In this document: positions 1 to 64,000 of the stretch, piece by piece | Layout of the letters: every line of letters starts with the position of its first letter | Position numbering within the stretch: the stretch's first letter is position 1 | Assembly: GCA_049300695.1 (NCBI GenBank) | Contig: JBAQKF010000032.1 | Coordinates: 8,292 to 72,291, forward strand | DNA: 64,000 bases | Direction: 5' to 3' | DNA from: Usitatibacter sp. | Lineage (GTDB): Bacteria; Pseudomonadota; Gammaproteobacteria; Burkholderiales; Usitatibacteraceae | Notes under the pieces: generated by a model | What the model saw: only the letters and a program-made list of their open reading frames with translations | Told to the model about the DNA's origin: nothing | The model's database searches: none | Made by a program: the position numbers and the translations under genes

Positions 1-1956
1 GAACTGAATTCCGGTTCCACGGTTCCCATGTGGGATTCCGTCTTTAGCCAAGGTGCGGCTGAAGGGATTTCATCTTTCGTCAGTTCAGGCGACTCCGGTG
101 CGGCAGCGTGCGACAAGTCCTTTGCGACACCTCCCGCAACCCAATCCGCAAGCCCGAACGAAATCTGCGCATCGAGCTATGCAACCTGCGTCGGCGGAAC
201 GCAGTTCGCCGATGCCGCGAATCCCAGCTTGTATTGGAGCACGACCAATTCTTCGACACGAGGATCTGCGCTCGGCTACATTCCCGAAGGCGCTTGGAAT
301 GAACCCCTAAATGGCACAGGGAATATTCAGGTCGCCGCTTCGGGAGGGGGGATCAGCTCTTATATTGGTACGCCGACATGGCAAACCAGCATTGGAACTC
401 AAGGGCGTTACACACCGGACGTTTCGTTCAGCGCCTCAGCGCACGATGACTACTACACCTGCTTCGCGGCATCGAACGCGGCGTGCGTTGCCGATAGCAC
501 TGGCGTCTCTCACTTTCAAGGCTTTCAGGGAACCTCGGCCGCGACACCGAGCATGGCGGGGATCGCTGCACTACTGAACCAGAAGATGGGTGCAGCTCAG
601 GGCAATCTGAATCCCCGTCTTTATTTGCTGGCATCGACGTCGGCGAATGGGGTCTTTCACGATGTGACGGTTGCGACCAGCGGCGTGGGTCAATGCGACC
701 CATCAGTTCCGAGCATGTGCAACAACAGCACCCCAAGCGCGACGGCACTAACCGGTGGCCTGGCGGGCTACTCCGTGATGCCGGGTTACGACCTAGTAAC
801 CGGATTGGGATCGATTGATGTGGCCAATCTGCTGGTCCACTGGACCAGCGCAACGGCGCCTGGGCAATTGCAAATGCCCGCCCCACTATCCTTCCAGCCG
901 CAGGCGGTAGGAACTCAAAGCGCGCAAATCGTCGCGACCATTGCAAACATCGGTGGAACTGCCGTCAACGTGTCGAACGTGACGAGCACCAACCTTACTG
1001 AATTTCCGGGAACGACGACGTGCATCACGACCATTCCTTCTGGCGGCCAATGCCAAGTCACGGCTGCCTTTCTTCCTAGCGCTGCTGGCCCCCGCAGCGC
1101 AACGATCGCGATCACAAGCGATGGCGTCGGTAGCCCGCAGACCTTCACGATGTTTGGCACAGGCACCACATCGGCCAACTACCAGGGACTTTGGTGGGCC
1201 TCGCCGGCGAACTCCGAATCGGGATGGGGCCTCAATTTCGCTCATCAAGGAGATACGATCTTTGCCACTTGGTTCACCTACGATCTCGGCGGAAATGGCA
1301 ACTGGCTCGTGATGACTGCAACAAAGACAGGAGCCGCAACCTACAGCGGAACGCTGTACTCGACTTCGGGCCCGCCATTCAACTCGGTTCCATTTAACGC
1401 ATCACAAGTGACGGCGATCTCTGTTGGAACCGGCACCTTGACGTTCTCCGATGCGAGCAACGGTAACTTCGCGTACACCGTCGGATCAACATCACAGGTG
1501 AAAGCCATTACTCGACAGATATTTGGAACGCTTCCTGTCTGCGCCACAGCGAATTCGCTTGCGAGCCTCAGTACCGCATCGAACTATACGGACCTCTGGT
1601 GGGCCTCGCCAGCAAACTCGGAGTCAGGGTGGGGAATTAACTTGAACCATGAAGGTTCGACCATATTCGCCACATGGTTTACATACAGCGCGACGGGCAA
1701 GGCAATGTGGCTCGTTTCAACAGCACCTCAGACAGCGGCCCAGGTCTTCACCGGGCCCGTCTACCAAACGAGCGGACCGCCCTTCAATTCGGTGCCTTTC
1801 GATTCGACACGTGTAGGCGTTACTCAAGTTGGCTCGGCAACCTTCACGTTCATCAACGGAAACGCAGCAACATTCGCCTACACGGTGAATGGCATATCAC
1901 AGTCGAAAGTTCTGACTCGCGAACTCTTCAGCGCTACGGGAACGGTGTGCCAGTAG
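1..1956 (+). CDS. S53 (sedolisin/kumamolisin-type) serine peptidase, 5'-truncated by the window edge. Catalytic domain followed by an Ig-like segment and two tandem ~136-aa C-terminal domains.
   Basis: Frame 1 is open from nt 1, with no stop before the first ATG at 28. Motifs SGDSGA and GTSAATPSMAGIAALL (S53-type catalytic Ser context). The C-terminal duplicated WWASPANSESGWG...IFATWFTY...TSGPPFNSVPF unit occurs at 1171-1545 and 1579-1953. Confidence 0.8.
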   Translation, partial: ELNSGSTVPMWDSVFSQGAAEGISSFVSSGDSGAAACDKSFATPPATQSASPNEICASSYATCVGGTQFADAANPSLYWSTTNSSTRGSALGYIPEGAWNEPLNGTGNIQVAASGGGISSYIGTPTWQTSIGTQGRYTPDVSFSASAHDDYYTCFAASNAACVADSTGVSHFQGFQGTSAATPSMAGIAALLNQKMGAAQGNLNPRLYLLASTSANGVFHDVTVATSGVGQCDPSVPSMCNNSTPSATALTGGLAGYSVMPGYDLVTGLGSIDVANLLVHWTSATAPGQLQMPAPLSFQPQAVGTQSAQIVATIANIGGTAVNVSNVTSTNLTEFPGTTTCITTIPSGGQCQVTAAFLPSAAGPRSATIAITSDGVGSPQTFTMFGTGTTSANYQGLWWASPANSESGWGLNFAHQGDTIFATWFTYDLGGNGNWLVMTATKTGAATYSGTLYSTSGPPFNSVPFNASQVTAISVGTGTLTFSDASNGNFAYTVGSTSQVKAITRQIFGTLPVCATANSLASLSTASNYTDLWWASPANSESGWGINLNHEGSTIFATWFTYSATGKAMWLVSTAPQTAAQVFTGPVYQTSGPPFNSVPFDSTRVGVTQVGSATFTFINGNAATFAYTVNGISQSKVLTRELFSATGTVCQ

Positions 1957-1978
1957 TAGTGCGTTCGGGAGTCATGGT

Positions 1979-3631
1979 TTACTTCTCCCGCTCCTGCAGC
2001 AGCCGCCACTGGATCTTTCCCGTCGCGGATTTCGGCAGGGACTCCTCGAACGAGATGATGGTGGGCACCTTGTATGCGGCCATCTTCGTGCGCGCCCATG
2101 CCGTGATCTCTTCCGCGGTGACCTGGCCCCGCCGCGCGGATTTCAGCACGATGAACACCTTCACGGTCTCGCCGCGGCGCGGATCCTTCGCCGCCACGAC
2201 GCACGCCTCCTGCACGTCCGGGTGCCCGTAGAAGGTCGCTTCGACTTCCGCCGGCCACACCTTGAGCCCCGACGCGTTGATCATCCGCTTCAGGCGATCG
2301 ACGATGAAGTAGTAGCCCTCGTCGTCGCGGCGCCCGAGGTCGCCGGTGCGGAACCACTTCCGGCCGTCCTTCTCGAAGAAGACTTCCTGCGTGGCCTTCT
2401 CCTTGCCCCAATAGCCGAGGAAGATCTGCGGCCCGCTCACGACGATCTCGCCTACTTCGCCGTTCGGCAGCGTCTCCAGGGTGGAAGGATCCACGACCAT
2501 CGACTCGGTGTCGCAGATCGGGATGCCGAGGCACTGCTTCTTCGGACGCTCGGGCGGATTCACGTGCGTGGGCGCCATCGTCTCGCTCAATCCGTAGCCT
2601 TCGACGAACGTGAGGCCGCAGAGCTCCTGCAGCTTCGTCGCCACCGCTTCCGGCATCGCCGCGCCGCCGCCTGTCATTCGCTGCACGCTCGACAGGTCGA
2701 ACTTGGCCGCGTTCGGGCTCGCGAGGAGGTCGACCACCATCGTCGGGATCAGCGTCCACGCCTGGATCTTGTAGCGCGAGATGAGCATCCCCGCGGCCTC
2801 GCGATCCCAGCGCGGCAACAGCACGACCGTGCTGCCCATGTAGATCGGCGAGTTCATCGCGTTCTGCATGCCCGTCACGTGGAAAAACGGCAGCACGCCG
2901 AGATAGATTGTCTCCGCCAGCCCCCGGAACCATGCCATTCCCGCAACGGCCGTGTGCATCACCGAGCGGTGCGTGTGCATGCAGCCCTTGGGCTCGCCCG
3001 TCGTGCCCGACGTGTACGGCATGCAGCAAAGGTCGTCGGGACGCGCGGTGTGCTCGCCCGGAACGAGGTTCGCGGCCATCGCATCGGCCCAGGTCACGAC
3101 CCCTTTTCCCGTGATCGGCTGGCGCGCGAGCTTGAACGCGTCGGGCACCGTGAGGTCCGTGGGCTTCTTCAGGTAATCGCTGTACGCCGCGACGATCGAG
3201 TGCGCCAACGTTCCGTCCTCGGTGAGCGGGGCGGCCTGGGGCCAGAGCTCCTGCGCGATGAACGCGGTCCTGGCCCCGCAGTCGGCGACGATGCGGCGCA
3301 GCTCCGCCGTGAGGTTCATCGGGTTGATCGGCACCACGACCGCGTCGGCACGCAGGATCGCGTAGTAGGCGATGACGAACTGGAAGCTGTTCTGGGCGAA
3401 GACGAGGACGCGATCGCCCTTCGCGACGCCGCAGCGCTTCTGCAGGAATCCCGCGAGCTTTTCCGCCTCCGTCTTCAATGCCGCGAACGTGATCTCGTTG
3501 TCGTAGCAGATGAACGCGGTCTTGCTCGCCTGGCGCTTCGACGAGACCTCGAGGTTGTACCAGAGGCTGGTCTGCGGGGCCGAGAGGTTGTGCGGAACGT
3601 ACTGCGGCCAGAAGGTGCCGCGCTCAGCCAT
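1979..3631 (-). CDS. AMP-dependent acyl-CoA synthetase / long-chain fatty acid-CoA ligase
   Basis: 550-aa ORF with AMP-binding signature [11 protein letters not shown] and C-terminal [22 protein letters not shown]. Its start overlaps the upstream ACAD stop by 8 nt. Confidence 0.9.
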
Positions 3632-4847
3632 GGGCGCGAAGCTCCAGCTTCCCGATCTGGTTGCGATGGACCTCGTCGGGGCCGTCGGCGAGCCGCAGCG
3701 TGCGCGCGCCGGCGTACATCCCGGCGAGTTCGACGTCGTCGGAAACTCCCGCCGCGCCGTACGCCTGGATCGCCCAGTCGATCACCTGGACCGCCATGTT
3801 GGGCGCGGCGACCTTGATCATCGCGATCTCCTTGCGCGCGGCCTTGTTGCCGGCGACGTCCATCTTCCACGCGGCGTTCAGCACCAGCAGGCGCGCCTGG
3901 TCGATCATGATCCGGGCGTTGGCGATGCGCTCGAGCGTCACCGTGCGCTCCGAGACGGGCTTGCCGAACGTCACGCGCGATTGCGTGCGCCGGCACATCA
4001 TCTCGAGCGCGCGCTCGGCCACGCCGATCACGCGCATGCAGTGGTGGATGCGCCCGGGGCCGAGGCGGCCTTGCGCGATCTCGAACCCGCGCCCCTCGCC
4101 CAGGAGGAGGTTCGCCGCGGGAACGCGCACATCCTTGAACTCGAATTCCCCGTGGCCGTGCGGAGCGTCGTCGTCGCCGAAGACGGTGAGCGCGCGAAGC
4201 AGCTTCACGCCGGGCGCATCGACGGGCACGAGGATCATCGACTGGGACTTGTGCTTGTCCACGGCCTCGCCGGGCTGGGCATTTCGCCCCATGAAGATGA
4301 GGATCTTGCAGCGCGGGTCCGGCGCGCCGGTCGTCCACCACTTCTTGCCGTTGACGACGTAGTCGTTGCCGTCGCGCACGATGCTCGCGCGGATGTTGGT
4401 GGCATCGGACGAGGCGACGTCGGGCTCGGTCATCGCGAATGCGGAGCGGATCTCGCCGGCGAGAAGGGGCTCCAGCCACTTCTTCTTCTGCTCGGGCGTG
4501 CCGTAGCGCACCAGCACTTCCATGTTGCCGGTGTCGGGTGCGCTGCAGTTGAACGACTCGGGACCGATCGGCGAGCGGCCCATGATCTCGCAGAGCGGCG
4601 CGTATTCGAGATTGCTGAGCCCCGCGCCGTATTCCGACTCAGGGAGGAAGAGGTTCCACAGTCCCTCGCCGCGCGCCTTCTGCTTGAGCGACTCCATGAC
4701 GCGCGTGGCCTTCCATGGATTGCCCGCCTTCCGGTTGGCCGCGACCTCGTCGCTGAACGGGCGCTCGGCCGGATAGACGTGGGCTTTCATGAACGCGGCG
4801 ATCCGTTCCTGGAGCTCCTGTGTCTTCTTCGAATAGGCGAAATCCAT
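3624..4847 (-). CDS. Acyl-CoA dehydrogenase, ACAD10/ACAD11/FadE2-like subfamily
   Basis: Start trimmed to ATG at 4847 (MDFAYSKK...), preceded by GGAGAAG. Motif run [54 protein letters not shown]. The upstream 37 codons of the track ORF lie inside a repeat element. Confidence 0.9.
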
Positions 4848-4889
4848 TTGCTTCTCCCTGTTTCTACGCTGCGCTGTCGCTAGAGAGTT

Positions 4890-5023
4890 GATCCGCAGAT
4901 AAACGCAGATGAACGCAGATAACCCCGGAAAACTTATATGAGTTTCGTGCCATTGCAAGCGCCATCACGAAGCATATGTAGCTGTTGACCTTATCTGCGT
5001 TCATCTGCGTTCATCTGCGGATC
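4890..5023. repeat. 134-bp inverted-repeat element. The 33-bp arms (32/33 match) are each built from three tandem 10-mers (C/A)CGCAGAT(A/G)A and flank a 68-bp AT-richer core.
   Basis: Left arm 4890-4922 is GATCCGCAGATAAACGCAGATGAACGCAGATAA. Right arm 4991-5023 is its reverse complement with one mismatch. The right arm overlaps the last 7 codons plus stop of the kinase gene. Confidence 0.85.
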
Positions 5024-6092
5024 CAAAGCCTTTTGCCAGGATCCGTTCGGCCTGCTTCCAGCCCTCGTCGGCGATGGCGCGAGTGCGGCTGCCGGCGGAG
5101 AGCGCCTCGGCGCTGGCGGCGTTGCCCTGCAGCGCGCGGGCCTTCACGCCCTGCAGGATCGCGGCAAGGCGGAACATGTTGTAGGCGAGGTAGTACTCGA
5201 AGTGCGGAATCGATTCGCGCCCCGTGAGGCGGCAGTACCGGGCGATGTATTCGCGCTCGCCGGGGATGCCGAGTGCCGCGAGGTCCACGCCCGCGAGGCC
5301 GCGGCCGTGCGCGCCTTCGGGCATGCGCCACGTCATGCAGTGATAGGCGAAGTCGGCGAGCGGATGCCCCAGCGTCGAGAGCTCCCAGTCGAGCACCGCG
5401 AGGATGCGCGGCTCGGCCGGATGGAAGATCACGTTGTCGATGCGATAGTCGCCGTGCACGATCGAGGTCTCTTCGCCCGGCGGCACGTTCTCCGGCAGCC
5501 ACTCGATCAAATTATCCATCGCGTTGATGGTCTCGGTCTGCGAGGCGCGATACTGGCGCGTCCAGCGGTCGATCTGGCGCGCGAGGTAATTGCCGGGCTT
5601 TCCGTAGTCGCCGAGCCCGACTGCTTGAATGTCCACCTTGTGCAGCGCCGCGATCACGCGATTCAACTCGTTGTAGTGCTCCGAGCGCTGCTCGTTCGTG
5701 AGTCCCGGCAACGTGGGATCCCAGAGCACGCGGCCTTCCACGTAGTCGGCGAGGAAGAACGGCGTGCCGATCACTTCCGGATCCTCGCAGAGCACGTACG
5801 TCTTCGGCACGGGAACATCGGTCTTCGCGAGCGCCGTCATCACGCGGTATTCGCGCTCGACGGCGTGGGCGGAAGGCAGCAACTTTCCCGGCGGCTTGCG
5901 GCGCAGCGCGTAACGCCGCGTGCCCGACTCGATGAGGTACGTGGGATTCGACTGCCCGCCCTTGAACTGCGATACGGCGAGCGTGCCCGTCGACTCCTCG
6001 ACGTTCACCCGCATCCACGCGGCGAGACGCTCCGCGTCGAAGGCGAGCGCGGGCGCGACGGGCCGCGTGCCGGTGAATTTCTCGAAGTTCAC
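5001..6092 (-). CDS. Phosphotransferase family protein (APH/choline-kinase fold, ACAD10/11 N-terminal-kinase-like, LvaA-like)
   Basis: GTG start at 6092 overlaps the SDR stop (GTGA). Motifs GGQSNPTYLI, AVEREYRVMTAL, HGDYRIDNVIF, LDWELSTLGHPLADF. The N-terminal 222 codons of the track ORF are an Arg/Gly-rich artefact over the SDR gene. Confidence 0.85.
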   Translation of the reverse strand: MNFEKFTGTRPVAPALAFDAERLAAWMRVNVEESTGTLAVSQFKGGQSNPTYLIESGTRRYALRRKPPGKLLPSAHAVEREYRVMTALAKTDVPVPKTYVLCEDPEVIGTPFFLADYVEGRVLWDPTLPGLTNEQRSEHYNELNRVIAALHKVDIQAVGLGDYGKPGNYLARQIDRWTRQYRASQTETINAMDNLIEWLPENVPPGEETSIVHGDYRIDNVIFHPAEPRILAVLDWELSTLGHPLADFAYHCMTWRMPEGAHGRGLAGVDLAALGIPGEREYIARYCRLTGRESIPHFEYYLAYNMFRLAAILQGVKARALQGNAASAEALSAGSRTRAIADEGWKQAERILAKGFGSADERR

Positions 6093-6862
6093 GAGGAGCT
6101 CTGGCCCCCGTCCACGGCGATGCACTGCCCGGTGATGTGGCGCGCCGCATTGGACGCAAGGAATACAGCCACGCCCTTCAGGTCCTCGTCGCCGCCCAGC
6201 CGGCGCAGCGGCGTCCCCTTGATCACGCGCTCGCCGATGCGTTCGAGGATTCCGCTCGCCATCTTCGTCGGGAAGAATCCCGGGCAGATCGCATTCACGT
6301 TGATGCCGTGCGGGCCCCACTCGGAAGCGAGTGCCCGCGTGAAGTTCACCGCGGCGCCCTTCGAGGTGTTGTAGGCGATCGTATGCATGTCCGACGGTCC
6401 GCCGCGCAATCCCGCGATCGAAGCGACGTTCACGATCTTGCCGCCCTTGTTGGGAATGAAGCACCGCTTCCCGACCTCGCGCGACAGGTGGAACATCGCG
6501 TCGATGTTGAGCGTCATGACCTTGCGCCACGCATCGTCGGGATATTCCTCGGCCTTCGCGCCCCACGTGGCGCCCGCGTTGTTCACCAGGATGTCGATGG
6601 TGCCGAAGTGCTTGACCACTTGATCGACCATCGCCGGGATCTGGTCCAGCTTCGAAAGATCGTTGGCCACCGTGAAGTTCTCGATGCCCTTGGACGAGAG
6701 CTCCTTCGACGCTTCGGCGAGTTCGTCGGCCTTGCGCGCCGTGATCGCGACCTTGCATCCCATCTCGCCCAGCCCCGTGGCGATCTGCAGGCCCAGGCCG
6801 CGCGACCCCCCCGTGATGAGCGCCACCTTGCCCTTCAAATCGAACAGCTCGCGCGTATTCAT
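6089..6862 (-). CDS. Short-chain dehydrogenase/reductase (SDR, 3-oxoacyl reductase-like)
   Basis: ATG at 6862 shares 1 nt with the thiolase stop (TGATG). Motifs TGGSRGLG (cofactor binding), NNAG and YNTSK (catalytic Tyr/Lys). Confidence 0.9.
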   Translation of the reverse strand: MNTRELFDLKGKVALITGGSRGLGLQIATGLGEMGCKVAITARKADELAEASKELSSKGIENFTVANDLSKLDQIPAMVDQVVKHFGTIDILVNNAGATWGAKAEEYPDDAWRKVMTLNIDAMFHLSREVGKRCFIPNKGGKIVNVASIAGLRGGPSDMHTIAYNTSKGAAVNFTRALASEWGPHGINVNAICPGFFPTKMASGILERIGERVIKGTPLRRLGGDEDLKGVAVFLASNAARHITGQCIAVDGGQSSS

Positions 6863-8040
6863 CAGATCACCTCGAAGAGTCCGGCCGCGCCCATGCCGCC
6901 GCCGATGCACATCGTCGCGACGACGTACTTCGCGCCGCGGCGCTTGCCTTCGATCAGCACGTGTCCCGCGAGGCGCGATCCCGAAACGCCGTACGGATGT
7001 CCCACGGCGATCGCGCCGCCGTTCACGTTCAGGCGATCGTCGGGAATGCCCAGGCGGTCGCGGCAGTAGATCACCTGCACCGCGAAGGCTTCGTTGAGCT
7101 CCCACAGGTCGATGTCCTTCACCTTGAGGCCCGTCCGCTCGAGCAGGCGCGGCACCGCGAAGACGGGACCGATGCCCATCTCGTCGGGCTCGCATCCGGC
7201 GATGGCGAAGCCGCGGAAGATGCCGAGGGGCTGGAGCCCGCGCTTCTCGGCGAGCTTGCGCTCCATGACGACGCAAGCCGACGCGCCATCGGAAAACTGG
7301 CTCGCATTGCCCGCGGCGACGACACCACCGGGCATCGCCGGACGAATCTTCGATACGCCCTCGTAGGTCGTGTCGGCGCGGATGCCTTCGTCGGCGGCGA
7401 TCGTGACTTCCTTCGACATGAGGCGGCTCGTGTCCTTGTCGGCCACGCCCATCACCGTCGTCATCGGCACGATCTCGTCCTTGAACTTGCCCGCGGCCTG
7501 CGCGGCGGCCGCGCGTTGCTGGCTCCGCGCGCCGTACTCGTCCTGCTTGTCGCGCGGGATGTTGTAGCGCTTCGCGACAGTCTCGGCGGTCTCGAGCATC
7601 GACCAGTAGAGCTCGGGCTTGTGCTCCGTGATCCAGTGCTCGGCGCGCATGTGCTTGTTCGTCTCCTGCTGCACGCACGAGATGGATTCCACGCCGCCGG
7701 CCACGAGCACGGGCGCCCCCTCGGTGATGACCCGCTGCGCCGCCATCGCGATCGCCTGCAATCCCGACGAGCAGAAGCGGTTCACGGTGACGCCGCCCGC
7801 GGTCACGGGAAGTCCCGCGCGAATCGCGATCTGGCGCGCGATGTTGCCCCCGGTCGCGCCCTCGGGCAGCGCGCAGCCCATGATGACGTCTTCCACCTCG
7901 GCGGGATCGATCTTCGCGCGCTCGACGGCCGCCTTCACGACGTGGCCTCCGAGCGTCGCGCCGTGGGTCATGTTGAATGCGCCGCGCCAGCTCTTCGCCA
8001 GGCCCGTGCGCGCGGTGGAAACGATGACGGCTTCAGTCAT
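6862..8040 (-). CDS. Acetyl-CoA C-acyltransferase (3-ketoacyl-CoA thiolase)
   Basis: 392 aa with thiolase signatures [12 protein letters not shown] (active-site Cys), NEAFA and GGGMG near the C-terminus. Confidence 0.92.
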
Positions 8041-8052
8041 GGCGTGCTCCGT

Positions 8053-10149
8053 TCAATTGAATGTCTTGCCTTCGGCGGCGAGCTTCGCGAGCAAACCCGC
8101 GGGCTCCCAGAAGGCATTGCCGGTCTGGGCGCGATAGCGCTTCATGGCGCGCTCGATGGCGATGAGGCCTGTCATGTCGGCGTAGAGCATGGGGCCGCCG
8201 CGGAAGACCGGGAATCCGTAGCCCGTGAGGTAGACCATGTCGATGTCGGAAGCGCGCTGGGCGATCTTCTCCTCGAGGATCCTCGCCCCTTCGTTGATGA
8301 GCGCATAGACGCAGCGCTCGACGATTTCCTGCTCGCCGATCTTGCGCGGCGTGATGCCGAGCGTCTTCCGCCCGGCCTCGATGATCTTGTCCACGGCGGG
8401 ATCCGGGATCGGGTCGCGCTTGCCGGGCTCGTAGCGATACCAGCCCGCGCCCGTCTTCTGCCCGAAGCGCCCCGCCTCGCACAGCGCGTCGGCGATGACC
8501 AGTTTTTTGAAGCTGGGATCTTCTGCGTAATGGCGCTTGCGGATCGACCAGCTGATGTCGTTGCCGGCGAGGTCTCCCACGCGAAACGGCCCCATGGCCA
8601 TGCCGAACTTCTCCATCGCCTTGTCCACCTGCTGTGGGGACGCGCCCTCCTCCAGCAGCGCGTTGGCCTCGCCCGCGTAGTACTTGAGCATCCGGTTGCC
8701 GATGAATCCGTCGCACACGCCCGACACCACCGCCGTCTTCTTGATCTTCTTGGCGATGTCCATGACCGTGGCGAGCACGTCCTTCCGGGTCTTCTCGCCG
8801 CGCACGACTTCCAGGAGCTTCATCACGTTCGCGGGGCTGAAGAAGTGCATGCCGAGGACATCCTGCGGACGCTTGGTGATCGCGGCGATGTGGTTCACGT
8901 CGAGCGTGGAGGTGTTCGTGGCGAGGATCGCGCCCGCCTTCGCCGTGGCGTCGATCTGCTTGAACACAGTCTCCTTCACGCCCATCTCCTCGAACACCGC
9001 CTCGATCACCAGATCCGCGTCGCCGATGTCCTTGTAGTCGAGCGTGGGCTTGAGGAGCGCCAGGCGCTCGGCCATCTTGTCCTCGGTGAGGCGGCCCTTC
9101 TTCACCGTGCCCTCGTAGTTCTTCCGGATCGTGGCGAGGCCGCGGTCGAGCGCGTCCTGCCTGGTCTCGAGGATGGTGACAGGGAGCCCTGCGTTGAGGA
9201 AATTCATCGCGATGCCGCCACCCATGGTGCCCGCGCCGATCACTGCGACCTTCGCGACCTTGCGGCGCGGCGTGTCCTCGGGCACGTCGGGAATCTTGCT
9301 CGCGGCCCGCTCGCCGAAGAACGCATGGCGAAGCGCGCGCGACTCGGGCCCCATGAGGAGATCCGTGAAGCCTTCGCGCTCGATGCGAAGGCCTTCCTCG
9401 AAGGGCTTGTCGACCGAGGCCGCGACGCAATCGATGCACTTCAACGGCGCGGGGAAATTCTTCGACATCGCGCTCACGGTCTTGCGCGCGAACTGCAGGA
9501 ACGCTTCGGGATTGTCGTGCTTCACCTTCTTGTTGCGCAGCTGCTCGAGGGGGCGCTTTTCGGCCACGACTTTTTTCGCGAACGCGACGGCGCCTTCGAC
9601 CAAATCGCCCTGGATGATCTCGGCGAACAATCCCAGCGCCGCCAGCTGCTCGGACGGCACGCTTGCTCCCGACACGATCATGTTGAGCGCGGCTTCCAGG
9701 CCGATCGCGCGCGGCAGGCGTTGAGTTCCACCGGCACCGGGGAGCAACCCGAGCTTCACTTCCGGCAGCGCCACCTGCGTCCCCGGGGCGGCCACGCGGA
9801 AGTGGCAGCCCAGCGGAAGCTCGAGGCCGCCGCCCATGGCGACCGTGTGCATCGCCGCGATGACGGGCTTCGGGCTTTGCTCGAATGCGGTGATAAGCGT
9901 GCGAAGCGTGGGCTCCGCGAGCATCGCAGGGGTATTGAACTCGCGGATGTCGGCGCCGCCCGAGAAGGCCTTGCCGGCCCCGGTGAGCACGATGGCCTTC
10001 ACCTTGTCGTCGGCGAGCGCGCGATCGAGGCCTTCCAGCGCGGCCGAGCGCACGCTGTAGCTCATGCCGTTCACCGGCGGATTATCCAGCGTCATGAGGG
10101 CGACTTCCCCCCGGGTCTCGTATCGGGCCGTGCCCGTTGCCTTGTCCAC
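8053..10149 (-). CDS. Bifunctional enoyl-CoA hydratase / 3-hydroxyacyl-CoA dehydrogenase (FadB/FadJ-like)
   Basis: GTG at 10149 is preceded by AAGGAGA, 7 nt upstream. N-terminal crotonase fold (LDNPPVNG, GAGKAFSGGADI) and C-terminal Rossmann VAVIGAGTMGGGIA. Upstream track-ORF residues overlap livF and are low complexity. Confidence 0.88.
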   Translation of the reverse strand: MDKATGTARYETRGEVALMTLDNPPVNGMSYSVRSAALEGLDRALADDKVKAIVLTGAGKAFSGGADIREFNTPAMLAEPTLRTLITAFEQSPKPVIAAMHTVAMGGGLELPLGCHFRVAAPGTQVALPEVKLGLLPGAGGTQRLPRAIGLEAALNMIVSGASVPSEQLAALGLFAEIIQGDLVEGAVAFAKKVVAEKRPLEQLRNKKVKHDNPEAFLQFARKTVSAMSKNFPAPLKCIDCVAASVDKPFEEGLRIEREGFTDLLMGPESRALRHAFFGERAASKIPDVPEDTPRRKVAKVAVIGAGTMGGGIAMNFLNAGLPVTILETRQDALDRGLATIRKNYEGTVKKGRLTEDKMAERLALLKPTLDYKDIGDADLVIEAVFEEMGVKETVFKQIDATAKAGAILATNTSTLDVNHIAAITKRPQDVLGMHFFSPANVMKLLEVVRGEKTRKDVLATVMDIAKKIKKTAVVSGVCDGFIGNRMLKYYAGEANALLEEGASPQQVDKAMEKFGMAMGPFRVGDLAGNDISWSIRKRHYAEDPSFKKLVIADALCEAGRFGQKTGAGWYRYEPGKRDPIPDPAVDKIIEAGRKTLGITPRKIGEQEIVERCVYALINEGARILEEKIAQRASDIDMVYLTGYGFPVFRGGPMLYADMTGLIAIERAMKRYRAQTGNAFWEPAGLLAKLAAEGKTFN

Positions 10150-10172
10150 GACGGCGTCTCCTTGGTTTCGAT

Positions 10173-10868
10173 TCAGACTTCCAGCCATTCCTTGCGCACC
10201 GCGCCGGCGGCGCGAAGCTCGGCGGGCGTTCCCTCGAACACCACGCGCCCATGGCCGAGAACGTAGACCCGCGCCGAGATGTCCAGCGCGATCGCGAGCT
10301 TCTGCTCCACGAGCAGGATCGGGATGCCGCGGCTGCGGACCTTCTCGAGGAAATGCGCCACGAGATCGACGATCATCGGCGCGAGTCCCTCCGTGGGCTC
10401 GTCGATCATCACGAGCCTGGGATTGCCCATGAGCGTACGGCAAAGGGTGAGCATCTGCTGCTCGCCGCCCGAGAGCACGCCCGCGGGCGTGTCGGCGCGC
10501 ACTTTCAGCTGCGGAAAAAGCGAATACGTATCGTCGACCGTGAAGGGATTGGCTTCGCCGTTGCCCTTGCGGCCGAGCTCCAGGTTCTCCCGCACCGTGA
10601 GGTCCGCGAAGACCGCGCGGTCTTCGGGGACGTACCCCAGGCCGCGGCGGGCGACCTGGTGCGGCTTCAGCCCCGCGATGTCCTGCCCGCGGAAGCGCAC
10701 GGCGCCCTTCGCGGCCACCTGGCCCATGATCGCCTTCACGGTCGTGGAACGGCCGACGCCATTGCGGCCGAGGAGGCTCACGATCTCGCCTTCGCGCACG
10801 TCGAGCGTCACGCCGTGCAGCACGTGGCTCTTGCCGTAGTAGGCGTGCAGGTCGCGGACTTCAAGCAT
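10173..10868 (-). CDS. livF: Branched-chain amino acid-type ABC transporter ATP-binding protein
   Basis: Walker A GRNGVGRST, signature LSGGEQQML and Walker B LVMIDEP. The 231-aa size is typical of LivF. Confidence 0.9.
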   Translation of the reverse strand: MLEVRDLHAYYGKSHVLHGVTLDVREGEIVSLLGRNGVGRSTTVKAIMGQVAAKGAVRFRGQDIAGLKPHQVARRGLGYVPEDRAVFADLTVRENLELGRKGNGEANPFTVDDTYSLFPQLKVRADTPAGVLSGGEQQMLTLCRTLMGNPRLVMIDEPTEGLAPMIVDLVAHFLEKVRSRGIPILLVEQKLAIALDISARVYVLGHGRVVFEGTPAELRAAGAVRKEWLEV

Positions 10869-11631
10869 GGGCGGCAGGGCTCTTATTGTCAGCCTCTCCG
10901 AGGTAGGCCTCGCGCACCTTGGCGTTACCGCGGATCTCCTCGGGCGTGCCGGTGGCGACGATCTTTCCGTAGACGAGCACCGAGATGCGATCGGCCAATC
11001 CGAAGACGACGCTCATGTCGTGCTCGACGATGAGCAGCGTGCGGCCCTCGGTGACGCGCCGGATCAACGCGACCGCGGCTTCCGTTTCCGTCCGGCTCAT
11101 CCCCGCCGTGGGCTCGTCGAGGAGGATCACGCTGGCGCCGCCCGCGATCGTGATGCCGATCTCCAGCGCGCGCTGCTCGGCATAGGAAAGGATTCCCGCC
11201 GGCACGCCCGCGCGGGATGTTAGCCCGATGCGCTCGAGGATCTCCGCGGCGCGCGCGTTCGCGTCGGCAAGCTTCTCCACTCGGCGCCAGAACGAATACT
11301 TGTACCCCAGCGACCAGAAGACGGCGCAGCGCACGTTCTCGAACACCGTGAGCCGATGGAAGAGGTTCGTCACCTGGAAGCTTCGCGAGAGTCCGCGGCG
11401 ATTGATCTGGTACGGCTTCTTCCCGATGATGGACTCGCCGTTCAGCTCGATCCGGCCCGAGCTCACCGGATAGCGCGCACTGATCAAGTGGAAGAGCACC
11501 GACTTGCCCGCGCCGTTGGGACCGATCAACGCGTGGCGCTCGCCCTGCTCCACGCGAAGGTCCACGCCCTGCACGATCTCGGTCGCGCCGAAACGCTTCT
11601 GCACGCCGGCGAGCTCGAGTGCCGCGGTCAT
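10861..11631 (-). CDS. livG: Branched-chain amino acid-type ABC transporter ATP-binding protein
   Basis: ATG at 11631 overlaps the livM stop (ATGA). Walker A GPNGAGKS, signature LSYAEQRALEI and Walker B LLDEPTAGM. Confidence 0.9.
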   Translation of the reverse strand: MTAALELAGVQKRFGATEIVQGVDLRVEQGERHALIGPNGAGKSVLFHLISARYPVSSGRIELNGESIIGKKPYQINRRGLSRSFQVTNLFHRLTVFENVRCAVFWSLGYKYSFWRRVEKLADANARAAEILERIGLTSRAGVPAGILSYAEQRALEIGITIAGGASVILLDEPTAGMSRTETEAAVALIRRVTEGRTLLIVEHDMSVVFGLADRISVLVYGKIVATGTPEEIRGNAKVREAYLGEADNKSPAAHA

Positions 11632-12878
11632 GTCCTGCGGTCCCCGGCGAGCGTCGCCCCCAGCTCGGCCCAGCGAGGTGCGGCGAGGCGCCATGTGAAA
11701 CGCCACGCGGCGAAGGCGGCGACGGTGAGCGCGAGCACGCCGATCCACGCCCCCGTCGCGGTGGTGTCGAGCACCACGCCCAGCACCTTGAAGGGCGAGC
11801 GCGATTCGTCGGACGCGTTGTAGGCCATCTCCACCAGCAGCACGGCAAAGCCCACTGCCAGCGCCGAGGGAATCGCCATGATCGCGTACACGACCGCCGC
11901 GCTCTTCATGAGCTTCGCATCCCAGAGGCGCTTGTGCAGCATCGCCACGCTCGCGAGACCGCCGGGCACGAAGAGCACCGTGGCGAGGAACATCGCACCG
12001 AAGTAGAAGGGCCATGCCTTGGTGACCGAGCCCAGCGCCGTCTGCATGAGCGTGACGACGATGGCGCCCGCCACGGGGCCCGCGAAGAACCCGATGCCGC
12101 CGAGATAGGTCGCGAGCAGCACCATGCCCGAGGTCGACGCCGAAAGCGATTCCGCCGTCACGATCTCGTAGTTGAGCGCCGCGAGCCCGCCCGCGACGCC
12201 GGCGAAGAATCCGGAGAGCGCCACCATCATGAAGCGCACGTGCTGCGGGTCGTAGCCCACGAACTGCGCGCGCTCAGGATTGTCGCGCACAGCGTTGGCC
12301 ATGCGCCCCAGCGGCGTTCGCGAGAGCGCGTACATCGCCGCGGTCGCGAGCAGCAGCCACGCCGCGACGAGGTAATACATCTGGATCTGCGGCCCATAGG
12401 TGATGCCGAGGATCGCGCCACCGGCGGTGCGATTGCCCGAGACGCCCGCCTCGCCGCCGAAGAAAGCGGGAAACATGAGCGAGAGCGCCGCGACCATCTC
12501 GCCGATCCCGAGCGAGATCATGGAGAACGTGGTCCCCGCGCGGCGCGTCGTGACGTAACCGAAGATCACGCCGAAGACGAGTCCCGCGACGCCGCCCACC
12601 AGCGGCATCAGCGTCACGGGGAACTTCCAGCCGGCCTGCACGAGGTTCAGCGCGTGGATGCTGAAAAGCGCGCCCAGGCCGTAGTACACCGCGTGCCCGA
12701 ACGAAAGCAGGCCCGTCTGCCCGAGCAGCATGTTGTACGAGAGCGCGAAGATGATGAGGATGCCCATCTGGCAGAGCAGCGAAAGCGAGAACCCCTTGTT
12801 GAAGACGAGCGGCGCCACGGCGAGCAGCGCGGCGAAGCCGCCCCAGATGATCCATCGTCGGCGCGCGGCCGGACTCAC
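11628..12878 (-). CDS. livM: Branched-chain amino acid-type ABC transporter permease
   Basis: GTG at 12878 overlaps the livH stop (GTGA). Polytopic membrane protein (LLGQTGLLSFGHAVYYGLGA). The upstream part of the track ORF is an artefact over livH. Confidence 0.85.
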   Translation of the reverse strand: MSPAARRRWIIWGGFAALLAVAPLVFNKGFSLSLLCQMGILIIFALSYNMLLGQTGLLSFGHAVYYGLGALFSIHALNLVQAGWKFPVTLMPLVGGVAGLVFGVIFGYVTTRRAGTTFSMISLGIGEMVAALSLMFPAFFGGEAGVSGNRTAGGAILGITYGPQIQMYYLVAAWLLLATAAMYALSRTPLGRMANAVRDNPERAQFVGYDPQHVRFMMVALSGFFAGVAGGLAALNYEIVTAESLSASTSGMVLLATYLGGIGFFAGPVAGAIVVTLMQTALGSVTKAWPFYFGAMFLATVLFVPGGLASVAMLHKRLWDAKLMKSAAVVYAIMAIPSALAVGFAVLLVEMAYNASDESRSPFKVLGVVLDTTATGAWIGVLALTVAAFAAWRFTWRLAAPRWAELGATLAGDRRT

Positions 12879-13762
12879 GTCTCGCGCGTCCCCATCAGGC
12901 CGCGCGGCCGAACGATCAGCATCGCGACCATGATGAGGTACGGCAGCACCGGCGCCACGCGGGAAATGCTCATGCCGTGCCACGAGTAGTCCACGGCGAC
13001 CGCGAACGTCTGCACGATGCCGATGAAAAGTGACGCGACGAAGGCACCCGTGAGCGACCCCAGGCCGCCCACGACGACCACGACGAAGACGATCGTTCCC
13101 AGCGACTCCGCCATGCCGGGATCGGTCACGAAGGCATTGCCGCCGATCACGCCCGCCAGGCCCGCGAGCGCCGTGCCGCCGCCGAACACCAGCATGAACA
13201 CGCGGGGCACGTTGTGGCCCAGGGCCTCCGCCATGTCCGGACGGGTCAGCGCCGCGCGGATCACGAGCCCCACGCGCGTCTTCGTGAGCCCCGCATAAAG
13301 CGCCACGAGCATGCCCACCGACACCAGCATCATGAAAGCCTTGTAGGTGGGAAAGGTCGCGTTGTAGAGCGTGAAGAGCGGGCCGTCGAGCGACGCCGGC
13401 ACTTTGTACGGTACCGGCGTCGATCCCCACACGAGGCGCACCGCCTCGGCGATCACGAACGCGAGGCCGAACGTGAAGAGCAGCTCCGACACGTGCCCCG
13501 TCGCATGGGCCCGGCGGAGGCCATAGCGCTCCACCGCGGCGCCGATCGATCCCACCACGAGCGGCGAGAGGACCAGCGCCGGATAGAACCCGACCTTCGT
13601 GCTGATGGCGTAGCCGAAAAACGCGCCCAGCATGTAGAAGCTCGCGTGGGCGAAATTCAGCACGCCCATCATGCTGAAGATGAGCGTGAGCCCCGACGAG
13701 AGCATGAAGAGCAGCAGCCCGTAGGTCACTCCGTTCAGGAGTGATGAGACGAAAACTTCCAA
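12875..13762 (-). CDS. livH: Branched-chain amino acid-type ABC transporter permease
   Basis: 295-aa hydrophobic protein with N-terminus LLNGVTYGLLLFMLSSGLTLIFSMMGVLNFAH, typical of LivH. Confidence 0.9.
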   Translation of the reverse strand: MEVFVSSLLNGVTYGLLLFMLSSGLTLIFSMMGVLNFAHASFYMLGAFFGYAISTKVGFYPALVLSPLVVGSIGAAVERYGLRRAHATGHVSELLFTFGLAFVIAEAVRLVWGSTPVPYKVPASLDGPLFTLYNATFPTYKAFMMLVSVGMLVALYAGLTKTRVGLVIRAALTRPDMAEALGHNVPRVFMLVFGGGTALAGLAGVIGGNAFVTDPGMAESLGTIVFVVVVVGGLGSLTGAFVASLFIGIVQTFAVAVDYSWHGMSISRVAPVLPYLIMVAMLIVRPRGLMGTRET

Positions 13763-13769
13763 AGGCCGC

Positions 13770-15011
13770 CTACGCTGGGCGCTGCATCTTGCAGGTCGTG
13801 GGCCGCGCGGTGGCGGGTCCTTCGAACCGGACCTCCTGCTTGAAGGTGTAGTCGGCGGTGCCCTCGGCCGTGTAGCGCGCCTTGCCGTCGTTCTTCACGA
13901 AAGTCATCACGAAGAGCGGCTGGATCAGCTGGTGGTCCGTGGCGCGCATCTCCACGGGGCCGAAGGGATCGTCCCACTTCGCGCCCTCCATCGCCTTGGC
14001 GACCTTCACCGGATCCGTGGAGTTGGCCTTCGTCATCGACCGCGTGAGCAGGTCCACGGCGTTACGCATCGATCCCGTGTACGGATCGGCCGTCGCGCCG
14101 TATTTCTTCTTGTACGCGTCGATGTAGCCGGTCTTGCCCGGCGGGAGCGCGTTGGGGTTCCAATAGGTCACGACCTTCACGCGATCCACGCCCGAGTCCC
14201 CAAGCGCCGGCGGGGTGCCGACCACGCCTGCGTAATACGTGTAGAAGTCCGCCTTGAGGTTGGCGTCCTTCGCCGCCTTCACGAGCAGCTGCAGGTCGCT
14301 GCCCCAGTTGCCCGTGATCACCGTGTCGGCGCCCGAGGCCTGGATCTTCGCCACGTAGGGCGCGAAATCCTTCACCTTCGCCAGCGGATGCAGCTCGTCG
14401 CCCACGATCTTCACGTCGGGACGCTTGGCGGCAAGCATTTCACGCGCCGCGCGGGCCACCTGGTGGCCGAACGAGTAGTCCTGGTTGAGCAGGTACACCT
14501 TCTGGATCTTTTTCTCGTCCTTCATGTACGAGGTGAGCGCCTCCATCTTCATGTCGCTGTTGGCGTCGAAGCGGAAGTGCCAGAAGCTGCACTTGTCGTT
14601 GGTGAAGTCGGGATCGACCGCGGCGTAGTTCAGGAACACGACGGTCTTGTCGGGATTGCGCTCGTTGTTCTTGTTGATGGCGTCGATGAGCACGCCGGCC
14701 ACGCTCGAGCCGTTGCCCTGGACGATGTAGCGCACGCCCTGGTCGATGGCCGCCTGGAGCTGGATCTGGCTTTCCTGGGTGGAGAGCTTGTTGTCGAGCG
14801 GCACCACGACCAGCTTCTGCCCGAGGACCCCGCCCCTCGCGTTCACCTGCTCGGCGGCGAATTCGAGCTCATGCAGCCCGTGCTCGCCGGTCGCGGCCAT
14901 GAGGCCCGAGAGCGGATCGATGTAGGCAATCTTGATGTCGGCCGATGCGGCCGCTGCGAATAACGTGACGAGCGCGCAGCAAGCCGCGCGCATGGGGCTG
15001 CGAATGATCAT
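13770..15011 (-). CDS. ABC transporter substrate-binding protein (Leu/Ile/Val-binding protein family, type I PBP)
   Basis: Signal peptide MIIRSPMRAACCALVTLFAAAASA, then IKIAYIDPLSG...RGGVLGQKL. Strong SD (GGAGGAG) precedes the ATG at 15011. Confidence 0.9.
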   Translation of the reverse strand: MIIRSPMRAACCALVTLFAAAASADIKIAYIDPLSGLMAATGEHGLHELEFAAEQVNARGGVLGQKLVVVPLDNKLSTQESQIQLQAAIDQGVRYIVQGNGSSVAGVLIDAINKNNERNPDKTVVFLNYAAVDPDFTNDKCSFWHFRFDANSDMKMEALTSYMKDEKKIQKVYLLNQDYSFGHQVARAAREMLAAKRPDVKIVGDELHPLAKVKDFAPYVAKIQASGADTVITGNWGSDLQLLVKAAKDANLKADFYTYYAGVVGTPPALGDSGVDRVKVVTYWNPNALPPGKTGYIDAYKKKYGATADPYTGSMRNAVDLLTRSMTKANSTDPVKVAKAMEGAKWDDPFGPVEMRATDHQLIQPLFVMTFVKNDGKARYTAEGTADYTFKQEVRFEGPATARPTTCKMQRPA

Positions 15012-15136
15012 GGTCTCCTCCGGTTATGTTGGCCCAGTGATGCTTGCGATCCGGTTGCGCGAGTGTATCGCCGGATAATATGCTCCGCAATTGTGTGCAG
15101 AATGTCGTTCCGCCTCGCGAAATTCCGGAGAACTCC

Positions 15137-16333
15137 TTGAACCTAGACTACTCTGTCGACGAACTCGCATTCCGCGAAGGCGTCCGCGCCTTCATCGCCG
15201 CCTCGCTTCCGAAGGCGCTCGCCGCCAAGGTCCACGAAGGCAAGCGCCTCACCCGCGAGGACTTCGTCACCTGGCACCGGATCCTCGCGAAGAAGGGCTG
15301 GGTGGCGCCCGGCTGGCCCGTGGAGTTCGGCGGACCCGGGTGGAGCGCGGTCCAGCAGCACATCTTCGACGAGGAATGCTCGGCCGCGGGTGCTCCTGTC
15401 GTGCTGCCTTTTGGCGTTCGCATGGTCGCCCCGGTCATCCAGCGCTTCGGCAACGAGGAGCAGAAGCGCCACTTCCTGCCGCGCATCCTCTCGGGCGAGG
15501 ACTGGTGGTGCCAGGGCTATTCGGAACCGGGAGCGGGATCGGATCTCGCATCGTTGAAGACCCGGGCCGAGCGCCAGGGCGACCACTACGTCGTCAACGG
15601 ACAGAAGACGTGGAACACGCTCGGCCAGTGGGCCGACTGGATCTTCTGCCTCGTGCGCACCGCGACCGAGGGCCGGCCCCAGGAAGGCATCTCGTTCCTC
15701 CTCATCGACATGAAATCGCCGGGCGTCACCGTGCGGCCCATCAGGATGCTCGACGGCGAAGCCGAGATCAACGAGATCTGGTTCGAGGACGTGAAAGTGC
15801 CCGTCGCCAATCGCGTGGGCGAAGAGAACAAGGGCTGGACCTACGCCAAGTTCCTGCTGGGCCACGAGCGCACCGGCATCGCGGGCGTGGGACGCAGCAA
15901 GCGCGAGCTGAAGAAGCTGAAGGAGATCGCGCGCCGCGAGCGTTCCGGGGGCCGCCCGCTCATCGAGGATGCGCGCTTCCGCGACCGCATCGCCCAGGCG
16001 GAGATCGAACTCATCGCGCTCGAGGTCACGAACCTTCGCGTGCTGGCCGAGGAGGACACGCGCCGCGCGCCCGGACCCGAGGCCTCGATCCTCAAGGTCC
16101 GCGGCAGCGAGATCCAGCAATCGCTCTCGGAGCTGATGATGCAGGCCGTGGGCTCGTACGGATTGCCCTATGTCCCCGAAGAGCTCGATGCGGGATGGAG
16201 CGGAGAGGCCGCCGGCCCCGAATATGCCGCGCCGCTCGCGGGCCTGTACTTCAACATGCGCAAGACCTCGATCTACAGCGGCTCGAACGAGATCCAGAAA
16301 AACATCATCTCCCAGATGATCCTGGGACTCTAG
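15137..16333 (+). CDS. Acyl-CoA dehydrogenase family protein (first of an adjacent pair)
   Basis: TTG at 15137 lies 4 nt after GGAGAA and gives the typical N-terminus (M)NLDYSVDELAFREGVRAF. An alternative ATG is at 15080. The ACAD fold is visible throughout (WCQGYSEPGAGSDLASL, YVVNGQKTW, IYSGSNEIQKNII). Confidence 0.85.
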   Translation: MNLDYSVDELAFREGVRAFIAASLPKALAAKVHEGKRLTREDFVTWHRILAKKGWVAPGWPVEFGGPGWSAVQQHIFDEECSAAGAPVVLPFGVRMVAPVIQRFGNEEQKRHFLPRILSGEDWWCQGYSEPGAGSDLASLKTRAERQGDHYVVNGQKTWNTLGQWADWIFCLVRTATEGRPQEGISFLLIDMKSPGVTVRPIRMLDGEAEINEIWFEDVKVPVANRVGEENKGWTYAKFLLGHERTGIAGVGRSKRELKKLKEIARRERSGGRPLIEDARFRDRIAQAEIELIALEVTNLRVLAEEDTRRAPGPEASILKVRGSEIQQSLSELMMQAVGSYGLPYVPEELDAGWSGEAAGPEYAAPLAGLYFNMRKTSIYSGSNEIQKNIISQMILGL

Positions 16334-16342
16334 GAAAAGACA

Positions 16343-17488
16343 ATGGACTTCAGCCTCGCCGAAGAGCGCCGCCTCCTGCAGGACACCGTGCGGCGTTTCC
16401 TCGCCAACGAATACAAGTTCGAGAAGCGCCGCGCGATCGTCTCGAGCCCCGAAGGGTTCTCGCGCGACATCTGGAAGCAGCTCGCGGACCTGGGCCTGCT
16501 CGGTCTCACGATGCGCGACGAGGACGGCGGCCTCGCCGGCGACGCCTTCGACACGTCGATCGTGATGGAGGCGTTCGGGCGCGCACTCGTGGTCGAACCG
16601 TACGTCGCGACAGTCGTGCTCGGTGCCGGGATCATTTCCGACGCGGGCAACGCGGCGCAACGCGAGGCCTGGCTCGGCCCCATCGCCGCGGGCGAGAAGC
16701 TGCTCGCGTTCGCGCACACCGAGCCGGCCGCGCGCTACGCGCCGAGTTTCGTGGAAACCAAGGCCAGGCGCGAAGGCGCCGGGTGGAAGATCGACGGCTT
16801 CAAGTCGGTGGTACTGAACGCCGCGAACGCCGACGCGATCATCGTGAGCGCGCGCGCTTCAGGCAACGCCTCGGACCGCGACGGCATCTCGCTCTTCCTC
16901 GTCGATCGCGATGCGCCGGGTGTTTCGCTTCGCGCGTATGCGACGCAGGATGGCGGGCACGCGGCCGACGTGAAGCTTTCGGGCGTCCCGGTTGCGGACG
17001 ATCGCCGAATCGGCGACGCGGGAGCCGCGATCGCCACGATCGAGCGCGCGCTCGACCGCGCCAACGCCGCGCTCTGCGCCGAGGCGCTCGGCATCATCGA
17101 CGCGCTGAACGAAGCCACCCTCGAATACCTGAAGACGCGCAAGCAGTTCGGCCAGCCCATCGGCCGTTTCCAGGCGCTGCAGCATCGAATGGCCGACATG
17201 ACGATCAAGGCCGTCGAGGCGCGTTCGATGGCCGTGGTCGCCGCCGCGGGCATGGGCGAGAAGGACGCGACCCAGCGTTCGCGCCGCGTGAGCGCCGCGA
17301 AGGCCTTCATCGGCCAGGCGTCGCGCTTCGTCGGCCAGCAGGCGATCCAGCTCCACGGCGCCATCGGCGTGACCGACGAGCTCATCGTGAGCCACTGGTT
17401 CAAGCGCCTGACGACGATCAACGCAACGTTCGGCGACGCGGATTTCCACCTCGCGCGATTCAGCGACCTGATGCTCGGCGAGAAATGA
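16343..17488 (+). CDS. Acyl-CoA dehydrogenase family protein (second of an adjacent pair)
   Basis: 381 aa starting MDFSLAEERRLLQDTVRRF, beginning 9 nt after the previous ACAD stop. ACAD C-terminal region QLHGAIGVTDE. Confidence 0.88.
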   Translation: MDFSLAEERRLLQDTVRRFLANEYKFEKRRAIVSSPEGFSRDIWKQLADLGLLGLTMRDEDGGLAGDAFDTSIVMEAFGRALVVEPYVATVVLGAGIISDAGNAAQREAWLGPIAAGEKLLAFAHTEPAARYAPSFVETKARREGAGWKIDGFKSVVLNAANADAIIVSARASGNASDRDGISLFLVDRDAPGVSLRAYATQDGGHAADVKLSGVPVADDRRIGDAGAAIATIERALDRANAALCAEALGIIDALNEATLEYLKTRKQFGQPIGRFQALQHRMADMTIKAVEARSMAVVAAAGMGEKDATQRSRRVSAAKAFIGQASRFVGQQAIQLHGAIGVTDELIVSHWFKRLTTINATFGDADFHLARFSDLMLGEK

Positions 17489-18471
17489 GGGCCGTCATCT
17501 GCTCGCGCCTCGACGGCCCCGAGGCGCTCACGGTGGGCGACATGGTGGCGCCGAAACCCGTGCAAGGCCAGGTGCTGGTGGAAGTGCGCGCGGCCTCGCT
17601 CAACTTCCCCGACGTATTGATGGTGCGCGGCCTGTACCAGGTGAAGCCGCCGCTGCCCTTCTCGCCCGGCGCGGAGCTCTCCGGCGTCGTTCGCGAAATC
17701 GGCCCCGGGGTCGATCGAATCAAGGTGGGCGACTCGGTGATCGGTTTTTCGGGGCATGGAGCCTTTGCGGAGTACTGCGTCGTGGACGCGGCGCGCGTGA
17801 TGCCGATGCCGCCGGGACTTCCGTTCGACGTCGCCGCGGCCGTGGGACTCACGTACGGCACGGCGCTCCATGCGCTTCGCGATTGCGGAGTGCTCAAGTC
17901 CGGCGAGACGCTCGCGGTGTTGGGCGCCGCGGGTGGAACCGGCATCGCGGCGATCGAATGCGGAAAAGCCCTGGGCGCGCGAGTGATCGCGTGCGCGTCG
18001 AGCGAATCGAGGCTCGAGCTTTGCCGCAAGCATGGCGCCGACGAAACGGTGAATTACGCGACGGAGGACCTGCGGGGGCGCCTCGATGCGCTCACGGACA
18101 AACGCGGCGTCGATGTCGTATTCGACGCAGTGGGCGGGGCGTACACGGAGCCCGCGTTCCGCGCGACGGCGTGGAAAGGTCGCCTGCTCGTCGTGGGCTT
18201 CGCCGCCGGCGAGATCCCGAAGATGCCGATCAATCTCGCGCTGCTTCGCGAGCGCTCCATCGTCGGCGTGTATTGGGGCGACTGGACGCGGCGCGATCCC
18301 GCGGGCAACGCGCGCAACATGATGGACATCGCGAAATGGCTGGGCGACGCCACCGTGAAACCGGCGATCACCGAACGCATCGGCCTCGACGCGACGCCCG
18401 ATGCGATCGCGCGCATGGCGAGGCGTGAGATCACGGGCAAGGTCGTCGTCCTCCCGGGGGGGGCGTCGTGA
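17485..18471 (+). CDS. NADPH:quinone oxidoreductase / zinc-independent MDR family oxidoreductase
   Basis: ATG at 17485 overlaps the ACAD stop (ATGA). MRAVICSRLDGPEALTVGD..., PFSPGAELSGVV and nucleotide-binding VLGAAGGTGIAAIE. The upstream 798 codons of the 1126-aa track ORF are an out-of-frame artefact. Confidence 0.88.
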   Translation: MRAVICSRLDGPEALTVGDMVAPKPVQGQVLVEVRAASLNFPDVLMVRGLYQVKPPLPFSPGAELSGVVREIGPGVDRIKVGDSVIGFSGHGAFAEYCVVDAARVMPMPPGLPFDVAAAVGLTYGTALHALRDCGVLKSGETLAVLGAAGGTGIAAIECGKALGARVIACASSESRLELCRKHGADETVNYATEDLRGRLDALTDKRGVDVVFDAVGGAYTEPAFRATAWKGRLLVVGFAAGEIPKMPINLALLRERSIVGVYWGDWTRRDPAGNARNMMDIAKWLGDATVKPAITERIGLDATPDAIARMARREITGKVVVLPGGAS

Positions 18472-19286
18472 GCCGCGTCGGCATCGTTCGCGGAAGTCCC
18501 GCAGGCCGTGAAGACCGCCAGTTCGTCACGGCGCTCGCGCGCGGCCTCGATATCCTCAGGTGCTTCTCGCGCAAGGACCGCGAGCTCGGCAATCGCGAGA
18601 TCGCCGCGCGGACGGGGCTGCCCAAGCCCACGGTGAGCCGCCTCACCTTCACGCTGATGCAGATGGGCTATCTCACGTGCGCTCCCGACACCAAGCGTTA
18701 TTCGCTGTCCGTCGGCGTGCTCGCGTTCAGCAACGCGTACCTCGGCACGCTCGATGTGCGCAACATTGCCCGGCCGCTCATGCAGGGGCTCGCCGACGAC
18801 TTGCACGCCACGGTGTCGCTCGGGGCGCCGGACCCGTCGAGCCTGCACATGGTGTACCTGGAGATCACACAGGGCACGGGCCAGATGTTCCGGATGAGCA
18901 TGGACGTGGGCTCGCGCGTGCCGCACGGATGGACCGCGATGGGCCGCGCGTACCTCGCGGCGCTCACGCCCGAGCAGCGCGAGGAGCGATTGAGCCTGTA
19001 CAAGAAGGACACGCCGCGCGCGCGCTGGAACGAGATCGGCATGGGCATCGACCGTGCCGTCCGCGACTACGAACGCTTCGGCTTCTGCCTGTCGGTGGGC
19101 GAATGGAACAAGGACGTGTGGGCCGTTGGCGCGCCGATGGTTTCGCGCGAAGGCGGCCGCATCCTCGCCTTCAACTGCAGCGGCCCCATCTTCGACATCA
19201 CGCGACAGAAGATCATCCAGAACATCGGGCCGCGCCTGCTCGAGCTGCGCGACCAGGTGGCCGCCTCGACCGGCGGAGTGTTCTAG
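18468..19286 (+). CDS. IclR family transcriptional regulator
   Basis: GTG at 18468 overlaps the previous stop (GTGA). N-terminal wHTH ALARGLDILRCF...LGNREIAARTGLPKPTVSRLTFTL and a C-terminal IclR effector domain. Confidence 0.9.
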   Translation: MSRVGIVRGSPAGREDRQFVTALARGLDILRCFSRKDRELGNREIAARTGLPKPTVSRLTFTLMQMGYLTCAPDTKRYSLSVGVLAFSNAYLGTLDVRNIARPLMQGLADDLHATVSLGAPDPSSLHMVYLEITQGTGQMFRMSMDVGSRVPHGWTAMGRAYLAALTPEQREERLSLYKKDTPRARWNEIGMGIDRAVRDYERFGFCLSVGEWNKDVWAVGAPMVSREGGRILAFNCSGPIFDITRQKIIQNIGPRLLELRDQVAASTGGVF

Positions 19287-19360
19287 GGTCAGACCCCGGT
19301 TATCGCTGGCGCGTGAGGGCCTCCCGCTCGAAAACCGGGGTCTGACCCTGGTTTATTTTT
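19286..19360. terminator. GGGTCAGACCCC-family palindrome between convergent genes. Likely a bidirectional terminator.
   Basis: 16-bp perfect arms GGGTCAGACCCCGGTT (19286-19301) and AACCGGGGTCTGACCC (19333-19348) with a 31-nt loop, followed by TGGTTTATTTTTTT. It sits between the IclR stop (+) and the thioesterase stop (-). Confidence 0.6.
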
Positions 19361-19751
19361 TTCCCGGAGGCACCGGCCGCGGTTGCCGATCCTCGCCGAC
19401 CGCGACGTACGTAAGCTGCGCTTCCGTCACCCTCACGACCTCGCCACCGCCGCTGCGGCCTCGGTGCGCGAACACCTCCACATCGACTGTGATCGAGGTC
19501 TTGCCTACTCGGAGCACTCGCGCGTAGAAACTCACGACGTCGCCGACATGCACGGGTTCCTTGAAGACGAAGGAGTTCACGGCCACTGTCACCACGGGGC
19601 CGTCCGCGCGCTGCCACGCGGGAATGCTGCCTGCGATGTCGACCTGCGACATCACCCAGCCACCGAAGATCGTGCCTTGCTGGTTGGTGTCCGCCGGCAT
19701 GGGCACGACGCGGAGCACCGGTTGTTCGTTTTCGGGAAGTGTTGTCGTCAT
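19353..19751 (-). CDS. Acyl-CoA thioesterase (hotdog fold, YciA-like)
   Basis: ATG at 19751 was chosen because the TTG at 19787 would overlap the upstream gene by 20 nt. Motif GTIFGGWVMSQVDIAG...VAVNSFVFKEPVHVGD. Confidence 0.85.
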   Translation of the reverse strand: MTTTLPENEQPVLRVVPMPADTNQQGTIFGGWVMSQVDIAGSIPAWQRADGPVVTVAVNSFVFKEPVHVGDVVSFYARVLRVGKTSITVDVEVFAHRGRSGGGEVVRVTEAQLTYVAVGEDRQPRPVPPGKK

Positions 19752-19767
19752 GGTCGCGAGGATGGAT

Positions 19768-20460
19768 TCAAACGAGCTTTTCGGCAAGTTCCTCGAGGGA
19801 CTTGACCGCGAAGTCCACGGGAATGAGTGGGGCCGATTCCCCGGTGCCGGGGCCGCGCTCGCCGGGTCGCGCGACGTGCGCGGTCCTGAGCCCGCACGCC
19901 GCCGCCGCCTTGAGATCGTTGCTGTGCGCCGCCACCATCACGCACTCGTCGGGATGGAGCGCGAGCGCTTCGGCCGCGGCGAGATACACGCGCGGCTTGG
20001 GCTTGTAGTCGTTGGCGATTTCCGCGCCGAGGATCGCGTCCCACGGGAAACCGTTGCGGCGCGCGAGATCGACAATCAGCAGGATGTTGCCGTTGGAGAC
20101 CGGCGCGAGGATGTGCCTTGACTTCAGCCGATCGAGACCCGGACGCACGTCCTTCCAGGCGTCGAGCTTGTGCCAGGCGAGCGTGAGCTCCGCGCGCACG
20201 GCTTCGGGCACCTTCTCCAGCTTGAACTTCGGCACGATGCGCTCGAGCATCCGCCGGTGGATCACGTCGAGCCGAACGAACGGAGTGCGTCCCGACCGCA
20301 CCTCCTCCATCGCGGGTTGATACTCGTCGCGCCATGCCGCCGAGAACGCGAGCCAATCGAGCGAATACCCGAGCGGCTCCAGCAGCGCCTCGGATTCACG
20401 CGCGACACCGCCATGCCAATCGACCAGCGTCCCGAAGACGTCGAAGAAGAGGGCTTTCAT
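19768..20460 (-). CDS. HAD-superfamily hydrolase, haloacid dehalogenase type II-like
   Basis: N-terminal nucleophile motif FFDVFGTLVDW and the later SNGN and KPKPRVY motifs typical of type II HAD. Confidence 0.85.
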   Translation of the reverse strand: MKALFFDVFGTLVDWHGGVARESEALLEPLGYSLDWLAFSAAWRDEYQPAMEEVRSGRTPFVRLDVIHRRMLERIVPKFKLEKVPEAVRAELTLAWHKLDAWKDVRPGLDRLKSRHILAPVSNGNILLIVDLARRNGFPWDAILGAEIANDYKPKPRVYLAAAEALALHPDECVMVAAHSNDLKAAAACGLRTAHVARPGERGPGTGESAPLIPVDFAVKSLEELAEKLV

Positions 20461-20465
20461 CGTTG

Positions 20466-20542
20466 GTCATCCCCGCGGAGGCGGGGGCCCAGCCAATAAA
20501 GCGTGAGCGTTCCGGCCGGATTCCCGCCTCCGCGGGAATGAC
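20466..20542. repeat. Pair of inverted REP-like units (GTCAT(C/T)CCCGCGGAGGCGGG...), each internally palindromic
   Basis: Unit 1 is 20466-20487 and unit 2 (reverse orientation) is 20520-20542. Each contains a CCCGC-GGAG-GCGGG hairpin. The pair is intergenic between the HAD start and the TonB-C gene stop. Confidence 0.75.
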
Positions 20543-20543
20543 A

Positions 20544-20936
20544 TCACGAGTTCGAGACGAACGGTTGCCCGTCCTTCAGCCTGAAAATGATCGTGTACTC
20601 GCCGATGAAAGCGATCGGCCGGCCGGCCTTGATCTCGGGCTTGAACTTCCACCTGGAGAACTTCGCGACGGCCTCCTCGGTGAAGAGCGGGCCGGGCGAT
20701 TCCCTGACCTCCACCCGGGTGACGTTGCCCTTCGCGTCCACGTGCAGCCACGCGGTGAGCTTGCCTTCCAGGCCGTTCCTGCGCGCCTCTTCGGGATAGG
20801 CGGGACGCTCGCCGAAGACTTTCTCGGGATCGACGTTCTCCATCTGCTGGTTGGACGTCGCAGGCGCGGCATTCACGTGCGGAACCGTGACGAATGACGC
20901 TGCGGCGAGCATGGCCGCGAGGATTTTCCTGTTCAT
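20544..20936 (-). CDS. Periplasmic TonB C-terminal domain-containing protein
   Basis: ATG at 20936 overlaps the upstream stop (ATGA). Signal peptide MNRKILAAMLAAASFVTVPHVNA. TonB_C-like YPEEARRNGLEGKLTAWLHVDAKGNVTRVEV...F...A...W.F.P. Confidence 0.75.
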   Translation of the reverse strand: MNRKILAAMLAAASFVTVPHVNAAPATSNQQMENVDPEKVFGERPAYPEEARRNGLEGKLTAWLHVDAKGNVTRVEVRESPGPLFTEEAVAKFSRWKFKPEIKAGRPIAFIGEYTIIFRLKDGQPFVSNS

Positions 20937-21307
20937 CGCGCGGGCACCGGGTGGGCGGGATCCTTCGTGTAGCGCACGGTGATGAGATAGGTCGTGCCGT
21001 CCACGGCGACGGTGATCCGGCTCTTCGCCGGGTCGCTCAACTTCAGGTCCCCGGAGCGCCCCGGGGAACCCGGATGGAAGAACAGGCCGAGGTTGTGCAT
21101 CGTCTTGTCGGTGTACGCGACGGTCTGCGCCTCGTCGACCTTCTTCATGACCTCTTCGTAGTGCCGGGGATTGTCGCGCTGGAGCGCATCGAGCGCGCCC
21201 GGCTTGTCGAGGTCGATGGCGTCGGATGCGGCGGGGAAGCTTGCGATCGTCTCCGCCTGGGCGAAGAGCGCCATGCTGCAGAGCACAACGGGAACCAGGC
21301 GACGCAT
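20933..21307 (-). CDS. Secreted hypothetical protein
   Basis: 124 aa with signal peptide MRRLVPVVLCSMALFAQA. Translationally coupled to the TonB-C gene. No family recognised. Confidence 0.6.
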   Translation of the reverse strand: MRRLVPVVLCSMALFAQAETIASFPAASDAIDLDKPGALDALQRDNPRHYEEVMKKVDEAQTVAYTDKTMHNLGLFFHPGSPGRSGDLKLSDPAKSRITVAVDGTTYLITVRYTKDPAHPVPAR

Positions 21308-21330
21308 GATGCCTCCTCGGGGCAGGTGGC

Positions 21331-22068
21331 CTATTCTGCCCGATTAGAGTCCGGGGAGGCCGCCAGGTTCCGTGCCGATGCCTTTCGAAGCGCCGCCCGC
21401 GCGAGAAGGCGCGTGGAGTCGAGCGTGGGAAGCGCGGAGATCGCATCGTTCACGATAAGCGGCAATTCCGTGCACCCGAGGATCACCGCGTCGCAGCCCT
21501 CGCCTTTCATGCGCTCGATCGTCTTCTGCATGAATGCCACTGCCTCGGGGCGGAACACGCCGTAAACCAGCTCGGCCATGATGATGCGATCGATCTCGAT
21601 CCGCTCGGCGGCGGTCGGCCGGACGCACTCGATCGAGCGCGCCGCGAGTTTCCCCGGATACACGTCGCTGTCGACGAGCCAGCGCGTGCCGGTCAATCCC
21701 AGGCGCTCGAAGCCACGCTCCCTCGCCTCGTCGCCCACGACTTCCGCGATGTGGAGCCAGGGTAACGGCGAGCGTGGCACGACGCGCGCCATCGCCTGGT
21801 GGATCGTGTTGTCGGGACAAATGAGGAAGTCCGCGCCCGCCTTCGCGAGCTTCCCGGCCGACGAGAGCATGAGCGCCGCCACGCCTTCCACGTCCTTGCG
21901 ATCGAGCGCCACCACGTACTCGGCGAGGGCGTGCGTATGCATCGATACTTCCGGATGATCGTGCGGGCCGTAGATCGCCGCGCCCTCGATGCAGATCGTG
22001 CGATAGCAGAGCGCCGCGCCTTCCGCGGAGCACGCGACGATGCCGATGTGCAGCCCGCGCCGGCTCAA
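21331..22068 (-). CDS. Aspartate/glutamate racemase family protein
   Basis: TTG at 22068 overlaps the isochorismatase stop (TTGA). It gives (M)SRRGLHIGIVACSAEGAALCY... and the second Cys motif AVILGCTELPL. The start is uncertain. Confidence 0.78.
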   Translation of the reverse strand: MSRRGLHIGIVACSAEGAALCYRTICIEGAAIYGPHDHPEVSMHTHALAEYVVALDRKDVEGVAALMLSSAGKLAKAGADFLICPDNTIHQAMARVVPRSPLPWLHIAEVVGDEARERGFERLGLTGTRWLVDSDVYPGKLAARSIECVRPTAAERIEIDRIIMAELVYGVFRPEAVAFMQKTIERMKGEGCDAVILGCTELPLIVNDAISALPTLDSTRLLARAALRKASARNLAASPDSNRAE

Positions 22069-22610
22069 GGCACCAGCGCGCTGGCGGGAGCGACCTTGGC
22101 GAAGGCGCCGTTCAGCGCGGCGAGATAGGCGGCCTGGACGCTCTCGGCCGGGACCTGCACGCCGTTGAAGGTGAGCGAGCGCGTTGCGCACGCGTCCTGC
22201 GCAAGCGAGCACGCGAAGCCCTGGTCGGCCGCGGCGCGCGTCGAAGTGTCCACGCACATGTGCGTCATCATCCCGGCGATCACGAGGTTGGTGATGCCCG
22301 CGCCGCGCAGGTGCTCGAGGAGCGGCGTCTGCCGGAACGCGTTGGGGAAATTCTTCTGGAAGATCGTCTCGCCGTCGATGGGTCGCACCGATCCGTGGAT
22401 CTGCATGCCCTTCGTTCCCGGCAGGAAGAACGTGGCGCCCGCACGGATCGACACGTGCTGGATATGGATCACGGGCAGCGATTTCTCGCGAAACGCGTGG
22501 AGCAGCTTGCCCGCCTGCGCGCCGGCCTCATCGGCGCCGGCGAGCTCCATCGCGCCGCCGGGAAAATAGTCGTCCTGGATGTCGATGATGAGCAGCGCGG
22601 TCGAGCTCAT
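22065..22610 (-). CDS. Isochorismatase-family (cysteine) hydrolase
   Basis: ATG at 22610 overlaps the upstream stop (ATGA). ALLIIDIQDDYF, and catalytic Cys context LVIAGMMTHMCVDTSTR. Confidence 0.88.
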   Translation of the reverse strand: MSSTALLIIDIQDDYFPGGAMELAGADEAGAQAGKLLHAFREKSLPVIHIQHVSIRAGATFFLPGTKGMQIHGSVRPIDGETIFQKNFPNAFRQTPLLEHLRGAGITNLVIAGMMTHMCVDTSTRAAADQGFACSLAQDACATRSLTFNGVQVPAESVQAAYLAALNGAFAKVAPASALVP

Positions 22611-23677
22611 TTGGCCTCGTTCAGCACCTTGTTCATCGCGTCCTCGTGGGCTTTCTCGGCGTCCTTGCGCGTGGTGTAGTGCAACTTGTCGGGATCGCCC
22701 TGTGGCGCGGCGGCCGTGGGAGTGGGCTCGACCGGTTCGACATTGCGCGGCGGCGGCGGTGGCTCGACGAACTGCTTTTCCACGCCCGTCCCCTTGGCGA
22801 GCTCGATGCGCCGCGAGGCAAGCGCGAACGCAGAGCCCTCGCCGGCCGGGTGCGGTACCGCGATGATGCCCACGAACCTGCCATAGGGATCGAACAGCAC
22901 CGAGCCGTTCGGCAGGGTCGCGGCGGCCTTCACCTCGAACGCGGGACCTTGCGCGTCCTGCACGGCGTGGGCGCCGGTCACCTGGCGCGCCTCGGGGCGT
23001 CCGTTGGAATTCACGAAGACCGCCTGGAGCTTGTCCGCCGGGTTGGGAAGGTCGCCCCGGAACTTGAGGCCCGGCGTGGCGCCTTTCGACTTGAACACGC
23101 ACACGTCCAATTGATCGTTGGTGTGGGTGAGCTCGGCCGTGTCGGAGAAGTCCCCGGATTTCGCCGTGATCACCATGCCGGCGGCGAGGCCCTGGCACGT
23201 CGAGACGAGTTTGCCGTCCTGGATTGCGATGGCGGTGCCGAGCGGGCGCACCTCGCCCGACATGAGCGCCCCCTCGAGGTGCCAGAGCTGCGGCGCGACC
23301 GCCGCCAGCAACGCATCGGGCGTCAGGGGCTTGGGCCTTGCTTCCTCTTCGAGCTGGCGCGAGTGCCATACGGCGTAACCGGTCCAAAGCGCGGTGGCGA
23401 CCACGACGACCGCCAATGCGATCTTGATGGGCTTGTGTTTCTCGTTCTTTCCCATGAGCGCTCGCCGGCGAAGCAGCGCGTCGTATTCGTCGCGCTTGTC
23501 CGGATTCGAGAGGGTCTCGAAGGCGACCTTCGCCTGCGCCATCAGCCGCGGATTCGGCGCCGCGTCTTCCTTCTGCTGCTCGGCCTGGAGCCGGTTATAG
23601 GCGCGGGTAATCTCGGTCATCTTCGCGCTCGCCTTCACGCCCAGGGCGTCGTACAGCGTCCTTTCGCTTTCAGCCAT
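22607..23677 (-). CDS. Membrane-anchored protein with an N-terminal J-like domain (no HPD), one TM helix and a C-terminal trypsin-like-fold domain with degenerate catalytic motifs
   Basis: ATG at 23677. TLYDALGV...ITRAYNRL...AFETLSNPDKRDEYD resembles DnaJ helices I-III, but the HPD position reads EDAAPN. TM helix IKIALAVVVVATALWTGYAVW. C-terminal GTAIAI.DGKLVST, DVCVFK and NGSVLFDPYGRFVGII. Confidence 0.68.
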   Translation of the reverse strand: MAESERTLYDALGVKASAKMTEITRAYNRLQAEQQKEDAAPNPRLMAQAKVAFETLSNPDKRDEYDALLRRRALMGKNEKHKPIKIALAVVVVATALWTGYAVWHSRQLEEEARPKPLTPDALLAAVAPQLWHLEGALMSGEVRPLGTAIAIQDGKLVSTCQGLAAGMVITAKSGDFSDTAELTHTNDQLDVCVFKSKGATPGLKFRGDLPNPADKLQAVFVNSNGRPEARQVTGAHAVQDAQGPAFEVKAAATLPNGSVLFDPYGRFVGIIAVPHPAGEGSAFALASRRIELAKGTGVEKQFVEPPPPPRNVEPVEPTPTAAAPQGDPDKLHYTTRKDAEKAHEDAMNKVLNEAK

Positions 23678-23708
23678 TGTCGTCTGCCCTGTTTTCGAAA
23701 CCCGGGGA

Positions 23709-24359
23709 TTATCGCAGCTTGCGGATGAACACGTGGTTGGCACGCTCGCCCACCACGGACCTCTCGGCCTCGTAGCCCAGCACCGGCAAATCGATGTCGC
23801 GGAAGAGGTTCTCGCCGCTGCCGAGCAAGACGGGCCGCACGACAAGATGCATCTCGTCGATGAGGCGCTCGCGAAGGTACTCGCGAACGGTCGCGACTCC
23901 GCCGCCGACGCGCACATCCTTCGTGCCTGCCGCGGCCTTCGCCTTCTCGAGCGCGGACTCGATGCCGTCGGTCACGAAGTGGAACGTCGTCCCGCCCTTC
24001 ATCTCGATCGGCTTACGCGCATGATGCGTGAGCACGAACACGGGCACGTGGTACGGCGGCTCGTCGCCCCACCAGCCTTTCCAGTTCTCGTCGGGCCACG
24101 GGCCGCGAATGGGCCCGAACATGTTGCGCCCGAGGATCCACGCGCCGATGTTTTCGAAGCCCTTCTCGGCCATCTCGTTGTCGATGCCCTTCTCTCCGTC
24201 GCCTTCGATGTTTTGCTTGATCTTCCACAGGTGCGTGGCGAAGAACCACTCGAAGAGCTTGGGGCCGCCGACTCCGAGGGGGTTCTGCAGGTCCTGGTTG
24301 GGACCGGCGCCATAGCCGTCGAGCGATACGGCGAACGATTGGACCCGGAGCCTCGCCAT
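23709..24359 (-). CDS. Dihydrofolate reductase family protein (RibD C-terminal domain)
   Basis: ATG at 24359. MARLRVQSFAVSLDGY...ILGRNMF...VFVLTHH...GGGVATVREYL, typical of the RibD_C/DHFR-like family. Confidence 0.85.
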   Translation of the reverse strand: MARLRVQSFAVSLDGYGAGPNQDLQNPLGVGGPKLFEWFFATHLWKIKQNIEGDGEKGIDNEMAEKGFENIGAWILGRNMFGPIRGPWPDENWKGWWGDEPPYHVPVFVLTHHARKPIEMKGGTTFHFVTDGIESALEKAKAAAGTKDVRVGGGVATVREYLRERLIDEMHLVVRPVLLGSGENLFRDIDLPVLGYEAERSVVGERANHVFIRKLR

Positions 24360-24361
24360 CG

Positions 24362-24982
24362 TCAGGGAGCCTTCTTCTCTACGAAGAACTTGCCCCTTTC
24401 CTTGGGATTCGCCTCGAGCAGCCCGACGATGAGCTCTTTCAGGTCGCCTTGCGCCGCCATGGGATCGAGGGAAGGCGCCGTGTACAGGAGCTTCACGATC
24501 TTGTTCTTGAACCCGGTGACCAGGACCCATGTGGCCATCGGGCCCTTGGTGCCGTCGGGCGCCGCGTAGGTCCAGGAGTAGAGGCCGACCCGCAGCTTCG
24601 CCACGCGCCCTTCGTTCTGGATCACCGGCGTCGATTCGGCGAACTTCTTCCCGGCGGACGCCGGTGGCATGGCGAGGAGCCGCTCTATCCCGGCTTCCGA
24701 TTGCGCGAAGGCATCGCTCACTGCCTCGGAATCCACGCCCGTCGGGATTTCGGCAAGGCCCAGGTCGTAGACGAACACCTCGCCGCGTCCCGGCCCCTCG
24801 TAGCGCACGGCCACGCCCTGCCGCGGATCGGGAAACGTGGTCGATCCGGTCCTCTGGAACCTCCCGACCTGCGCGGGAAACGTGAGACCCGTCGCGCTCT
24901 CGACGAAGGGATCGTTCGTCTGCGCGAGCGCCGCTGCCGGGAGCAGCCCGCCCAGGAAAAGACATGCCAATCCGACTCTCAT
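24362..24982 (-). CDS. Secreted hypothetical protein
   Basis: ATG at 24982 shares 1 nt with the Bug gene stop. Signal peptide MRVGLACLFLGGLLPAAALA. No family recognised. Confidence 0.6.
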   Translation of the reverse strand: MRVGLACLFLGGLLPAAALAQTNDPFVESATGLTFPAQVGRFQRTGSTTFPDPRQGVAVRYEGPGRGEVFVYDLGLAEIPTGVDSEAVSDAFAQSEAGIERLLAMPPASAGKKFAESTPVIQNEGRVAKLRVGLYSWTYAAPDGTKGPMATWVLVTGFKNKIVKLLYTAPSLDPMAAQGDLKELIVGLLEANPKERGKFFVEKKAP

Positions 24983-25938
24983 CACTCCACCTTGATGTTG
25001 AGCGCCTTTGCGACGCGTGAGTATGTCGCGATCTCGGTTGCAAGCTGATTGCCGAACGCCGCGCCGCACGTGAGGACAGGCTCGATGCCCGCCGCGACCA
25101 GGCGATCGCGCGCACTGGCGTCCTTCGCGAAGGCTTCGGCCTGCGCAATTAGCGACCGCACCACCGGTTCGGGAGTTCCCGCGGGCGCGAAGAACCCGTA
25201 CCAGACCTCCGCGCTGAATCCCTTCACGCCACCCTCCGTGAAGGTGGGCACGTCGGGCAGCAGGCGCGAGCGTTCTTCGGCCGCGACGGCGATCGCGATC
25301 AGCTTGCCCGCCTTCACCTGCGTGATTACCGAGCCCACCGTCGCCAAGTACGCGTCGACTTCACCCGCGAGCAACGCCGTGGCCGCGGGTGGCGCGCCCT
25401 TGTACGGCACGTGCGTCATCGAAAGCCCCGTGATGTTGAGGAAATTCTCCGTCGCGAGATGGACTGCGCTGCCGATGCCCACCGACGCGTAGGTGTACTT
25501 GCCCGGTTGCTCGCGGATCTTCTGCATGAATTCCGGAAGCGTCGTCACGCCGAGCCTGTGCGAGACGACAAGCACTGTCGGGCTCTTCGCGACGATGCAG
25601 ATGGGCGCGAAGGACTTCGCCACATCGAACTTCACGCGATCCGAGTAGAGCGCGGGAATCATCGCGTGGTTCTGCGCGGCGGCGAGCAGCGTGTAGCCGT
25701 CGGGCTTCGATGTCGCCACCGCATCCGTGGCGATGATCGAATTGGCGCCCGGCCGGTTTTCCACGATGAAAGGCTGCTTGAGGTCGGCGCCCGCGTGCTC
25801 GGCGAACATGCGCGCCACGATGTCGGTCGGCCCGCCCGCGGGGAAACCCACGACGATCTTCACGGGCTTGTCGGGATAGGACTGGGCGAACGCGAGGGCG
25901 CTTGCGAGCAGCAATCCGGGAAAGGCGGCGATCCTCAT
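24982..25938 (-). CDS. Tripartite tricarboxylate transporter substrate-binding protein (Bug/TctC family)
   Basis: ATG at 25938 overlaps the upstream stop (ATGA). Signal peptide, then YPDKPVKIVVGFPAGGPTDIVAR...ENRPGANS...VPYKG, the classic Bug signature. Confidence 0.9.
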   Translation of the reverse strand: MRIAAFPGLLLASALAFAQSYPDKPVKIVVGFPAGGPTDIVARMFAEHAGADLKQPFIVENRPGANSIIATDAVATSKPDGYTLLAAAQNHAMIPALYSDRVKFDVAKSFAPICIVAKSPTVLVVSHRLGVTTLPEFMQKIREQPGKYTYASVGIGSAVHLATENFLNITGLSMTHVPYKGAPPAATALLAGEVDAYLATVGSVITQVKAGKLIAIAVAAEERSRLLPDVPTFTEGGVKGFSAEVWYGFFAPAGTPEPVVRSLIAQAEAFAKDASARDRLVAAGIEPVLTCGAAFGNQLATEIATYSRVAKALNIKVE

Positions 25939-26393
25939 TTGCGTCGCGCCTTGTCCACGCGCTCGATCAAATCGTCGGCGATCGTGTTCCTCGCGAACGG
26001 ATTGAGCGTGACAGGCCTCACCGGCGAGAAGCTCACCTCCTTGCCGAACCTGGAAGGATTCACGAGGCGCAGCGTCACGCGGGGCGGATTCACCATCAGG
26101 GTCGCGCTCACGTTCATGATGTTCGAGAGGGCAATGCGATCCTCCTTGTCGCCCTTCTTCACCAGGAGGTAGTCGCCTCCGTCGTACACCTCGTCCATCA
26201 GGTCCCACACGAACTTGCGCAGGACCAGGAAGAGGATGGGGATCATGACGAGCGGCATGAAGAAGATCGCGACCGGCGGCGGGTTGCGCGGCACCGTGAG
26301 CCCGATCCCGATGGGGACCAGCATGACGACGAGGAAGAGGACCGGAAAGATCCACTTCAGGAAGTAGACTTGCTTGGATGAAATCCGGGTCAT
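25935..26393 (-). CDS. Hypothetical membrane protein (two predicted TM helices)
   Basis: 152-aa ORF with hydrophobic stretches WIFPVLFLVVMLVPIGIGL and VAIFFMPLVMIPILFLVL. Translationally coupled to the Bug gene. Confidence 0.6.
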   Translation of the reverse strand: MTRISSKQVYFLKWIFPVLFLVVMLVPIGIGLTVPRNPPPVAIFFMPLVMIPILFLVLRKFVWDLMDEVYDGGDYLLVKKGDKEDRIALSNIMNVSATLMVNPPRVTLRLVNPSRFGKEVSFSPVRPVTLNPFARNTIADDLIERVDKARRK

Positions 26394-26471
26394 GGCCGTG
26401 TCTCGTTCGCAGGTGGCGCGCCCAATTTAGTGGTCTAATGGCCCAATAGCAAACAAGAATCCTGGGGGGCT

Positions 26472-27740
26472 ATGGGCGCACAGCCCGGGCACCATGTGCT
26501 CGCCGCACGGGACCTCGAGCCGATCCTGGCGGTTGCGGCCAAGCTTGCCGCACCCTTCGACCTCTCCACCATGTTGCGCGAGGTGGTGAACGCCGCCAAG
26601 CTGGTGCTCGGGGCCGAGCGGGGTTCGGTATGGCTCTACGACGAGGGCCGTGACGAGCTCGTCCTCGAGATCGCCACCGGCATCGATCCGGTGCGCGTCA
26701 AGTCGGGCACGGGGCTCGCCGGCAGTTGCGCCCGCACGCGCACCCTCATCAACGTCCCCGACTGCTACTCGGACCCGCGCTTCGACCCCGAGCTCGATCG
26801 CCGCTCGGGCTATCGCACGCGCTGCATGCTCACGATGCCGCTGGTGGACCACCGCGGCAAGCTCGTGGGCGTGATGCAGGTGCTCAACAAGTCCGAAGGC
26901 ACGTTCGAGTCCGAGGATGAAGCGCTCGCCACCGTGCTCGCGGCGCAATGCGCCATCGCGTTGCAGCGCGTGCGCATGACCGAGGCGCTCATCGAGGGCG
27001 AGAAGCTGCGCCAGCAGCTCGAGATGGCGCGCATCGTGCAGATGAGCACGCTGCCCGGCACGATGCCGGCGATCGCGGGCTACGACGTGTACGGCACCTT
27101 CAAGCCCGCGGATCTCACCGGCGGCGACACATTCGACCTTTCGCTCCTCGATGCGGGCCTGCTCATCGTGCTGGCCGACGCGACCGGGCACGGCATCGCG
27201 CCGGCGCTGTCGGTCACGCAGATGCAGGCCATGCTCCGGATGGCCTTCCGCCTCGGCGCCGACCTGGAAACCGCCTTCAAGACGGTGAACAACCAGCTCG
27301 CCGACACGCTTCCCGAGGATCGGTTCATCACCGCGTTCATCGGGCTGCTCGATCCGAAGACGCATCGCGTCCGGTTCCAGAGTGGAGGCCAGGGGCCGAT
27401 CCTGCACTTCCATGCGGCCGACGGGCAATCCACGCACCACAAGCCCACCAGCTTCCCGCTCGCGGCGATGCCGATCACGACGCTGCGCCCGTCGATCGAG
27501 ATCGTGTTCGAGCCCGGCGACATTCTCGCGCTCGTCTCCGACGGCATCTTCGAATACAACGGCCCCGCCGGCGAGGAGTTCGGCGAGGATCGCGTGAAGA
27601 AGCTGCTCGCGGCCCATCGCGGAAAACCAGTCGCGGAAATCTGCGCCCTGCTCTTCGCGGCGGTGCAGGAATTCGCCGGAGCCGCGCCCCAGGAGGACGA
27701 CATGACCGTGGTGCTCGTGAAACGCGAGCCGGCGCCGTGA
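26472..27740 (+). CDS. GAF domain-containing PP2C-type serine phosphatase (RsbU/SpoIIE family)
   Basis: N-terminal GAF (GSVWLYDEGRDELVLEIATG...GLAGSCARTR...DPRFD...MLTMPLVDHRGKLVGVMQVLNK). C-terminal PP2C/SpoIIE (GGDTFDL, VLADATGHGI, SDGIFE, QEDDMTVVLVK). Confidence 0.88.
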   Translation: MGAQPGHHVLAARDLEPILAVAAKLAAPFDLSTMLREVVNAAKLVLGAERGSVWLYDEGRDELVLEIATGIDPVRVKSGTGLAGSCARTRTLINVPDCYSDPRFDPELDRRSGYRTRCMLTMPLVDHRGKLVGVMQVLNKSEGTFESEDEALATVLAAQCAIALQRVRMTEALIEGEKLRQQLEMARIVQMSTLPGTMPAIAGYDVYGTFKPADLTGGDTFDLSLLDAGLLIVLADATGHGIAPALSVTQMQAMLRMAFRLGADLETAFKTVNNQLADTLPEDRFITAFIGLLDPKTHRVRFQSGGQGPILHFHAADGQSTHHKPTSFPLAAMPITTLRPSIEIVFEPGDILALVSDGIFEYNGPAGEEFGEDRVKKLLAAHRGKPVAEICALLFAAVQEFAGAAPQEDDMTVVLVKREPAP

Positions 27741-28474
27741 CTACCGACCGCCTGTTCGGACGCAGCTACGACTCCATCGGGGCGCTGGCCGACTTCACGC
27801 GCGAGGTCTTCACCCGCGACCAGATGGACCTTCGCATCCTGCCGCCGGTGGACTTCGTGATCGAGGAGCTCTTCACCAATATGGTCAAATACGCGACCGG
27901 CAGCGACGCGGCCGTGCGCGTGAGCCTCACCAAGGTTGCCGGGGGCGTGGAGGTGAGCCTCACCGACTTCGGCGTGGAGCGTTTCGACCCCACGCAGGGG
28001 CCCGAGGTGGATATCAACGCGCCGATCGAACAGCGGCGGCCCGGAGGCCTCGGCCTTCACCTCATCCGCAAGATGGTGGATTCCATCCACTACGACTACG
28101 AGCAGGAAAGCCGGCAGGGCCGGATCACGTTCCGCAAGACCATCCCCGACCGCAGGGGAAGCAAGACGGGAGGCGAGATGCTTCAAATCGATTTCGGCAC
28201 GGACTCCGGCACGGTGGCGATCGCAGGCCGCCTGGACGCCGCGCAGTGCCCTGCCGCCCAGGCCTTCCTCGACAAGGTGCAGGGAACGGTCACCCTCGAC
28301 TGCCGCAAGCTCGAGTACATCTCGAGCGCGGGCCTGGGCGTCCTGCTGAAGACCCAGAAGCGCCTCATGACCGGAGGCGGCAAGCTGAAGCTCGCGGGCG
28401 TGAACGCGCACCTGCGCGACATCTTCGCCTACTCGGGCTTCGACCAGATCTTCGAGATCGAGCCGGCGGCCTAG
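27737..28474 (+). CDS. Fusion protein: RsbW-like anti-sigma serine kinase (HATPase_c_2) joined in frame to a STAS anti-sigma-antagonist domain
   Basis: GTG at 27737 overlaps the phosphatase stop (GTGA). Kinase N-box EELFTNMVKYA, G-boxes DFGVERFD and RPGGLGLHLIRKM. STAS domain from codon 148 with YISSAGLGVLLK (phospho-Ser context). No stop separates the two domains. An internal GGGAGG-N5-ATG lies at 28178. Confidence 0.8.
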   Translation: MTTDRLFGRSYDSIGALADFTREVFTRDQMDLRILPPVDFVIEELFTNMVKYATGSDAAVRVSLTKVAGGVEVSLTDFGVERFDPTQGPEVDINAPIEQRRPGGLGLHLIRKMVDSIHYDYEQESRQGRITFRKTIPDRRGSKTGGEMLQIDFGTDSGTVAIAGRLDAAQCPAAQAFLDKVQGTVTLDCRKLEYISSAGLGVLLKTQKRLMTGGGKLKLAGVNAHLRDIFAYSGFDQIFEIEPAA

Positions 28475-28509
28475 GCTTCATCCAACTTTTCCCGCCGACC
28501 GGTGTAATT

Positions 28510-29058
28510 GTGATCAGGGACCCCGACGAAACGCTGGTGGAACGCTGCCGAGGCGGCGACCGCCAGGCCCTCGCGGCCCTGATGGAGCGCTACCAGCGCG
28601 CCATCTACAACGCGGCATACCGGGTGCTTGGCAACGGGGACGATGCGGCCGACGTGACCCAGACCACGTTCCTCAAGGTGGCGGAAAGGCTGGACGAGTA
28701 TGACTCGCAATACAAGTTCTTCAGCTGGATCTACCGCATCGCGATCAACGAGTCGCTCAACACGGTGCGCCGCGATTCGCGCGACGAGCCCCTCGAGAAC
28801 GAGGACGAGCTGCCGGGCGCCAACGCCGCCGACCCGGAACGCAAGGCTTACGAATCGGAGCTCGCAGGCCGCGTGCAACTGGCGCTCATGGCGATGCGCT
28901 TCGATCATCGCATCGTGATCACGCTGCGCCACTTTTCCGACTGCAGCTACGGGGAGATCGCGTGGATCCTCGACCTGCAGGAAAAAACCGTGAAATCCCG
29001 GCTCTTCGAGGCCCGCCAGAAGCTCCGGGAGCTCCTCAAGGACTTCCAGCCCGCATGA
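28510..29058 (+). CDS. ECF (group 4) RNA polymerase sigma factor
   Basis: GTG at 28510 is the first start that preserves region 2.1. LVERCRGGDRQALAALMERYQRAIYNAAYRVLGNGDDAADVTQTTFLKV (region 2) and ITLRHFSDCSYGEIAWILDLQEKTVKSRLFEARQKL (region 4.2). Confidence 0.88.
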   Translation: MIRDPDETLVERCRGGDRQALAALMERYQRAIYNAAYRVLGNGDDAADVTQTTFLKVAERLDEYDSQYKFFSWIYRIAINESLNTVRRDSRDEPLENEDELPGANAADPERKAYESELAGRVQLALMAMRFDHRIVITLRHFSDCSYGEIAWILDLQEKTVKSRLFEARQKLRELLKDFQPA

Positions 29059-30833
29059 ACAAGAACGACGATATCCTGCAGCTGATGCACGCGGTCCTGG
29101 ACCGGGAAGCGTCTGCCGAGCAGCAGCGGGAGCTCGAGCAGCTCCTCGCCTCCGATCCGCAGGCGCGCGAACGATTCACCGAGATCGAACAGTTCTTCGC
29201 CCGGCTGGAGCGGCTGCCGGAGGAGGAGCCTCCCCCGGGCCTGGTCGAGGGCACCTTCGCCCGACTGGCGGAGAAAGCGGGGCGATTTTCCCAACCTTTG
29301 GGCGCTTCGCGTGTAAGTGATTTACATGCGGGCGACGTAGGGGCAGCATCGGCCGTCAACATCCATAAGACAACTTCTCCAAGGGATACGAACATGAACA
29401 AACGCAATCTTTGGATCGGACTGGGAGTAGGCGCGGTGGCCGTCGTGGCCGTCACGCAATACGTGTCCGAGTATCCCCCGAGCGGGGAGCAGACGACTGG
29501 CACGGTGGCGCCCGCCCAGCGCTACCGCGCCGAGCAGATCCAGTCGAGCGACGTGAAGCTGGGCGACCAGCAGGTCGCGCAGCTCATGCAAAGCGAGGCC
29601 TTCGAGAAGATCATGAAGGACCCGCAGCTGCGCGCGCTCGCCGCCGACGCGAGCTTCCAGGCGCTCGCCAAGTCCGAAGGGTTCGCCGCCCTCGCGCAGA
29701 ACGCCAACGCGTTCACCGCGCTCGCCTCGCAACCCGCAGCCTTCCAGGCGATGGCGAACAACGCGCAGTCGTTCCAGGCGCTCGCGTCCAATGCCCATTC
29801 GTTCCAGGCCGCGGCCACGCACGCCGATGCCTTCGCGGTGCTGGGACAACATGCGAGCGCATTCCAGGCGCTTGCGAGCGATGCGAAAGCCTTCCAGGCG
29901 CTCGCCAGCAACGCACAGGCGATGCAGGCCCTCGGCCAGCATGCGAGCGCGTTCCAGGCGATGGCGTCGCAGCCCCTCGCCTTCCAGGCGATGTCGCAGC
30001 ATCCGGACGCGTTCGCGCTGCTCGCGCATTATCCCGAGGCCTTCCAGGCGATGGCGGCCAACCCGAGCGCCTTCGCGGCGCTGGCGGCCAATCCTTCGGC
30101 GTTCATCGCCGCGGCGCAGAACGCCAAGTCGAACGCAGCCATGTCGTCGCACGCCGATGCGTTCATCGCGCTCTCGCAAGCCAAGGGCTTCCAGGCGCTC
30201 GCCAACAACGCCCAGGCCTTCCAGGCGATGGCGAACAACGCGCAGGCCTTCCAGGCCCTCGCGAGCAATGCGCAGGCCTTCCAGGCGCTCGGCCAGCACG
30301 CCGATGCCTTCGTCGCCATGGCGAGCAACCCGAAAGCCTTCCAGGCGCTCGCGCTGAACGCCTACGGCTTCCAGGCACTCGCGAACAACGCGCAGGCGAT
30401 GCAGGCCCTCGGGCAACATGCGAGTGCCTTCCAGGCACTCGCGAACGATGCCAAGGGCTTCCAGGCGCTCAGCCAGGCGCAGGCCTTCTCGGCGCTGGGC
30501 CAACATGCTGCTGCGTTCCAGGCGCTCGGACAACACGCCGCCGCGTTCCAGGCGCTCGCCAACAATGCGCAGGCGATGCAGGCGCTCGCGAACAACGCGC
30601 AGGCGTTCCAGGCGCTCGGACAACACGCCGCCGCGTTCCAGGCGCTCGCGAACAACGCGCAGGCGATGCAACTCCTCTCGCACAACGCCGCCGCATTCCA
30701 GGCGATGGCCAACACGCAGGGCTTCGCCGCGATGGCCGCCAATCCCGCCTTCGCGCAGGCGCTCGCGCAAGCCTCGGTGGCGCAGGGTGCGGTCGCAAGC
30801 GGCGCGGTGACCAATTCCGCGATCCAGAAGTAA
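29055..30833 (+). CDS. Single-pass membrane anti-sigma factor with a Cys-less N-terminal anti-sigma domain and a ~390-aa extracytoplasmic decapeptide-repeat region
   Basis: ATG at 29055 overlaps the sigma stop (ATGA). N-terminus LMHAVLDREASAEQQRELEQLLASDPQARERF matches the anti-sigma (ZAS-like) pattern without the Cys residues. TM helix LWIGLGVGAVAVVAVTQYV. About 39 copies of AFQALAxxAx follow. Confidence 0.75.
   Translation: MNKNDDILQLMHAVLDREASAEQQRELEQLLASDPQARERFTEIEQFFARLERLPEEEPPPGLVEGTFARLAEKAGRFSQPLGASRVSDLHAGDVGAASAVNIHKTTSPRDTNMNKRNLWIGLGVGAVAVVAVTQYVSEYPPSGEQTTGTVAPAQRYRAEQIQSSDVKLGDQQVAQLMQSEAFEKIMKDPQLRALAADASFQALAKSEGFAALAQNANAFTALASQPAAFQAMANNAQSFQALASNAHSFQAAATHADAFAVLGQHASAFQALASDAKAFQALASNAQAMQALGQHASAFQAMASQPLAFQAMSQHPDAFALLAHYPEAFQAMAANPSAFAALAANPSAFIAAAQNAKSNAAMSSHADAFIALSQAKGFQALANNAQAFQAMANNAQAFQALASNAQAFQALGQHADAFVAMASNPKAFQALALNAYGFQALANNAQAMQALGQHASAFQALANDAKGFQALSQAQAFSALGQHAAAFQALGQHAAAFQALANNAQAMQALANNAQAFQALGQHAAAFQALANNAQAMQLLSHNAAAFQAMANTQGFAAMAANPAFAQALAQASVAQGAVASGAVTNSAIQK
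29598..30773 (+). repeat. Coding tandem repeat, 30-bp (10-codon) period, about 39 units, consensus GCC TTC CAG GCG CTC GCG AAC AAC GCG CAG (AFQALANNAQ, alternating with AFQALGQHAA)
   Basis: Direct reading of the sequence shows contiguous units without spacers, all in the anti-sigma reading frame. A 68-nt block (30513-30580) recurs at +90 nt (30603-30670) with 2 mismatches. Confidence 0.9.
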
Positions 30834-30849
30834 AGCGCAGCAACTCCCG

Positions 30850-30890
30850 AAGCCGCCGGCCCTGAAAGCCGGCGGCTTTTGTTTGTTTGC
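30850..30890 (+). terminator. Rho-independent terminator after the anti-sigma gene
   Basis: 11-bp perfect stem AAGCCGCCGGC (30850-30860) / GCCGGCGGCTT (30868-30878) with a 7-nt loop, followed by TTTTGTTTGTTT. Confidence 0.65.
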
Positions 30891-30929
30891 TATCCTTCGT
30901 CGTTGCTGCAGTCTTGGGGAGAAGTCTGC

Positions 30930-33878
30930 ATGCGGTCCCGCCTTGCCTGCCTGTTGCTCGCGATCGCCTCGTTCGCCCACGCCGCCGACGAGCCCGATGC
31001 GAGCCCGCTGGCTTTGTCGTACGTCCTCACGAAGGACATGTGCCTCGTGTACCTGGACCCGACGCTCTCCTACCTCGAGCCGCACGCCGTTCGCACCTTC
31101 GCCAACTCCATGGCGTGGCAGAAGCGCACGTGGGGATGGATTCCCTATGAGCCCGTCACGGTCCTGCTGAAGGACTTCTCGGACTACGGCAACGCGAGCG
31201 CGGGAGCCTCGCCGCGCAACGCGCTCACCTTCGACATCTCGCCGCTTTCGCACGTCTTCGAGACGTACCCGGCGAGCGAGCGCATGTATTCGCTCATGAA
31301 CCACGAGCTCACCCACGTGGCGACCATGGACATGTACTCGAGCCAGGACCTCTTCTGGCGCCACCTGTTCACGGGCAAGGTCTATCCCGACGCGCAGAAC
31401 CCCGAGAGCATGATCTACGGCTACCTCACGACGCCGCGCTTCATGGTGCCGCGCTGGTACCTCGAGGGCAGCGCCGTCTTCATGGAGACGTGGATGGGCG
31501 GCGGACTCGGGCGCGCCCAGGGCGGCTACGACGAGATGGTGTTCCGCGCGATGGTGCGCGACAACGCGCGATTCTTCGATCCGCTGGGGCTCGTCTCCAA
31601 GGGCACGCGCATCGACTTCCAGGTGGGCGTGAACGCGTATCTCTACGGCACGCGCTTCATGACCTACATGGCCTATGCCCACTCGCCGGAGAAGCTGGTC
31701 GCGTGGTTGAAGCGCGACGAAGGCAGCAAGCGCTACTACTCCGACAACTTCGAGCACGTGTACGGCATGCCCCTCGAGAAAGCGTGGGACGAGTGGATCG
31801 CCTTCGAGCACGAATTCCAGCAGAAGAACCTCGCGGAGGTTCGCAAGTTCCCGGTGACGAAGCATCGCGACCTCGTGCCCAGGGCGCTGGGCTCGGTCTC
31901 GCGCGCCTACTACGACCCGTCCACCAACACGCTCTATGGCGCGTACCGGTATCCGGGCACGGTCGAGCACGTCGGCGCGTTGAGCCTCAAGGACGGCACC
32001 ATCGAGCACCTGGCCGACGTGAAGGGCGCGATGCTCTACAAGGTGACCTCGCTCGCCTTCGACCCGGACACGAAGACGCTCTTCTACACGAGCGACAACT
32101 ACGCGCTTCGCGACATCCGCTCCATCGACGTGAAGACGGGCGTGGAACGCATGCTCCTCGAGGACCAGCGCATCGGCGACATCGTGTTCGACCGCCAGGA
32201 CCGGTCGCTCTGGGGCGTGCGCCACTCCAACGGACTGGCGACACTCGTGCACATTCCCTACCCGTACGACGACTGGAAGCAGGTCCACACCTTCCCGTAC
32301 GGCGTGGAAGCGTACGACCTCGACGTCTCGCCCGACGGCAAGCTCCTGTCCGCCTCGATGAGCGAGGTGAACGGCGACCAATTCCTCCGCGTCTTCGACA
32401 TCGACAAGGTGCTGGCGGGCGACTTGAAGCCGCGCAGCGAATACAAGTTCGGCGGCTCGGTGCCCGAGGGGTTCAACTTCACGCGCGACGGCAAGTATCT
32501 CTACGGCTCGAGCTACTACACGGGTGTCTCGAACATCTTCCGCTACGAGGTCGCGACCGGAGAGGTCGAGGCCGTGTCGAACGCCGAGTCCGGATACTTC
32601 CGCCCGGTGGAGCTGGGCGACGGCACGCTCATGGTCTTCCACTACACCGGCCAGGGATTCACGCCGGTCGCGATCGATCCGAAGGTCGTGAAGGACGTGA
32701 GCGCGATCACGTTCCTCGGCACCGCGCTCGTGGACAAATACCCGGTGCTCAAGACGTGGCAGGTGCCGCCGCCTTCGACGGTGGACGACGAGAAGCTCGT
32801 CATCGCGAAGGGCCCGTACGTGCCGCTCCGCACGCTGGGACTCGAGAGCTCGTATCCCGTGCTCCAGGGCTACAAGGACTCCGTGGGCGTGGGATACCAC
32901 GTGAACTTCACCGATCCGCTTCGCCTCGGGAAGATCGATCTCACGGCCGCCTACACGCCGAGCGACAGCCTGCCGCAGACCGAGAAGGGACACTTCGAGG
33001 CGAAGTACCACTACCTCGACTGGACCGGATCGGTTTCCTACAACCGCTCGGACTTCTACGACATCTTCGGTCCCACCAAGTTGAGCCGCAAGGGCTATGC
33101 CGCGGTCCTCGACTACGACCACTTCCTGATATTCGACGAGCCGCGCAGGCTCCAGTTGAAATCCGAGATCGCGTACTACTACAAGCTCGACGCGCTTCCC
33201 TCGTTCCAGAACGTTCCCACGACGGCGGACCGTCTCGCGAGCGGCGAGATCGGCCTGTACTACACGTTCGTGCGCAAGTCGTTGGGCGCCGTGGACGACG
33301 AGAAGGGATTGCTCTGGAACGTCGTGGCGGGCGTGAACGACGCGCAGGGCACCGCGTATCCGCAACTGCGCGGCCAGCTCGACTTCGGCTTCGCCCTTCC
33401 ATTTGCGAACTCGTCCCTCTGGATCCGCAACGCCGCGGGCGCCTCGCATGGCGACCGCAGCTCGCCCTTCGCGAATTTCTTCCTGGGCGCCTTCGGCAAC
33501 AACTACGTCGACAGCCGCTCCATCAAGCGTTATCGCGAGTGGTACGCTTTCCCGGGCTTCGACATCGACGAGATCAACGGGAAATCGTTCGCGCGCAGCA
33601 TGGTCGAGGTGAACGGGCCGCCCTACGTATTCGAATCCGCGGGCACGCCCAGTTTCTACCTCAACTACCTGCGTCCCGCGGTGTTCGCCTCCGAGCTCGT
33701 GACCGATCCCAATGACAGCCGGTACCGCATCCGGTACAACAACATCGGCACGCAGGTCGACATGCGCTTCAGCGTGCTTCACTGGTTCGAGATGACGCTC
33801 TCGGCGGGATATGCCGTGGGATACAAGGAAAGCAAGCGCTCCGGCGACGAATGGATGCTCTCCCTCAAGATCATGTAG
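30930..33878 (+). CDS. Large secreted protein: N-terminal HExxH metallopeptidase-like domain, central PD40/TolB-type beta-propeller repeats, C-terminal beta-strand-rich (possible outer-membrane barrel) region
   Basis: ATG at 30930 after GGGGAGAAG. Signal peptide MRSRLACLLLAIASFAHA. LMNHELTHV (HExxH). Repeated propeller-like YDLDVSPDGKLL and FNFTRDGKYLYG. The C-terminal 330 aa have alternating aromatic/hydrophobic strands (IAYYYKL, IGLYYTF, LDFGFALPF, VDMRFSVLHWFEMTLSAGYAVGY). Confidence 0.75.
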   Translation: MRSRLACLLLAIASFAHAADEPDASPLALSYVLTKDMCLVYLDPTLSYLEPHAVRTFANSMAWQKRTWGWIPYEPVTVLLKDFSDYGNASAGASPRNALTFDISPLSHVFETYPASERMYSLMNHELTHVATMDMYSSQDLFWRHLFTGKVYPDAQNPESMIYGYLTTPRFMVPRWYLEGSAVFMETWMGGGLGRAQGGYDEMVFRAMVRDNARFFDPLGLVSKGTRIDFQVGVNAYLYGTRFMTYMAYAHSPEKLVAWLKRDEGSKRYYSDNFEHVYGMPLEKAWDEWIAFEHEFQQKNLAEVRKFPVTKHRDLVPRALGSVSRAYYDPSTNTLYGAYRYPGTVEHVGALSLKDGTIEHLADVKGAMLYKVTSLAFDPDTKTLFYTSDNYALRDIRSIDVKTGVERMLLEDQRIGDIVFDRQDRSLWGVRHSNGLATLVHIPYPYDDWKQVHTFPYGVEAYDLDVSPDGKLLSASMSEVNGDQFLRVFDIDKVLAGDLKPRSEYKFGGSVPEGFNFTRDGKYLYGSSYYTGVSNIFRYEVATGEVEAVSNAESGYFRPVELGDGTLMVFHYTGQGFTPVAIDPKVVKDVSAITFLGTALVDKYPVLKTWQVPPPSTVDDEKLVIAKGPYVPLRTLGLESSYPVLQGYKDSVGVGYHVNFTDPLRLGKIDLTAAYTPSDSLPQTEKGHFEAKYHYLDWTGSVSYNRSDFYDIFGPTKLSRKGYAAVLDYDHFLIFDEPRRLQLKSEIAYYYKLDALPSFQNVPTTADRLASGEIGLYYTFVRKSLGAVDDEKGLLWNVVAGVNDAQGTAYPQLRGQLDFGFALPFANSSLWIRNAAGASHGDRSSPFANFFLGAFGNNYVDSRSIKRYREWYAFPGFDIDEINGKSFARSMVEVNGPPYVFESAGTPSFYLNYLRPAVFASELVTDPNDSRYRIRYNNIGTQVDMRFSVLHWFEMTLSAGYAVGYKESKRSGDEWMLSLKIM

Positions 33879-33885
33879 GACGCCC

Positions 33886-34884
33886 TTGGCTCCGATCGTC
33901 GTAGGGCTGGCGCCCGTCATCACATTCCTCGTGGCGCTGGTCCTGCTGGACAGCTACAAGCTCGTGAAACTCTGGCTCGTGGTCCTGGCGGTGGCCTGCG
34001 GCATCGTCGCGGCTTTCATCGCCTACGGCGCCAATGGCCTGGTGCTCGAGCACGCGCAGGTCGGATTCCTCAATCACACGCGATACGTGGCGCCCCTCAT
34101 CGAGGAATTCCTGAAGGGCGTGGTGATCGTGGCGCTGATCCGCACGCATCGCATCGGATTCCTCGTGGACGCGGCGATCTTCGGGTTCGCGGTGGGCGCC
34201 GGATTCGCTATGGTCGAGAACCTGGTCTACCTCCAGCAATTTCCCGACGCGACCATGGGCACGTGGAACGTCCGCGGCTTTGGCACCGCGATCATGCACG
34301 GCGGCGCCACGGCGATCTTCGCGATGGTGGGACTCACGATGATGGATCGCTCGGGCAAGGCGGCGCTCCGCGCCTTCCTGCCCGGATATGCGATGGCGGT
34401 GGTCCTGCACTCGGCGTTCAACCACTTCTTCCTGTCGCCGAAGCTCTCGACTTTCGGCGTCGCGATCGTCGTCCCCGCGTTGCTCTACCTGGTGTATGAG
34501 CGCTCCGAGAAGGCGCTGGGCCAATGGCTGGGCACCGGATTCGATGCGGACACGGAGATGCTGCACCTCATCAACTCGGGTTCGCTCTCGGATTCGCCGG
34601 TGGGCCGCTACCTGCACGAGCTGAAGGACCGCTTCGAAGGACCGATCGTCGCCGACATCCTCTGCTACCTGCGCCTGTACACGGAGCTCGCGTTGCGCGC
34701 CAAGGGCGTGCTGATGATGCGCGAAAACGGATTCAACACGCCCATCGACGAGGCGACGCGCGCGAAGTTCGTCGAGATGCGCTACCTGGAAGGCAGCATC
34801 GGCAAGACCGCGCTCTTGGCGATCCAGCCGATGCTGCACATGAGCCACAAGGACCTGTGGCAGCTCTACATGCTCGGGAAGTAG
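33886..34884 (+). CDS. PrsW-family intramembrane metalloprotease with a ~120-aa C-terminal soluble extension
   Basis: TTG at 33886 is the first start after the upstream stop, and the start is uncertain. Motifs EEFLKG (EExxK), GFAMVEN (FxxxE), HGGATA and HSAFNH (HxxxN) lie in successive TM helices. Confidence 0.78.
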   Translation: MAPIVVGLAPVITFLVALVLLDSYKLVKLWLVVLAVACGIVAAFIAYGANGLVLEHAQVGFLNHTRYVAPLIEEFLKGVVIVALIRTHRIGFLVDAAIFGFAVGAGFAMVENLVYLQQFPDATMGTWNVRGFGTAIMHGGATAIFAMVGLTMMDRSGKAALRAFLPGYAMAVVLHSAFNHFFLSPKLSTFGVAIVVPALLYLVYERSEKALGQWLGTGFDADTEMLHLINSGSLSDSPVGRYLHELKDRFEGPIVADILCYLRLYTELALRAKGVLMMRENGFNTPIDEATRAKFVEMRYLEGSIGKTALLAIQPMLHMSHKDLWQLYMLGK

Positions 34885-35424
34885 CTATTTCTCCCGCAGC
34901 ATCGCGTGGATTTTCTCGAGGGTTGCCCAGTTGCGCGTCGTGCCCGAGTCCGCGAGCTTCGTAAGGAGGGCCACGCCCGCCTTGCTCTTGAGCGTCCCCT
35001 CGGGACACCACGCATAGAGCGCATGCTTACCGAGGTGCACGACGCCGGCCATTCCCGGAGCGGCCGCGAGCGACTCGAGCACCTTCCATCCCTTGTCATC
35101 GTTGGTCAACGCGACCAGGAGGAGCGACGGATTGGTGGCGACCCTGCCGAGCTTGTTTCCCGCGATCACGGCGGCGACATCCTTCGCCGATTTCACGACG
35201 ACCAGGGCATCGACCCCGAGCTTCTTCTGCACCGCCTCGCGAATGCGCTGCGCGTGCTTCGCCTCGGGCTCGATCGCTCCGTCGAAGACCGCATTGCCGC
35301 TGTTGAGCAGCGTCTCGACCTCCTTGTAGCCCAGCGACTCCAGGACCTTGCGCAGGTCGGTCATGGCGATGCGCTTGGCATTGCCGACGTTGATGCCGCG
35401 GAATAGCGCGACGTAGCGCGGCAT
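34885..35424 (-). CDS. DUF1697 family protein
   Basis: ATG at 35424. MPRYVALFRGINVGNAKRIAMTDLRKVLESLGY is the characteristic DUF1697 N-terminus. Confidence 0.8.
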   Translation of the reverse strand: MPRYVALFRGINVGNAKRIAMTDLRKVLESLGYKEVETLLNSGNAVFDGAIEPEAKHAQRIREAVQKKLGVDALVVVKSAKDVAAVIAGNKLGRVATNPSLLLVALTNDDKGWKVLESLAAAPGMAGVVHLGKHALYAWCPEGTLKSKAGVALLTKLADSGTTRNWATLEKIHAMLREK

Positions 35425-35765
35425 CAGAACGGATAGGTGATGAGCACGATCGCCACGGCAAGCAGGCCGAATCCGGCGAATTGCGGTGTCGTGAAGTGCT
35501 CGTTCAGGACGAATCGCGAGACCAGCGCCACGCACATCACGCCGAACGCCAGGTGGAACGACGCCATCTGGGCGCCGTTGTAGGTCCCGTAGCCGTAGCG
35601 GGTAGCCCCGACGTTGAGGACGTATTCGGGAAGCACCAGGAGCCAGCTCGCGGCGAGCGCCGTCCAGAAGCCGATCTCGTTCCGGTAGCGCAGATGGCCG
35701 AGCCACGCCAGCGCCATCAGCACGCTCGACATCAGCATGAAAACCGGGACGAGCACGAGCTTCAT
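35424..35765 (-). CDS. Small DMT-superfamily-like membrane protein (DUF486-like)
   Basis: 113 aa with four hydrophobic segments. The stop shares 1 nt with the downstream ATG. Confidence 0.68.
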   Translation of the reverse strand: MKLVLVPVFMLMSSVLMALAWLGHLRYRNEIGFWTALAASWLLVLPEYVLNVGATRYGYGTYNGAQMASFHLAFGVMCVALVSRFVLNEHFTTPQFAGFGLLAVAIVLITYPF

Positions 35766-35770
35766 GCGAG

Positions 35771-35989
35771 TTATCCTATCGAGAGGAATTTCGTTCGCGC
35801 CGATGCGCCGGCCTTGATGCTGACGTCCGCCTTGCGGCAGCCGAAGCGCTTCGCGACGAGCGCGATCAATTCTTCATTCGCCTTGCCGTCGACCGGCGGC
35901 GACTTCAACTGCGCGATCCAGGTTCCATCGGCCGCCTGCTCGAGCACGCTCGCCCGCGCGTTCGGCTTCACCTTCACCTGGATCACCAT
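35771..35989 (-). CDS. DUF167 (YggU) family protein
   Basis: 72 aa. VKVKPNARAS...PPVDGKANEELIALVAK.F....V.I..G..SR.K is the YggU signature. Confidence 0.8.
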   Translation of the reverse strand: MVIQVKVKPNARASVLEQAADGTWIAQLKSPPVDGKANEELIALVAKRFGCRKADVSIKAGASARTKFLSIG

Positions 35990-36002
35990 CGACTCACGGC
36001 GA

Positions 36003-36602
36003 TTACTTCAGCGCCCAGTTGCGGGCCCGCGCGGCGATCTTCCAGACGTTGTTGTCGAGGCGGAAGCAGAGGTACTCGCCGAAGGAGCGCTTCGAATCGG
36101 ACTGGGAGACGCTCGCGAGATAGACGATCGCCTCGGTCTTCGCCGGATTGAATCCCACGCGCGAGAAATCGAGGAGCAGGTACGGGCGACCGGAGTCGTC
36201 CTTCGCGGGCGGCTCGCCGATGATCTGCTTCACCTCGATGGGAAGCGGCTTCGCCACGCGCGCCGAGTACTCCGCCTTGCTCCGGAAGTCCGCGAGGGTC
36301 TCCGGGCTCACCACCGCGGCGAATTCCTTGGAGAGCCATCCGATGACCTCGTCGGCCCCGACCTTCTCGGTCCTCATGGCGCCCGTGCAGCCGCCCAGCT
36401 TCACGCCGGAGTCGCCCGTGCACCGGAAGTTGGCCGTCTCCGCGGGGAGGATCACCGTCTTTTCGATCCCGCCCATGCGGGTGAGCGAATAGGCCTTCAC
36501 GATGACGGCGACCTCGTCGTCCCCGAGCGCGGCGGATTGGCCGTGCGCGGCCGTGACCCCGAGCGCCAGGATGACGGCTGCGATGCGCAGGAAGAGGGTC
36601 AT
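36003..36602 (-). CDS. Secreted hypothetical protein
   Basis: ATG at 36602 overlaps the upstream stop (ATGA). Signal peptide MTLFLRIAAVILALGVTAAHG. No family recognised. Confidence 0.6.
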   Translation of the reverse strand: MTLFLRIAAVILALGVTAAHGQSAALGDDEVAVIVKAYSLTRMGGIEKTVILPAETANFRCTGDSGVKLGGCTGAMRTEKVGADEVIGWLSKEFAAVVSPETLADFRSKAEYSARVAKPLPIEVKQIIGEPPAKDDSGRPYLLLDFSRVGFNPAKTEAIVYLASVSQSDSKRSFGEYLCFRLDNNVWKIAARARNWALK

Positions 36603-37600
36603 AGCGCCAGCACCAGCTTGCCGAAATTCTCTCCCCTGAAAAGCTTCAGCAGCGTTTCGGGGAACGCGTCGATCCCGCCGCCCACCACGTCTTCCTTGTG
36701 GACGAGCTTGCCGGAAGCGATCCAGCCCGCCATCTCCTGCGCGGCTTCGCCATATCGGGCCGCGTAGTCGAAGACGACCATGCCGGTCATGCTCGCGCGG
36801 TTCACGAGCAGCGAGAGGTAGTTGGCGGGACCCTTCGGGGCTGTCGTGTTGTTGTATTGCGAGATCGCGCCGCAGACGATGATGCGCGCGTGCAGCGCGA
36901 GACGGGCCAGGCACGCATCGAGGATCTCGCCACCGACGTTGTCGAAGTAGACGTGGATGCCGTCCGGGCAATTTTTCTTGAGGCCGGCCTTCACGTCCTC
37001 GTTCTTGTAGTCGATCGCCGCATCGCAGCGCAGCGTGTCGATGAGGTACTTGCACTTGTCGGCGCCGCCCGCGATGCCGATCACGCGGCAGCCCTTGATC
37101 TTCGCGATCTGGCAAACGGCGGCTCCGACCGCGCCCGCCGCACCCGATACGACCACGGTCTCGCCCGCCTGGGGCTTGCCGATGTCGAGCAATCCGAAAT
37201 ACGCCGTCATCCCCGGCATGCCGAGCACGCCGAGGTACGTCGTGAGCGGCGCGAATTTCGTGTCCAGCTTGCGCACGCCCTTGCTGTCCGAGATCGCGTA
37301 CAGCTGCACGCCGAAATTCCCGCCGACGGCATCGCCCACCGCGAATCCCGGATGCTTCGACGCGATGACCTCGCCGACGCCGCCCGCGCGCATGACCTCG
37401 CCGATATCGACGGGGCGGATGTAGGACTTGCCTTCGTTCATCCAGCCCCGCATCGCCGGGTCGAGCGAGATGTGCGAGATCTTCACGAGCACCTGGCCGT
37501 CGGCCGGCTCGCCCACGGCCTCCTCGGTGAAGTTCCAGTCACTGCGCTTCGGCAATCCCATCGGGCGCGCCGCAAGGCGCACCTGGCGATTCGTGGTCAT
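36599..37600 (-). CDS. NADP-dependent oxidoreductase (MDR family, alkenal/prostaglandin reductase YncB-like)
   Basis: 333 aa. MTTNRQVRLAARPMGLPKRSDW, SLDPAMRGWM, GMPGMTAYFGL and VVVSGAAGAVGAAVCQIAK. Confidence 0.9.
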   Translation of the reverse strand: MTTNRQVRLAARPMGLPKRSDWNFTEEAVGEPADGQVLVKISHISLDPAMRGWMNEGKSYIRPVDIGEVMRAGGVGEVIASKHPGFAVGDAVGGNFGVQLYAISDSKGVRKLDTKFAPLTTYLGVLGMPGMTAYFGLLDIGKPQAGETVVVSGAAGAVGAAVCQIAKIKGCRVIGIAGGADKCKYLIDTLRCDAAIDYKNEDVKAGLKKNCPDGIHVYFDNVGGEILDACLARLALHARIIVCGAISQYNNTTAPKGPANYLSLLVNRASMTGMVVFDYAARYGEAAQEMAGWIASGKLVHKEDVVGGGIDAFPETLLKLFRGENFGKLVLAL

Positions 37601-37647
37601 GTTCCTCTCACTTTCTTGTCGCGGGCGAGCCCGAGTTTACCGAAATT

Positions 37648-38181
37648 CTAGGGCACCACGCGCAGCGCCTGCCGCAGCTCGATTGACGTTCCCGTCGACG
37701 GCCGGCGCAAGGTGGCAAGCACCTTGTATTCGCCGAGCGCGTCCTGGGGCTCGATGTTCAACTGCGTCATCGCGTGAGACAGGATTACGGTGCCTTCCTT
37801 GTCGATCTTCGCGGCGAACGCAATGCGGTCCTTGAACTCGCCGTAGGTCGAGCCGTCGGGCGCGATCACCTTGAAGTCGGCGCTGAGATCGCAGCGCGCG
37901 CCCGCCTTCGCGCAGCCCGAGAAGAAGATGAGGATCGTGGCCTCGCCGCCGCGCTTCAATTCCTTGACCGGGTTGAGCGACGGCGCATGACCCTCGCCGG
38001 AGCCGGTCCATTCCTTGATGAAGGCGTTGTAATCGCCGGCCACGAGGAGCATCGCGCCCAGGCCGTCCGCGGTCTTGCGCCACTCGGTGTCGGCGAGGGG
38101 CTTGCCCGAGCCGTCCGTCCATTGCGCCCAGCTCGTGGCGCACGAAAGGGCCAACACGACGGCAAAAATGAATGTCTTCAT
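37648..38181 (-). CDS. Secreted hypothetical protein
   Basis: ATG at 38181 overlaps the SDR stop (ATGA). Signal peptide MKTFIFAVVLALSCATSWA. No family recognised. Confidence 0.6.
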   Translation of the reverse strand: MKTFIFAVVLALSCATSWAQWTDGSGKPLADTEWRKTADGLGAMLLVAGDYNAFIKEWTGSGEGHAPSLNPVKELKRGGEATILIFFSGCAKAGARCDLSADFKVIAPDGSTYGEFKDRIAFAAKIDKEGTVILSHAMTQLNIEPQDALGEYKVLATLRRPSTGTSIELRQALRVVP

Positions 38182-39041
38182 CGGGAGCCTGCCTGGGCCG
38201 CGGGCACCGGCCGCGACACGTCGGTCGGGGAGCGCCCGTCGAGGATGTCGCGCATCCGCGTCTCGATCGCGGCTTTGATTTTCTCGTGCGTGATGATGTA
38301 GAACGTTCCCGACTTCACCGCGTCGATCGTGGCTTTGGCGACATCGGCGGCGGTGAGCTTGCCGTGCAGCAGGGCCTGGCGCACGGCCTCCTCGTAGGGA
38401 GCCGCACCGGGATTGGTTGCGGAAAGGTCCGTCGGACGGTTGCGCTGCGAGTTGCCGATGCCTGTGTTCACGTACGCGGGGCACAGCACCGAGACGCCGA
38501 TGCTGGACTTCGCCACGCGCAGGTCGTGATACAGGCACTCGGAGAGCGACACGACGCCGTGCTTGCTTACGCAATAGACCGAGCTTCCGGCGATGTCGAC
38601 CAGGCCCGCGACGGACGCGGTATTCACGACATGCCCCTCGTGGCCGTCGGCGAGCATTCGCGGCACGAACGAGCGCACGCCGTAGATGACGCCCATCAGG
38701 TTGATGTCGAGGGTCCACTTCCAGTCCTCGAGCGTCGCGGTCCATATCGGGCCCGCTACCGCCACGCCCGCGTTGTTGAAGAGCAGGTGCACCGCGCCGA
38801 ATTTCTCCCAGGCCTTGGCGGCGAGCCCATCGAGGTCGCCGTGCTTCGAGACGTCGCAGCGCATGCATTCCGCGCGAACGCCCATCTGCGCGATCGCCAT
38901 CAGCGTCTCGCGCATGCCCTTCTCGTCGATGTCGGCGAGGACCACGTTCGCGCCCTCGCGGGCGCAGCCGATCACGAGCTCGCGCCCGATGCCGCTGCCG
39001 GCGCCGGTGACGACGGCCGTCTTGCCTTTCAATTCACGCAT
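38178..39041 (-). CDS. Short-chain dehydrogenase/reductase (SDR)
   Basis: ATG at 39041 after GGAGAAG. TGAGSGIG, NNAG and catalytic YCVSK. Confidence 0.88.
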   Translation of the reverse strand: MRELKGKTAVVTGAGSGIGRELVIGCAREGANVVLADIDEKGMRETLMAIAQMGVRAECMRCDVSKHGDLDGLAAKAWEKFGAVHLLFNNAGVAVAGPIWTATLEDWKWTLDINLMGVIYGVRSFVPRMLADGHEGHVVNTASVAGLVDIAGSSVYCVSKHGVVSLSECLYHDLRVAKSSIGVSVLCPAYVNTGIGNSQRNRPTDLSATNPGAAPYEEAVRQALLHGKLTAADVAKATIDAVKSGTFYIITHEKIKAAIETRMRDILDGRSPTDVSRPVPAAQAGSR

Positions 39042-39055
39042 TGCTTCTCCGAGAG

Positions 39056-41101
39056 TTAAATCGTGTCCCAACCCGTATCGGCTTCGAATCTGAGCCCGTG
39101 AGCCTTCTTCAGCTCTTCCATGATGCGCAGCCACTCCTGCTTGCCGCGCGCGCGGATGGTGGCGATGGGGCCGCCGCGATGCGGCGCGAAGCCGGTGCCG
39201 AAGATCACGCCCGCGTCGCAGAGGTCTGCGTCGGCGACGATCTTCTCGCGCACGCACGCCACCGCCTCGTTCAGCGCCGGAAGCACCATGCGGTCGGCGA
39301 GCGCCTTGAGATCGACCGTACCCGGGCCGATGGAGCTCTTCTGCGCCTTGCCCTGGGTCCATGTGTAGAAGCCCTGGCCCGTCTTCTTGCCGAATTTCTT
39401 CGCCTCGACGAGGGCCTGCAGTTTCTTCGGGATCGGCGAGCCGGGCTTCGCGAGCTCCTGCCCCACGGCCCAACCGATGTCGAGGCCCACCATGTCGGCG
39501 AGCTCAATCGGTCCCATGGGCATGCCGAAATCCTTCGCGGCCGCATCGATCGTCTCGGGCGGGATGCCCTCGTCGACCATGAGCATCGCCTCGAGGAGAT
39601 ACGGCGAGAGCACGCGGTTCACGAGGAAGCCCGGCGCCGACTTGCAAGGCAACGGGAGCTTGTCGATCTGGCGCGTGAAGGCCTGGCCGATCTGCATCAC
39701 GGTGGGCGAGGTCTGCGGGCCCTCGACGATCTCCACGAGCATCATCTGCGCGACGGGGTTGAAGAAGTGCAGCCCCACGAGCCGCTCGGGGCGCTGGAGG
39801 ATCGACGAGAGCTGCTGCAATGGAATGCTCGACGTGTTCGTGGCGAGGACCGCGCCTTGCTTCATGCGCGGCTCGACCTGCGCATAGACCTTGCGCTTCA
39901 CGTCGGCGTTCTCGACGATGGCCTCGATGATGATGTCGGCCCGGGCCACGCCATTGCCGGCGACGTCGGGAATCAATCGGTCGAGCGCCGCCTGGACGAG
40001 GTGCGGCTGCTTGAGGCGTTTCTTGTAGAGCTCGGCCGCGCGCTTGATGGCCGGCGCGATGCGATCGGGCGCGAGATCCTGCAGCGTCACCGTGACGCCG
40101 CGCAGCGCCGCCCACGCGGCGATGTCGCCGCCCATGGCACCCGCGCCGATGACGTGGAGATGAGCAACTAACCCGGGGTCAGACCCCGAAGCAGACCGCG
40201 CTTCGGGGTCTGACCCCAATTTCTTCAGCCGCTCCTGCAGCTTGAAGATGCGAATGAGGTTCTTCGCCGTCGGATGGAAGAAGAGGCTCGCGGTCGAGGC
40301 GGGATGGTCGCGGGGAATCTTGCGCGGGTCACCGTCGAAGTCCTTCCACAAATCGATGATCGCGTAGGGCGCAGGGTACTGGTCGCGCCGCACGCGCCTG
40401 GCGACCTGCCTGGCCGACATCTTCGCCACGATGTCGCGAATGCCCGGCCAATCGCCCGCCGCCTGCGTGAACGTCGGATGGTGAAGCGCCGGCGGATTGT
40501 TGAGGATCATGCGCCCGGCGTTGTCGAAATGCCGCCTGGGAGTGACCGCGTCGACGAGGCCCATCTTCTTCGCGCGCCGGCCGTCCACGCCACGGCCCGT
40601 GAGCATGAGATCGAGCGCCGCCGCGGAACCGATCAGCTTCGGCATGCGCTTGGCCGCACCCCATCCGGGGACGATGCCCAGCATCACTTCCGGCAGCGCC
40701 ATGCGCGTCTTCGGGCCATCGTCCATCACACGGTACTTGCAGGCGAGGGCGAGCTCGGTGCCGCCACCCATGCAGAAGCCGTGGATCAGCGCGAGCGTGG
40801 GGAAAGGCAGCGCGGCGATCTTGTCGAAGACCTCGTTGCCGAGCGCCACGAACGCCATCGCTTCATCGGCATCGCGCAGCGTCGTGAACTCGTCGATGTC
40901 GGCGCCGGCGACGAAGCCATTCTCCTTCGCCGAGAGGATCGCGAGGCCCTTGGGGGGCATCGAGGCCAGGTGATCGGCGATCTGCCCCAGCTCGCGCAGC
41001 ACTTCGCTCGAGAGCGTGTTGGTCGAGGCGCCCGCGCGATCGAACGCGAGCCACGCGAGATGATCCGCATCGACGTTGAGCTTCCAGTGCTTGAGTTCCA
41101 T
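39056..41101 (-). CDS. Bifunctional enoyl-CoA hydratase / 3-hydroxyacyl-CoA dehydrogenase (FadB-like) carrying an in-frame palindromic insert in the interdomain linker
   Basis: ATG at 41101. N-terminal crotonase fold (FVAGADIDEF, GFCMGGGTELALAC), then the linker ...LQERLKKLGSDPEARSASGSDPGLVAHLH, then Rossmann VIGAGAMGGDIA and the HACD C-terminal domains. Confidence 0.88.
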   Translation of the reverse strand: MELKHWKLNVDADHLAWLAFDRAGASTNTLSSEVLRELGQIADHLASMPPKGLAILSAKENGFVAGADIDEFTTLRDADEAMAFVALGNEVFDKIAALPFPTLALIHGFCMGGGTELALACKYRVMDDGPKTRMALPEVMLGIVPGWGAAKRMPKLIGSAAALDLMLTGRGVDGRRAKKMGLVDAVTPRRHFDNAGRMILNNPPALHHPTFTQAAGDWPGIRDIVAKMSARQVARRVRRDQYPAPYAIIDLWKDFDGDPRKIPRDHPASTASLFFHPTAKNLIRIFKLQERLKKLGSDPEARSASGSDPGLVAHLHVIGAGAMGGDIAAWAALRGVTVTLQDLAPDRIAPAIKRAAELYKKRLKQPHLVQAALDRLIPDVAGNGVARADIIIEAIVENADVKRKVYAQVEPRMKQGAVLATNTSSIPLQQLSSILQRPERLVGLHFFNPVAQMMLVEIVEGPQTSPTVMQIGQAFTRQIDKLPLPCKSAPGFLVNRVLSPYLLEAMLMVDEGIPPETIDAAAKDFGMPMGPIELADMVGLDIGWAVGQELAKPGSPIPKKLQALVEAKKFGKKTGQGFYTWTQGKAQKSSIGPGTVDLKALADRMVLPALNEAVACVREKIVADADLCDAGVIFGTGFAPHRGGPIATIRARGKQEWLRIMEELKKAHGLRFEADTGWDTI
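40175..40217. repeat. 43-bp perfect palindrome of the GGGGTCAGACCCC family, located inside a CDS
   Basis: Arms GGGGTCAGACCCCGAAG (40175-40191) and CTTCGGGGTCTGACCCC (40201-40217) with a 9-nt loop. It reads through in frame as GSDPEARSASGSDP on the minus strand. Confidence 0.9.
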
Positions 41102-41133
41102 GTTCTTGTTCTTTCTCCTCGAGCCGGGCGCCT

Positions 41134-41472
41134 TTAACCGGTTTCGGTCGGCAGGTCTTTGCCCACCCAGCCGGTGATGCCGGCCGACATGACCTTCACG
41201 TTCTCGTAACCCATCTGCCTGGCGCGCTTCGCGGCGATTGGCGCCTTGCGGCACATCGGATTGGAGCAGTAGAAGACCAGGCTCGAGGCCAAGTCCGGCG
41301 GAAGATCGCCGGCGACGAAATTCGCCGGGTCGAGGTTCTTCGCGCCTGGAACGTGCGCCTTCTGCCAGCTCTGCGCGGAATTCACGTCGAATACGCTCAC
41401 CTGCTTCGCCTGCACCTGCTTGTCCAGGTCCGCGGGCGAGATCGACTTCAGTCCCATCAGCAACGCCATCAT
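41134..41472 (-). CDS. Rhodanese-like domain protein (single domain)
   Basis: 112 aa with active-site loop context VFYCSNPMCRKA. The ATG overlaps the upstream stop. Confidence 0.8.
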   Translation of the reverse strand: MMALLMGLKSISPADLDKQVQAKQVSVFDVNSAQSWQKAHVPGAKNLDPANFVAGDLPPDLASSLVFYCSNPMCRKAPIAAKRARQMGYENVKVMSAGITGWVGKDLPTETG

Positions 41473-41951
41473 GTCTTTTCTCTCTTCCTGCGAATGTAGA
41501 GGACTTTCTCGACGTCGGCCACCGTGACGCCCTCGCTATCGACGATGTCCACCTTGAACGAGGGCTCGAACTTCTCACCCGACTGGGTGGCCGCCTTCAC
41601 CTCGGCGATGCGCTCCTCCGGAAGGACGATGCGCGCGGTGACCGTGCCCTTCGCGGGCTTGAGGAATCGTACCGTGCCCTGCTTGTCCCATACGATGTAG
41701 TCGCGCCCGAGGTTACGCATCATCAGCACCATGAAGAACGGATCGGTCATCGCGAAGAGCGAGCCGCCGAAGTGCGTGCCGACGTAGTTGCGGTTCATCA
41801 TGCGGATGCGAAGCTCGATGGTAGCCGAACGGAAATCCGAGCCGATCTCGCGAACCCGGATGCCCGCACCCCGGAACGGCGGCCAGATGTTGAACATCCA
41901 GCGCATGCCGCCGGGCGTCGCGCTCAGCCGCGAGAGGAATTTCATCCACAT
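41469..41951 (-). CDS. Hotdog-fold thioesterase-like protein (DUF4442/YiiD C-terminal-like)
   Basis: ATG at 41951, 5 nt after the thiolase stop. NRNYVGTHFGGSLFAMTDPFFMVLMM is typical of this family. Confidence 0.7.
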   Translation of the reverse strand: MWMKFLSRLSATPGGMRWMFNIWPPFRGAGIRVREIGSDFRSATIELRIRMMNRNYVGTHFGGSLFAMTDPFFMVLMMRNLGRDYIVWDKQGTVRFLKPAKGTVTARIVLPEERIAEVKAATQSGEKFEPSFKVDIVDSEGVTVADVEKVLYIRRKREKT

Positions 41952-41956
41952 GATTG

Positions 41957-43267
41957 CTACACCCGCTCTACGAGCATCGCGCCGCCCTGCCCCCCGCCGA
42001 TGCACAGCGACGCGACTCCGCGCTTGGCCCCGGTGCGCTCGAGCACCTTGAGGACGTGCAGCACGACGCGTGCGCCGGATGCGCCGATGGGGTGGCCGAT
42101 GGCGATGGCGCCGCCATCCACGTTGAGCTTCTCGCGGTCGGGCGCGCCGAACGGGCGGTCGAGGCCCAGGAACTGCTTGCAGTACGAATCGCTCTCCCAC
42201 GCGGCGAGGCAGCCCAGCACCTGCGCGGCGAACGCCTCGTTGATCTCGACCGTGTCGATGTCGTCGAAGGTCAGGCCATTCCGCATCAGCATCGGAGTGA
42301 TCGCGTGGACGGGGCCCAGGCCCATCTCGGCCGGATCGAGCGCGCCCCAGTTCGCGTCGACGACGCGTCCAAGCGGCTTGAGGTGGTATTCGTTCACCAC
42401 GTCCTCGGACGCAAGGATCAGCATCGCGGCGCCATCGGTGATCTGGGACGAATTGCCGGCGGTGACATTGCCGTAGGTCTTGTCGAAGAAGGGCTTCAAC
42501 TTCGCGAGCCTTTCCACGCTGGAGTCGCGACGAACGCCGTCGTCCAGCGAATACACGGTGCCGTCGGGCCCGTACATCGGCTCGACCTCCGTGAGGCGAC
42601 CGTTGTCCTGCGCGAAGGCCACGCGCCGATGCGATTCCACCGCGAACTCGTCCATCATCTGGCGCGTGATGCCGAAGCGCTGCGCGACGATCTCCGCGGT
42701 CGATCCCATGGAGAGCTTCACGACGGGATCGGTGAGGCCATGCAGCAAGGCGATCACGGGCGCGAACAGGGTTCCCGGACGCAGCTTCGCCATGACCGCG
42801 ACCTTCTGCGCCGTGTTCCTCGCCGAATTCAACGCCGCGAACCATTTCACCATGGCCCGTCCGTAGAGCAGCGGCGCGTGGCTCATGGCGTCGGTGCCGC
42901 CCGCGAGCCCGAGCGAAGAGCGGCCCGCGACGATGTTCAACGCCGCCGTATCGAGCGCCTGCAGGCCCGAGGCGCAATTGCGCATCACGGTCCACGCGGG
43001 CACCTTGTCGCCGCAACCGAGTCGCAGCGAGATCACGCGGCCGATGTTGGCTTCGTCGGCCGACGGCATCGCCGCCCCGATGATCACTTCGTCGAAGGCA
43101 CTCGCCTCGAACGGCTGGCGCAGGAGCAGCGCCCGCCCCGCGTTCACCGCGAGGTCGCTGCCCGTGAAGGGCCCGGGGCCCTCCGGTCTTGCCTTGAGGA
43201 AGGGAGTGCGCGCGCCGTCTACGACATAGACGCGGCGGCCACCCTTTTCTTCGAATCCGCTTGCCAT
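41957..43267 (-). CDS. Acetyl-CoA C-acyltransferase (thiolase)
   Basis: 436 aa. VMRNCASGLQAL (active-site Cys), NEAFAAQVL and GGGQGGAMLVE. The start overlaps the fadE 3' end by 49 nt. Confidence 0.9.
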   Translation of the reverse strand: MASGFEEKGGRRVYVVDGARTPFLKARPEGPGPFTGSDLAVNAGRALLLRQPFEASAFDEVIIGAAMPSADEANIGRVISLRLGCGDKVPAWTVMRNCASGLQALDTAALNIVAGRSSLGLAGGTDAMSHAPLLYGRAMVKWFAALNSARNTAQKVAVMAKLRPGTLFAPVIALLHGLTDPVVKLSMGSTAEIVAQRFGITRQMMDEFAVESHRRVAFAQDNGRLTEVEPMYGPDGTVYSLDDGVRRDSSVERLAKLKPFFDKTYGNVTAGNSSQITDGAAMLILASEDVVNEYHLKPLGRVVDANWGALDPAEMGLGPVHAITPMLMRNGLTFDDIDTVEINEAFAAQVLGCLAAWESDSYCKQFLGLDRPFGAPDREKLNVDGGAIAIGHPIGASGARVVLHVLKVLERTGAKRGVASLCIGGGQGGAMLVERV

Positions 43268-45729
43268 GAATCCTCCTGGGCCTTCGCTCCGCGCGAAAGG
43301 TCGTGCTCGTGGTCGTCGACCATGATCACTTCACGGCGCAGGCGATCGGTGTAGTCGAGGTGGTTGGCTTCGTCCTGCGTGATGATGCCCTGGGCCACGG
43401 CGGCCGCGCGGCGCTCGCCCAACTGGCGCTGCTTCAACTTGCCCTCCTTCGTCGCGGCGCGGATCTTCGCCTCGATGGGATCGGCCTTGATCGTCGCTTC
43501 CATCGCGAATTCCAGGCGCCCCAGGACGTCGTTCTCGTCGCGCGGGATGTACGCACCCCGGGTCAGGCGATCGCGCGCCGCGCCGGGCGTGAGCAGGATC
43601 GTGGCCACCTTGCCGCCCACCTTGTCGAACGGCGCGTTCAGCGTGAGGCCCTTCGGGAACGCCAGCATGCGAAGCCATGCGGCCACGAAGCGGTTCGGGA
43701 AGTTGTCGAGCACGCCGTCGATGGCGACCTGCAGGCGGAAGAACGTGTCGTACATGGACCAGTCGAGGAGCGCCCGGTCTTCCTTCTGGCGGCCCTCGTC
43801 GTGGTAGCGCTTGATTGTCGCCGAGCCGATGTAGAGCAGCGACAGGATGTCGCCCAGGCGCGCGGAGATCTTCTCGCGGCGCTTGAGGCTGCCGCCGATC
43901 ACGAACATCGAGACGTCCGCGAGCAGCGCGAAGGCCGCCGAGAAGCGCGTCATCATCTGCAGGTAGCGGCGCGTCTCGGGCGAGCCCGGCACTGAAACCG
44001 TCTCGCCGCCCGTGAGGCCGAGGTAGAGGGCGCGCGCCCCGTTCGAGATCGTGAACGCGATGTGGCCGAAGAGCGCCTTGTCGAACGCGACGAGATCGTT
44101 CGCGCCCGCCGCATTGATCTCCTTCAGCACGAAGGGGTGGCAGCGGATCGCACCTTGCCCGAAGATGATCATCGAGCGCGTGAGGATGTTCGCCCCTTCC
44201 ACGGTGATCGCTATGGGCACCGCCCCATAGCCGTGGCCGAGGTAATTGTTCGGCCCCATCATGATGCCCTTGCCGCCGTGGATATCCATGGCGTCGTTGA
44301 TGATGGTGCGCATGCGCTCGGTCATGTGGTATTTGCAGATGGCCGAGATGACCGACGGCTTCTCGCCGAGATCCAGCGCGGACATCGTCATGCGGCGCGT
44401 GGCGTCCATCATGTAGGTGTTGCCGCCGATGCGCGCGAGCGGTTCCTCGACGCCTTCGAACTTTCCGATGGGCGTGCGGAACTGCGCGCGAACGCGCGAA
44501 TACGCGCCCGTGGCCCGCGAGGCGAGCTTGCCCGCCGCCATCGACATCGAAGGCAGCGAGATCGACCGTCCCGCGGCGAGGCACTCGACCAGCATCCGCC
44601 AGCCCTTGCCCACCTGCTTCTCGCCGCCGATGATCCACGACATCGGGATGAAGACGTCCTTGCCCGAGTTGGGCCCGTTCATGAAAGCCGCGGACAGCGG
44701 GATGTGGCGGCGCCCGATATTCACGCCCTTGTGCGACGTGGGAATGAGCGCGAGGGTGATGCCGACGTCCTCTTCGCCGCCCAGCAGCTTCTCCGGATCG
44801 AACAGCTTGAACGCGAGGCCGAGGATCGTCGCGACCGGGCCCAGCGTGATGTAACGCTTCTCCCACGTGAGGCGAACGCCCACCACCTCCTTGCCCTCGT
44901 GCATGCCCTTGCAGACGATGCCGAAGTCGGGAATGGCGCCCGCATCGGAGCCGGCCTCCGGATTCGTGAGGGCAAAACAGGGAATCTCGAGTCCCTTCGC
45001 CAGGCGCGGCAGGTAGTAGTTCTTCTGTTCTTCCGTGCCGTAGTGGATGAGCAGCTCGGCCGGCCCCAGGGAGTTGGGCACCATGACCGTCACCGCGCAC
45101 GTGCCGCTGCGCGTGGAGATCTTCGTCACGATCTCCGAGTGCGCCATGGCCGAGAAGCCGAGCCCGCCGTAGGACTTCGGAATGATGATGCCGAGGAAGC
45201 CCTTCTCGCGGATGAACTTCCACACTTCCGGAGGAAGGTCCATGCGGTTATGCGTGATGTCCCACTCGTCGAGCATGCCGCAGAGCTCTTCCACCGTACC
45301 GTCGACGAAGGCCTGCTCTTCGGCCGAGAGCTTCGCCTCGGGGTAGTTGAACATCTTCTGCCAGTCGGGCCGGCCCGTGAACAGGTCCGCGTCCCACCAG
45401 ATGCTTCCGGCATCCAGCGCTTCCTGCTCCGTCTGCGAGATCTGCGGGAGGATCTTCTTGTAGAGGCCGAAGACCGGGCCCGTCACGATCAACCGCCGGA
45501 CGGGCTTCACGATCGAGACCACCGCGAAGGCCGCGACGGCGATCCAGAGGATCGACAGCGCCCAGGCCGGCGTGCCCGTGAAGTATTCGAGGAAAGCGAC
45601 GCCCGCCGCGAGCGCGATGGACCACGCGAGGCCGTTGGCCTTGTGGTACGCGAGCAGCAGCGCGACGCCCAGCACACCCAGGATCGTGGCGACCACCTTG
45701 GCTACGATCAGCGTGACGGTGAGGAACAT
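43219..45729 (-). CDS. fadE: Large membrane-associated acyl-CoA dehydrogenase (E. coli FadE type)
   Basis: 836 aa with N-terminal TM helices, central ACAD domains (LTNPEAGSDAGAI, ITLGPVAT) and a long C-terminal helical extension typical of FadE. Confidence 0.9.
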   Translation of the reverse strand: MFLTVTLIVAKVVATILGVLGVALLLAYHKANGLAWSIALAAGVAFLEYFTGTPAWALSILWIAVAAFAVVSIVKPVRRLIVTGPVFGLYKKILPQISQTEQEALDAGSIWWDADLFTGRPDWQKMFNYPEAKLSAEEQAFVDGTVEELCGMLDEWDITHNRMDLPPEVWKFIREKGFLGIIIPKSYGGLGFSAMAHSEIVTKISTRSGTCAVTVMVPNSLGPAELLIHYGTEEQKNYYLPRLAKGLEIPCFALTNPEAGSDAGAIPDFGIVCKGMHEGKEVVGVRLTWEKRYITLGPVATILGLAFKLFDPEKLLGGEEDVGITLALIPTSHKGVNIGRRHIPLSAAFMNGPNSGKDVFIPMSWIIGGEKQVGKGWRMLVECLAAGRSISLPSMSMAAGKLASRATGAYSRVRAQFRTPIGKFEGVEEPLARIGGNTYMMDATRRMTMSALDLGEKPSVISAICKYHMTERMRTIINDAMDIHGGKGIMMGPNNYLGHGYGAVPIAITVEGANILTRSMIIFGQGAIRCHPFVLKEINAAGANDLVAFDKALFGHIAFTISNGARALYLGLTGGETVSVPGSPETRRYLQMMTRFSAAFALLADVSMFVIGGSLKRREKISARLGDILSLLYIGSATIKRYHDEGRQKEDRALLDWSMYDTFFRLQVAIDGVLDNFPNRFVAAWLRMLAFPKGLTLNAPFDKVGGKVATILLTPGAARDRLTRGAYIPRDENDVLGRLEFAMEATIKADPIEAKIRAATKEGKLKQRQLGERRAAAVAQGIITQDEANHLDYTDRLRREVIMVDDHEHDLSRGAKAQEDSWQADSKKRVAAASMS

Positions 45730-45742
45730 GGAATTCTCCTTG

Positions 45743-46459
45743 TCAGCTCGCGGTGACGAGCTCGAGCTTGCGGGATTCTGCGAGGGGCGGTGCTTTCAGT
45801 CCTGCGACCAGGAAGGGGGCGAGGCGCTGCAGGAGCATCTCGTCGTCGTATTTGTCCACGGCGGTCACCTGCGCGAAGAGCTTGAGCGCGTCGGTGCCGG
45901 CGAGCGTATAGGAAAGCGCGCCCATCACGAAGTGCAGGCGCCACGTGAGCTCGTGCCGCGTGAGGTGCGGCAGCGCCTTCAGGAACGCCTCCTTGTACAG
46001 CGCGATCATCTCGACGTATTGCTGGTGCAGGAATTGCCGGATGAAGGGCGCGGGATCGGCGTAGGCACGGCCGAGGAGCTTCAAGAAATTCTTGCCGCCG
46101 CGCTTCTCGTCGCGGGCGAGCTTGAGCGCGGGGATCAGCATCGCGAAGAGGATCTTCTCGCAGGAAAGGGCCTTGCCGCCCGCCTCGCGCTCGAGGCTTT
46201 CGAGCAGCTCGATGCGCTCCTGGTTCATGGGGTCGAGGCGCCGCCGCAAGGCGGCCTGAAACAGCTCTTCCTTGCCGCCGAAGTGGTAATTGACCGCGGC
46301 GAGGTTCACGCCCGCGGCGCTCGTGAGGCTGCGAAGGCTCGTCGCCTCGAAGCCGTGTTCCATGAACAGGCTCTCGGCCGTATCGAGGATCCGGGTCTTG
46401 GTGTCCGCGGAAGTGGCGTCGATGGCGACGCTCTTGCGCACGGGACGGGAGGCGGCCAT
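45743..46459 (-). CDS. TetR family transcriptional regulator (PsrA-like fatty-acid-responsive candidate)
   Basis: N-terminal HTH TRILDTAESLFMEHGFEATSLRSLTSAAGVNLAAVNYHFGGKEELF. It is the first gene of the fadE-thiolase operon, with a palindromic operator just upstream. Confidence 0.9.
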   Translation of the reverse strand: MAASRPVRKSVAIDATSADTKTRILDTAESLFMEHGFEATSLRSLTSAAGVNLAAVNYHFGGKEELFQAALRRRLDPMNQERIELLESLEREAGGKALSCEKILFAMLIPALKLARDEKRGGKNFLKLLGRAYADPAPFIRQFLHQQYVEMIALYKEAFLKALPHLTRHELTWRLHFVMGALSYTLAGTDALKLFAQVTAVDKYDDEMLLQRLAPFLVAGLKAPPLAESRKLELVTAS

Positions 46460-46474
46460 GTGGGGGAAATCCCG

Positions 46475-46496
46475 AAATTCAAACGCTCGTTTGAAT
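46475..46496. promoter_or_regulatory. Perfect 22-bp palindromic operator candidate AATTCAAACG-CT-CGTTTGAATT
   Basis: 10-bp perfect arms with a 2-bp spacer, 16 nt upstream of the TetR start, in the 59-bp divergent intergenic region. The core CAAAC-N4-GTTTG matches the reported PsrA operator pattern. Confidence 0.6.
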
Positions 46497-46518
46497 TCTA
46501 CTCGGATAAACTCGCGGC

Positions 46519-47310
46519 GTGCAACTGACCCGATTCATCGCGCTTGTTACCGCCTTCACGGCTACCGCCGGCCAGGCGCTCGTGATCCGCCCCGACCGCG
46601 ACGACGCCGAATATGTCGAAATGGCGACGAAGTACGTATCGGCGGTCGCCATCGATATTCCCGGCGGTGGTGAAGGCGTGCTCATCAACGCGCAGTGGAT
46701 CCTCACGTCGGCCCGCGTGGGCGCCACGCTGAAGGCAATGAAATCCCCGCCCTCGATCAAGGTCGGCACTCGCGAGTACAAGGTGAAGGGCGTGTACGTG
46801 CATCCCGCGTGGCGCGCGGGGGCGAACTCCGGCGACATCGCGCTCGTGTACCTCGCCGGCACCGCGAAGGTCGATCCGACTCCGCTTTATCGCGGCGACG
46901 ACGAGGCCGGCAAGAGCGTGGTCATCGTCGGAAGCGGCGACACGGGAAAGCTCGGCGACAAGGCGCTACGCCAGGACCACAAGGTGCGCGCCGGCATCAA
47001 CACGATCGATCGCCTGTCGCCGAAGGTCTTCGCCATGACCGTCAAGACGGGCGACGATGCGGCAGACCTGCAAGCGGCTTTCACTGCCAGCGAATCCGGC
47101 GCGCCCGCCTACTTCGAGACGGAATCCCACGAGCTCTTCGTGATGGGTCTCGCGTCCTCGACCAAGGACGAGAATTCCGACGGGCTCGTCGACGCCGGCG
47201 ACTCGCAGGTCTTCGTCCGCGTCTCGGCCTACGTCCCGTGGATCGAGGGGACGATGGAGAAAGTCTCCAAGGACGAGGTCAACCAGCTGCTCGACTCACG
47301 CGGCAGCTAG
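46519..47310 (+). CDS. Secreted trypsin-like (S1 fold) protein with the catalytic His position substituted
   Basis: GTG start and signal peptide. LINAQWILTSARVG aligns to trypsin LINSQWVVSAAHCY (His to Arg). GDIALVYL keeps the Asp, SESGAP keeps the Ser, and the C-terminus is VSAYVPWIEGTM. Confidence 0.72.
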   Translation: MQLTRFIALVTAFTATAGQALVIRPDRDDAEYVEMATKYVSAVAIDIPGGGEGVLINAQWILTSARVGATLKAMKSPPSIKVGTREYKVKGVYVHPAWRAGANSGDIALVYLAGTAKVDPTPLYRGDDEAGKSVVIVGSGDTGKLGDKALRQDHKVRAGINTIDRLSPKVFAMTVKTGDDAADLQAAFTASESGAPAYFETESHELFVMGLASSTKDENSDGLVDAGDSQVFVRVSAYVPWIEGTMEKVSKDEVNQLLDSRGS

Positions 47311-48125
47311 CTCGCGGGCGCGACGATCACGTGGGCCTGGATGCGGCCCTCGATCGCGCCTTCGCCGAATCGAAGGGCGAGGGCTTTCTCGACGAGAGAG
47401 GTCGCGGCCGGGAGGGCGGACGCGTCGCGGGACTCGATCTCGTTGCGAAGCGGCGTTCCCTGGCAATACGCAACAGCCACATCGCGTGGCGACCCGGCGC
47501 GGCTCGTCGCCTTCACTGTCACGATTTCAGGCGGCGAAGGATAGCCGCCGCGCGCGAGGTCCTCTCGAATCCGGCCCACGTCGAAGTAGCCGTGCGGCGT
47601 GCGTCGCATGAAGAGCGGCGGGTCCGCGGGAAACATTTCGGCCAACGCCGCCGTGGCGACCTCCGCATATTCGTTCTCTTCGATGCGATCCCAGACATTG
47701 AAGAGGAACGCGCCTGCGGGCCGCAGCACGCGGCGCGCTTCGGAAAAGGCCTTCGCCCTGTCGGGAAAGAACATCGCCCCGAACTGGCAGGCCACGACAT
47801 CGAACGACGCGTCCGGGAACGGGAGGTTCATGGCATCGGCGGGCCGCCAATCGACAGGCCGGGTGGTGCCGACGGCGCGTGCCCGCTCGATCATCGGAGG
47901 ATTGAGGTCCGTCGCCACGATCGCGACTCCCGCGGGCAGCAAGCCCGACATGGCACGGGTCACCACGCCCGTCCCCGCCGCGATCTCCAGCACGTCGCGC
48001 GGGTTACGGGCGGCAACGCGGTTTGCAAGATCCAGCGCGTACGGCTGGAATATCAGCGGCACGAGCAGTTCGTCGTAGATCTGCGGGATCGAGCCGGCAA
48101 AGACTTTGTCCGAGGACGCGCTCAT
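47307..48125 (-). CDS. Class I SAM-dependent methyltransferase
   Basis: ATG at 48125 overlaps the metY stop (ATGA). Motif I VLEIAAGTGVV, post-I VATDLNPPM, and FDVVACQFGAMFF. Confidence 0.85.
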   Translation of the reverse strand: MSASSDKVFAGSIPQIYDELLVPLIFQPYALDLANRVAARNPRDVLEIAAGTGVVTRAMSGLLPAGVAIVATDLNPPMIERARAVGTTRPVDWRPADAMNLPFPDASFDVVACQFGAMFFPDRAKAFSEARRVLRPAGAFLFNVWDRIEENEYAEVATAALAEMFPADPPLFMRRTPHGYFDVGRIREDLARGGYPSPPEIVTVKATSRAGSPRDVAVAYCQGTPLRNEIESRDASALPAATSLVEKALALRFGEGAIEGRIQAHVIVAPAS

Positions 48126-49393
48126 CCCAGCGCCTTCTCGATATCCCACAGGATGTCCTCGATGCTCTCGAGGCCGATCGAGAGCCGGATCATGTCCGGC
48201 CTGACACCCGCCCTGGCCTGCTGCTCTTCGTTCAACTGGCGATGCGTGGTCGAGGCCGGGTGGATCACCAGGGACTTCGCGTCGCCGATGTTGGCGAGGT
48301 GCGAGATGAAGGTGAGCGACTCGATGAACTTCACGCCGGCCTCGAAGCTTCCCACTCCGAACGCAAGCAGCGAACCCGCGCCCTTGGGCATGTAGCGCTT
48401 CGCGAGCTCGTGGTACGGACTGTCGGGCAACCCGGGATAGCTCACCCACGTGACTTTCGGATGCGCGTGCAGGAACTTCGCGACGGCCATCGCATTGGCG
48501 CAGTGGCGGTCCATGCGCACGGGCAGCGTCTCGATCCCCTGCAGGAGTTGCCACGCGTTGAACGGCGAGAGCGTCGGCCCGAACACGCGCAGGATTTCCA
48601 TCCGCGCCTTCATCGTGAAGCCGAAGTCGCCGAACGTCTCGTAGAAACGCACGCCGTGATAGCCCTCGGAGGGGTCCGTCATCGAGGGGAACTTGCCGTT
48701 ATCCCAGGGGAACCTGCCGCTTTCCACCACGACGCCGCCCATGGTCGTGCCGTGGCCTCCGAGGAATTTCGTCGCCGAGTGCACCACGATGTCGGCACCG
48801 TGCTTGATCGGCTGGCAGAGGTAGGGCGATGCGGCCGTATTGTCCACGATGAGCGGAACGCCCACCTCGTGCGCCACGTCGGCGATGGCCACGATGTCGA
48901 TCAAGTTGATCGCGGGATTGCCCAGTGTCTCCGAGAAGATCGCCTTGGTGTTGGGCTTGACCGCGCGGCGGAAATTCTCGGGATCGTCGGGATCGACGAA
49001 CGAGGCGGTGATTCCAAGCTTCGGCAGATTGACTCCCAGCATGGTGAGCGTGCCGCCGTAGAGCTTCGACGAAGACACGATGTGGTCGCCGCTTTGCATG
49101 AGATTGAGGAATGCGACCATCGCCGCAGCCTGGCCCGTAGCGGTCGCGACCGCGGCGCGCCCTCCCTCGATCGCGGCCACGCGCTCCTCGAACACCGCCG
49201 TCGTCGGATTCGAAAGTCGCGTGTAGACGTTGCCGAACGTCTGGAGGTTGAAGAGGCTCGCGGCGTGGTCTGCGCTGTCGAACACGTACGACGTCGTCTG
49301 ATAGAGTGGAACCGCTCGCGATCCGGTCTGCGTATCCGGGATCTGGCCGGCGTGTAGGCACAGCGTCTCGAAACCGAATTCCCTGTCCGCCAT
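48122..49393 (-). CDS. metY: O-acetylhomoserine aminocarboxypropyltransferase/sulfhydrylase (PLP-dependent)
   Basis: ATG at 49393. [18 protein letters not shown], and PLP-Lys context [13 protein letters not shown]. 423 aa. Confidence 0.92.
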
Positions 49394-49420
49394 GTGGAGC
49401 CTCGCAACGTGAGAGCCGCT

Positions 49421-50950
49421 ATGGTAATCGCCGTGGCCCTCGCGGTCACGGGATGCGCGAGCCTGCCGGCGCTCGAGGGGCGCATCGAGACGCGCGCGCT
49501 CGCGAATACGGGCGAGACGCGCCTCGCCAAGTCCGTGGCGCCGCTCGTCGCGGCCCACCCGGGCAAGACGGGAATCCACGCGCTGGCCAATCCGCTCGAT
49601 GCCTTCGCCGCGCGCGTCCTGCTCGCTTCCACCGCCGAGAAATCGCTCGACGTGCAGTACTACATCTGGCGCGACGACCAGACGGGTTATCTCCTGTTCG
49701 ACGCGCTGTGGCGGGCCGCCGAGCGTGGCGTCCGCGTGAGATTACTGCTCGATGACAACAACACGAAGGGCCTCGACGAAGTGATCGGCGTGCTGGACGA
49801 TCATCCGAACATCGAGGTGCGGCTCTACAATCCCGTCGCCTATCGCGGCGCGCGGATGCTCAACTTCCTCACGGATTTCGAGCGGGTGAACCGGCGCATG
49901 CATAACAAGTCGTTCACTGCCGACAATCGCGTGACAATCGTCGGCGGACGCAACGTCGGCAACGAATACTTCGGCGCCGGCGAGGACGTGCTCTTTGCGG
50001 ACCTGGACGTGATGGCGGTCGGCCCCGCCGTCCAGGAGGTTTCCAATGCGTTCGACCTCTTCTGGAACAGTGCCTCTGCATATCCCGCATCGCTGCTCGT
50101 GCCGAAGGCGGCGGCCGACGCGCGCGAACGGCTGGAGGCGAAATTCGTCGAGGTGGGCGCCGAGCCCGAATCCCGGAAATACGAAGACGCGGTCCGCCGC
50201 ACGCCGCTCGTGACCAACCTCCTCGATGGCAAGCTCGACCTCGAATGGGACGATGCGCGAGTCGTACGCGACGATCCCGCGAAAACACTGGACACGGCCG
50301 AGCGGCACGACGTCCTTCTCCTCACGGACCTGCTGCAGAATTTCGGGCGCCCGGAGGAATCGTTCGATCTCGTGTCACCCTACTTCGTGCCCGGCAAGAA
50401 TGGAACGAAGGCGATCTCTTCCCTCGCGCAGCGCGGAGTGTCCACCCGCGTGCTCACCAACTCGCTTTCGGCCACGGACGTGAGCGCCGTGCATGCGGGC
50501 TACTCCAAGTGGAGAAAGCCCCTGCTCGAGGCCGGCGTGAAGCTCTACGAGCTCAAGTCCACGTCGAGCGTCCTCGAGGGCGACGAGAAAAAGGAACGCA
50601 AGGAAAAGAAGGGCAGCTCGCCCGAGAGCCTGCACGCGAAGACTTTCGCGCTCGACCGCAAGCGGATCTTCGTCGGCTCGTTCAACTTCGATCCGCGTTC
50701 GGCGCTGCTCAACACCGAGATGGGCCTCGTGATCGATAGCCCCGCGCTCGCCACGCGCCTATCCGACGCCATGGATTCGGGCCTCGCGAAGAACGCCTAT
50801 GAGCTCGGCCTCACGCGCGAAGGCGAGATCGAGTGGATCGAGCACGATCCCGCGGGCGACAAGCGATACGACACCGAACCGCAGACCACCGCGTTCAAGC
50901 GCGCGGCGGTCTGGTTCCTGTCGCTCCTGCCGATCGACTGGCTGCTTTAA
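49421..50950 (+). CDS. Phospholipase D / cardiolipin synthase-family lipoprotein (two HKD motifs)
   Basis: ATG at 49421 gives the lipoprotein signal MVIAVALAVTGC. HKD motifs are MHNKSFTADN and LHAKTFALDRKRIFVGSFNFD. Confidence 0.85.
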   Translation: MVIAVALAVTGCASLPALEGRIETRALANTGETRLAKSVAPLVAAHPGKTGIHALANPLDAFAARVLLASTAEKSLDVQYYIWRDDQTGYLLFDALWRAAERGVRVRLLLDDNNTKGLDEVIGVLDDHPNIEVRLYNPVAYRGARMLNFLTDFERVNRRMHNKSFTADNRVTIVGGRNVGNEYFGAGEDVLFADLDVMAVGPAVQEVSNAFDLFWNSASAYPASLLVPKAAADARERLEAKFVEVGAEPESRKYEDAVRRTPLVTNLLDGKLDLEWDDARVVRDDPAKTLDTAERHDVLLLTDLLQNFGRPEESFDLVSPYFVPGKNGTKAISSLAQRGVSTRVLTNSLSATDVSAVHAGYSKWRKPLLEAGVKLYELKSTSSVLEGDEKKERKEKKGSSPESLHAKTFALDRKRIFVGSFNFDPRSALLNTEMGLVIDSPALATRLSDAMDSGLAKNAYELGLTREGEIEWIEHDPAGDKRYDTEPQTTAFKRAAVWFLSLLPIDWLL

Positions 50951-50962
50951 AGTGCTTCAAAA

Positions 50963-51002
50963 GGGGTCAGAGCCCTTTTTCCGCGAAAAGGGCTCTGACC
51001 CC
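50963..51002. terminator. GGGGTCAGAGCCC-variant palindrome between convergent genes. Likely a bidirectional terminator.
   Basis: 17-bp perfect arms GGGGTCAGAGCCCTTTT (50963-50979) and AAAAGGGCTCTGACCCC (50986-51002) with a 6-nt loop. The A/T runs inside the stem give U-tracts in both orientations. Confidence 0.65.
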
Positions 51003-51997
51003 TACTTCGCAGCCGCCTGGCCGGCCCGGGTCCGGTCGAGCACCGTCATGGCGCTCGCGACGAGCCCCGCCACGTCGGAGACGTTCGCCGGGATGATGAG
51101 CGTGTTGCTCTGCTTGGCGAGGTTGGCGAAGGCTTCGATGTACTGGCCCGCGACCTTCAGGTTCGCGGCTTCCATGCCGCCGGGTGCGGCAATCGCGGCG
51201 GCCACGACGCGCACCGCGTTCGCCGTGGCGTCGGCCACGAGCTGGATGGCGCCCGCTTCGCCGGCCGCCTTGTTGATCTGTGCAGCCTTCTGGCCCTCGG
51301 ACTCGAGGACTGCGGCCTGGCGCGCGCCGTCGGCCACGTTGATCTCCTGCTGGCGCTTGCCCTCGGAGGTCGCGATCACCGCGCGCTTCTCGCGCTCGGC
51401 GGTGATCTGCGCCTGCATCGAGCGCAGGATCGATTCGGGCGGCGTGAGGCTCTTGATCTCGTAGCGCAGCACCTTGATGCCCCACGTGCGGCCCGCTTCG
51501 TCGAGCACCTGCACCACGATGTGGTTGATCTCGTCGCGGCTCTCGAAGGTCTTGTCGAGCTCCATCTTGCCGATCGCCGAGCGAAGCGCCGTTTGCGCGA
51601 GCTGCGTGATCGCCTGGACGTAGTCGGACGAGCCGTAGGAGGCAAGCCGCGGATCGATCACCTGGTAGTAGAGGATGCCGTCGACGGAGAGCTGTGTGTT
51701 GTCCTTCGTGATGCAGATCTGCTCGGGCACGTCCATCGGCACTTCCTTCAGCGAGTGGCGGTAGGCCACCCGGTCGAAGAACGGGACGATGAGGTTCAGG
51801 CCCGGCTCGAGCACGCGGAAGAACTTGCCGAAGCGCTCGACCACCCACGCGTTCTGCTGCGGCACGATGCGAACGCCCTCGGCGACGAGGACGATGAACA
51901 TCGCGACGATGAAGGTGGCCAAGCCAAGCAGCGGACTGTGCGTGACCGAGCCCACGGCAACAGTCACGATGAGCGCAACGATCATCTTCCAGAACAT
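51002..51997 (-). CDS. SPFH/band 7 (stomatin-like, QmcA-type) membrane protein
   Basis: 331 aa. N-terminal TM region, then RIVPQQNAWVVERFGKF...L.PGL..I.PF.D and the coiled EREKRA...EGE...A region. Confidence 0.9.
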   Translation of the reverse strand: MFWKMIVALIVTVAVGSVTHSPLLGLATFIVAMFIVLVAEGVRIVPQQNAWVVERFGKFFRVLEPGLNLIVPFFDRVAYRHSLKEVPMDVPEQICITKDNTQLSVDGILYYQVIDPRLASYGSSDYVQAITQLAQTALRSAIGKMELDKTFESRDEINHIVVQVLDEAGRTWGIKVLRYEIKSLTPPESILRSMQAQITAEREKRAVIATSEGKRQQEINVADGARQAAVLESEGQKAAQINKAAGEAGAIQLVADATANAVRVVAAAIAAPGGMEAANLKVAGQYIEAFANLAKQSNTLIIPANVSDVAGLVASAMTVLDRTRAGQAAAK

Positions 51998-52033
51998 GGT
52001 GTCTCCCTATTGGTCTTGGTGGACTGGGCGGCT

Positions 52034-52483
52034 CTAGCGGGCCGGTGGAGTGGCCGCGATGACGAGCGTGTTTCCATCCTGCCCTTCGATGTAGAGCGTG
52101 GAACCCGGAGCGGGCCGCTCCCCGGCAAGCGAGAGCCGCGCGTCCCACGTGGTGCCGCGATACTTCACGCGGGCGATGTTCGCCGTCTCGTTGGCCCAGC
52201 CTTCGAGCACGACGGGCTGCCCCCGGTCGAGGAAGTTCGATCCTTCCGGCTCGTTGGGCTGCTTTGAGTGCCATAGGTGGACGAAGTACGCGCCAGCCAC
52301 TGCGACGAGGCCGCTCGCGATCGACTGCGCGACGAAACCGCCCTCGAACCACGCGACGGCCGCGCCCGCGAAGGCGCCCAGGCCGATGACCAGGAGATAA
52401 AACGTTCCGGTGACCAACTCCGCGATCACGAGCGCCAGCCCCGCGACTACCCAGATGATCCAAAGATCCATGTCGTCCTCCAT
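52034..52483 (-). CDS. NfeD family membrane protein
   Basis: 149 aa with N-terminal TM helices and a C-terminal OB-like ARVKYRGTTWDARL. It lies upstream of the SPFH gene, the classic nfeD-SPFH pairing. An alternative ATG is at 52471. Confidence 0.8.
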   Translation of the reverse strand: MEDDMDLWIIWVVAGLALVIAELVTGTFYLLVIGLGAFAGAAVAWFEGGFVAQSIASGLVAVAGAYFVHLWHSKQPNEPEGSNFLDRGQPVVLEGWANETANIARVKYRGTTWDARLSLAGERPAPGSTLYIEGQDGNTLVIAATPPAR

Positions 52484-52526
52484 ACGCGTGCCCCGGGTTG
52501 ACGATTCCCGGGGTGACAGCTCCGCT

Positions 52527-52985
52527 TTAGGGAGAGCGTCGCGCCGAAATCACTTTCGTGTTGACGCCCGCCCAGCCCAGACCGCCGAAGAAGCGCCCAT
52601 GCTCGATCTTCATGCAGCGGTTCTCGACCACCTCGAGCCCCGCGGCCTCCGCCTTGGCTCGCGCCTCGGCGTTTTCCACGCCCAGCTGCATCCACAGCAC
52701 CTTGGCGCCGATCGCGATCGCTTCGTCGGCGATCGCCGGAATCTCGCTACTCTTGCGGAAGCAGTCCACCACGTCCACCCTGTCGGGAACGTCCGACAGA
52801 CGTTTGTAGCACTTCTCGCCCAGGATGGTGTCGTAGGTGGGGTTGACTGGTATTACCCGATAGCCGTGCTCCTGCAGGTACTTGGCGGCGAAATAGCTCG
52901 GGCGGTGCCATTGAGCCGACAGGCCGACCACGGCAATCACGCGATAGCGCATGAGAATGCGCCGGGTCTTTTCACTATCATCCAT
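52527..52985 (-). CDS. CoA-binding domain protein (YccU-like)
   Basis: IAVVGLS...RPSYFAAKYLQEHGYRVIPVNP...G.KCY.L.D.P..VD.V..FR is typical of CoA_binding_2. Confidence 0.85.
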   Translation of the reverse strand: MDDSEKTRRILMRYRVIAVVGLSAQWHRPSYFAAKYLQEHGYRVIPVNPTYDTILGEKCYKRLSDVPDRVDVVDCFRKSSEIPAIADEAIAIGAKVLWMQLGVENAEARAKAEAAGLEVVENRCMKIEHGRFFGGLGWAGVNTKVISARRSP

Positions 52986-53001
52986 GTTTTATTCTACCTT
53001 G

Positions 53002-54771
53002 ATGCGAATGACCGAATTTCGGGCGCGTTGGACGGCGATCTTGGCTGCGCTGCTGCCGCTGGTTGCGCACGCGTTCAACCACACGGACACGGTGAGCCCC
53101 GTCGCGCCGGGGAAATTCAACGTCGCATGCTCCAACATCGAGCAGAATGCCTCGCTCATCGCCGCGGGCGCCTCGGCGTCGGACTACTGGGAAGGCCGTA
53201 ACGGCCACTACATCACCGACCTTCTGGTCAATCCCCAACCGGTCACCGATTTCTTTGTCGCGGTGCCGGAAAATCGCGCGCTGTACGTGAATCACCATGG
53301 CAACAGCGTCCCGTACGTGGCGATCATCTGTTATCCGACGCCCGCGAACAATACGGATCCGGACTACGCGCTGCCTGGAAGCGGGGACGTGATCCCGCAC
53401 ATGCAGCTTCCGGGACAGGCGCCCAAGTTCGTGACGATCGGCGAGTACTACCAGACCCTGGGCGAAACGGGCATCGATTTCCAGGAGGTCTCGGGCTTTC
53501 CCATGAAGCTGCCGACGATCGTCTTCTCGCACGGCCTCACCGGGAGCCCGATCAGTTCGGGATATGTGACCGTGCTGGTGCAGCTGGCGCAGCAGGGCTT
53601 CGTCGTCGCAGGGGTATTCCACGGCGACCCGCGTTTCTCAATCGTAAGGATCGAGACCCTGAGCGATGCGCTCTATCTCATCGCGAATTTCGGCGAGGTG
53701 GTCGAGCTCGAGCTGCTGCGGCCGCTCTCGCTCAAGGTGATGCTCGACAATCTCCTTGCCGATCCCGGGTTCTCGAGCGGCATCGACCCCGCGCGCATCG
53801 GCGGTTTCGGCGCCTCGATGGGAGGCGCGGCGATGACGTATCTCGCGGGCGGCTGGGCGAGCACCACGATCGGCGCGCATTGCGACGAGCCTGTGCACGA
53901 TCCCCGCATCCGCGCCTTCGCGGGCTACGTGCCGTGGGCCGGCTATTCGTTCCTCCCGGCCTATTGCAGCGACCAGAGCGGCGCGGCATTCGTGAACAAG
54001 CCGTATCTCGCGATGTCGGGAACCGCGGATACAACGGCGCCGCTCACGCAGATGAAGGAGGCCCTCAACAATTTCACCAACACCCGCTACATGGTCGAGA
54101 TGCAGGACGGCCAGCACGAGCTGCGGCCACAGGATGCGCCGATGGTCATGACATGGCTCGTCGCGTATTTCAACGCGTATCTCGGCGGCCCGTTCGGGAA
54201 CTTCGCGAAGATGGACAACGTGTCGGGGCCGGGCCGCGTCGACAACGTGACGGTCGACGTGCACATCCCGTTTCCCAACGCGGGGAGCGAGTTCACGGTA
54301 TTCGAACTCTACAACCCGGTGCTCAATCACTTCTACTACACCGACAATGCGACCGAAGCCAACGCGCTCACGACTTCGCCCTACATGAGCTGGATGTTGA
54401 CGGGCAATGGATTCAAGGCGTGGCCGTCCGCCTACCAGACCGATGCTCCCGTGGTCACATCGCCGGTCTGCCGCTTCGACCTCGCGGGCCGCCCCGGCGC
54501 GGGCTTCTCGTTCTTCAGCGCGGAGCCGAACGATTGCGACATGCTCAAGGCGAATCGCGGATGGAACTATTTTGGGACTGTGTTCTACGTGGATCGCGTC
54601 GATGCGAACCTGCGATGCCCCGACGGCTTCCTCGGCGTGAACCGCGCCTACAACAACGGCGCCGCGCGCTTCGACACGAACCACCGTTACAGCACGAGCG
54701 ACTCGATCATGCGCGACATGCAGCACAGCGGCTGGTCGTATGAGGCGACGGTGATGTGCTCGCGGCCTTAG
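53002..54771 (+). CDS. Secreted alpha/beta hydrolase (PAF-acetylhydrolase/dienelactone-hydrolase-like) with a C-terminal DUF5648-like domain
   Basis: Start at ATG 53002 or 53008, downstream of the divergent gene. Signal peptide ...WTAILAALLPLVAHA. Nucleophile elbow GGFGASMGG. C-terminal FELYNPVLNHFYYTDNATEANAL...GW.YE. Confidence 0.7.
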   Translation: MRMTEFRARWTAILAALLPLVAHAFNHTDTVSPVAPGKFNVACSNIEQNASLIAAGASASDYWEGRNGHYITDLLVNPQPVTDFFVAVPENRALYVNHHGNSVPYVAIICYPTPANNTDPDYALPGSGDVIPHMQLPGQAPKFVTIGEYYQTLGETGIDFQEVSGFPMKLPTIVFSHGLTGSPISSGYVTVLVQLAQQGFVVAGVFHGDPRFSIVRIETLSDALYLIANFGEVVELELLRPLSLKVMLDNLLADPGFSSGIDPARIGGFGASMGGAAMTYLAGGWASTTIGAHCDEPVHDPRIRAFAGYVPWAGYSFLPAYCSDQSGAAFVNKPYLAMSGTADTTAPLTQMKEALNNFTNTRYMVEMQDGQHELRPQDAPMVMTWLVAYFNAYLGGPFGNFAKMDNVSGPGRVDNVTVDVHIPFPNAGSEFTVFELYNPVLNHFYYTDNATEANALTTSPYMSWMLTGNGFKAWPSAYQTDAPVVTSPVCRFDLAGRPGAGFSFFSAEPNDCDMLKANRGWNYFGTVFYVDRVDANLRCPDGFLGVNRAYNNGAARFDTNHRYSTSDSIMRDMQHSGWSYEATVMCSRP

Positions 54772-54775
54772 GGAT

Positions 54776-55333
54776 TCACGACCGCTTCACAAGCTCCGCG
54801 AGGATCTCATCGGTCCCCGCCATCTCGCCGAAGCGCGGGAAGACCTTCTCCACGCTGTGGCGATGGTTCTCGGCGCTCATGTCGGTCATGGCATCGGCCG
54901 CGAAGACCACGTTGTATCCGTGATCGTAGGCGTTGCGCGCGGTCGACTCCACGCCCACGCTGGTCGAGATGCCGCACATGAAGACCTGCGTCACGGCACG
55001 GCGCCTGAGGATCATCTCGAGCGCCGTGCCGTAGAACGCCCCGACCTGCATCTTCGTCACCGTGTAGTCGGAAACCTGGCGATCGAGCTCGGGGATGAGC
55101 TCGGCCCAATCGGGCGGTGGCGAGAAGTTCCGCTTCACGTCCGTGCGCCCGGGCGCGGCGCCCGCGACGTTCACGAGGACGACCGGGAGCTTCTTCTCGC
55201 GAAAGCCGCGCGCGAGCCTTGCCACGCGAGCCGCGACCTCCGCGGCCGGATGCGCGAGCGGCAGCGCGACGATGCCCTTCTGCATGTCGATCACGACGAG
55301 GGCGGCGACGGCATCGATCTGGGTGAGTGCCAT
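54776..55333 (-). CDS. Isochorismatase-family hydrolase
   Basis: ALVVIDMQKG and catalytic Cys context VFMCGISTSVGVESTAR. Confidence 0.85.
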   Translation of the reverse strand: MALTQIDAVAALVVIDMQKGIVALPLAHPAAEVAARVARLARGFREKKLPVVLVNVAGAAPGRTDVKRNFSPPPDWAELIPELDRQVSDYTVTKMQVGAFYGTALEMILRRRAVTQVFMCGISTSVGVESTARNAYDHGYNVVFAADAMTDMSAENHRHSVEKVFPRFGEMAGTDEILAELVKRS

Positions 55334-55336
55334 GGT

Positions 55337-56119
55337 TCAGTAGACGGTCTCGACGTTCACGCTGAAGACGTAGCCGTTGCCGCGCTCCGTGCGGATGTAC
55401 TTCGGCGTGGACGGATCGGGCTCGATCTTGCGCCGAAGCCGCATGATCTGGATATCGACCGCGCGGTTGTAGACTTCGTCGTTGTGCAGGCGGGAAAGAT
55501 CCAGGAGCTGGTCCCGGTTGAGGATGCGATGCGGCGCGCCGAGAAACACGACGAGAAGGCTGAACTCGCCCTTGCTGAGCACTGCGACGTTGCCGTCCGG
55601 TGCGGTGAGCCGATGCGTGTTGAGGTTGAGCTCCCAGCCGTCGAACCGGTAGGCACGTATGCCCTCGGGGCGGCCCTGGCGCACCTCGGCATTGCGGCGG
55701 CGCAGCACCGTGCGGATGCGCGCGAGGAGCTCCCGCGGGCTGAAGGGCTTCGTCACGTAGTCATCGGCCCCAAGCTCGAGGCCCATCACGCGATCGGCCT
55801 CGTCGCTGCGCCCGGTCAGCATGATGATGGGGATCGCCGATTCGTCGCGAAGCTTCCGGGCGAGGCTCATGCCGTCCTCGGATCTCAGCTTGAGGTCGAG
55901 CACGATGAGATCCACCACTTCGCCGGCGAGTACCTCCTGCATGGCGCGCCCGTCGGCCACGGCGGTCACCCGAATGTCGTGCTTCGCGAGGTAGTCCGAG
56001 ATCATCGCCCGGATGATGGGATCGTCGTCCACTGCCAGGACGTGCGGATCCGCGGCCTGGGGCTCGGGGGCTTGCGCAATCACGTCGATGTCCGCCTTCA
56101 TATCTCCGAGGATATCCAT
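55337..56119 (-). CDS. OmpR-family two-component response regulator
   Basis: ATG at 56119 (alternative at 56101). Receiver VLAVDDD...DLIVLDLKL...TGR...DDYVTKPF. Winged helix LSKGEFSLLVVF...VDIQIMRLRRKIE...IRTERGNGYVF. Confidence 0.88.
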   Translation of the reverse strand: MDILGDMKADIDVIAQAPEPQAADPHVLAVDDDPIIRAMISDYLAKHDIRVTAVADGRAMQEVLAGEVVDLIVLDLKLRSEDGMSLARKLRDESAIPIIMLTGRSDEADRVMGLELGADDYVTKPFSPRELLARIRTVLRRRNAEVRQGRPEGIRAYRFDGWELNLNTHRLTAPDGNVAVLSKGEFSLLVVFLGAPHRILNRDQLLDLSRLHNDEVYNRAVDIQIMRLRRKIEPDPSTPKYIRTERGNGYVFSVNVETVY

Positions 56120-56133
56120 GGCCCGGCACCACG

Positions 56134-56147
56134 GTTTCAGCTGAAAC
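56134..56147. promoter_or_regulatory. Perfect 14-bp palindrome GTTTCAGCTGAAAC in the divergent promoter region of the two-component genes
   Basis: Read directly from the sequence. It lies in the 60-bp gap between the OmpR-type regulator (-) and the receiver/kinase genes (+). Confidence 0.5.
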
Positions 56148-56179
56148 GATGACGCTTCCTGCGCGCTCATCATACGAGC

Positions 56180-56566
56180 ATGGACGACGCCCGGCGAATC
56201 CTCGTCATCGAGGACGATCCCATCCTCCGCGAGCTGATGGCCGACTGGCTGCTCGCGGCGGGCTATCGCGTCGCTGTTGCCCCGGAGGGCGCATCGGGGA
56301 TCGCGGATGCGAAAGCCTGCCGCCCCGACCTCGTGGTGACGGACATCAACATGCCGGGGACGGGCGGCGCGGCCGTGATCGCGGAGCTTGGGCGAATCTA
56401 CCCGGGCCTTCCGATCATCGCGATCTCGGCGCACTTCAAGTGCGACCGCGGCCTCGCGCCCGGCCAGGCCCTCCTGCTGGGTGCGGCGCGAACGCTGGCG
56501 AAGCCCTTTCGGCGCATGGAGATGATCGGCGCCGTGAGGGAGCTCGTCGGGACGCCGGCCGCGTGA
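56180..56566 (+). CDS. Stand-alone response-regulator receiver (CheY-like) protein
   Basis: 128 aa. ILVIEDD...PDLVVTDINMPG...LAKPF. Confidence 0.85.
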   Translation: MDDARRILVIEDDPILRELMADWLLAAGYRVAVAPEGASGIADAKACRPDLVVTDINMPGTGGAAVIAELGRIYPGLPIIAISAHFKCDRGLAPGQALLLGAARTLAKPFRRMEMIGAVRELVGTPAA

Positions 56567-56570
56567 GCTG

Positions 56571-58733
56571 ATGCCGATCGCTTCGCGGGGCCTCTCGGGC
56601 TTGACGCTGAGGCGGATGCTGTTCGCGCTGGGCGCCGTGCTCCTCGGCATCAACGTCCTGTCGGCGCTGTGGGACGTGCGCAACGACCGCGAGCTGGTCG
56701 AGCGGAACGCGCGGCGCGATTTCAACAACCTCACGGCGTTGCTGGCCGACCAGACCGCGCGCTCCGTCGAATCGGTCGGCGTGTTGCTGAGTGCCGCGGC
56801 AAGCGACATCGCGTCCACCGGCGTGGGGGAGCCCTCGGCACGCGCCCTTCGCCTGAAGGATCGCATTTCCGGAATCCCCCAGATCCGCGCGGTGCTGGCA
56901 CTCGACCGCGACGGACACGTCATCGTGAGCACCGACGAGAGATCCGAGATCGGGGCCGATTACTCCGAACGAGCCTATTTCAGGATGCAGCGCGACGCGA
57001 CGGGGTCGGGCCGGTACGTGAGCGATCCGTTCCTCGGCAGGGTCACCGGCACCTGGGTGTTCGCGGTCTCCCAGCGGATCACCGATGCGGATGGACGATT
57101 CGCGGGCGTGCTCGCCGCGATCATCGACGTCAACTACTTCAACCGCCTCTACCGGTCGCTCGATCTCGGGGAGCACGGCTTCGTGACGCTCCTCACCCGG
57201 GAAGGGACGGTCGTTACGCGCGTACCGCCCCGCGAGGAATTGTTCGGCAAGAAACTCACCGACCGCGGCGAGGTGCTGGACGCCCTCAATCGGGAGGGCC
57301 GCTATTCGGGTTGGTCACCCAGCATGGTCGCGGGCCAGTCATGGCAGGTGCTGATATCCGCCGCTCCCGTTCCGCAGACGCCGCTCGTCGTCATGGTCGG
57401 CAAGCCCGATAGCAGCGTGCTCGAGCCGTGGTACACCGAATCCCTGCGGGTCGTCGTACGCACGCTGCTCACCTCGGCCGTGATGATTGCGCTCGTGTGG
57501 CTCGCGGCGCGGGAGCTCGCGCGGCGCGCGCGCGCCGACGCGCGGATGCAGGAAGATCGAAGGCTCGCGCAACTCGAGCAGGACCACCTGCAGTCGAAGC
57601 TTCGCCAGGCGGAAAAGATGGAGGCCGTCGGACGCCTGGCCGGCGGGATCGCCCACGACTTCAACAATGACCTGGGCGGGATCATCGGGTACGGCGAGAT
57701 GCTGCTCGAAGGCGCGGCGGAAGGATCGCAGGAGCAGCGCTACGCACGCAACCTCTTGATCGCAGCCAATCGGGCGCGCGACCTGGTCGACCGGATCCTC
57801 ATCTACAGCCGCAGCCAGAAAGTCGCCCGCGTGCCGGTGGACTTCGGCCGCGTCGTTCGCGACACGCTCGAAGTGATTCGCGGCACGCTCCCGGCCACGA
57901 TCTCGCTCGAGCCGTCGGTGCCCGAGGCGCCCCTCGCGGTGACCGGCGATCCCACGCAGCTGCACCAGGTCGTGATGAACCTCTGCACCAACGCGATTCA
58001 GGCGATGGGCGGCACCGGGACGCTCGCGGTTTCCCTCGAAGCGATCGACCTGGAGCAGGAGCGCGCGTTCGCGCAGGGCGCACTCGCGCCCGGGCGCTAC
58101 GCGAGCCTCGTGGTGAAGGACACAGGCGCGGGCATGGACGCCGCCACGCTGGCGCGCATCTTCGAGCCCTTCTTCACGACCAAGGACGTGGGCCGCGGCA
58201 CGGGGCTGGGCCTTTCCCTGGTCTACGGCATCGTCACGGACTCCGGCGGCGCGATCCACGTCACGAGCGAACCCGGGCGGGGAAGTGCCTTCGAAATCGT
58301 CCTCCCCCGCGCGGATGCCGAGGGCGCCGCTGCGGAGGCGCCTTCGGGACCCATCGAGCGCGGTCACGGCGAACGCGTGCTGCTCGTAGACGACGAGAAG
58401 CCGCTACTCATCATGACGGCCGAGTTGCTCACGCGCCTCGGCTACGAGCCCGTGACTTTCTCCGATCCCCATTCGGCGCTCGCATCGCTCGAGGCGATGC
58501 CCAGCGCCTACGACGTCGTGCTCACCGACGAGATGATGCCCGGGATCACGGGCACCGAGCTCACGCGCGCCGCCCTGCGCGCGCGTCGCGACCTGCCCGT
58601 CATCCTGTTCAGTGGACAGGTCGATCCGCTGCTCACGCAGCTCGCGGTCGATGCCGGCGCGAGGGAAGTCCTGAGGAAACCTGTCCAGTCGCGCGAGCTT
58701 GCGGCCGCGCTTGCGCGCGCCTTGGTCGCCTAG
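56571..58733 (+). CDS. Hybrid sensor histidine kinase: TM, periplasmic Cache-like domain, TM, HisKA, HATPase_c, C-terminal receiver
   Basis: H-box AGGIAHDFNNDL, N-box VVMNLCTNAIQA, G-boxes VKDTGAGM and GRGTGLGLS. C-terminal receiver VLLVDDE...DVVLTDEMMPG...LRKP. The periplasmic region has LDRDGHVIVST...AYF...VFAVSQRI. Confidence 0.88.
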   Translation: MPIASRGLSGLTLRRMLFALGAVLLGINVLSALWDVRNDRELVERNARRDFNNLTALLADQTARSVESVGVLLSAAASDIASTGVGEPSARALRLKDRISGIPQIRAVLALDRDGHVIVSTDERSEIGADYSERAYFRMQRDATGSGRYVSDPFLGRVTGTWVFAVSQRITDADGRFAGVLAAIIDVNYFNRLYRSLDLGEHGFVTLLTREGTVVTRVPPREELFGKKLTDRGEVLDALNREGRYSGWSPSMVAGQSWQVLISAAPVPQTPLVVMVGKPDSSVLEPWYTESLRVVVRTLLTSAVMIALVWLAARELARRARADARMQEDRRLAQLEQDHLQSKLRQAEKMEAVGRLAGGIAHDFNNDLGGIIGYGEMLLEGAAEGSQEQRYARNLLIAANRARDLVDRILIYSRSQKVARVPVDFGRVVRDTLEVIRGTLPATISLEPSVPEAPLAVTGDPTQLHQVVMNLCTNAIQAMGGTGTLAVSLEAIDLEQERAFAQGALAPGRYASLVVKDTGAGMDAATLARIFEPFFTTKDVGRGTGLGLSLVYGIVTDSGGAIHVTSEPGRGSAFEIVLPRADAEGAAAEAPSGPIERGHGERVLLVDDEKPLLIMTAELLTRLGYEPVTFSDPHSALASLEAMPSAYDVVLTDEMMPGITGTELTRAALRARRDLPVILFSGQVDPLLTQLAVDAGAREVLRKPVQSRELAAALARALVA

Positions 58734-58742
58734 CCGGGTCGG

Positions 58743-58769
58743 CCTCGCCGGATTCGAGCACCGGCGAGG
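58743..58769. terminator. Hairpin between convergent genes (possible terminator, no U-tract)
   Basis: 9-bp stem CCTCGCCGG (58743-58751) / CCGGCGAGG (58761-58769) with a 9-nt loop. Confidence 0.35.
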
Positions 58770-58788
58770 TCCCAACATCCGCACGCCG

Positions 58789-59205
58789 TCATTCGCCGGC
58801 GTCACCCGCGACTGCCGCGGTCGCCACGGCCCGGTTCGCGGCCGGATGAACGGTGTCCATCAGGATGTAGCCGTCGCCCTCAGCCATCTGCCGCGCGAAC
58901 ACCTTGTCCCGCTGCAGCTGGAGCGCCGTCTCCGGAGCGACCGGTCCTCGCGTCACCGTGAACAGCGGGTAGAAGCCATCGGTGACCGACATCTGCCGCA
59001 GGACCTCCTGGTCGCGTTGCAACTCGCGCGCAGTCTCCGGCTTCACCGGCTTTTGCGGCGACCGGTCCGGGTATTGCGAATAGTAGCCGTCGCCCTCCGC
59101 CATCTGCTGCTCGACGGAGAAGCTGTTGTCCGCGGCCTGGGAGCTCAGGGTGGAAGCGGCCGCAACCAGCGCACTGGCGATAAGAAATGTCTTGCGGGTA
59201 TTCAT
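58789..59205 (-). CDS. Small secreted protein with ~2.5 internal repeats
   Basis: ATG at 59205 after AAAGGAAAG. Signal peptide MNTRKTFLIASALVAAASTLSSQA. The repeated unit QM(A/S)xxDG(Y/F)Y...PV.PETA..LQRD....R occurs 2.5 times. Confidence 0.6.
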   Translation of the reverse strand: MNTRKTFLIASALVAAASTLSSQAADNSFSVEQQMAEGDGYYSQYPDRSPQKPVKPETARELQRDQEVLRQMSVTDGFYPLFTVTRGPVAPETALQLQRDKVFARQMAEGDGYILMDTVHPAANRAVATAAVAGDAGE

Positions 59206-59295
59206 GATCTTTCCTTTGCAGGGTGTTCGTCGGATTGACGTGAGTGCATTTGGAACTCCGCGCGTCTCGACTTCGTTTCTCGCTCGCCGCATCGC

Positions 59296-59348
59296 GTTTC
59301 ACGCGAAACAAAGGGTGCCACGCGTCGCCTCGGTTTCGTCTGAAACCG
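59296..59348. promoter_or_regulatory. Two GTTTC-N4-GAAAC inverted repeats in a 218-bp divergent intergenic region
   Basis: GTTTCACGCGAAAC at 59296-59309 and CGGTTTCGTCTGAAACCG at 59331-59348. Additional GAAAC and GTTTC half-sites are nearby (59275, 59363, 59389). Confidence 0.45.
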
Positions 59349-59423
59349 CCGCCTGCCGGCTCGAAACCGATTCGCGATGCGCCGCCGCGAAACTGGCTGC
59401 GAACTTCAAGGAGAAATGAATCC

Positions 59424-60428
59424 ATGGAAACACTTCGCATCGGAACCTCCGGGATCACCGCCTCGCGCATCGGGCTGGGAACCTGGGCCATCGGCGGCTG
59501 GATGTGGGGCGGCAGCACCGACCTCGACGAATCGGTCCAGACCATCCGCACCGCCGTCGAACGCGGTATCACGCTGGTCGACACCGCGCCCGTCTACGGC
59601 TTCGGCCGCTCCGAAGAAATCGTCGGCGCGGCGCTCTCGGCGGGCCTGCGGCACAAGGCGGTCATCGCAACGAAGGTGGGGCTTGAGTGGCATGGCGGCA
59701 ACGTGCGGCGCAACTCCTCGCCGGCACGCATCCGCAAGGAGGCCGACGAATCGTTGCGGCGCCTGCGCACCGACTACATAGACCTCTACCAGGTGCACTG
59801 GCCCGATCCGCTGGTTCCCATCCAGGAAACCGCCGGCGCGGTCGCGAGCCTCCTGAAAGAAGGAAAAATTCGCGCCATCGGCGTCTCCAATTACTCGGCG
59901 GCGCAGATGGACGAGTTTCGCGAGGCCGCTCCGATCCACTCGGTGCAGCCCCCGTTCAACCTCTTCGAGCGCGAAGCGCAAGAGGAAGTCCTTCCCTACG
60001 CGTCGCGACACGACATGGCGGTCCTGTGCTACGGCGCGCTGTGCCGCGGATTGCTGACCGGAAAGATCACCGCCACCACCCTCTTCAAGGGCGACGACCT
60101 GCGGCGCAGCGATCCCAAGTTCCGCCAGCCGCGCCTGTCGCAGTACCTCGAGGCGGTCGCGGCCTTGAACCGCTATGCAAGCGAGCGCTACGGGCAGGAC
60201 GTGCTCGCCCTCGCGGTGCGATGGGTGCTCGACCAGGGCGACACCATTGCACTCTGGGGCGCGCGGCATCCGTCGCAGCTCGACCCCGGAGCGAACGCGA
60301 TGGGATGGGAGCTCGACTCGCTCGCAATGGAGCGCATCGACGCGATTCTCGCTCAGGCCGTGAAAGATCCCATCGGCCCCGAATTCATGGCACCGCCGTC
60401 GCGTGACCACGCGGCCGTGGCGGCCTAA
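59424..60428 (+). CDS. Aldo/keto reductase
   Basis: ATG at 59424, 9 nt after AGGAGA. LGTWAIGG, DTAPVYGFGRSEEIVG, YIDLYQVHWPD and IGVSNY. Confidence 0.9.
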   Translation: METLRIGTSGITASRIGLGTWAIGGWMWGGSTDLDESVQTIRTAVERGITLVDTAPVYGFGRSEEIVGAALSAGLRHKAVIATKVGLEWHGGNVRRNSSPARIRKEADESLRRLRTDYIDLYQVHWPDPLVPIQETAGAVASLLKEGKIRAIGVSNYSAAQMDEFREAAPIHSVQPPFNLFEREAQEEVLPYASRHDMAVLCYGALCRGLLTGKITATTLFKGDDLRRSDPKFRQPRLSQYLEAVAALNRYASERYGQDVLALAVRWVLDQGDTIALWGARHPSQLDPGANAMGWELDSLAMERIDAILAQAVKDPIGPEFMAPPSRDHAAVAA

Positions 60429-60438
60429 GGAGACCCAC

Positions 60439-61362
60439 ATGAAGATTGGAATCGCTGGAACCGGACGCATGGGCACGGCGATCGTGCGGCGCCTGATCAA
60501 GTGCGGACATGAAGTCAGGGTCTGGAACCGTACCGGCGACAACGCTAGCGAAGCGCGAGCCGCGGGCGCCGTGTGGGCGCCGATGCTCGCCGAACTGGTG
60601 AACGATTCGCAGGTAGTGATCTCATTCCTGCTCGACAACGCCGCGGTCGAACACGTGTACCTCGGTACCGACGGGATGCTCGCCGGCCAGGTTGAAGGGC
60701 GCCTCTTCATCGACATGAGCACCGTGAGCCCGGAAACGCACGGCCGGATCGCCCCGGTGATGGCATTGCGCGAAGCCGGCTTCATCGAGTGTCCCGTGAG
60801 CGGATCGACAAACGCCGCGCAAGCGGGAAATCTGGTTGGCTTCGCCGGCGGAGCCGAGAGCGACTTCGCCCGCGCTCAGCCATTGCTCGCGCAGCTTTGC
60901 CGGCGTGTCGAGCATGTCGGGCGGATCGGCGCCGGCGCGCGGATGAAGCTTGCGGCCAACCTGCTTCTCGTCGTTTTCTGGCAAGCGCTGGGCGAGGCTC
61001 TGCTCCTTGCCGATTCTCCGGCAACGGAGGCCTCACGCGCGATCGACCTCCTGGCCGATTCGAACATCGGAGCGGCGATCCTGCGGGCGAGGGGTTCGCA
61101 AATCGTTGCGGCCATGAATGGCGCCGCGCTGGGCATACCCGCATTCGACGTCGACACGATGTGCAAGGACCTGAGGTACATGGCCCGGGAAGCGACGGCT
61201 GTCGGGATCTCGCTTCCGCTGGTGGAGCGCGCGCTGGAATGTTTCGACCGCGCGTCGCACGAAGGAATGGGCGGCCTCGATAGCGTGGCCTATCCGGCGT
61301 ACCTCATCAACCAGCAAAGGAGAGCCGCGAGGCCCCTTGGCGGTGGCAGGGCGACTCAATGA
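60439..61362 (+). CDS. NAD(P)-dependent oxidoreductase (3-hydroxyisobutyrate / 6-phosphogluconate dehydrogenase-like family)
   Basis: ATG at 60439 after AAGGAGA. MKIGIAGTGRMGTAI Rossmann motif, DMSTVSP, PVSGS and GAGARMKLAANLL. Confidence 0.85.
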   Translation: MKIGIAGTGRMGTAIVRRLIKCGHEVRVWNRTGDNASEARAAGAVWAPMLAELVNDSQVVISFLLDNAAVEHVYLGTDGMLAGQVEGRLFIDMSTVSPETHGRIAPVMALREAGFIECPVSGSTNAAQAGNLVGFAGGAESDFARAQPLLAQLCRRVEHVGRIGAGARMKLAANLLLVVFWQALGEALLLADSPATEASRAIDLLADSNIGAAILRARGSQIVAAMNGAALGIPAFDVDTMCKDLRYMAREATAVGISLPLVERALECFDRASHEGMGGLDSVAYPAYLINQQRRAARPLGGGRATQ

Positions 61363-61459
61363 GAGTTCAATGCTTCCAACGCTGATCGGCTTGATCCAGG
61401 CGGGCCCGGTGATAACGGCCACCTTCGTCGCATACGCCCTTGAAGCCTTAGAAGCGGCG

Positions 61460-62635
61460 ATGGTTGTGCTCGGTGCCCACAAGCGGGAACTGGCCGTCGC
61501 CGCTTTGATCCTGCTCACGGTTTCCGCGGCCGGATGCGGCGAAGGGAACGCGGCCTCTCATTCCCCCGCTCCGGTCCCGGAAGTCTCGGTGGTCACCGTC
61601 CACAAGACGAGTGTTCCCGTGACGATGGAGCTTCCCGGCCGCACGACGCCGGTGGTCGTTGCGCAGGTTCGCGGACGCGTGGACGGCATCGTCCTCGCTC
61701 GTGACTTTCGCGAAGGCGCCGACGTGAACGCGCACCAGCGGCTTTTCCAGATCGATCCCGCGCCGTATCGCGCGGCGCTCGACAGCGCCGAGGCCGCGCT
61801 CGCGCGCGCGCAGGCCAATCTCGCCGCGGCCACGGTGCTCGCCGAGCGCTACAAGATCCTTCTCGGGGGCAACGGCGTGGCCAAGCAGGACTACGACAAT
61901 GCCGTCGCAGCGCAGGGCCAATCCGCCGCCGACGTGGCCTCGGGGAAAGCCGCGGTGCAGATCGCGCGCATCAACCTCGGCTACACGGACGTGACCTCGC
62001 CGATCAAGGGACGCATCGGTCCGTCGACGGTGACCCCGGGCGCCTACGTGCAGGCGAGCGCCGCCACGCTGATGGCCACCGTCCAGCAGCTTGATCCGAT
62101 CTACGTGGACCTCAACCAGTCGAGCGTGCAGGGCCTGCAACTGCGCCGCAATGTGGCGAACGGCAAGCTCAAGCTGAATGGCCCCGGCCAGGCGCGGGTC
62201 ACGCTCCTGCTCGAGGATGGCACTAAGTATCCGCTACCCGGCACGCTCCAGTTCACCGACGTGACGGTCGATCCGGGCACCGGCTCGGTCACCGTGCGCG
62301 CGTTGTTCCCCAATCCCCAGGGCGTGCTCCTGCCCGGAATGTTCGTCCGGGCGCGCATCGAGGAAGGCGTGAACGACAACGTCGTGCTCGTCCCCCAGGT
62401 CGGCGTCACCCATGACGCGACGGGCAAGGCCACGGCGCTGGTGGTAGGCGCCGACAGCAAGGTAACGCTACGCGCCATCCAGGCCACGCGGACATCGGGC
62501 AGCGACTGGGTCGTCGAGGGCGGATTGAACGACGGCGAGAAGATCATCGTGGCGGGCGTGCAGAAAGTGCAGCCCGGAGCGACGGTTCGCGCCGTCGAAG
62601 CCGCCGCCTCCCCCGCTTCCCTCGCATCGAACTGA
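61460..62635 (+). CDS. RND efflux periplasmic adaptor (membrane fusion protein, AcrA/MexA-like lipoprotein)
   Basis: ATG at 61460 gives the lipobox LLTVSAAGC (alternative ATG at 61370). [48 protein letters not shown] and GMFVRARI. Confidence 0.88.
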
Positions 62636-62642
62636 GAGCGAC

Positions 62643-64000
62643 ATGGCCAGGTTCTTCATTAATCGCCCCATCTTCGCGATCGTCATCGCGATCATCATCA
62701 TGCTGGCGGGCGCGCTCTCGATCTCGAAGCTCCCGGTCGAGCAGTACCCGCCCATCGCGCCGCCCAGCGTGCAGATCGCGACGAGCTACCCGGGTGCTTC
62801 CGCCGTCACCGTAAATGACGTCGTCGTCCAGGTGATCGAGCAGCAGATGAGCGGCATCGACAACTTGATCTACATGTCCTCCGTGAGCGACGACAGCGGC
62901 CAGTCCACGACGACCCTCACCTTCGCGCCGGGCACCAATCCCGACATCGCGCAGGTGCAGGTGCAGAACAAGCTCCAGCTCGCCGTCCCGCTGCTTCCGC
63001 AGCAGGTGCAGCAAACCGGCGTTCGCGTGACCAAGTCGACCAACGCGTTCTTGATGTTCGTGGGCTTCATCTCCACGGACCACAGCATGTCGAAGTACGA
63101 CATCGCCAACTATGTCGTGTCGCACGTCCAGGATCCCATCAGCCGCGTGAACGGAGTGGGGAACTTCAACGTGCTGGGAACCCAGTACGCGATGCGCGTG
63201 TGGCTCGACCTCGACAAGCTGAACGCCTACGCGCTCACGCCGATCGACGTGAGCAACGCGCTCATCGCCCAGAACGTGCAGATCTCCAGCGGCCAGCTTG
63301 GCGGCACGCCCGCGGTGCCCAACCAGCAGCTCACGGCGACGATCACCGAGGCGACGCTGCTGAGGACCCCGGAGCAATTCGGCGCCGTGGTCCTGAAGGC
63401 GCTGCCCGACGGCTCGCAGGTGCGGCTTCGCGACGTGGCCCGCATCGGCCTGGGCGCCGAGAACTTCATAATCGACAACAAGTACAACGGGCAGCCCGCG
63501 TCCGGGATGGGCATCCAGCTAGCGACCGGCGCCAACGCGCTCGCGACGGCGCAGGCCGTGCGCGCCAAGATCGAGGAGCTGAAGCCCTACTTTCCCCCGG
63601 GGCTCGCGGTCGTCTACCCCAACGACACGACGCCGTTCATCAGGATCTCGATCCAGGAAGTGGTGAAGACGCTGCTCATCGGCATCGTGCTGGTGGTGCT
63701 CGTGATGTACCTCTTCCTGCAGAGCATCCGCGCGACGCTCATCCCGGCGATCGCGGTGCCCGTGGTGCTGCTGGGCACGTTCGGCCTCATGGCCGCGGCC
63801 GGCTTCACGATCAACATCCTCTCGATGTTCGGCCTGGTGCTCGCGATCGGCCTGCTGGTCGACGATGCCATCGTGGTGGTGGAAAACGTCGAGCGCGTGA
63901 TGGTCGAGGACAAGCTCTCCGCGAAGGAGGCGACCACCAAAGCGATGAGCCAGATCACCGGCGCGCTCATCGGCGTGGCGATGGTGCTCTCCGCGGTCTT
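62643..64000 (+). CDS. RND multidrug efflux permease (AcrB/MexB-like), 3'-truncated by the window edge
   Basis: Absent from the ORF track because no stop occurs before the window end. My translation from ATG 62643 is [71 protein letters not shown], the canonical AcrB N-terminus. The frame stays open to 64000. Confidence 0.92.

Follow-up and report, generated by a model that had tools for sequence, protein, structure and literature searches.

The published activity of mammalian ACAD10/ACAD11 (mouse ACAD11 structures 8v3u and 8v3v; PMC12440821) and of LvaA/LvaC from the lvaABCDE operon of Pseudomonas putida KT2440 (Rand et al. 2017, via PMC6692424 and PMC12440821) consists of exactly the two steps predicted here, a kinase step and then a phosphate-elimination step. 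In Burkholderia pseudomallei, the kinase (Q63VL0) and an enzyme with the acyl-CoA dehydrogenase (ACAD) fold (Q63VL1) form a split pair that substituted for either ACAD10 domain in vitro (PMC11342911), which makes 4-hydroxyl phosphorylation followed by phosphate elimination known biology. The window analysed here (the whole stretch of DNA, 64,000 nucleotides) comes from a soil betaproteobacterium related to Usitatibacter, and an adjacent kinase and ACAD encoded in it quite probably represent a separate-gene bacterial ACAD10/ACAD11 that would act on 4-hydroxyacyl-CoA for beta-oxidation within an uptake locus.

The pair lies near the 3' end of a minus-strand operon of 11 genes that begins with a Liv-type ABC importer, continues with a FadB-like gene and a thiolase gene, and ends in a tail of SDR, APH-fold kinase, ACAD and acyl-CoA ligase, in this order of transcription (Table 1). 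Inspection of the starts and stops reveals that the operon genes overlap or almost touch: the importer genes are linked through 4- to 8-nt overlaps, the thiolase and SDR genes meet in TGATG, the stop codon of the SDR gene shares GTGA with the start codon of the kinase gene, and the ACAD and ligase genes overlap by 8 nt. For the FadB-like gene, the most likely start is the GTG at 10149, behind AAGGAG, rather than the limit of the open reading frame at 10443. An earlier sequence-only reading had named the four tail genes and their positions, the GTGA and 8-nt overlaps, several kinase and ACAD motifs, and a thiolase and a FadB-like enzyme directly upstream; the genes and overlaps are present as described, the motifs were all located in the translations, and the Pfam classes agree, including those of the upstream genes (Thiolase; ECH and 3HCDH). 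That reading also took the four genes to be separate and all translationally linked, of which the first part holds and the second fails at the kinase-ACAD junction, where a spacer of 153 nt leaves these two genes uncoupled. An inverted-repeat element sits in this spacer and encodes the final 7 kinase codons and the stop. It is one of a dispersed family with approximately 30 sites in the genome, and it is computed to fold as an RNA hairpin of -74 kcal/mol (z -9.5), with no T-run following the hairpin. Such a very stable element could uncouple kinase expression from ACAD expression.

Table 1. Features of the locus, with positions in the window
Feature	Position	Strand	Length	Basis
Acyl-CoA ligase (AMP-forming)	1979..3631	-	550 aa	ATG start; Pfam AMP-binding and AMP-binding_C
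ACAD10/ACAD11/LvaC-type acyl-CoA dehydrogenase-fold enzyme	3624..4847	-	407 aa	ATG start behind AGGGAG; Pfam Acyl-CoA_dh_N/M/1
Inverted-repeat element, tandem decamers	4890..5023	.	134 nt	33-nt arms, 97% complementary
ACAD10/11-type APH-fold kinase	5001..6092	-	363 aa	GTG start; Pfam APH, 193 bits
Classical SDR	6089..6862	-	257 aa	Pfam adh_short; S-Y-K catalytic set; TGGSRGLG glycine motif
3-Ketoacyl-CoA thiolase	6862..8040	-	392 aa	Pfam Thiolase_N/C; NCBIfam NF005494 equivalog, 764 bits (cut-off 615)
FadB/FadJ-like enoyl-CoA hydratase/3-hydroxyacyl-CoA dehydrogenase	8053..10149	-		Pfam ECH_1, 3HCDH_N, 3HCDH
Liv-type ABC importer, whole	10173..15011	-		Pfam Peripla_BP_6, BPD_transp_2 x2, ABC_tran x2
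Importer ATPases	10173-10868 and 10861-11631	-		ABC_tran x2
Importer permeases	11628-12878 and 12875-13762	-		BPD_transp_2 x2
Importer substrate-binding protein	13770-15011	-		Liv-type ABC importer
Divergent operon: PimC-like and PimD-like ACAD subunits, PIG3-type quinone oxidoreductase, IclR regulator	15044..19286	+

A comparison of the window ACAD with mouse ACAD11 (8v3u) gives 482 bits (E 1.3e-143), and a comparison with 4hr3 gives E 4e-137, whereas the best ordinary ACAD reaches only 135 bits and the next ACAD family only E 2e-38. The identity with the ACAD domain of ACAD11 is 57%. D388 (LADGPDE) is aligned with the catalytic D753 of ACAD11, the residue altered in the D-to-N mutant 8v3v, and HCMR at 269-272 and R261 (QGRLGPGR) align with H634-R637 and R626. 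The enzyme also carries LWNLFLPE (63-70), a 14-residue motif (99-112) and a 12-residue motif (140-151), retains a 12-residue proline motif, and contains a 12-residue and a 10-residue signature matching LvaC and the enzyme from Burkholderia (PMC11342911 Fig. S7); every published residue specific to the ACAD10/11-LvaC group is kept. Judged from its sequence, the window ACAD, the single copy of its type in the genome, is a member of this group, where the earlier reading had placed it, and it is predicted to eliminate phosphate from a 4-phosphoacyl-CoA to give a 2-enoyl-CoA. Genes of this kind are publicly annotated as 'acyl-CoA dehydrogenase' and 'aminoglycoside phosphotransferase', and the minus-strand operon contains no second ACAD, which would fit an ordinary FAD-dependent dehydrogenase that serves FadB and thiolase beside an unrelated small-molecule or antibiotic kinase with an APH fold. 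The sequence disfavours this arrangement to the point of making it highly unlikely, in that Asp replaces the catalytic Glu, the phosphate-binding Arg and the HCMR cluster are present, and the NCBIfam aminoglycoside and macrolide kinase models remain far under their cut-offs (33 against 205 bits, 22 against 550). Additionally, ACAD10/11 are published to be inactive on ordinary acyl-CoAs, and the neighbouring PimCD-like pair can provide an ordinary dehydrogenase.

The window kinase matches 3dxp at E 2.6e-139 and the kinase domain of mouse ACAD11 at E 4e-80 with 38% identity. Its motifs are GGQSNPTY (45-52), HGDYRIDN (213-220) and DWELS (235-239); D215 of the HGD is aligned with the catalytic D220 of ACAD11, the residue altered in the 8v3u mutant, and N220 and D235-W-E237 are retained. 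The likeness to the ACAD10/11 kinase domain noted in the sequence-only reading is therefore upheld; on these alignments the enzyme is of the ACAD10/11 type, and it is predicted to be a 4-hydroxyacyl-CoA kinase. A different substrate is suggested by a 2026 preprint (10.1101/2025.09.10.675409), in which ACAD10 and several prokaryotic homologues of its kinase phosphorylate 1-O-alkylglycerols in vitro. The prokaryotic homologues phosphorylated chimyl alcohol, some of them only with acetyl-CoA, and 9o56, most likely the structure from that preprint, aligns with the kinase of the window at E 2.6e-54. It is nevertheless improbable that the substrate is a lipid alcohol such as a 1-O-alkylglycerol and that the adjacent ACAD points to another or a further pathway: 3dxp and the Burkholderia-type kinases are much nearer relatives of the window kinase (59% identity, Burkholderia and Paraburkholderia loci), and the B. 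pseudomallei kinase of this type produced 4-phosphohexanoyl-CoA. The gene also lies in an acyl-CoA operon next to an enzyme that would consume 4-phosphoacyl-CoA, and a dependence on CoA esters is seen in the preprint itself.

The B. pseudomallei pair resembles the window pair in its separate kinase and ACAD genes, the lack of an LvaB partner, the bacterial order and the 12- and 10-residue signature motifs. In the adjacent pairs of Burkholderia and Paraburkholderia (L049, L067, L068 and L072), the ACAD is 67% identical to that of the window, and it is on these congeneric loci that orthology to the B. pseudomallei pair rests. The pair stands alone in those genomes, whereas in the window it is placed between the SDR and the ligase, behind FadB-thiolase and the ABC importer, with the repeat element parting its two genes. 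With mammalian ACAD10/ACAD11 it shares both catalytic aspartates, HCMR, the upstream Arg and the predicted two-step chemistry; it differs in consisting of two polypeptides rather than one fusion, in having neither a HAD domain nor organelle targeting, and in an operon with importer and ligase genes.

A ligase, an SDR, an APH-type kinase and an ACAD10/11-type ACAD are common to the window and lvaABCDE, and the chemistry expected of both turns a 4-oxo or 4-hydroxy acid into an intermediate of beta-oxidation. The earlier description of the module as lva-like is sound for these enzyme classes and does not extend to the layout. The SDR-kinase-ACAD-ligase cluster has no space for an LvaB-sized ORF, whose absence had been pointed out before; the gene order in lva is kinase-LvaB-ACAD-SDR-ligase; and an IclR regulator is found near the window module, in contrast to the sigma-54 regulator LvaR. 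In layout, the module is thus no orthologue of lva. LvaA is reported to be only 29% identical to the ACAD10/11 kinase domains, a value below that of the window kinase against the ACAD11 domain, and the SDR resembles LvaD, as the ligase does LvaE, at the level of enzyme class. The SDR falls in the NCBIfam PRK08213 subfamily (388 bits) and carries the two basic residues that characterise classical SDRs of the NADPH type, and it is a candidate 4-oxoacyl-CoA reductase with an LvaD-like role. The ligase may be the LvaE-like activating enzyme for an imported acid.

The kinase and the ACAD are neighbours in most of 80 related loci and in approximately 20 of the 44 genomes in the order that carry the kinase. 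The SDR-kinase-ACAD-ligase block is found in about six genera (the carriers being Usitatibacter, strain GR16-43, Noviherbaspirillum, Pararobbsia, Rubrivivax and a RIFCSP Burkholderiales MAG), mostly behind FadB-thiolase and with translational coupling. Orthologues of the ligase (55-74% identity) come directly after the ACAD in L001, L002, L003, L006, L007, L012, L040 and L122, with the importer upstream of FadB also kept in L002 and L122, and in the distant genome L093 the genes for ACAD, SDR, kinase, ligase and FadB occur in a different order.

The placement of the SDR and the ligase in a 4-oxo/4-hydroxy route, as proposed in the sequence-only reading, is favoured by the recurrence of this block and weakened by the usual position of the SDR. 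Its orthologue adjoins the kinase in only 3-4 of the approximately 36 genomes of the order in which both occur; in other genomes it lies in an ABC-FadB-thiolase-(~600-aa ACAD)-SDR-(ADH_N_2 reductase)-AidB block, and in most sampled Burkholderiales an SDR of 56-61% identity accompanies FadB-thiolase far from the kinase. Since the orthologue is mostly found in a FadB-thiolase block that lacks the kinase, the SDR may be a part of beta-oxidation in general and not of a 4-oxo step. It is quite possible, if somewhat short of probable, that the kinase-ACAD reading is right and that the SDR and the ligase are general FadB-thiolase parts (such as an oxidoreductase for ketoacyl/hydroxyacyl-CoA and a fatty-acid ligase of broad range) beside which the pair was inserted in this lineage, instead of dedicated LvaD/LvaE analogues. 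A PDB search returned no specific characterised relative of the SDR, the ligase passes the generic long-chain model PRK08314, and most ligase orthologues lie apart from the pair, adjacency to it being seen, within the order sample, in the same-genus genome only. Against this stand the coupled block itself and the co-occurrence of SDR and kinase, which is strong in raw counts uncorrected for phylogeny or genome size (of 151 genomes in the order, 39 have the SDR orthologue, 47 the kinase, 36 both and 3 the SDR alone). Additionally, in approximately one quarter to one third of 40 class-level loci, an ACAD of the ACAD10/11 type has a non-orthologous SDR (30-40% identity) as its neighbour, which suggests that the redox step was recruited repeatedly.

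The wider locus resembles the pimFABCDE genes of Rhodopseudomonas palustris, reportedly presented by Harrison and Harwood in 2005 as a dicarboxylate/fatty-acid beta-oxidation cluster. That cluster shares with the window a FadB-like enzyme, a thiolase, an acyl-CoA ligase, a two-subunit PimC/PimD-like ACAD and Liv-type ABC transport genes. The window ligase scores 240 bits with the PimA model, the cut-off of which is 706, and the PimC-like and PimD-like subunits of the divergent operon are likewise below the equivalog cut-offs (TIGR03204, 525 against 624 bits; TIGR03203, 418 against 653). The pim cluster is not known to contain a kinase or an ACAD10/11-type enzyme. The other products of the divergent operon match TIGR02824 (NCBIfam; the PIG3-type quinone oxidoreductase) and Pfam HTH_IclR and IclR_C (the IclR regulator).

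In the proposed scheme, the ligase would activate the acid brought in by the importer, and the SDR would interconvert 4-oxo- and 4-hydroxyacyl-CoA, as LvaD does. The kinase would use ATP to phosphorylate the 4-hydroxyl of 4-hydroxyacyl-CoA; the flavoenzyme would then oxidise the product, eliminate phosphate and re-reduce it to 2-trans-enoyl-CoA, which the products of the FadB-like and thiolase genes immediately upstream would carry through beta-oxidation. [quoted passage not shown] The substrates that the pair feeds into beta-oxidation are most likely 4-hydroxy fatty acids. Because the importer-to-ligase operon faces the PimCD-like ACAD pair and the IclR regulator, the whole locus may serve the uptake and beta-oxidation of organic or fatty acids with a 4-hydroxy bypass built in, and the module would be an ordinary further example of a pathway already known from Pseudomonas, Burkholderia and mammals.

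The module that carries the genes of the SDR, the APH-fold kinase, the ACAD and the acyl-CoA ligase makes up the 3' portion of a minus-strand operon of 11 genes, the first of which encode a Liv-type ABC importer. The sequence-only reading had placed these four minus-strand genes at 1979-6862 and assigned their enzyme classes; Pfam agrees on each class, and the ACAD and kinase motifs quoted at that stage are all found at defined positions. The overlaps it described, GTGA between the SDR and kinase genes and 8 nt between the ACAD and ligase genes, are real, and the thiolase and SDR genes share a TGATG overlap. Its description of the genes as translationally linked holds for the SDR/kinase and ACAD/ligase pairs and fails at the kinase/ACAD junction, which is a 153-nt gap (4848-5000) on the same strand. 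The closest named homologues are from Usitatibacter.

Features of the operon, the kinase-ACAD spacer and the divergent genes
Feature	Coordinates	Strand	Remarks
Acyl-CoA ligase	1979-3631	-	550 aa
ACAD	3624-4847	-	407 aa; ATG start, AGGGAG ahead
Repeat element of the kinase-ACAD spacer	4890-5023		134 nt; inverted repeat
APH-fold kinase	5001-6092	-	363 aa; GTG start
SDR	6089-6862	-	257 aa
Thiolase	6862-8040	-	class by Pfam
FadB-like gene	start probably GTG 10149	-	AAGGAG ahead; class by Pfam
Binding protein of the Liv-type ABC importer	13770-15011	-	with two permease and two ATPase genes; short overlaps between genes
PimC-like and PimD-like ACAD genes, adjacent	15044-17488	+	named by best NCBIfam matches
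IclR regulator	18468-19286		beyond the PIG3-type quinone oxidoreductase gene

The repeat element in the spacer has 33-nt arms made of tandem decamers and belongs to a family dispersed at approximately 30 sites in the genome. The kinase gene takes its final 7 codons and its stop codon from this element, and the kinase is longer than its relatives, which have approximately 356 aa. In L002, a homologous locus, the kinase-ACAD junction is only 10 nt. The element RNA folds into a hairpin (-74 kcal/mol, z -9.5), and its action as a terminator was considered and rejected, because no T-run follows the hairpin and a terminator scan found none there. Relative expression levels of the ACAD and the ligase may be altered by the element.

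Among all PDB sequences, the ACAD scores 482 bits (E 1.3e-143) to mouse ACAD11 and 460 bits to the Mycobacterium abscessus homologue 4hr3, whereas the best ordinary ACAD family reaches only 135 bits. Its identity to the ACAD domain of mouse ACAD11 is 57%, which is within the published range for LvaC compared with ACAD10/11 (62% and 56%). The catalytic aspartate D388, within an 11-residue stretch, aligns with D753 of mouse ACAD11, the residue changed to N in the structure 8v3v; the usual residue at this position is glutamate. The HCMR motif at residues 269-272 and the upstream arginine R261 are also retained (QGR261LGPGRIH-H269CMR272), and they correspond to the residues that bind phosphate in ACAD11 (R626, H634 and R637). 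The catalytic Asp, HCMR and the upstream Arg define the ACAD10/11 group according to Rashan et al. (PMC12440821). A 14-residue stretch at 99-112 that contains the proline motif is identical to that of Pseudomonas LvaC (Fig. S7, PMC11342911); the 12-residue form of this motif is conserved around P759 in ACAD10 and P463 in ACAD11, and a further 10-residue motif from the same figure of Paquay et al. (PMC11342911) is kept as well. Enzymes of the ACAD10/ACAD11/LvaC type convert 4-phosphoacyl-CoA into 2-enoyl-CoA with no external electron acceptor and are inactive on plain acyl-CoAs. The earlier assignment of this protein to the ACAD10/11 type is thus borne out by the score gap and by the presence of all group-specific residues, and the protein is the sole ACAD of this type in the genome. 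For both the ACAD and the kinase, the placement uses bit-score gaps and signature residues in place of a tree with LvaA and LvaC.

The kinase matches Pfam APH with 193 bits. Its closest relative by sequence is 3dxp from Cupriavidus pinatubonensis (E 2.6e-139), with the mouse ACAD11 kinase domain second (E 4e-80, 38% identity) and 9o56 third (E 2.6e-54), whereas unrelated APH enzymes lie at approximately E 1e-13 or worse (3ats, 2e-13). Residues H213-G-D215, N220 and D235-W-E237 are present. D215 aligns with the catalytic D220 of mouse ACAD11, which is the position mutated in the structure 8v3u, and N220 and D235-W-E237 correspond to the published metal-binding Asn and DWE motif. Against the APH(3') and Mph antibiotic-kinase models of NCBIfam, the kinase scores far under the cut-offs. 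The match to the ACAD11 kinase domain and the retained catalytic Asp, Asn and DWE residues agree with the earlier proposal of an ACAD10/11-type kinase, the predicted activity of which would be the ATP-dependent phosphorylation of (R)-4-hydroxyacyl-CoA. A different main role, the phosphorylation of 1-O-alkylglycerols, is raised by a 2026 preprint (10.1101/2025.09.10.675409), from which 9o56 most likely derives: it reports in vitro phosphorylation of these compounds by ACAD10 and by several prokaryotic homologues of the kinase, in some cases only when acetyl-CoA is present. The position in the operon and the Burkholderia enzyme that has already been assayed both speak against this role, which we consider highly improbable for the present kinase.

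The chemistry predicted for the pair is known from earlier work on Pseudomonas, Burkholderia and mammals. In P. putida LvaA, LvaB and LvaC and in mammalian ACAD10/11, a 4-hydroxyacyl-CoA is phosphorylated and phosphate is then eliminated to give 2-enoyl-CoA (PMC12440821, PMC6692424). From Burkholderia pseudomallei, Paquay et al. (PMC11342911) purified the separately encoded kinase Q63VL0 and ACAD Q63VL1, each of which substituted for the matching ACAD10 domain in vitro without LvaB. Compared with the adjacent pairs of Burkholderia and Paraburkholderia, the kinase described here is 59% identical and the ACAD 67%. The prediction that the kinase and the ACAD form the core of a 4-hydroxyacyl-CoA route is supported.

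The lva operon itself is induced in P. putida by levulinate or 4-hydroxyvalerate and is required for growth on both. Its order is kinase-LvaB-ACAD-SDR-ligase (lvaABCDE) under the sigma-54 regulator LvaR, and LvaB, a protein of approximately 12 kDa encoded by a gene flanked by those of kinase and ACAD, is needed with LvaA. The module shares the four enzyme classes with lva, and to this extent the likeness noted earlier stands; it does not extend to gene order, LvaB or the regulator. Here the order is SDR-kinase-ACAD-ligase behind ABC-FadB-thiolase, the kinase is of a type close to ACAD10/11, and the nearest regulator is the IclR protein rather than a sigma-54 activator. A gene of LvaB size was not found in the module, in which the genes overlap or abut and the single gap is filled by the repeat element, in agreement with the earlier remark that no LvaB-like small ORF is evident. 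The lva gene order is absent from the 40 class-level loci. Judged from these comparisons, the module cannot be counted as an orthologous lva operon.

ACAD10/11-type ACADs occur in 39 of the 400 genomes of the class sample, and the kinase occurs in 47 of the 151 genomes of the order (Burkholderiales) sample. Among the 80 closest loci, most have the two genes side by side. Adjacency is common and not obligatory, because the genes are unlinked in approximately 17 of 44 kinase-bearing order genomes (separated by tens of kb or placed on separate contigs), compared with approximately 20 of 44 in which they adjoin. In three Cupriavidus loci (L055, L058 and L063), the kinase and ACAD genes are separated by 5-8 kb. 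The β-oxidation operon H16_A1526-A1531 of Cupriavidus necator was considered as a possible site of the kinase gene. This candidate was dropped, since the papers give only FadB, FadE and thiolase genes. An apparent natural kinase-ACAD fusion in the sampled genome G312 was also rejected: the open frame of 823 aa is an artefact of high GC content, and the genes lie in different frames.

Several variant arrangements were observed among the homologous loci. In L114 (6638-9722), the kinase-ACAD pair is immediately preceded by a gene of the histidine-phosphatase family (RHG motif), an arrangement also reported for Pseudomonas citronellolis, and in L123 (5965-10113) an ADH_N_2 reductase gene lies between the SDR and kinase genes. 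Loci L099, L101, L102 and L109 contain a second type of module, in which an ACAD10/11-type ACAD (54-59% identity) precedes an SDR that is not orthologous (26-34%) and an APH kinase that is only distantly related (31-33%); this module may belong to the LvaA type.

The SDR is of the classical S-Y-K kind. Its glycine motif, TGGSRGLG, contains an Arg, and its second strand is followed by Arg-Lys (ITARK); these features point to NADPH use and a reductive role. A role as an LvaD-like 4-oxoacyl-CoA reductase is plausible for this protein. Searches of NCBIfam and the PDB found no specific characterised relative of the SDR, which counts against a link to the pathway. In most order genomes that carry both genes, the SDR is distant from the kinase and lies in a block of ABC, FadB, thiolase, an ACAD of approximately 600 aa with Acyl-CoA_dh_C, the SDR, an ADH_N_2 reductase and an AidB-like ACAD. 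An arrangement of this kind (ABC ATPases, FadB, thiolase, ACAD, SDR, an alkenal/enone reductase-like ADH_N_2 protein and an AidB-like protein) is seen at L129 3563-13043 and also in L124, L127, L130, L132, L133 and L137-L139, with the kinase elsewhere. The ligase belongs to the long-chain subfamily PRK08314 (NCBIfam), and its orthologue adjoins the pair within the order sample only in the same-genus genome G444.

The position of the SDR apart from the kinase and the rarity of the neighbouring ligase would fit an SDR that is a general accessory enzyme of β-oxidation. Against this stands the recurrence of the SDR-kinase-ACAD-ligase block, usually behind FadB-thiolase, in eight loci (L001, L002, L003, L006, L007, L012, L040 and L122) with proteins 55-90% identical. 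It is partial in L009, L010, L015 and L019; the full and partial blocks span Usitatibacter, strain GR16-43, Noviherbaspirillum, Pararobbsia, Rubrivivax, Aquabacterium, Rhodoferax and a Burkholderiales MAG. L093, from a distant genome, has the rearranged order ACAD-SDR-kinase-…-ligase-FadB. Non-orthologous SDRs also adjoin ACAD10/11-type ACADs in roughly one quarter to one third of the 40 class-level loci. Furthermore, the SDR orthologue and the kinase occur together in 36 genomes of the order sample, the SDR only in 3, the kinase only in 11 and neither in 101, as raw genome counts that ignore phylogeny and genome size. We put the general accessory role somewhat short of an even chance. Of the four-enzyme route proposed initially, the kinase-ACAD core is thus supported, and the roles of the SDR and the ligase in a 4-hydroxy/4-oxo route are plausible only.

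Beyond the importer genes, a divergent operon encodes the PimC-like and PimD-like ACADs, followed by the PIG3-type quinone oxidoreductase and the IclR regulator. By far the best matches of the two ACADs are TIGR03204 (PimC, large pimeloyl-CoA dehydrogenase subunit; 525 bits, cut-off 624) and TIGR03203 (PimD, small subunit; 418 bits, cut-off 653). Pim-type β-oxidation clusters serve medium-chain fatty and dicarboxylic acids. With the PimCD-like pair, FadB, the thiolase, the ligase and Liv-type transport, the locus resembles, by analogy, a pim-type cluster. The idea that six genes alone would suffice for C5-C6 4-oxo acids, with no ordinary ACAD needed, is weakened by the divergent PimCD-like ACAD pair. 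The kinase-ACAD pair is best viewed as a 4-hydroxy bypass within this pim-type-like β-oxidation locus, to which 4-hydroxyacyl-CoA could be supplied by the import of 4-hydroxy or 4-oxo acids or from mid-chain hydroxy fatty acids after several rounds of β-oxidation. The substrate of the locus is in each case a matter of prediction.

A more specific and rather unlikely reading, which we put forward tentatively, is that in Usitatibacter and a few Burkholderiales lineages dispersed parts have been joined into one import-to-acetyl-CoA operon dedicated to free 4-oxo/4-hydroxy acids. Such an operon would combine the ABC importer, FadB, the thiolase, an SDR of the NADPH type, a kinase of the ACAD10/11 type that works without LvaB, the ACAD that eliminates phosphate and the ligase; it would act on levulinate, 4-hydroxyvalerate, gamma-lactone-derived acids or oxidised-lipid products, and the SDR would either reduce 4-oxoacyl-CoA or epimerise S to R forms for an R-preferring kinase. 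If true, the consolidated operon would be a second, independently assembled lva-like pathway based on an animal-type kinase.

The main value of these results is in annotation, as proteins labeled in databases as "aminoglycoside phosphotransferase" and "acyl-CoA dehydrogenase" can be reinterpreted here as a kinase of 4-hydroxyacyl-CoA and a flavoenzyme that eliminates phosphate. With importer, SDR and ligase together, the operon is a compact set of genes for probing the function of the accessory SDR and the natural acid. If this annotation is correct, the Usitatibacteraceae, a poorly studied soil lineage, would be able to process 4-hydroxy fatty acids and perhaps 4-oxo acids too.

Follow-up and report, generated by a model that had tools for sequence, protein, structure and literature searches.

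A conserved kinase–STAS fusion in a Usitatibacter-like clade, with a candidate internal start site inherited from the former STAS gene

Gene content and domain architecture of the locus

The window—the whole stretch of 64,000 nucleotides of Usitatibacter DNA analysed here—carries a cassette with the order GAF-PP2C phosphatase, kinase, STAS, ECF sigma factor and anti-sigma factor, in which kinase and STAS are encoded by a single open reading frame (ORF; Table 1). This ORF starts at GTG 27737, which overlaps as GTGA the TGA (27738–27740) that closes the phosphatase gene in a different frame, and ends at TAG 28472–28474. Homologues of the fusion begin MSTDRLF or MTDRVF at the position equivalent to the window’s start. 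The Shine-Dalgarno (SD) sequence at the GTG is weak (−2.8 kcal/mol), so translation of the fusion gene is probably coupled to that of the phosphatase gene. The phosphatase gene directly precedes the kinase in nearly all related loci, and its product is presumed to be the input phosphatase of a switch.

On the other side, the ECF sigma gene begins 35 nt downstream of the fusion gene and its stop codon is overlapped by the ATG of the anti-sigma-like gene (ATGA). In the anti-sigma-like protein, a region resembling anti-sigma factors at the N-terminus gives way to a long run of 10-aa repeats (period-30 arrays in TRF); this N-terminus is conserved behind the ECF gene in many loci.

Table 1. Genes, domains and sequence features of the kinase–STAS locus (window positions).
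Feature	Position	Strand	Details
GAF-SpoIIE/PP2C serine phosphatase gene	26472..27740	+	422 aa; Pfam SpoIIE E 9e-41, GAF E 4e-23
Kinase–STAS fusion gene	27737..28474	+	245 aa; GTG start; without internal stop; Pfam HATPase_c_2 and STAS matches
RsbW/SpoIIAB-type GHKL serine kinase/anti-sigma domain	27776..28111	+	aa 14–125, PF13581; fold reaches ~aa 135
N-box EELFTNMVKYA	27863..27895	+	aa 43–53, E44..N48
G2 box GGLGLHL	28043..28063	+	G103-G-L-G106
Basic disordered linker IPDRRGSKTGGE	28142..28177	+	aa 136–147; AF2 pLDDT <50 at aa 139–147
GGGAGG Shine-Dalgarno motif	28168..28173	+	4 nt before ATG 28178; from former STAS gene
In-frame ATG, Met148 (codon 148)	28178..28180	+	homologous to stand-alone STAS starts; candidate internal initiation site
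STAS (anti-sigma-factor antagonist) domain	28178..28471	+	aa 148–245; Pfam STAS_2/STAS, TIGR00377
Predicted phospho-acceptor Ser197	28325..28327	+	aligns with Ser after Asp in SpoIIAA 1TH8_B
ECF sigma factor gene	28510..29058	+	~182 aa; Pfam Sigma70_r2, r4_2; TIGR02937
Anti-sigma-like protein gene	29055..30833	+	592 aa; weak NCBIfam anti-sigma matches, E 2.5e-4

The original prediction held that an RsbW-type kinase runs into a complete STAS domain without a stop codon, and both the reading of the ORF and Pfam bear this out. HATPase_c_2 matched the kinase part with an E-value of 2e-16 and a score of 60.5 bits, where 27.4 would have sufficed. Besides the N-box and G2 box this part contains DFGVERF (D77-F-G), and residues E44, N48, D77, G103, G104 and G106 are invariant across the clade in sets of 32 and 113 homologues. 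Foldseek searches with the AF2 model recovered, for the kinase, SpoIIAB, RsbW and UsfX (1L0O, 1TH8_A, 1TIL, 6M36_A and 8IH8; target TM 0.67–0.84). By profile, motifs and predicted fold, the domain fits the RsbW/SpoIIAB-type anti-sigma kinases.

The C-terminal part matched STAS_2 (PF13466; 52.6 bits against 29.2) and STAS (PF01740; 42.6 against 22.6) at aa 160–243, with E-values of 5e-14 and 6e-11, as well as TIGR00377 (59 bits, cut-off 53.45). Foldseek matched it to RsbV (TM 0.88–0.90) and also to SpoIIAA. Its motif YISSAGLGVL (aa 194–203) aligns, as YISS197AGLGV, with FMDSSGLGV of 1TH8_B; Ser196 and Ser197 are invariant in the clade, with S197 in 113/113 sequences. The phosphorylatable-serine context noticed earlier is thus kept, the serine aligned with the SpoIIAA phospho-serine being invariant. 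Given this serine and the invariant N-box and G-box, phosphorylation of the tethered STAS domain, in cis or in trans, may reasonably be expected.

Unlike a stand-alone, single-domain STAS antagonist, this domain follows the kinase in frame with no stop between them. Taken alone, the 98-aa internal ORF read from ATG 28178 is still recognised as a full STAS domain, which could occur as a stand-alone protein only through use of that ATG. The linker matches the 3′ end of the kinase gene together with the stop codon that was lost, the stop of split orthologues aligning here. The AF2 monomer (pTM 0.54) gave no confident placement of the kinase relative to the STAS domain, and a cis arrangement, in which STAS would dock onto the kinase domain of its own chain across ~14 linker residues, is a candidate.

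Origin of the fusion

A search for HATPase_c_2–STAS fusions, as the original prediction had proposed, found many, and found them conserved: more than 110 protein clusters (48–99% identity) from JGI, ENA, NCBI and Logan assemblies share an uninterrupted ORF of ~245 aa, 112 full-length homologues (230–262 aa) have both Pfam domains and the fused state occurs in 28 independently assembled loci. Loci were classed as fused or split by stop-to-stop ORF analysis, as tblastn HSPs run through in-frame stops; reading a single tblastn HSP as a fused gene was rejected when stop-to-stop ORFs put most such loci as split. So classified, 129 of 158 related loci carry kinase and STAS as separate genes. To the question of whether orthologues uniformly have two genes the answer is accordingly mixed, with two genes in most orthologous operons and one fused gene throughout the window’s clade.

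The split orthologues (for example, loci L098–L102, L106 and L131–L160, and proteins P0122 and P0125) have the same five-gene cassette as the window at 48–67% identity. The start codon of their STAS gene, with its SD, is at the position homologous to the window’s, exactly at the equivalent of Met148. Stand-alone STAS proteins of 98–100 aa, up to 75% identical, likewise begin at residue 148. In the split orthologues the kinase stop lies 0–13 codons before the STAS ATG, or the two genes overlap in another frame, whereas the window’s clade has no such stop. Among 69 distinct split junctions, 49 are in frame, and the most frequent stop-to-ATG distance is +3 nt, in frame, giving stop, one codon, ATG. 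This excess was rejected as evidence of read-through, as ranking by tblastn E-value favours in-frame pairs and many of the loci are closely related.

The fused loci form one clade on kinase plus STAS and, independently, on PP2C plus ECF (52/60 bootstraps, with or without L106). Read from these alignments and trees, the stop codon between adjacent kinase and STAS genes was lost in an ancestor of a Usitatibacter-like betaproteobacterial clade. Loci L009/L010 represent an independent fusion, and many unrelated 50%-identity clusters also show the two-domain kinase–STAS architecture.

Descent and upkeep of the internal start site

With the stop lost in the window’s clade, the internal SD-ATG is, by inheritance, the ribosome-binding site that once served a separate STAS gene, and its position is explained by homology to separate STAS starts rather than by chance. 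The GGGAGG and ATG predicted at the STAS boundary are both present, although the spacer is 4 nt and not 5. A spacer of 4 nt is short. One copy of the pattern GGGAGGNNNNATG is present in the window where 0.52 would be expected, which is not significant alone, so homology and codon-level tests were used instead. The anti-SD pairing energy at ATG 28178, −10.3 kcal/mol, falls in the top 0.44% of all ATG/GTG codons in the window, and the energies of the fused genes (−4.8 to −10.3) fall within the spread seen at genuine starts of STAS genes, whose median is −6.9.

A tenable, if doubtful, alternative is that the site is a fossil: the 245-aa protein would be the sole product, and purine-rich codons would persist by inheritance or because they encode a basic linker of Arg, Lys, Gly and Glu. 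Several observations speak for it besides the insignificance of the pattern by itself. Met148 belongs to a strand, MLAI, that is itself highly conserved (neighbours 95–99%), so its conservation need not mean start-codon function. All fused lineages descend from a single ancestor that had a working SD, so the rare-codon signal described below could partly be inherited rather than selected. The SD is also weak in the RKPRDKN subclade (−4.8 to −6.4, rank 0.08–0.26 against the in-gene background).

Against the fossil stand the codons themselves. With the exception of L095 (CGG GAG), each fused lineage has a rare AGG, AGA or GGA just upstream. Other conserved Arg/Gly columns have instead drifted among the common codons CGC/CGG and GGC/GGG, and four-fold sites differ by 0.33–0.64 between most lineages (0.23 in the closest pair compared). 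Synonymous resampling that preserves the amino acids leaves the observed SD in the top 1–5% in 19/20 sequences, beating 95–99% of recodings (p 0.012–0.05 per lineage, the lineages sharing an ancestor). Codon 148 is ATG or GTG in 29/29 fused loci, and a non-start residue occurs at this position in none of 113 fused proteins (Met in 105, Val in 7, Leu in 1). The independent fusion L009/L010 has also kept GGAG and ATG.

In view of this homology and these codon-level signs of upkeep, the claim of a genuine internal ribosome-binding site holds as a matter of descent. The site appears to be maintained; two products from one gene are plausible, and a free STAS protein of 98 aa is probably still made from the SD-ATG.

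Target of the switch

As in other partner-switching operons, a PP2C/SpoIIE phosphatase gene and a sigma factor gene occur together here. The ECF gene (41–67% identical) lies 40–220 nt, usually 40–120 nt, downstream of STAS in most cassette loci, and the order kinase–STAS–ECF is kept in Proteobacteria, Ignavibacteria, Acidobacteriota, Calditrichota and Latescibacterota. The ECF sigma factor is likely the output of the module and, to judge from gene linkage, the target of the switch is most likely the adjacent ECF sigma/anti-sigma pair.

This assignment carries uncertainty, since RsbW-type kinases are known as binders of group-3 sigma factors, not of ECF sigmas, and the cassette has its own anti-sigma-like gene behind the ECF gene. 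The kinase–STAS protein might instead leave the adjacent ECF sigma alone and act through STAS on some other output, as with BtrU/W/V of Bordetella or SiaABC/HsbA of P. aeruginosa, linkage then reflecting co-expression only. The anti-sigma-like gene favours this alternative, as does the absence of the ECF gene from clostridial relatives; in Bordetella, BtrS shares a locus with PP2C, kinase and STAS, but what the switch affects there, by a mechanism yet to be explained, is secretion (PMC7498569). We nevertheless find another output unlikely, because the preservation across phyla of the kinase–STAS–ECF order, with such short gaps, is the pattern to be expected of direct functional partners.

A link between ECF sigma factors and a SpoIIE/RsbW/STAS-type phospho-switch was not found in the text of the ECF classification or in searchable reviews. 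The literature searched likewise yielded nothing specific on two-domain kinase–STAS proteins or on an ECF group tied to PP2C/RsbW/STAS.

Proposed mechanism

On the paradigms of SpoIIAB/SpoIIAA, RsbW/RsbV and Rv1364c, the unphosphorylated STAS domain would occupy a kinase domain, its own or its dimer partner’s, and so keep the kinase off its target. Phosphorylation of Ser197 by the kinase would make STAS let go, and the GAF-PP2C phosphatase, on sensing a signal through its GAF domain, would reset the switch. The tether of ~12–14 residues would fix a stoichiometry of at least 1:1 and a high local concentration, and free STAS made from the retained internal SD-ATG would raise STAS above kinase.

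The kinase domain might alternatively be a binding-only pseudokinase, with the tethered STAS serving as a permanent intramolecular inhibitor or scaffold and no phosphorylation cycle. Kinase activity has been lost in some RsbW-like proteins, and the title of a 2008 paper by Sachdeva on Rv1364c, cited in PMC7693655, reports such a loss. We consider this quite improbable here, as the catalytic residues listed above and Ser196/Ser197 are invariant across the clade, and a translationally coupled PP2C gene is found next door in every case, which would make no sense if nothing were phosphorylated. An artefact of sequencing or assembly—a missed stop or frameshift between two ordinary genes—is effectively refuted: many close relatives are one in-frame stop from the fused state, so that a single base error could suffice, but the many independent fused homologues, in protein clusters from four sources and in separately assembled loci, and their grouping as a clade on neighbouring genes show that the fusion is not a sequencing error.

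Taken as a whole, we hold with reasonable confidence that an RsbW/SpoIIAB-type serine kinase and the STAS protein that is its substrate are genuinely joined in this gene and that the fusion has been stable in evolution, together with the origin, switch, internal start and target set out above. A bolder version is that the arrangement is by design, a tethered switch being made from the weak coupled start while the strong internal site supplies additional free STAS, and that the module is an undescribed GAF-PP2C-sensed, RsbW-type route to ECF sigma/anti-sigma pairs in many phyla. This is speculative and on balance unlikely; if true, the dual products would hard-wire an antagonist-to-kinase ratio above 1.

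Significance and comparison with known systems

Partner switching hinges on the relative amounts of kinase and antagonist and on the kinetics of their binding and release. The tethered clade, beside sister lineages one stop codon apart, offers a natural comparison for the effect of tethering on the noise and sensitivity of the switch. With its ribosome-binding site retained inside the gene, the fusion would be a clean example of how the downstream partner can still be expressed separately, and the conserved cassette suggests a SpoIIE/RsbW/STAS-type phospho-switch over some ECF sigma factors.

In Bacillus the gene order is antagonist, kinase, sigma. The window’s fusion shares domain families, N-box, G-box and phospho-serine context with SpoIIAB/SpoIIAA and RsbW/RsbV, and PP2C as the reset enzyme. 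The Bacillus pairs, however, are separate proteins, with the antagonist before the kinase, and act on a group-3 sigma, whereas in the window the kinase comes first, the two are fused and the sigma factor is of the ECF type.

The original prediction set the fusion against canonical modules, in which kinase and STAS are separate proteins. The fusion, the serine and the SD-ATG that it described stand; the arrangement is nevertheless not without precedent, given the unrelated clusters mentioned above and Rv1364c of M. tuberculosis, which is a covalent kinase–STAS protein already known. Rv1364c phosphorylates its own STAS domain, at Ser600, and the protein’s own domains dephosphorylate it (PMC7693655, PMC9138534). 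Its architecture (PAS-PP2C-RsbW-RsbV) has the same N-to-C order of kinase and STAS as the window’s fusion, and its domain order of phosphatase, kinase, STAS equals the gene order of the window’s cassette; Foldseek with the fusion model recovers the Rv1364c RsbU-RsbW structure 3KE6. In the window, by contrast, sensor and PP2C are not part of the same polypeptide: the phosphatase is a separate gene, joined by the GTGA overlap, with a GAF rather than a PAS sensor. The neighbouring sigma is ECF rather than group-3, such as SigF, and sequence similarity between the two proteins is at the level of domain families only. No discussion of an internal SD-ATG in Rv1364c was found in the Rv1364c literature searched.

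HsbR, CrsR and SypE also join partner-switching components in one chain; they fuse both enzymes and leave the STAS substrate free, whereas the window’s protein fuses an enzyme to its substrate. PP2C–kinase fusions occur within the window’s own family too (P0123, P0128 and clostridial loci), as do PP2C fusions elsewhere in it (P0120, P0123 and P0128). A further likeness in gene content is to Bordetella btr, where the ECF sigma BtrS and BtrU/BtrW/BtrV share one locus, as in the window (PMC7498569); the btr genes, however, are separate, dispersed among unrelated genes, and the switch acts on type III secretion.

Methods

Homologues were sought among 5.8 billion proteins (E ≤ 1e-5; 930 hits). The locus set comprised 80 loci from species-level genomes and 80 from metagenomes (L001–L160), of which 158 were classified as fused (kinase and STAS domains in one ORF) or split (adjacent genes separated by a stop). 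Classes were taken from stop-to-stop ORFs, since tblastn alignments cross stop codons; plain single-frame tblastn matches were rejected as a sign of fusion. Anti-Shine–Dalgarno pairing in 20 distinct sequences was compared with that of synonymous redraws, in which amino acids were fixed and codons resampled.

Results

The original prediction of an anti-sigma kinase and a STAS domain in one stop-free polypeptide was confirmed by the ORF and by Pfam. The chain carries the N-box EELFTNMVKYA, DFG, GGLGLHL and YISSAGLGVL, and it starts at a GTG that shares bases with the TGA stop of the preceding gene (GTGA). The internal Shine–Dalgarno (SD)-ATG predicted at the STAS start was also present, with a spacer of 4 nt, not 5; translation from ATG 28178 yields 98 aa that still hold a complete STAS domain (Pfam).

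Features of the fusion gene and its neighbourhood
Feature	Position	Strand	Details
Kinase–STAS fusion ORF	GTG 27737 to TAG 28472–28474	+	245 aa, no internal stops
HATPase_c_2	aa 14–125 of fusion	+	Pfam, E 2e-16
STAS_2/STAS	aa 160–243 of fusion	+	Pfam, E 5e-14 and 6e-11
GGGAGG (SD motif)	28168–28173	+	spacer to ATG 28178, 4 nt
In-frame ATG, codon 148	28178–28180	+	domain boundary
Anti-sigma-like protein	29055–30833	+	3′ of ECF gene; start by ATGA overlap
Large secreted protein	30879–33878	+	~982–999 aa; directly 3′ of cassette; HExxH motif (MNHELTHV)
TctC/Bug-family tricarboxylate-binding protein, plus 152-aa membrane-like ORF	24982–26393	-	TctC/Bug: Pfam E 1e-64

A database search for HATPase_c_2–STAS fusions returned ~115 two-domain proteins of like length: the best ~115 of the 930 hits were nearly all 243–248 aa, with both Pfam domains and 48–99% identity to the query. 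They came from JGI, ENA, NCBI and Logan assemblies (named bearers: Usitatibacter sp. and Burkholderiales MAGs), and because so many proteins of the same architecture derive from several assembly sources, a sequencing error is excluded as the origin of the fusion. Kinase N-box/G-box residues, Ser196 and Ser197 were invariant in an alignment of 32 homologues and likewise in 113 sequences; judged by conservation, we regard the fusion as functional. NCBIfam has no specific model for this architecture and names the protein only ‘anti-sigma factor antagonist’. The two-domain architecture recurs at 30–37% identity in many unrelated 50%-identity clusters, one of which has two STAS domains.

Fused loci numbered 29/158: the window, 26 metagenome loci (62–91% identity) and the gammaproteobacterial L009 and L010 (~41% identity), which we take, from their distance, to be a separate fusion event. 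The remaining 129 were split, with a kinase gene of ~135–155 aa and, directly 3′, a STAS gene of ~98–100 aa whose start codon corresponds exactly to Met148. Among 69 distinct split junctions, the modal distance from kinase stop to ATG was +3 nt, with a single codon between the stop and an ATG in the same frame (for example GGGGGAtagGGAATG, ACGGGAGAAtaaGAAATG and GACAGGAAGtaaAGCATG); the others lay at 0 nt or overlapped by 4–14 nt. In-frame junctions made up 49 of the 69, in a sample biased towards in-frame pairs by locus ranking. Same-frame pairs with a stop and 0–1 codons between are frequent among split relatives (L003, L006, L017, L098–L102, L106 and L131–L160). At such one-stop junctions a change of one base would be enough for fusion or fission, which invites the question of stop-codon read-through.

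In agreement with this, an exhaustive HMMER search recovered stand-alone STAS proteins (≤75% identical) beginning at query residue 148, stand-alone kinases ending at about residue 136–150, and PP2C–kinase fusions. In most relatives from Clostridia and Bacteroidales (~30% identity), PP2C and kinase form one chain and there is no ECF gene. Other fusion states of the module (P0120, P0123, P0128; L037–L075, Clostridia and Bacteroidales) include a PP2C–kinase chain with a separate STAS gene; P0120 (337 aa) matches PP2C, kinase and STAS across a scrambled-looking linker, possibly from a frameshifted assembly, and P0228 is a kinase–STAS–STAS protein. Every stage can be seen in this one family: three genes; PP2C–kinase plus STAS; PP2C plus kinase–STAS.

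The fused state arose once in this betaproteobacterial lineage, by stop-codon loss, because the fused loci (L009 and L010 apart) form one clade both on the kinase+STAS tree and on an independent tree of the neighbouring PP2C and ECF genes, where L106, split by an in-frame TAA, is nested or sister (52/60 bootstraps). The window reads ...ACG GGA GGC GAG ATG against ...ACG GGA GAA TAA GAA ATG in L106; a single base change in the stop codon directly 5′ of the ATG would suffice. Fusion persists to ~60% protein identity, with four-fold-site divergence of 33–64% between most lineages. The SD-ATG at the domain boundary is the ribosome-binding site of the ancestral separate STAS gene.

All 29 fused loci have ATG or GTG at codon 148, and every valine there is GTG; among 113 proteins, residue 148 is M 105, V 7, L 1. 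Rare AGG, AGA or GGA codons stand just 5′ in all fused lineages but L095, whose CGG GAG nonetheless reads GGGAG; the resulting motifs are AGGGA, GGGAG(G) or AGGAGG, and the L009/L010 fusion likewise retains GGAG plus ATG. Pooled over the same genes, AGR supplies 16/391 Arg and GGA 34/385 Gly codons. Fused-gene SD energies (-4.8 to -10.3 kcal/mol) fall within the range of STAS starts in split relatives (median -6.9). That of ATG 28178 (-10.3) is by far the strongest in the operon and in the top 0.44% of the window’s ATG/GTG codons; GTG 27737 (-2.8) and the putative ECF start GTG 28510 (-3.0) have no good Shine–Dalgarno, and GTG 27737 probably relies on stop–start coupling.

Other conserved Arg/Gly columns drifted among CGC/CGG and GGC/GGG, and observed pairing beats 95–99% of synonymous recodings in 19/20 distinct sequences. 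This codon-level evidence points to upkeep of the former ribosome-binding site within the fusion, which predicts two products from one gene. Against use of the internal start count the descent of the fused lineages from an ancestor whose SD worked, so that part of the signal may be inherited, the position of Met148 within a strongly conserved strand (MLAI), one fused subclade with only a weak SD, and the short spacer in the window; on balance we lean slightly towards a free STAS product being made.

The cassette order GAF-PP2C, kinase, STAS, ECF sigma, anti-sigma-like is kept in nearly all proteobacterial loci, and an ECF sigma 41–50% identical lies 40–220 nt downstream in Ignavibacteria, Acidobacteriota, Calditrichota, Latescibacterota and other loci. 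Order and spacing of the five genes (26472–30833; L001–L160) are conserved across several phyla. From this linkage, the module’s output is likely the ECF sigma/anti-sigma pair. The 35-nt STAS–ECF spacer holds TCCAAC-N16-TGTAAT, a possible promoter-like pair.

The anti-sigma-like protein has one predicted membrane segment, LWIGLGVGAVAVVAVTQYV, followed by ~400 residues built from 10-aa repeats with the pattern AFQALA(N/S)NAQ (TRF: period 30, arrays at 29730–30717, ≤16 copies per run). It has no credible Pfam family and weak NCBIfam anti-sigma matches (E 2.5e-4); the one Pfam hit that narrowly clears its cut-off, PMG (30.2 vs 29 bits, with no stretch passing), looks like an effect of low complexity in the repeats. 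The ECF sigma may act on the large secreted protein, which matches beta-propeller/WD40-like families weakly and, at its C terminus, the Omp85 superfamily (E 1e-5). The 152-aa membrane-like ORF matched no family, and very long antisense or off-frame ORFs (e.g. 29322–33923, minus strand, 1533 aa) have the look of artefacts of high GC.

AlphaFold2 modelled both domains confidently (mean pLDDT 83), with a basic, disordered linker between them (aa 136–147) and a relative orientation that is not confident (pTM 0.54). Foldseek matched the N-terminal domain to SpoIIAB, RsbW and UsfX and the C-terminal domain to RsbV, SpoIIAA and TM1442 (TM up to 0.90). In a profile search of PDB sequences YISS197AGLGV aligned with FMDSSGLGV of SpoIIAA, which places Ser197 on the established SpoIIAA phospho-serine. 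We infer a tethered partner switch: unphosphorylated STAS would sit on its own kinase domain (cis) or that of a dimer partner, phosphorylation of Ser197 would release it, and the translationally coupled GAF-PP2C phosphatase would reset the switch.

Discussion

The fusion is real and its origin is explained. Of greatest interest is the codon-level signature of an old ribosome-binding site kept inside a fused gene; the conserved ECF sigma link is also of interest. No group of ECF sigmas linked to a PP2C/RsbW/STAS phospho-switch was found in the main text of the ECF classification or in a review of non-canonical ECFs, and a limited literature search found no text on two-domain kinase–STAS proteins or an internal start therein.

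The presumed unusualness of the fusion is only partly borne out, given the recurrent two-domain clusters and a precedent. In Mycobacterium tuberculosis Rv1364c (PAS-PP2C-kinase-STAS) the kinase–STAS link is covalent and already characterised, the protein phosphorylating and dephosphorylating its own STAS domain at Ser600 (PMC7693655, PMC9138534). Rv1364c has the same domain order as the cassette, fused completely, and is related to it at the domain-family level only.

Follow-up and report, generated by a model that had tools for sequence, protein, structure and literature searches.

Anti-sigma factors controlled by proteolysis are a main route of envelope sensing in bacteria, and the way in which the outside signal is read is known for few of their ectodomains. 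In Bacillus subtilis, PrsW acts as the site-1 protease of the anti-sigma factor RsiW (PMC4105308). The Dma anti-sigma factors, reported solely in Bacteroidota, consist of an ECF anti-sigma domain and a transmembrane (TM) helix followed by a long, intrinsically disordered periplasmic tether that leads to an outer-membrane β-barrel in the same polypeptide. A structural point of reference is Gp22, the receptor-binding protein of the C. difficile phage CDHS-1 (PDB 7QLR), the elongated α-superhelix of which is right-handed, contains three helices in each turn, and is composed of 5-14-residue helices joined by 1-3-residue loops (bioRxiv 10.1101/2021.07.05.451159).

Here, we analyzed a 64,000-nucleotide stretch of DNA from Usitatibacter sp. 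(referred to as the window), which encodes an anti-sigma factor with an ectodomain of a different kind. It is predicted to be a long rod made of ~10-residue helices, for which a phage tail protein provides the only structural precedent. The features of the locus are listed in Table 1.

Table 1. Features of the anti-sigma factor locus (nucleotide positions within the window; aa, residues of the anti-sigma factor)
Feature	Position	Strand	Description
Upstream partner-switching genes	26472..28474	+	Pfam
GAF-SpoIIE(PP2C) phosphatase gene	26472-27740	+	Pfam
RsbW-like HATPase_c_2 gene	about 27740-28180	+	Pfam
STAS protein gene	28178-28474	+	Pfam
ECF sigma factor gene (SigW/RpoE-like)	28510..29058	+	GTG start at 28510 is approximate
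Anti-sigma factor gene, 592 aa	29055..30833	+	ATG overlaps sigma stop codon; codon pattern compared with Usitatibacter orthologue (L001)
Cytoplasmic anti-sigma domain, aa 1-77	29055..29285	+	RsiW-like, four helices, no Cys ligands
Single TM helix, aa ~112-137	29388..29465	+	Core NLWIGLGVGAVAVVAVTQYV; AF2 helix 112-137, hydrophobicity by sequence reading
Juxtamembrane linear motif, aa 141-171	29475..29567	+	PPSGEQTTGTVAPAQRYRAEQIQSSDVKLGD; conserved, predicted unstructured
N-terminal cap units, aa 172-199	29568..29651	+	QQVAQLMQSEAFEKIMKDPQLRALAADA; family-conserved LMQ[ST][ED]AF..[IV]KDP.[FL]RALA
37 tandem units, aa 200-565	29652..30749	+	Consensus [FM]-Q-A-[LM]-A-x-[NH]-[AP]-x-A
C-terminal cap	30750..30833	+	(G)F..AMAANPAFAQALA, short polar tail ending in K, stop codon
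Intrinsic-terminator-like hairpin	30849..30879	+	12-bp stem, 9 G-C pairs, T-rich tail
Partner gene, 982 aa	30930..33878	+	Signal peptide, HExxH..E helical region, TolB-like β-propeller, C-terminal outer-membrane-type β-barrel
PrsW-family intramembrane protease gene	33811..34884	+	True start probably about 90 nt further in

The anti-sigma factor gene and its coding frame

The repeat-containing protein belongs to the class I ECF anti-sigma factors with an RsiW-like domain. Its gene is translationally coupled to the ECF sigma factor gene, the stop codon of the latter overlapping the start codon of the former in the ATGA at 29055-29058, and the likely start at ATG 29055 gives a protein of 592 rather than 623 aa. 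The Pfam domains matched by the sigma factor itself are Sigma70_r2 (E 8e-17) and Sigma70_r4_2 (E 3e-11). In NCBIfam, it scores 106.6 bits with TIGR02937, for which the cut-off is 42.9, and SigW models rank among its top matches. A profile of 15 N-terminal homologues matches B. subtilis RsiW (5wuq_C) over positions 5-74 with an E-value of 1.4e-8. The four helices of this domain were placed by AF2 at residues 3-15, 21-33, 35-52, and 63-77, the block-mean pLDDT being 85-97 over aa 1-50 and falling to about 70 over the last helix. Further features of the class are the adjoining sigma gene, the ATGA overlap, and the single TM helix, which is preceded by K/R residues on its N-terminal side. The sigma-gene coupling and the RsiW profile match thus bear out the initial annotation, in which the repeat was assigned to the extracytoplasmic side of an anti-sigma factor. 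Two other classes of anti-sigma factors were rejected: with respect to the zinc-binding zf-HC2 type (H-x3-C-x2-C), the segment MHAVLDREA has a His and no Cys, and the Pfam zf-HC2 match (E 0.07) is under the cut-off; with respect to the FecR-type cell-surface-signalling proteins, no Pfam FecR domain (PF04773) was matched in the window protein.

The ORF at 28962..30833(+) is open throughout 29598-30773 in the frame proposed initially. All other frames are open across the array as well, and overlapping spurious ORFs occur on both strands, as had been pointed out, including a 1533-aa ORF at 29322..33923(-) on the strand opposite to the repeat gene. In metagenome assemblies, stop-free repeats of this kind lead to gene calls that are wrong or chimeric, and a related 243-kb ENA contig contains a frameshifted, chimeric one (P0013). 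Both observations would fit an array that is an assembly or annotation artefact, i.e., collapsed or expanded, assigned to a wrong frame, or untranslated, but this explanation appears exceedingly improbable. The longest exact DNA repeat inside the array is 47 bp, and an independent assembly, a Usitatibacter MAG, encodes an orthologue that aligns with aa 101-592 over 492 residues with zero gaps and has the same number of units, so that collapse or expansion is unlikely. The annotated frame of the array is under purifying selection: among 374 repeat codons compared with this orthologue, 243 are the same, synonymous differences number 83 and non-synonymous ones 48, and the nucleotide differences by codon position number 41/25/102 (GC3 = 0.88). 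The third-position peak and the excess of synonymous differences are seen in this frame only, which speaks against a different frame; dozens of homologues share the common architecture.

No second copy was found within the window. Of the partner-switching genes, the phosphatase gene was covered by the survey across loci and is situated upstream of the sigma gene in most β-, γ-, and δ-proteobacterial ones; a STAS gene was seen upstream in one further locus (L009).

The repeat array and its predicted fold

Anchoring on the core A-[FM]-x-A-[LM] divides the array into 37 clear units, of which 33 have 10 aa and four have 9 aa and which are preceded by two degenerate ones, AFEKIMKDPQ and LRALAADAS; the first estimate of about 39 decapeptides agrees with this count. 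The composition is likewise as originally described (A 36%, Q 14%, F 9%, L 8%, and N 7%). At a lag of 10, the residue identity reaches 0.448, compared with 0.173 +/- 0.017 (maximum 0.236) in 2000 shuffles, and TRF detects periods of 30 bp and 90 bp, the latter being a super-period of three units.

The array is nevertheless not plain low-complexity sequence, as it had first been called, since both of its ends are conserved and its units are conserved position by position. AF2 places short helices in the N-terminal cap (172-178, 181-187, and 190-197) and a longer one at 564-580, followed by a disordered tail (579-592); the terminal [DN]P.F..AL element is found again in homologues of all clades. 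The hydrophobic unit positions are strictly periodic. The core positions are conserved, whereas the predicted surface positions vary by clade, being Q/N/H in the window and R/E, K/E, or D/R elsewhere, a pattern that is consistent with a structural rod. Among homologues, 86-96% of units have Pro at position 8, which excludes a single continuous helix, and, family-wide, a helix-breaking Pro or Gly accompanied by an N-cap residue reappears at intervals of 10 residues.

These observations bear on the possibility that the array is a pentapeptide-repeat β-helix or a continuous coiled coil similar to TolA domain II. Identity at lag 5 is slightly raised (0.23 against a shuffle baseline of 0.17, the baseline being measured at lag 10), and the homologue P0008 contains a TolA-like AEALKAEALR stretch. 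On the other hand, the Pentapeptide family (PF00805) gives no Pfam match at E <= 1, the period is 10 residues with no heptad period, the helix breakers recur in every unit, and AF2 predicts helices only. We therefore regard both folds as highly improbable, in line with the initial view that the repeat is neither of the two.

In the AF2 model, each unit folds into an 8-residue helix and a 2-residue turn; over aa 172-561 the helices are mostly 7-9 residues long (range 5-10) and the loops mostly 1-3 (one of 4). This predicted stack of short helices agrees with the earlier guess of a rod or solenoid. The confidence of the model is moderate overall (mean pLDDT 67, pTM 0.42), the block-mean pLDDT being 77-86 over aa 210-360, 76-83 over aa 490-570, and below 50 over aa 405-437. 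The best PDB sequence match of the window protein is Gp22 (7QLR; phmmer E 6.3e-8, 35.9 bits), and 300 shuffles of Gp22 score at most 5.2 bits. The same structure ranks first in Foldseek (E 2.8e-3, probability 1.0), with a global TM-score of only 0.23. The Gp22 sequence shows periodicity at lags 10, 20, and 30, and both proteins are organized in units of ~10 residues with the logic A-N-N-x-x-A-[MF]-x-x-[IL]. Moreover, the helix and loop lengths in Gp22 match the predicted 8+2 pattern, and its three helices per turn may have a counterpart in the 3-unit super-period of the array. Given short predicted helices and loops and a detectable similarity in sequence and fold, the array quite probably represents a stacked short-helix rod of the Gp22-type superhelix, within a module that forms an autonomous family. 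Of the initial statement that the repeat belongs to no recognised named family, the part concerning databases holds, as none exists in Pfam or NCBIfam, whereas a precedent with a solved short-helix superhelix is provided by Gp22.

An alternative role for such a superhelix is that of a ligand-binding groove of the armadillo or STI1/DP-like type, which would accept extended or hydrophobic peptides, such as unassembled outer-membrane proteins or lipoproteins, or a polymer, so that the ligand rather than contact with the outer-membrane partner would control proteolysis. Phe and Met are abundant in the units, the Foldseek matches next after 7QLR are β-catenin armadillo domains, and Pfam and NCBIfam searches with the window protein and five homologues return summed weak matches (PMG, UBQLN1, STI1-HOP_DP, XPC-binding, DUF3192, and others). 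For the homologue P0029, the STI1-type score reaches 43.5 bits (cut-off 29.1), by summed weak stretches only; the window protein gives E 0.23 for STI1/HOP DP (PF17830) and 0.002 for ubiquilin (PF23195), both under the cut-offs and with no stretch at E <= 1. Since no domain, and no STI1 stretch, is significant alone, these matches were read as compositional or periodic resemblance. A groove is also difficult to reconcile with predicted surface positions that change between clades from uncharged Q/N/H to R/E or D/R, which is unusual for a specific binding site, and with conserved positions that are those expected to form the core. We consider this reading unlikely.

A flexible, disordered low-complexity spacer or degradation bait, with no function beyond being trimmed by periplasmic proteases, is more improbable still, although the array has an extreme composition, with 36% Ala and 21% Gln+Asn, the pLDDT of the AF2 model falls below 50 over aa 405-437, and two proteases, putative or confirmed, are encoded next door. 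It is contradicted by the unit-by-unit conservation relative to the orthologue, which extends over 492 residues free of indels, by the conserved cap units and the strict periodicity of hydrophobic positions, by the length of 418-432 aa maintained in 14 sphingomonad loci at a median identity of 62%, and by the folded, solved Gp22, which shares the logic of the unit.

Between the TM helix and the predicted rod lies the juxtamembrane signature of the family, GTVAPAQRYR..DVKLGD. Positions P141, G149, T150, P153, A154, R156, Y157, D166, V167, and D171 are invariant or nearly so, and the AF2 pLDDT of the motif is below 50. Invariance combined with predicted disorder is expected of a cleavage or docking site, and the motif is a candidate for a site of protease cleavage or of partner docking.

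Distribution of the module and its conserved neighbors

The module comprising the TM helix, the juxtamembrane motif, and the repeat is an autonomous family that is not specific to anti-sigma factors. A 104-aa query containing the motif retrieves 919 cluster representatives and 104 genome loci, the genome scan being based on a 7-sequence motif alignment. The family, with units of 9 or 10 residues, is found in soil and sediment α-, β-, γ-, and δ-proteobacteria, in which it has remained unannotated. In most loci the repeat domain is a stand-alone TM protein, with a separate anti-sigma gene (as in Woeseiaceae) or with no sigma gene nearby, and sphingomonads contain the three-gene core alone. The fusion to an anti-sigma domain is confined to Usitatibacter-like lineages; it is present in Usitatibacter, other Burkholderiales, Anaeromyxobacter (a MAG), and one δ-proteobacterial MAG. 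Rod length varies between 172 and 506 aa among clades and is conserved within them, e.g., in the 14 sphingomonad loci mentioned above (each species being represented by one genome in the collection searched). This variation argues against a single periplasm-spanning length, and the idea of a universal ruler is not supported across clades. Length or tension sensing and polymer binding, further roles that had been suggested initially, are conjectural. The module is present in S. edaphi, S. hankyongi, URHD0057, and RB1R13, cultured Sphingomonas strains in which it could be studied.

Directly downstream of the repeat gene, 69 of 70 loci contain the gene of a partner protein of ~980 aa. The window partner has a Pfam Omp85_2 match, and Foldseek matches its AF2 model to TolB (E 4e-8) and BamA (8qn4_A), while a PDB sequence search with all 982 aa yields only weak matches to lactonase-type propellers. 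Residues H125, E126, H129, and E179 are invariant in an alignment of 30 sequences that share 62-88% identity with the window partner, and the HExxH region has a low AF2 pLDDT. No peptidase family of Pfam was matched by the N-terminal 257 aa, and the label of putative metalloprotease derives from the invariant HExxH..E. At least 5,979 partner proteins were retrieved, and all of the listed best matches that have a source name are called "hypothetical protein."

The terminator-like hairpin is situated between the anti-sigma and partner genes and recurs in three other Usitatibacter genomes with the stem kept and the loop variable; its position counts against a mechanism involving the three genes. 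A conserved element upstream of the partner gene, TTGCTATCCTTCG, is a candidate promoter.

The gene of the PrsW-family protease (PF13367, E 3.3e-20, 72.9 bits) follows the partner gene in 27 of the 28 loci with enough DNA, and a sigma gene precedes the repeat gene in 36 of 66. The anti-sigma factor is thus associated with a PrsW-family protease, as in SigW-type, PrsW-initiated proteolysis. The suggestion that the repeat serves as protease bait gains contextual support from these conserved neighbors, PrsW and the protein with the invariant HExxH. No description of the module was found in the literature on PrsW, anti-sigma factors, Omp85 and propeller proteins, ECF classification, or STI1 domains and the periplasm.

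Proposed mechanism and comparison with known systems

The explanation that best accounts for the locus, a capped rod combined with proteolytic release of the sigma factor, stands at roughly an even chance in our judgment. The rod would be tethered to the inner membrane via the invariant, unstructured juxtamembrane motif. Each unit of ~10 residues, [FM]-x-A-[LM]-A-x-[NSDH]-[PA]-x-A, would form one short helix starting with the N-cap residue, with the F/M and L/M side chains packed inward, and ~39 such helices would be stacked into an elongated superhelix like that of Gp22, the first and the last units capping the rod. It would cross the periplasm to an outer-membrane partner, the propeller and the HExxH domain of which would be on the periplasmic side, and the intact or engaged rod would shield the juxtamembrane motif. 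Upon envelope perturbation, the HExxH partner and/or PrsW would cleave the anti-sigma protein at site 1 (cf. B. subtilis RsiW), and a site-2 protease would then remove the TM stub. In Usitatibacter, with its anti-sigma domain fused to the rod, this cleavage would free the SigW-like ECF sigma factor. The signalling part of the model, proteolysis involving the rod, the HExxH partner, and PrsW, is put forward tentatively. The low pLDDT over aa 405-437, the TM-score of 0.23 to 7QLR, and the lack of a Pfam peptidase in the partner were counted against the proposed mechanism.

Because the sphingomonad module is not linked to any sigma factor, release of such a factor cannot be the ancestral output. 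A broader and rather doubtful conjecture is that the repeat protein, the HExxH/propeller/barrel protein, and PrsW constitute an unrecognised trans-envelope surveillance device. It would be a semi-rigid, α-superhelical ruler, anchored in the inner membrane and docked on the periplasm-facing protease and propeller of the outer-membrane partner, in which loss or distortion of the contact, through changed envelope spacing or outer-membrane damage, would expose the juxtamembrane motif to PrsW; some lineages would have linked this device to gene regulation by the RsiW-like fusion. What the module suggests is a SigW pathway in a Gram-negative, PrsW-linked version that includes a component in the outer membrane.

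The resemblance to the B. subtilis SigW-RsiW-PrsW system includes the RsiW match of the N-terminal domain (5WUQ), a sigma factor scoring best against SigW/RpoE-type models, the presence of a PrsW-family protease, and a single-pass anti-sigma factor with its C-terminus outside the cytoplasm. The differences are that the host is Gram-negative, the anti-sigma domain has no zinc-binding cysteines, and cleavage by PrsW is putative. The PrsW gene is linked here to the anti-sigma gene, an arrangement not known from B. subtilis. A repeat rod of ~430 aa forms the ectodomain, whereas the extracytoplasmic part of RsiW is, to our knowledge, much shorter and non-repetitive, and the locus adds an outer-membrane partner with HExxH, propeller, and barrel.

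With the Dma proteins the locus shares the concept of trans-envelope anti-sigma signalling, including the order of anti-sigma domain, TM helix, and long periplasmic element toward an outer-membrane β-barrel. Assignment to the Dma type was rejected, as the 592-aa window protein contains no barrel, which resides in the 982-aa neighbor, and the Dma tether is disordered, whereas that of the window is a predicted folded solenoid.

Gp22 differs from the window protein in being a tail protein of a phage that infects a Gram-positive bacterium. It is dimeric, has an L shape, and contains a hairpin insertion as well as a C-terminal β-sandwich that binds Mg. It has no TM helix, juxtamembrane motif, or anti-sigma domain, all three of which are present in the window protein. 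The repeats of Gp22 are far more degenerate (lag-10 identity 0.12-0.22 versus 0.45), and the similarity may reflect either homology or convergence. The armadillo and STI1/DP solenoids are likewise superhelices of short helices, as reflected in the β-catenin matches of Foldseek and the weak Pfam matches to STI1-HOP_DP and UBQLN1. However, the armadillo unit is about 42 residues long and consists of three unequal helices, compared with ~10 residues per unit here, and STI1/DP domains are small and discrete, whereas the array passes no family threshold via an individual domain.

Coding status and architecture of the repeat protein

The repeat array is a coding sequence and no artefact. The initial annotation had placed about 39 tandem decapeptides at positions 29598-30773, and this stretch is in frame, corresponding to residues 182-573 of a 592-aa protein. 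The open reading frame containing the array spans 28962..30833 on the forward strand; the most likely start is the ATG at 29055, which shares bases with the stop codon of the ECF sigma gene upstream (cccgcATGAac). The proposed number of units also holds, with 37 units (33 of 10 residues and 4 of 9) anchored on an A-[FM]-x-A-[LM] core and two degenerate units preceding them. The unit consensus is F-Q-A-L-A-x-N-A-x-A, with F at position 1 in 85% of units, L or M at position 4 in 94%, and P at position 8 in 24%. Identity at lag 10 is 0.448, compared with 0.173 +/- 0.017 in shuffled sequence, and TRF reports periods of 30 and 90 bp.

The array matches that of the nearest relative found, a Usitatibacter metagenome-assembled genome (MAG) whose sigma and partner proteins are 87% identical to those of the window: the orthologues align over residues 101-592 with zero gaps. 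A Usitatibacter-like betaproteobacterium is accordingly the probable source of the window. Within 374 repeat codons, 83 synonymous and 48 non-synonymous differences were counted, and the nucleotide differences at codon positions 1, 2, and 3 number 41, 25, and 102, respectively (GC3 = 0.88). The longest exact DNA repeat internal to the gene is 47 bp. The overlapping spurious frames noted on both strands are present and are attributed to the stop-poor, GC-rich repeat. The 1533-aa open frame at 29322-33923 on the reverse strand, which crosses the repeat and partner genes, was rejected as a GC-rich artefact lacking homology and codon-position support. A frameshifted, chimeric 858-aa gene call (P0013) on a 243-kb ENA contig from a related Usitatibacter-like genome starts in the anti-sigma gene, changes frame within the repeat, and continues into the partner gene; since the stop-free repeat masks indel errors, metagenomic annotations of this family are unreliable. 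Short fragments are numerous among the family's entries in the protein library and may stem from breakage at the repeat or just from short contigs.

Features of the repeat protein and its neighborhood (aa, residues of the 592-aa protein; other positions refer to the window)
Feature	Position	Strand	Description
Partner-switching set	26472-28474	+	GAF-SpoIIE/PP2C phosphatase, RsbW-like HATPase_c_2, STAS; directly upstream of the ECF sigma gene
Anti-sigma domain	aa 1-77		Profile of 15 homologous N-termini matches RsiW of B. subtilis (5WUQ), E 1.4e-8
TM helix	aa 112-137		
Juxtamembrane motif	aa 141-171		PPSGEQTTGTVAPAQRYRAEQIQSSDVKLGD
N-terminal cap units	aa 172-199		Conserved
Repeat array	aa 200-565		
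C-terminus			Conserved cap [DN]P.F..AL, then short polar tail
Terminator-like hairpin	30849-30879		Strong; immediately 3' of the anti-sigma stop, before the partner gene
Partner gene	30930-33878	+	982-aa protein
PrsW-family protease gene	33811-34884	+	

The anti-sigma domain is predicted by AF2 to form four helices (block-mean pLDDT 85-97 for residues 1-50) and, lacking Cys ligands, is not of the zinc-binding type. The juxtamembrane motif shows the greatest conservation anywhere in the family, with R156, Y157, and D171 invariant, and despite this conservation is unstructured in the AF2 prediction (pLDDT <50). Neither Pfam nor NCBIfam has a model for this motif or for the repeat, in agreement with the initial annotation, which did not recognize the latter as a named repeat family.

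Predicted fold and spread of the repeat family

Structure prediction of the repeat region (AF2, input alignment of 27 sequences) assigns to every unit an 8-residue helix followed by a 2-residue turn. Block-mean pLDDT values are 77-86 for residues 210-360 and 76-83 for residues 490-570, and are low for residues 405-437 (overall mean 67). The array failed the membership tests for a pentapeptide repeat, a coiled coil, and an STI1/DP domain, the first two having been doubted from the outset. The sole significant sequence match in the PDB is Gp22, the receptor-binding protein of Clostridioides difficile phage CDHS-1 (7QLR, E 6.3e-8), which is also the top Foldseek match, with armadillo proteins ranking below. 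The match is not compositional, since its score of 35.9 bits compares with at most 5.2 bits in 300 shuffles. Gp22 is itself periodic at lags 10, 20, and 30, with units that follow the same logic (ANNTTAMGII, ANNAQAMSTV). In its published description, helices of 5-14 residues joined by loops of 1-3 residues wind into a right-handed alpha-helical superhelix, three to the turn (bioRxiv 10.1101/2021.07.05.451159). Further matches in the viral structure library are phage tail-fibre proteins and haloarchaeal phage 'repeat-containing capsid' proteins.

The repeat domain forms an autonomous family with a wide distribution. A 104-aa query holding the TM helix and the motif retrieved 919 representatives of 50%-identity clusters at E <= 1e-3 (245 at E <= 1e-10), and a genome scan yielded 104 confirmed loci, 80 of which were kept. 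Their hosts are Usitatibacter, other Burkholderiales, Sphingomonas and Sphingomicrobium (cultured strains included), Woeseiaceae, other Gammaproteobacteria, Anaeromyxobacter, and a delta-proteobacterial MAG. Common to all are the TM helix, the motif, the cap, and 25-49 units. Units of 10 residues occur in alpha-, beta-, and delta-proteobacteria (FRAALAxPEA, MSALARSPEA, FxALAANAEA), and units of 9 in Woeseiaceae and gammaproteobacterial loci (L009, L022, L033, L038, L063, and others; FARALGNAD, VRDAFANAA, FSMLAADEN). Within one array the 9-residue units hardly differ from each other (lag-9 identity up to 0.88), pointing to recent homogenization, whereas the units of the window are diverged, with position-by-position conservation. 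Core positions of the unit are kept, and predicted surface positions are wholly different from clade to clade.

Ectodomain length is conserved within clades and ranges from 172 to 506 aa between them. Among sphingomonads (L011-L054), each species being represented by one genome in the collection searched, it is 418-432 aa in 14 loci (median identity 62%) and 470-488 aa in a second class. Both classes are narrow despite identities as low as 41%, and the gap of approximately 40-55 residues between them equals roughly four to five 10-residue units.

Gene neighborhood and partner protein

Among the 70 loci with enough DNA, a homologue of the partner gene (46-87% identity) lies directly downstream of the repeat gene in 69 and directly upstream in one (L010). 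A PrsW-family protease gene comes next in 27 of 28 loci; that of the window (PF13367, 72.9 bits) overlaps or abuts the end of the 982-aa gene and shows EEFLK and HSAFNH motifs by eye. Across alpha-, beta-, gamma-, and delta-proteobacterial loci, PrsW keeps its position behind the partner gene, including loci that lack a nearby sigma or anti-sigma gene. An upstream ECF sigma gene was found in 36 of 66 loci. Only 8 loci, from Usitatibacter, other Burkholderiales, Anaeromyxobacter, and the delta-proteobacterial MAG, encode a repeat protein with the anti-sigma domain fused to it. In Woeseiaceae and other Gammaproteobacteria the anti-sigma factor has a gene of its own (265 aa), located between the sigma and repeat genes, and sphingomonads have the three-gene core alone. 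A Burkholderiales MAG (JANNKG01) carries two paralogous modules: an anti-sigma fusion behind a sigma gene (L008), and a stand-alone repeat protein (L010) in the inverted order of partner gene, repeat gene, and PrsW. A sphingomonad-type module (repeat gene, barrel-type partner, PrsW) was also seen in a MAG labelled 'Bacillota bacterium' (L042, JBLNCZ010000024.1); an outer-membrane barrel being unexpected in a monoderm, this label is probably a binning or taxonomy error.

In most beta-, gamma-, and delta-proteobacterial loci the sigma gene is likewise preceded by the phosphatase gene, and L009, a 9-residue-unit locus, has a STAS gene; the partner-switching set points to an additional input to this sigma factor from the cytoplasm. 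The hairpin has a conserved stem and a variable loop in three other Usitatibacter genomes. Between it and the partner ATG (to 30929) lie a conserved TTGCTATCC(T)TCG element and a GGGGAG Shine-Dalgarno-like sequence, and the whole region 30849-30929 may act as an attenuator plus internal promoter.

Homologues of the partner number at least 5,979 at E <= 1e-20; among the 120 best matches listed, all those with a source name are called 'hypothetical protein'. Its AF2 model (mean pLDDT 70) comprises a signal peptide, a helical region, a propeller (residues ~310-585), and a C-terminal beta-barrel (residues 626-981), with Foldseek matches to TolB (E 4e-8) and BamA and a Pfam match to Omp85_2. Residues H125, E126, H129, and E179 (HExxH..E) are invariant in an alignment of 30 sequences that share 62-88% identity with the window protein; this region has low pLDDT and matches no peptidase family in Pfam.

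Proposed mechanism and known systems

In B. subtilis, RsiW is cut at site 1 by PrsW and trimmed by further proteases, after which RasP cuts it within the membrane and SigW is freed (PMC4105308). The window genetically links an RsiW-like domain, a SigW-like sigma factor, and PrsW, with a rod as ectodomain. The most economical reading, drawn from anatomy and linkage, is that the rod, anchored in the inner membrane, would reach the outer-membrane partner at its propeller and HExxH domains in the periplasm, and that the disordered, invariant juxtamembrane motif would be the site of cleavage or docking. Proteolysis of the repeat protein would be the core event of the module, which the anti-sigma fusion of Usitatibacter would turn into sigma release. 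Against this reading stand the sphingomonad module, which exists without a sigma gene, the difference in rod length between clades, and the conserved terminator-like hairpin that stands between the anti-sigma and partner genes.

No description of the module was found in the literature searched. We rate the repeat protein as a proteolysis-controlled ECF anti-sigma factor with a new type of ectodomain, within an undescribed envelope module. Its nearest structural precedent is Gp22, its nearest functional precedent SigW-RsiW-PrsW, and its nearest conceptual analogue the Bacteroides Dma family, in which a single chain runs from an anti-sigma domain and TM helix through a disordered tether to a barrel; each of the three covers the present case only in part.
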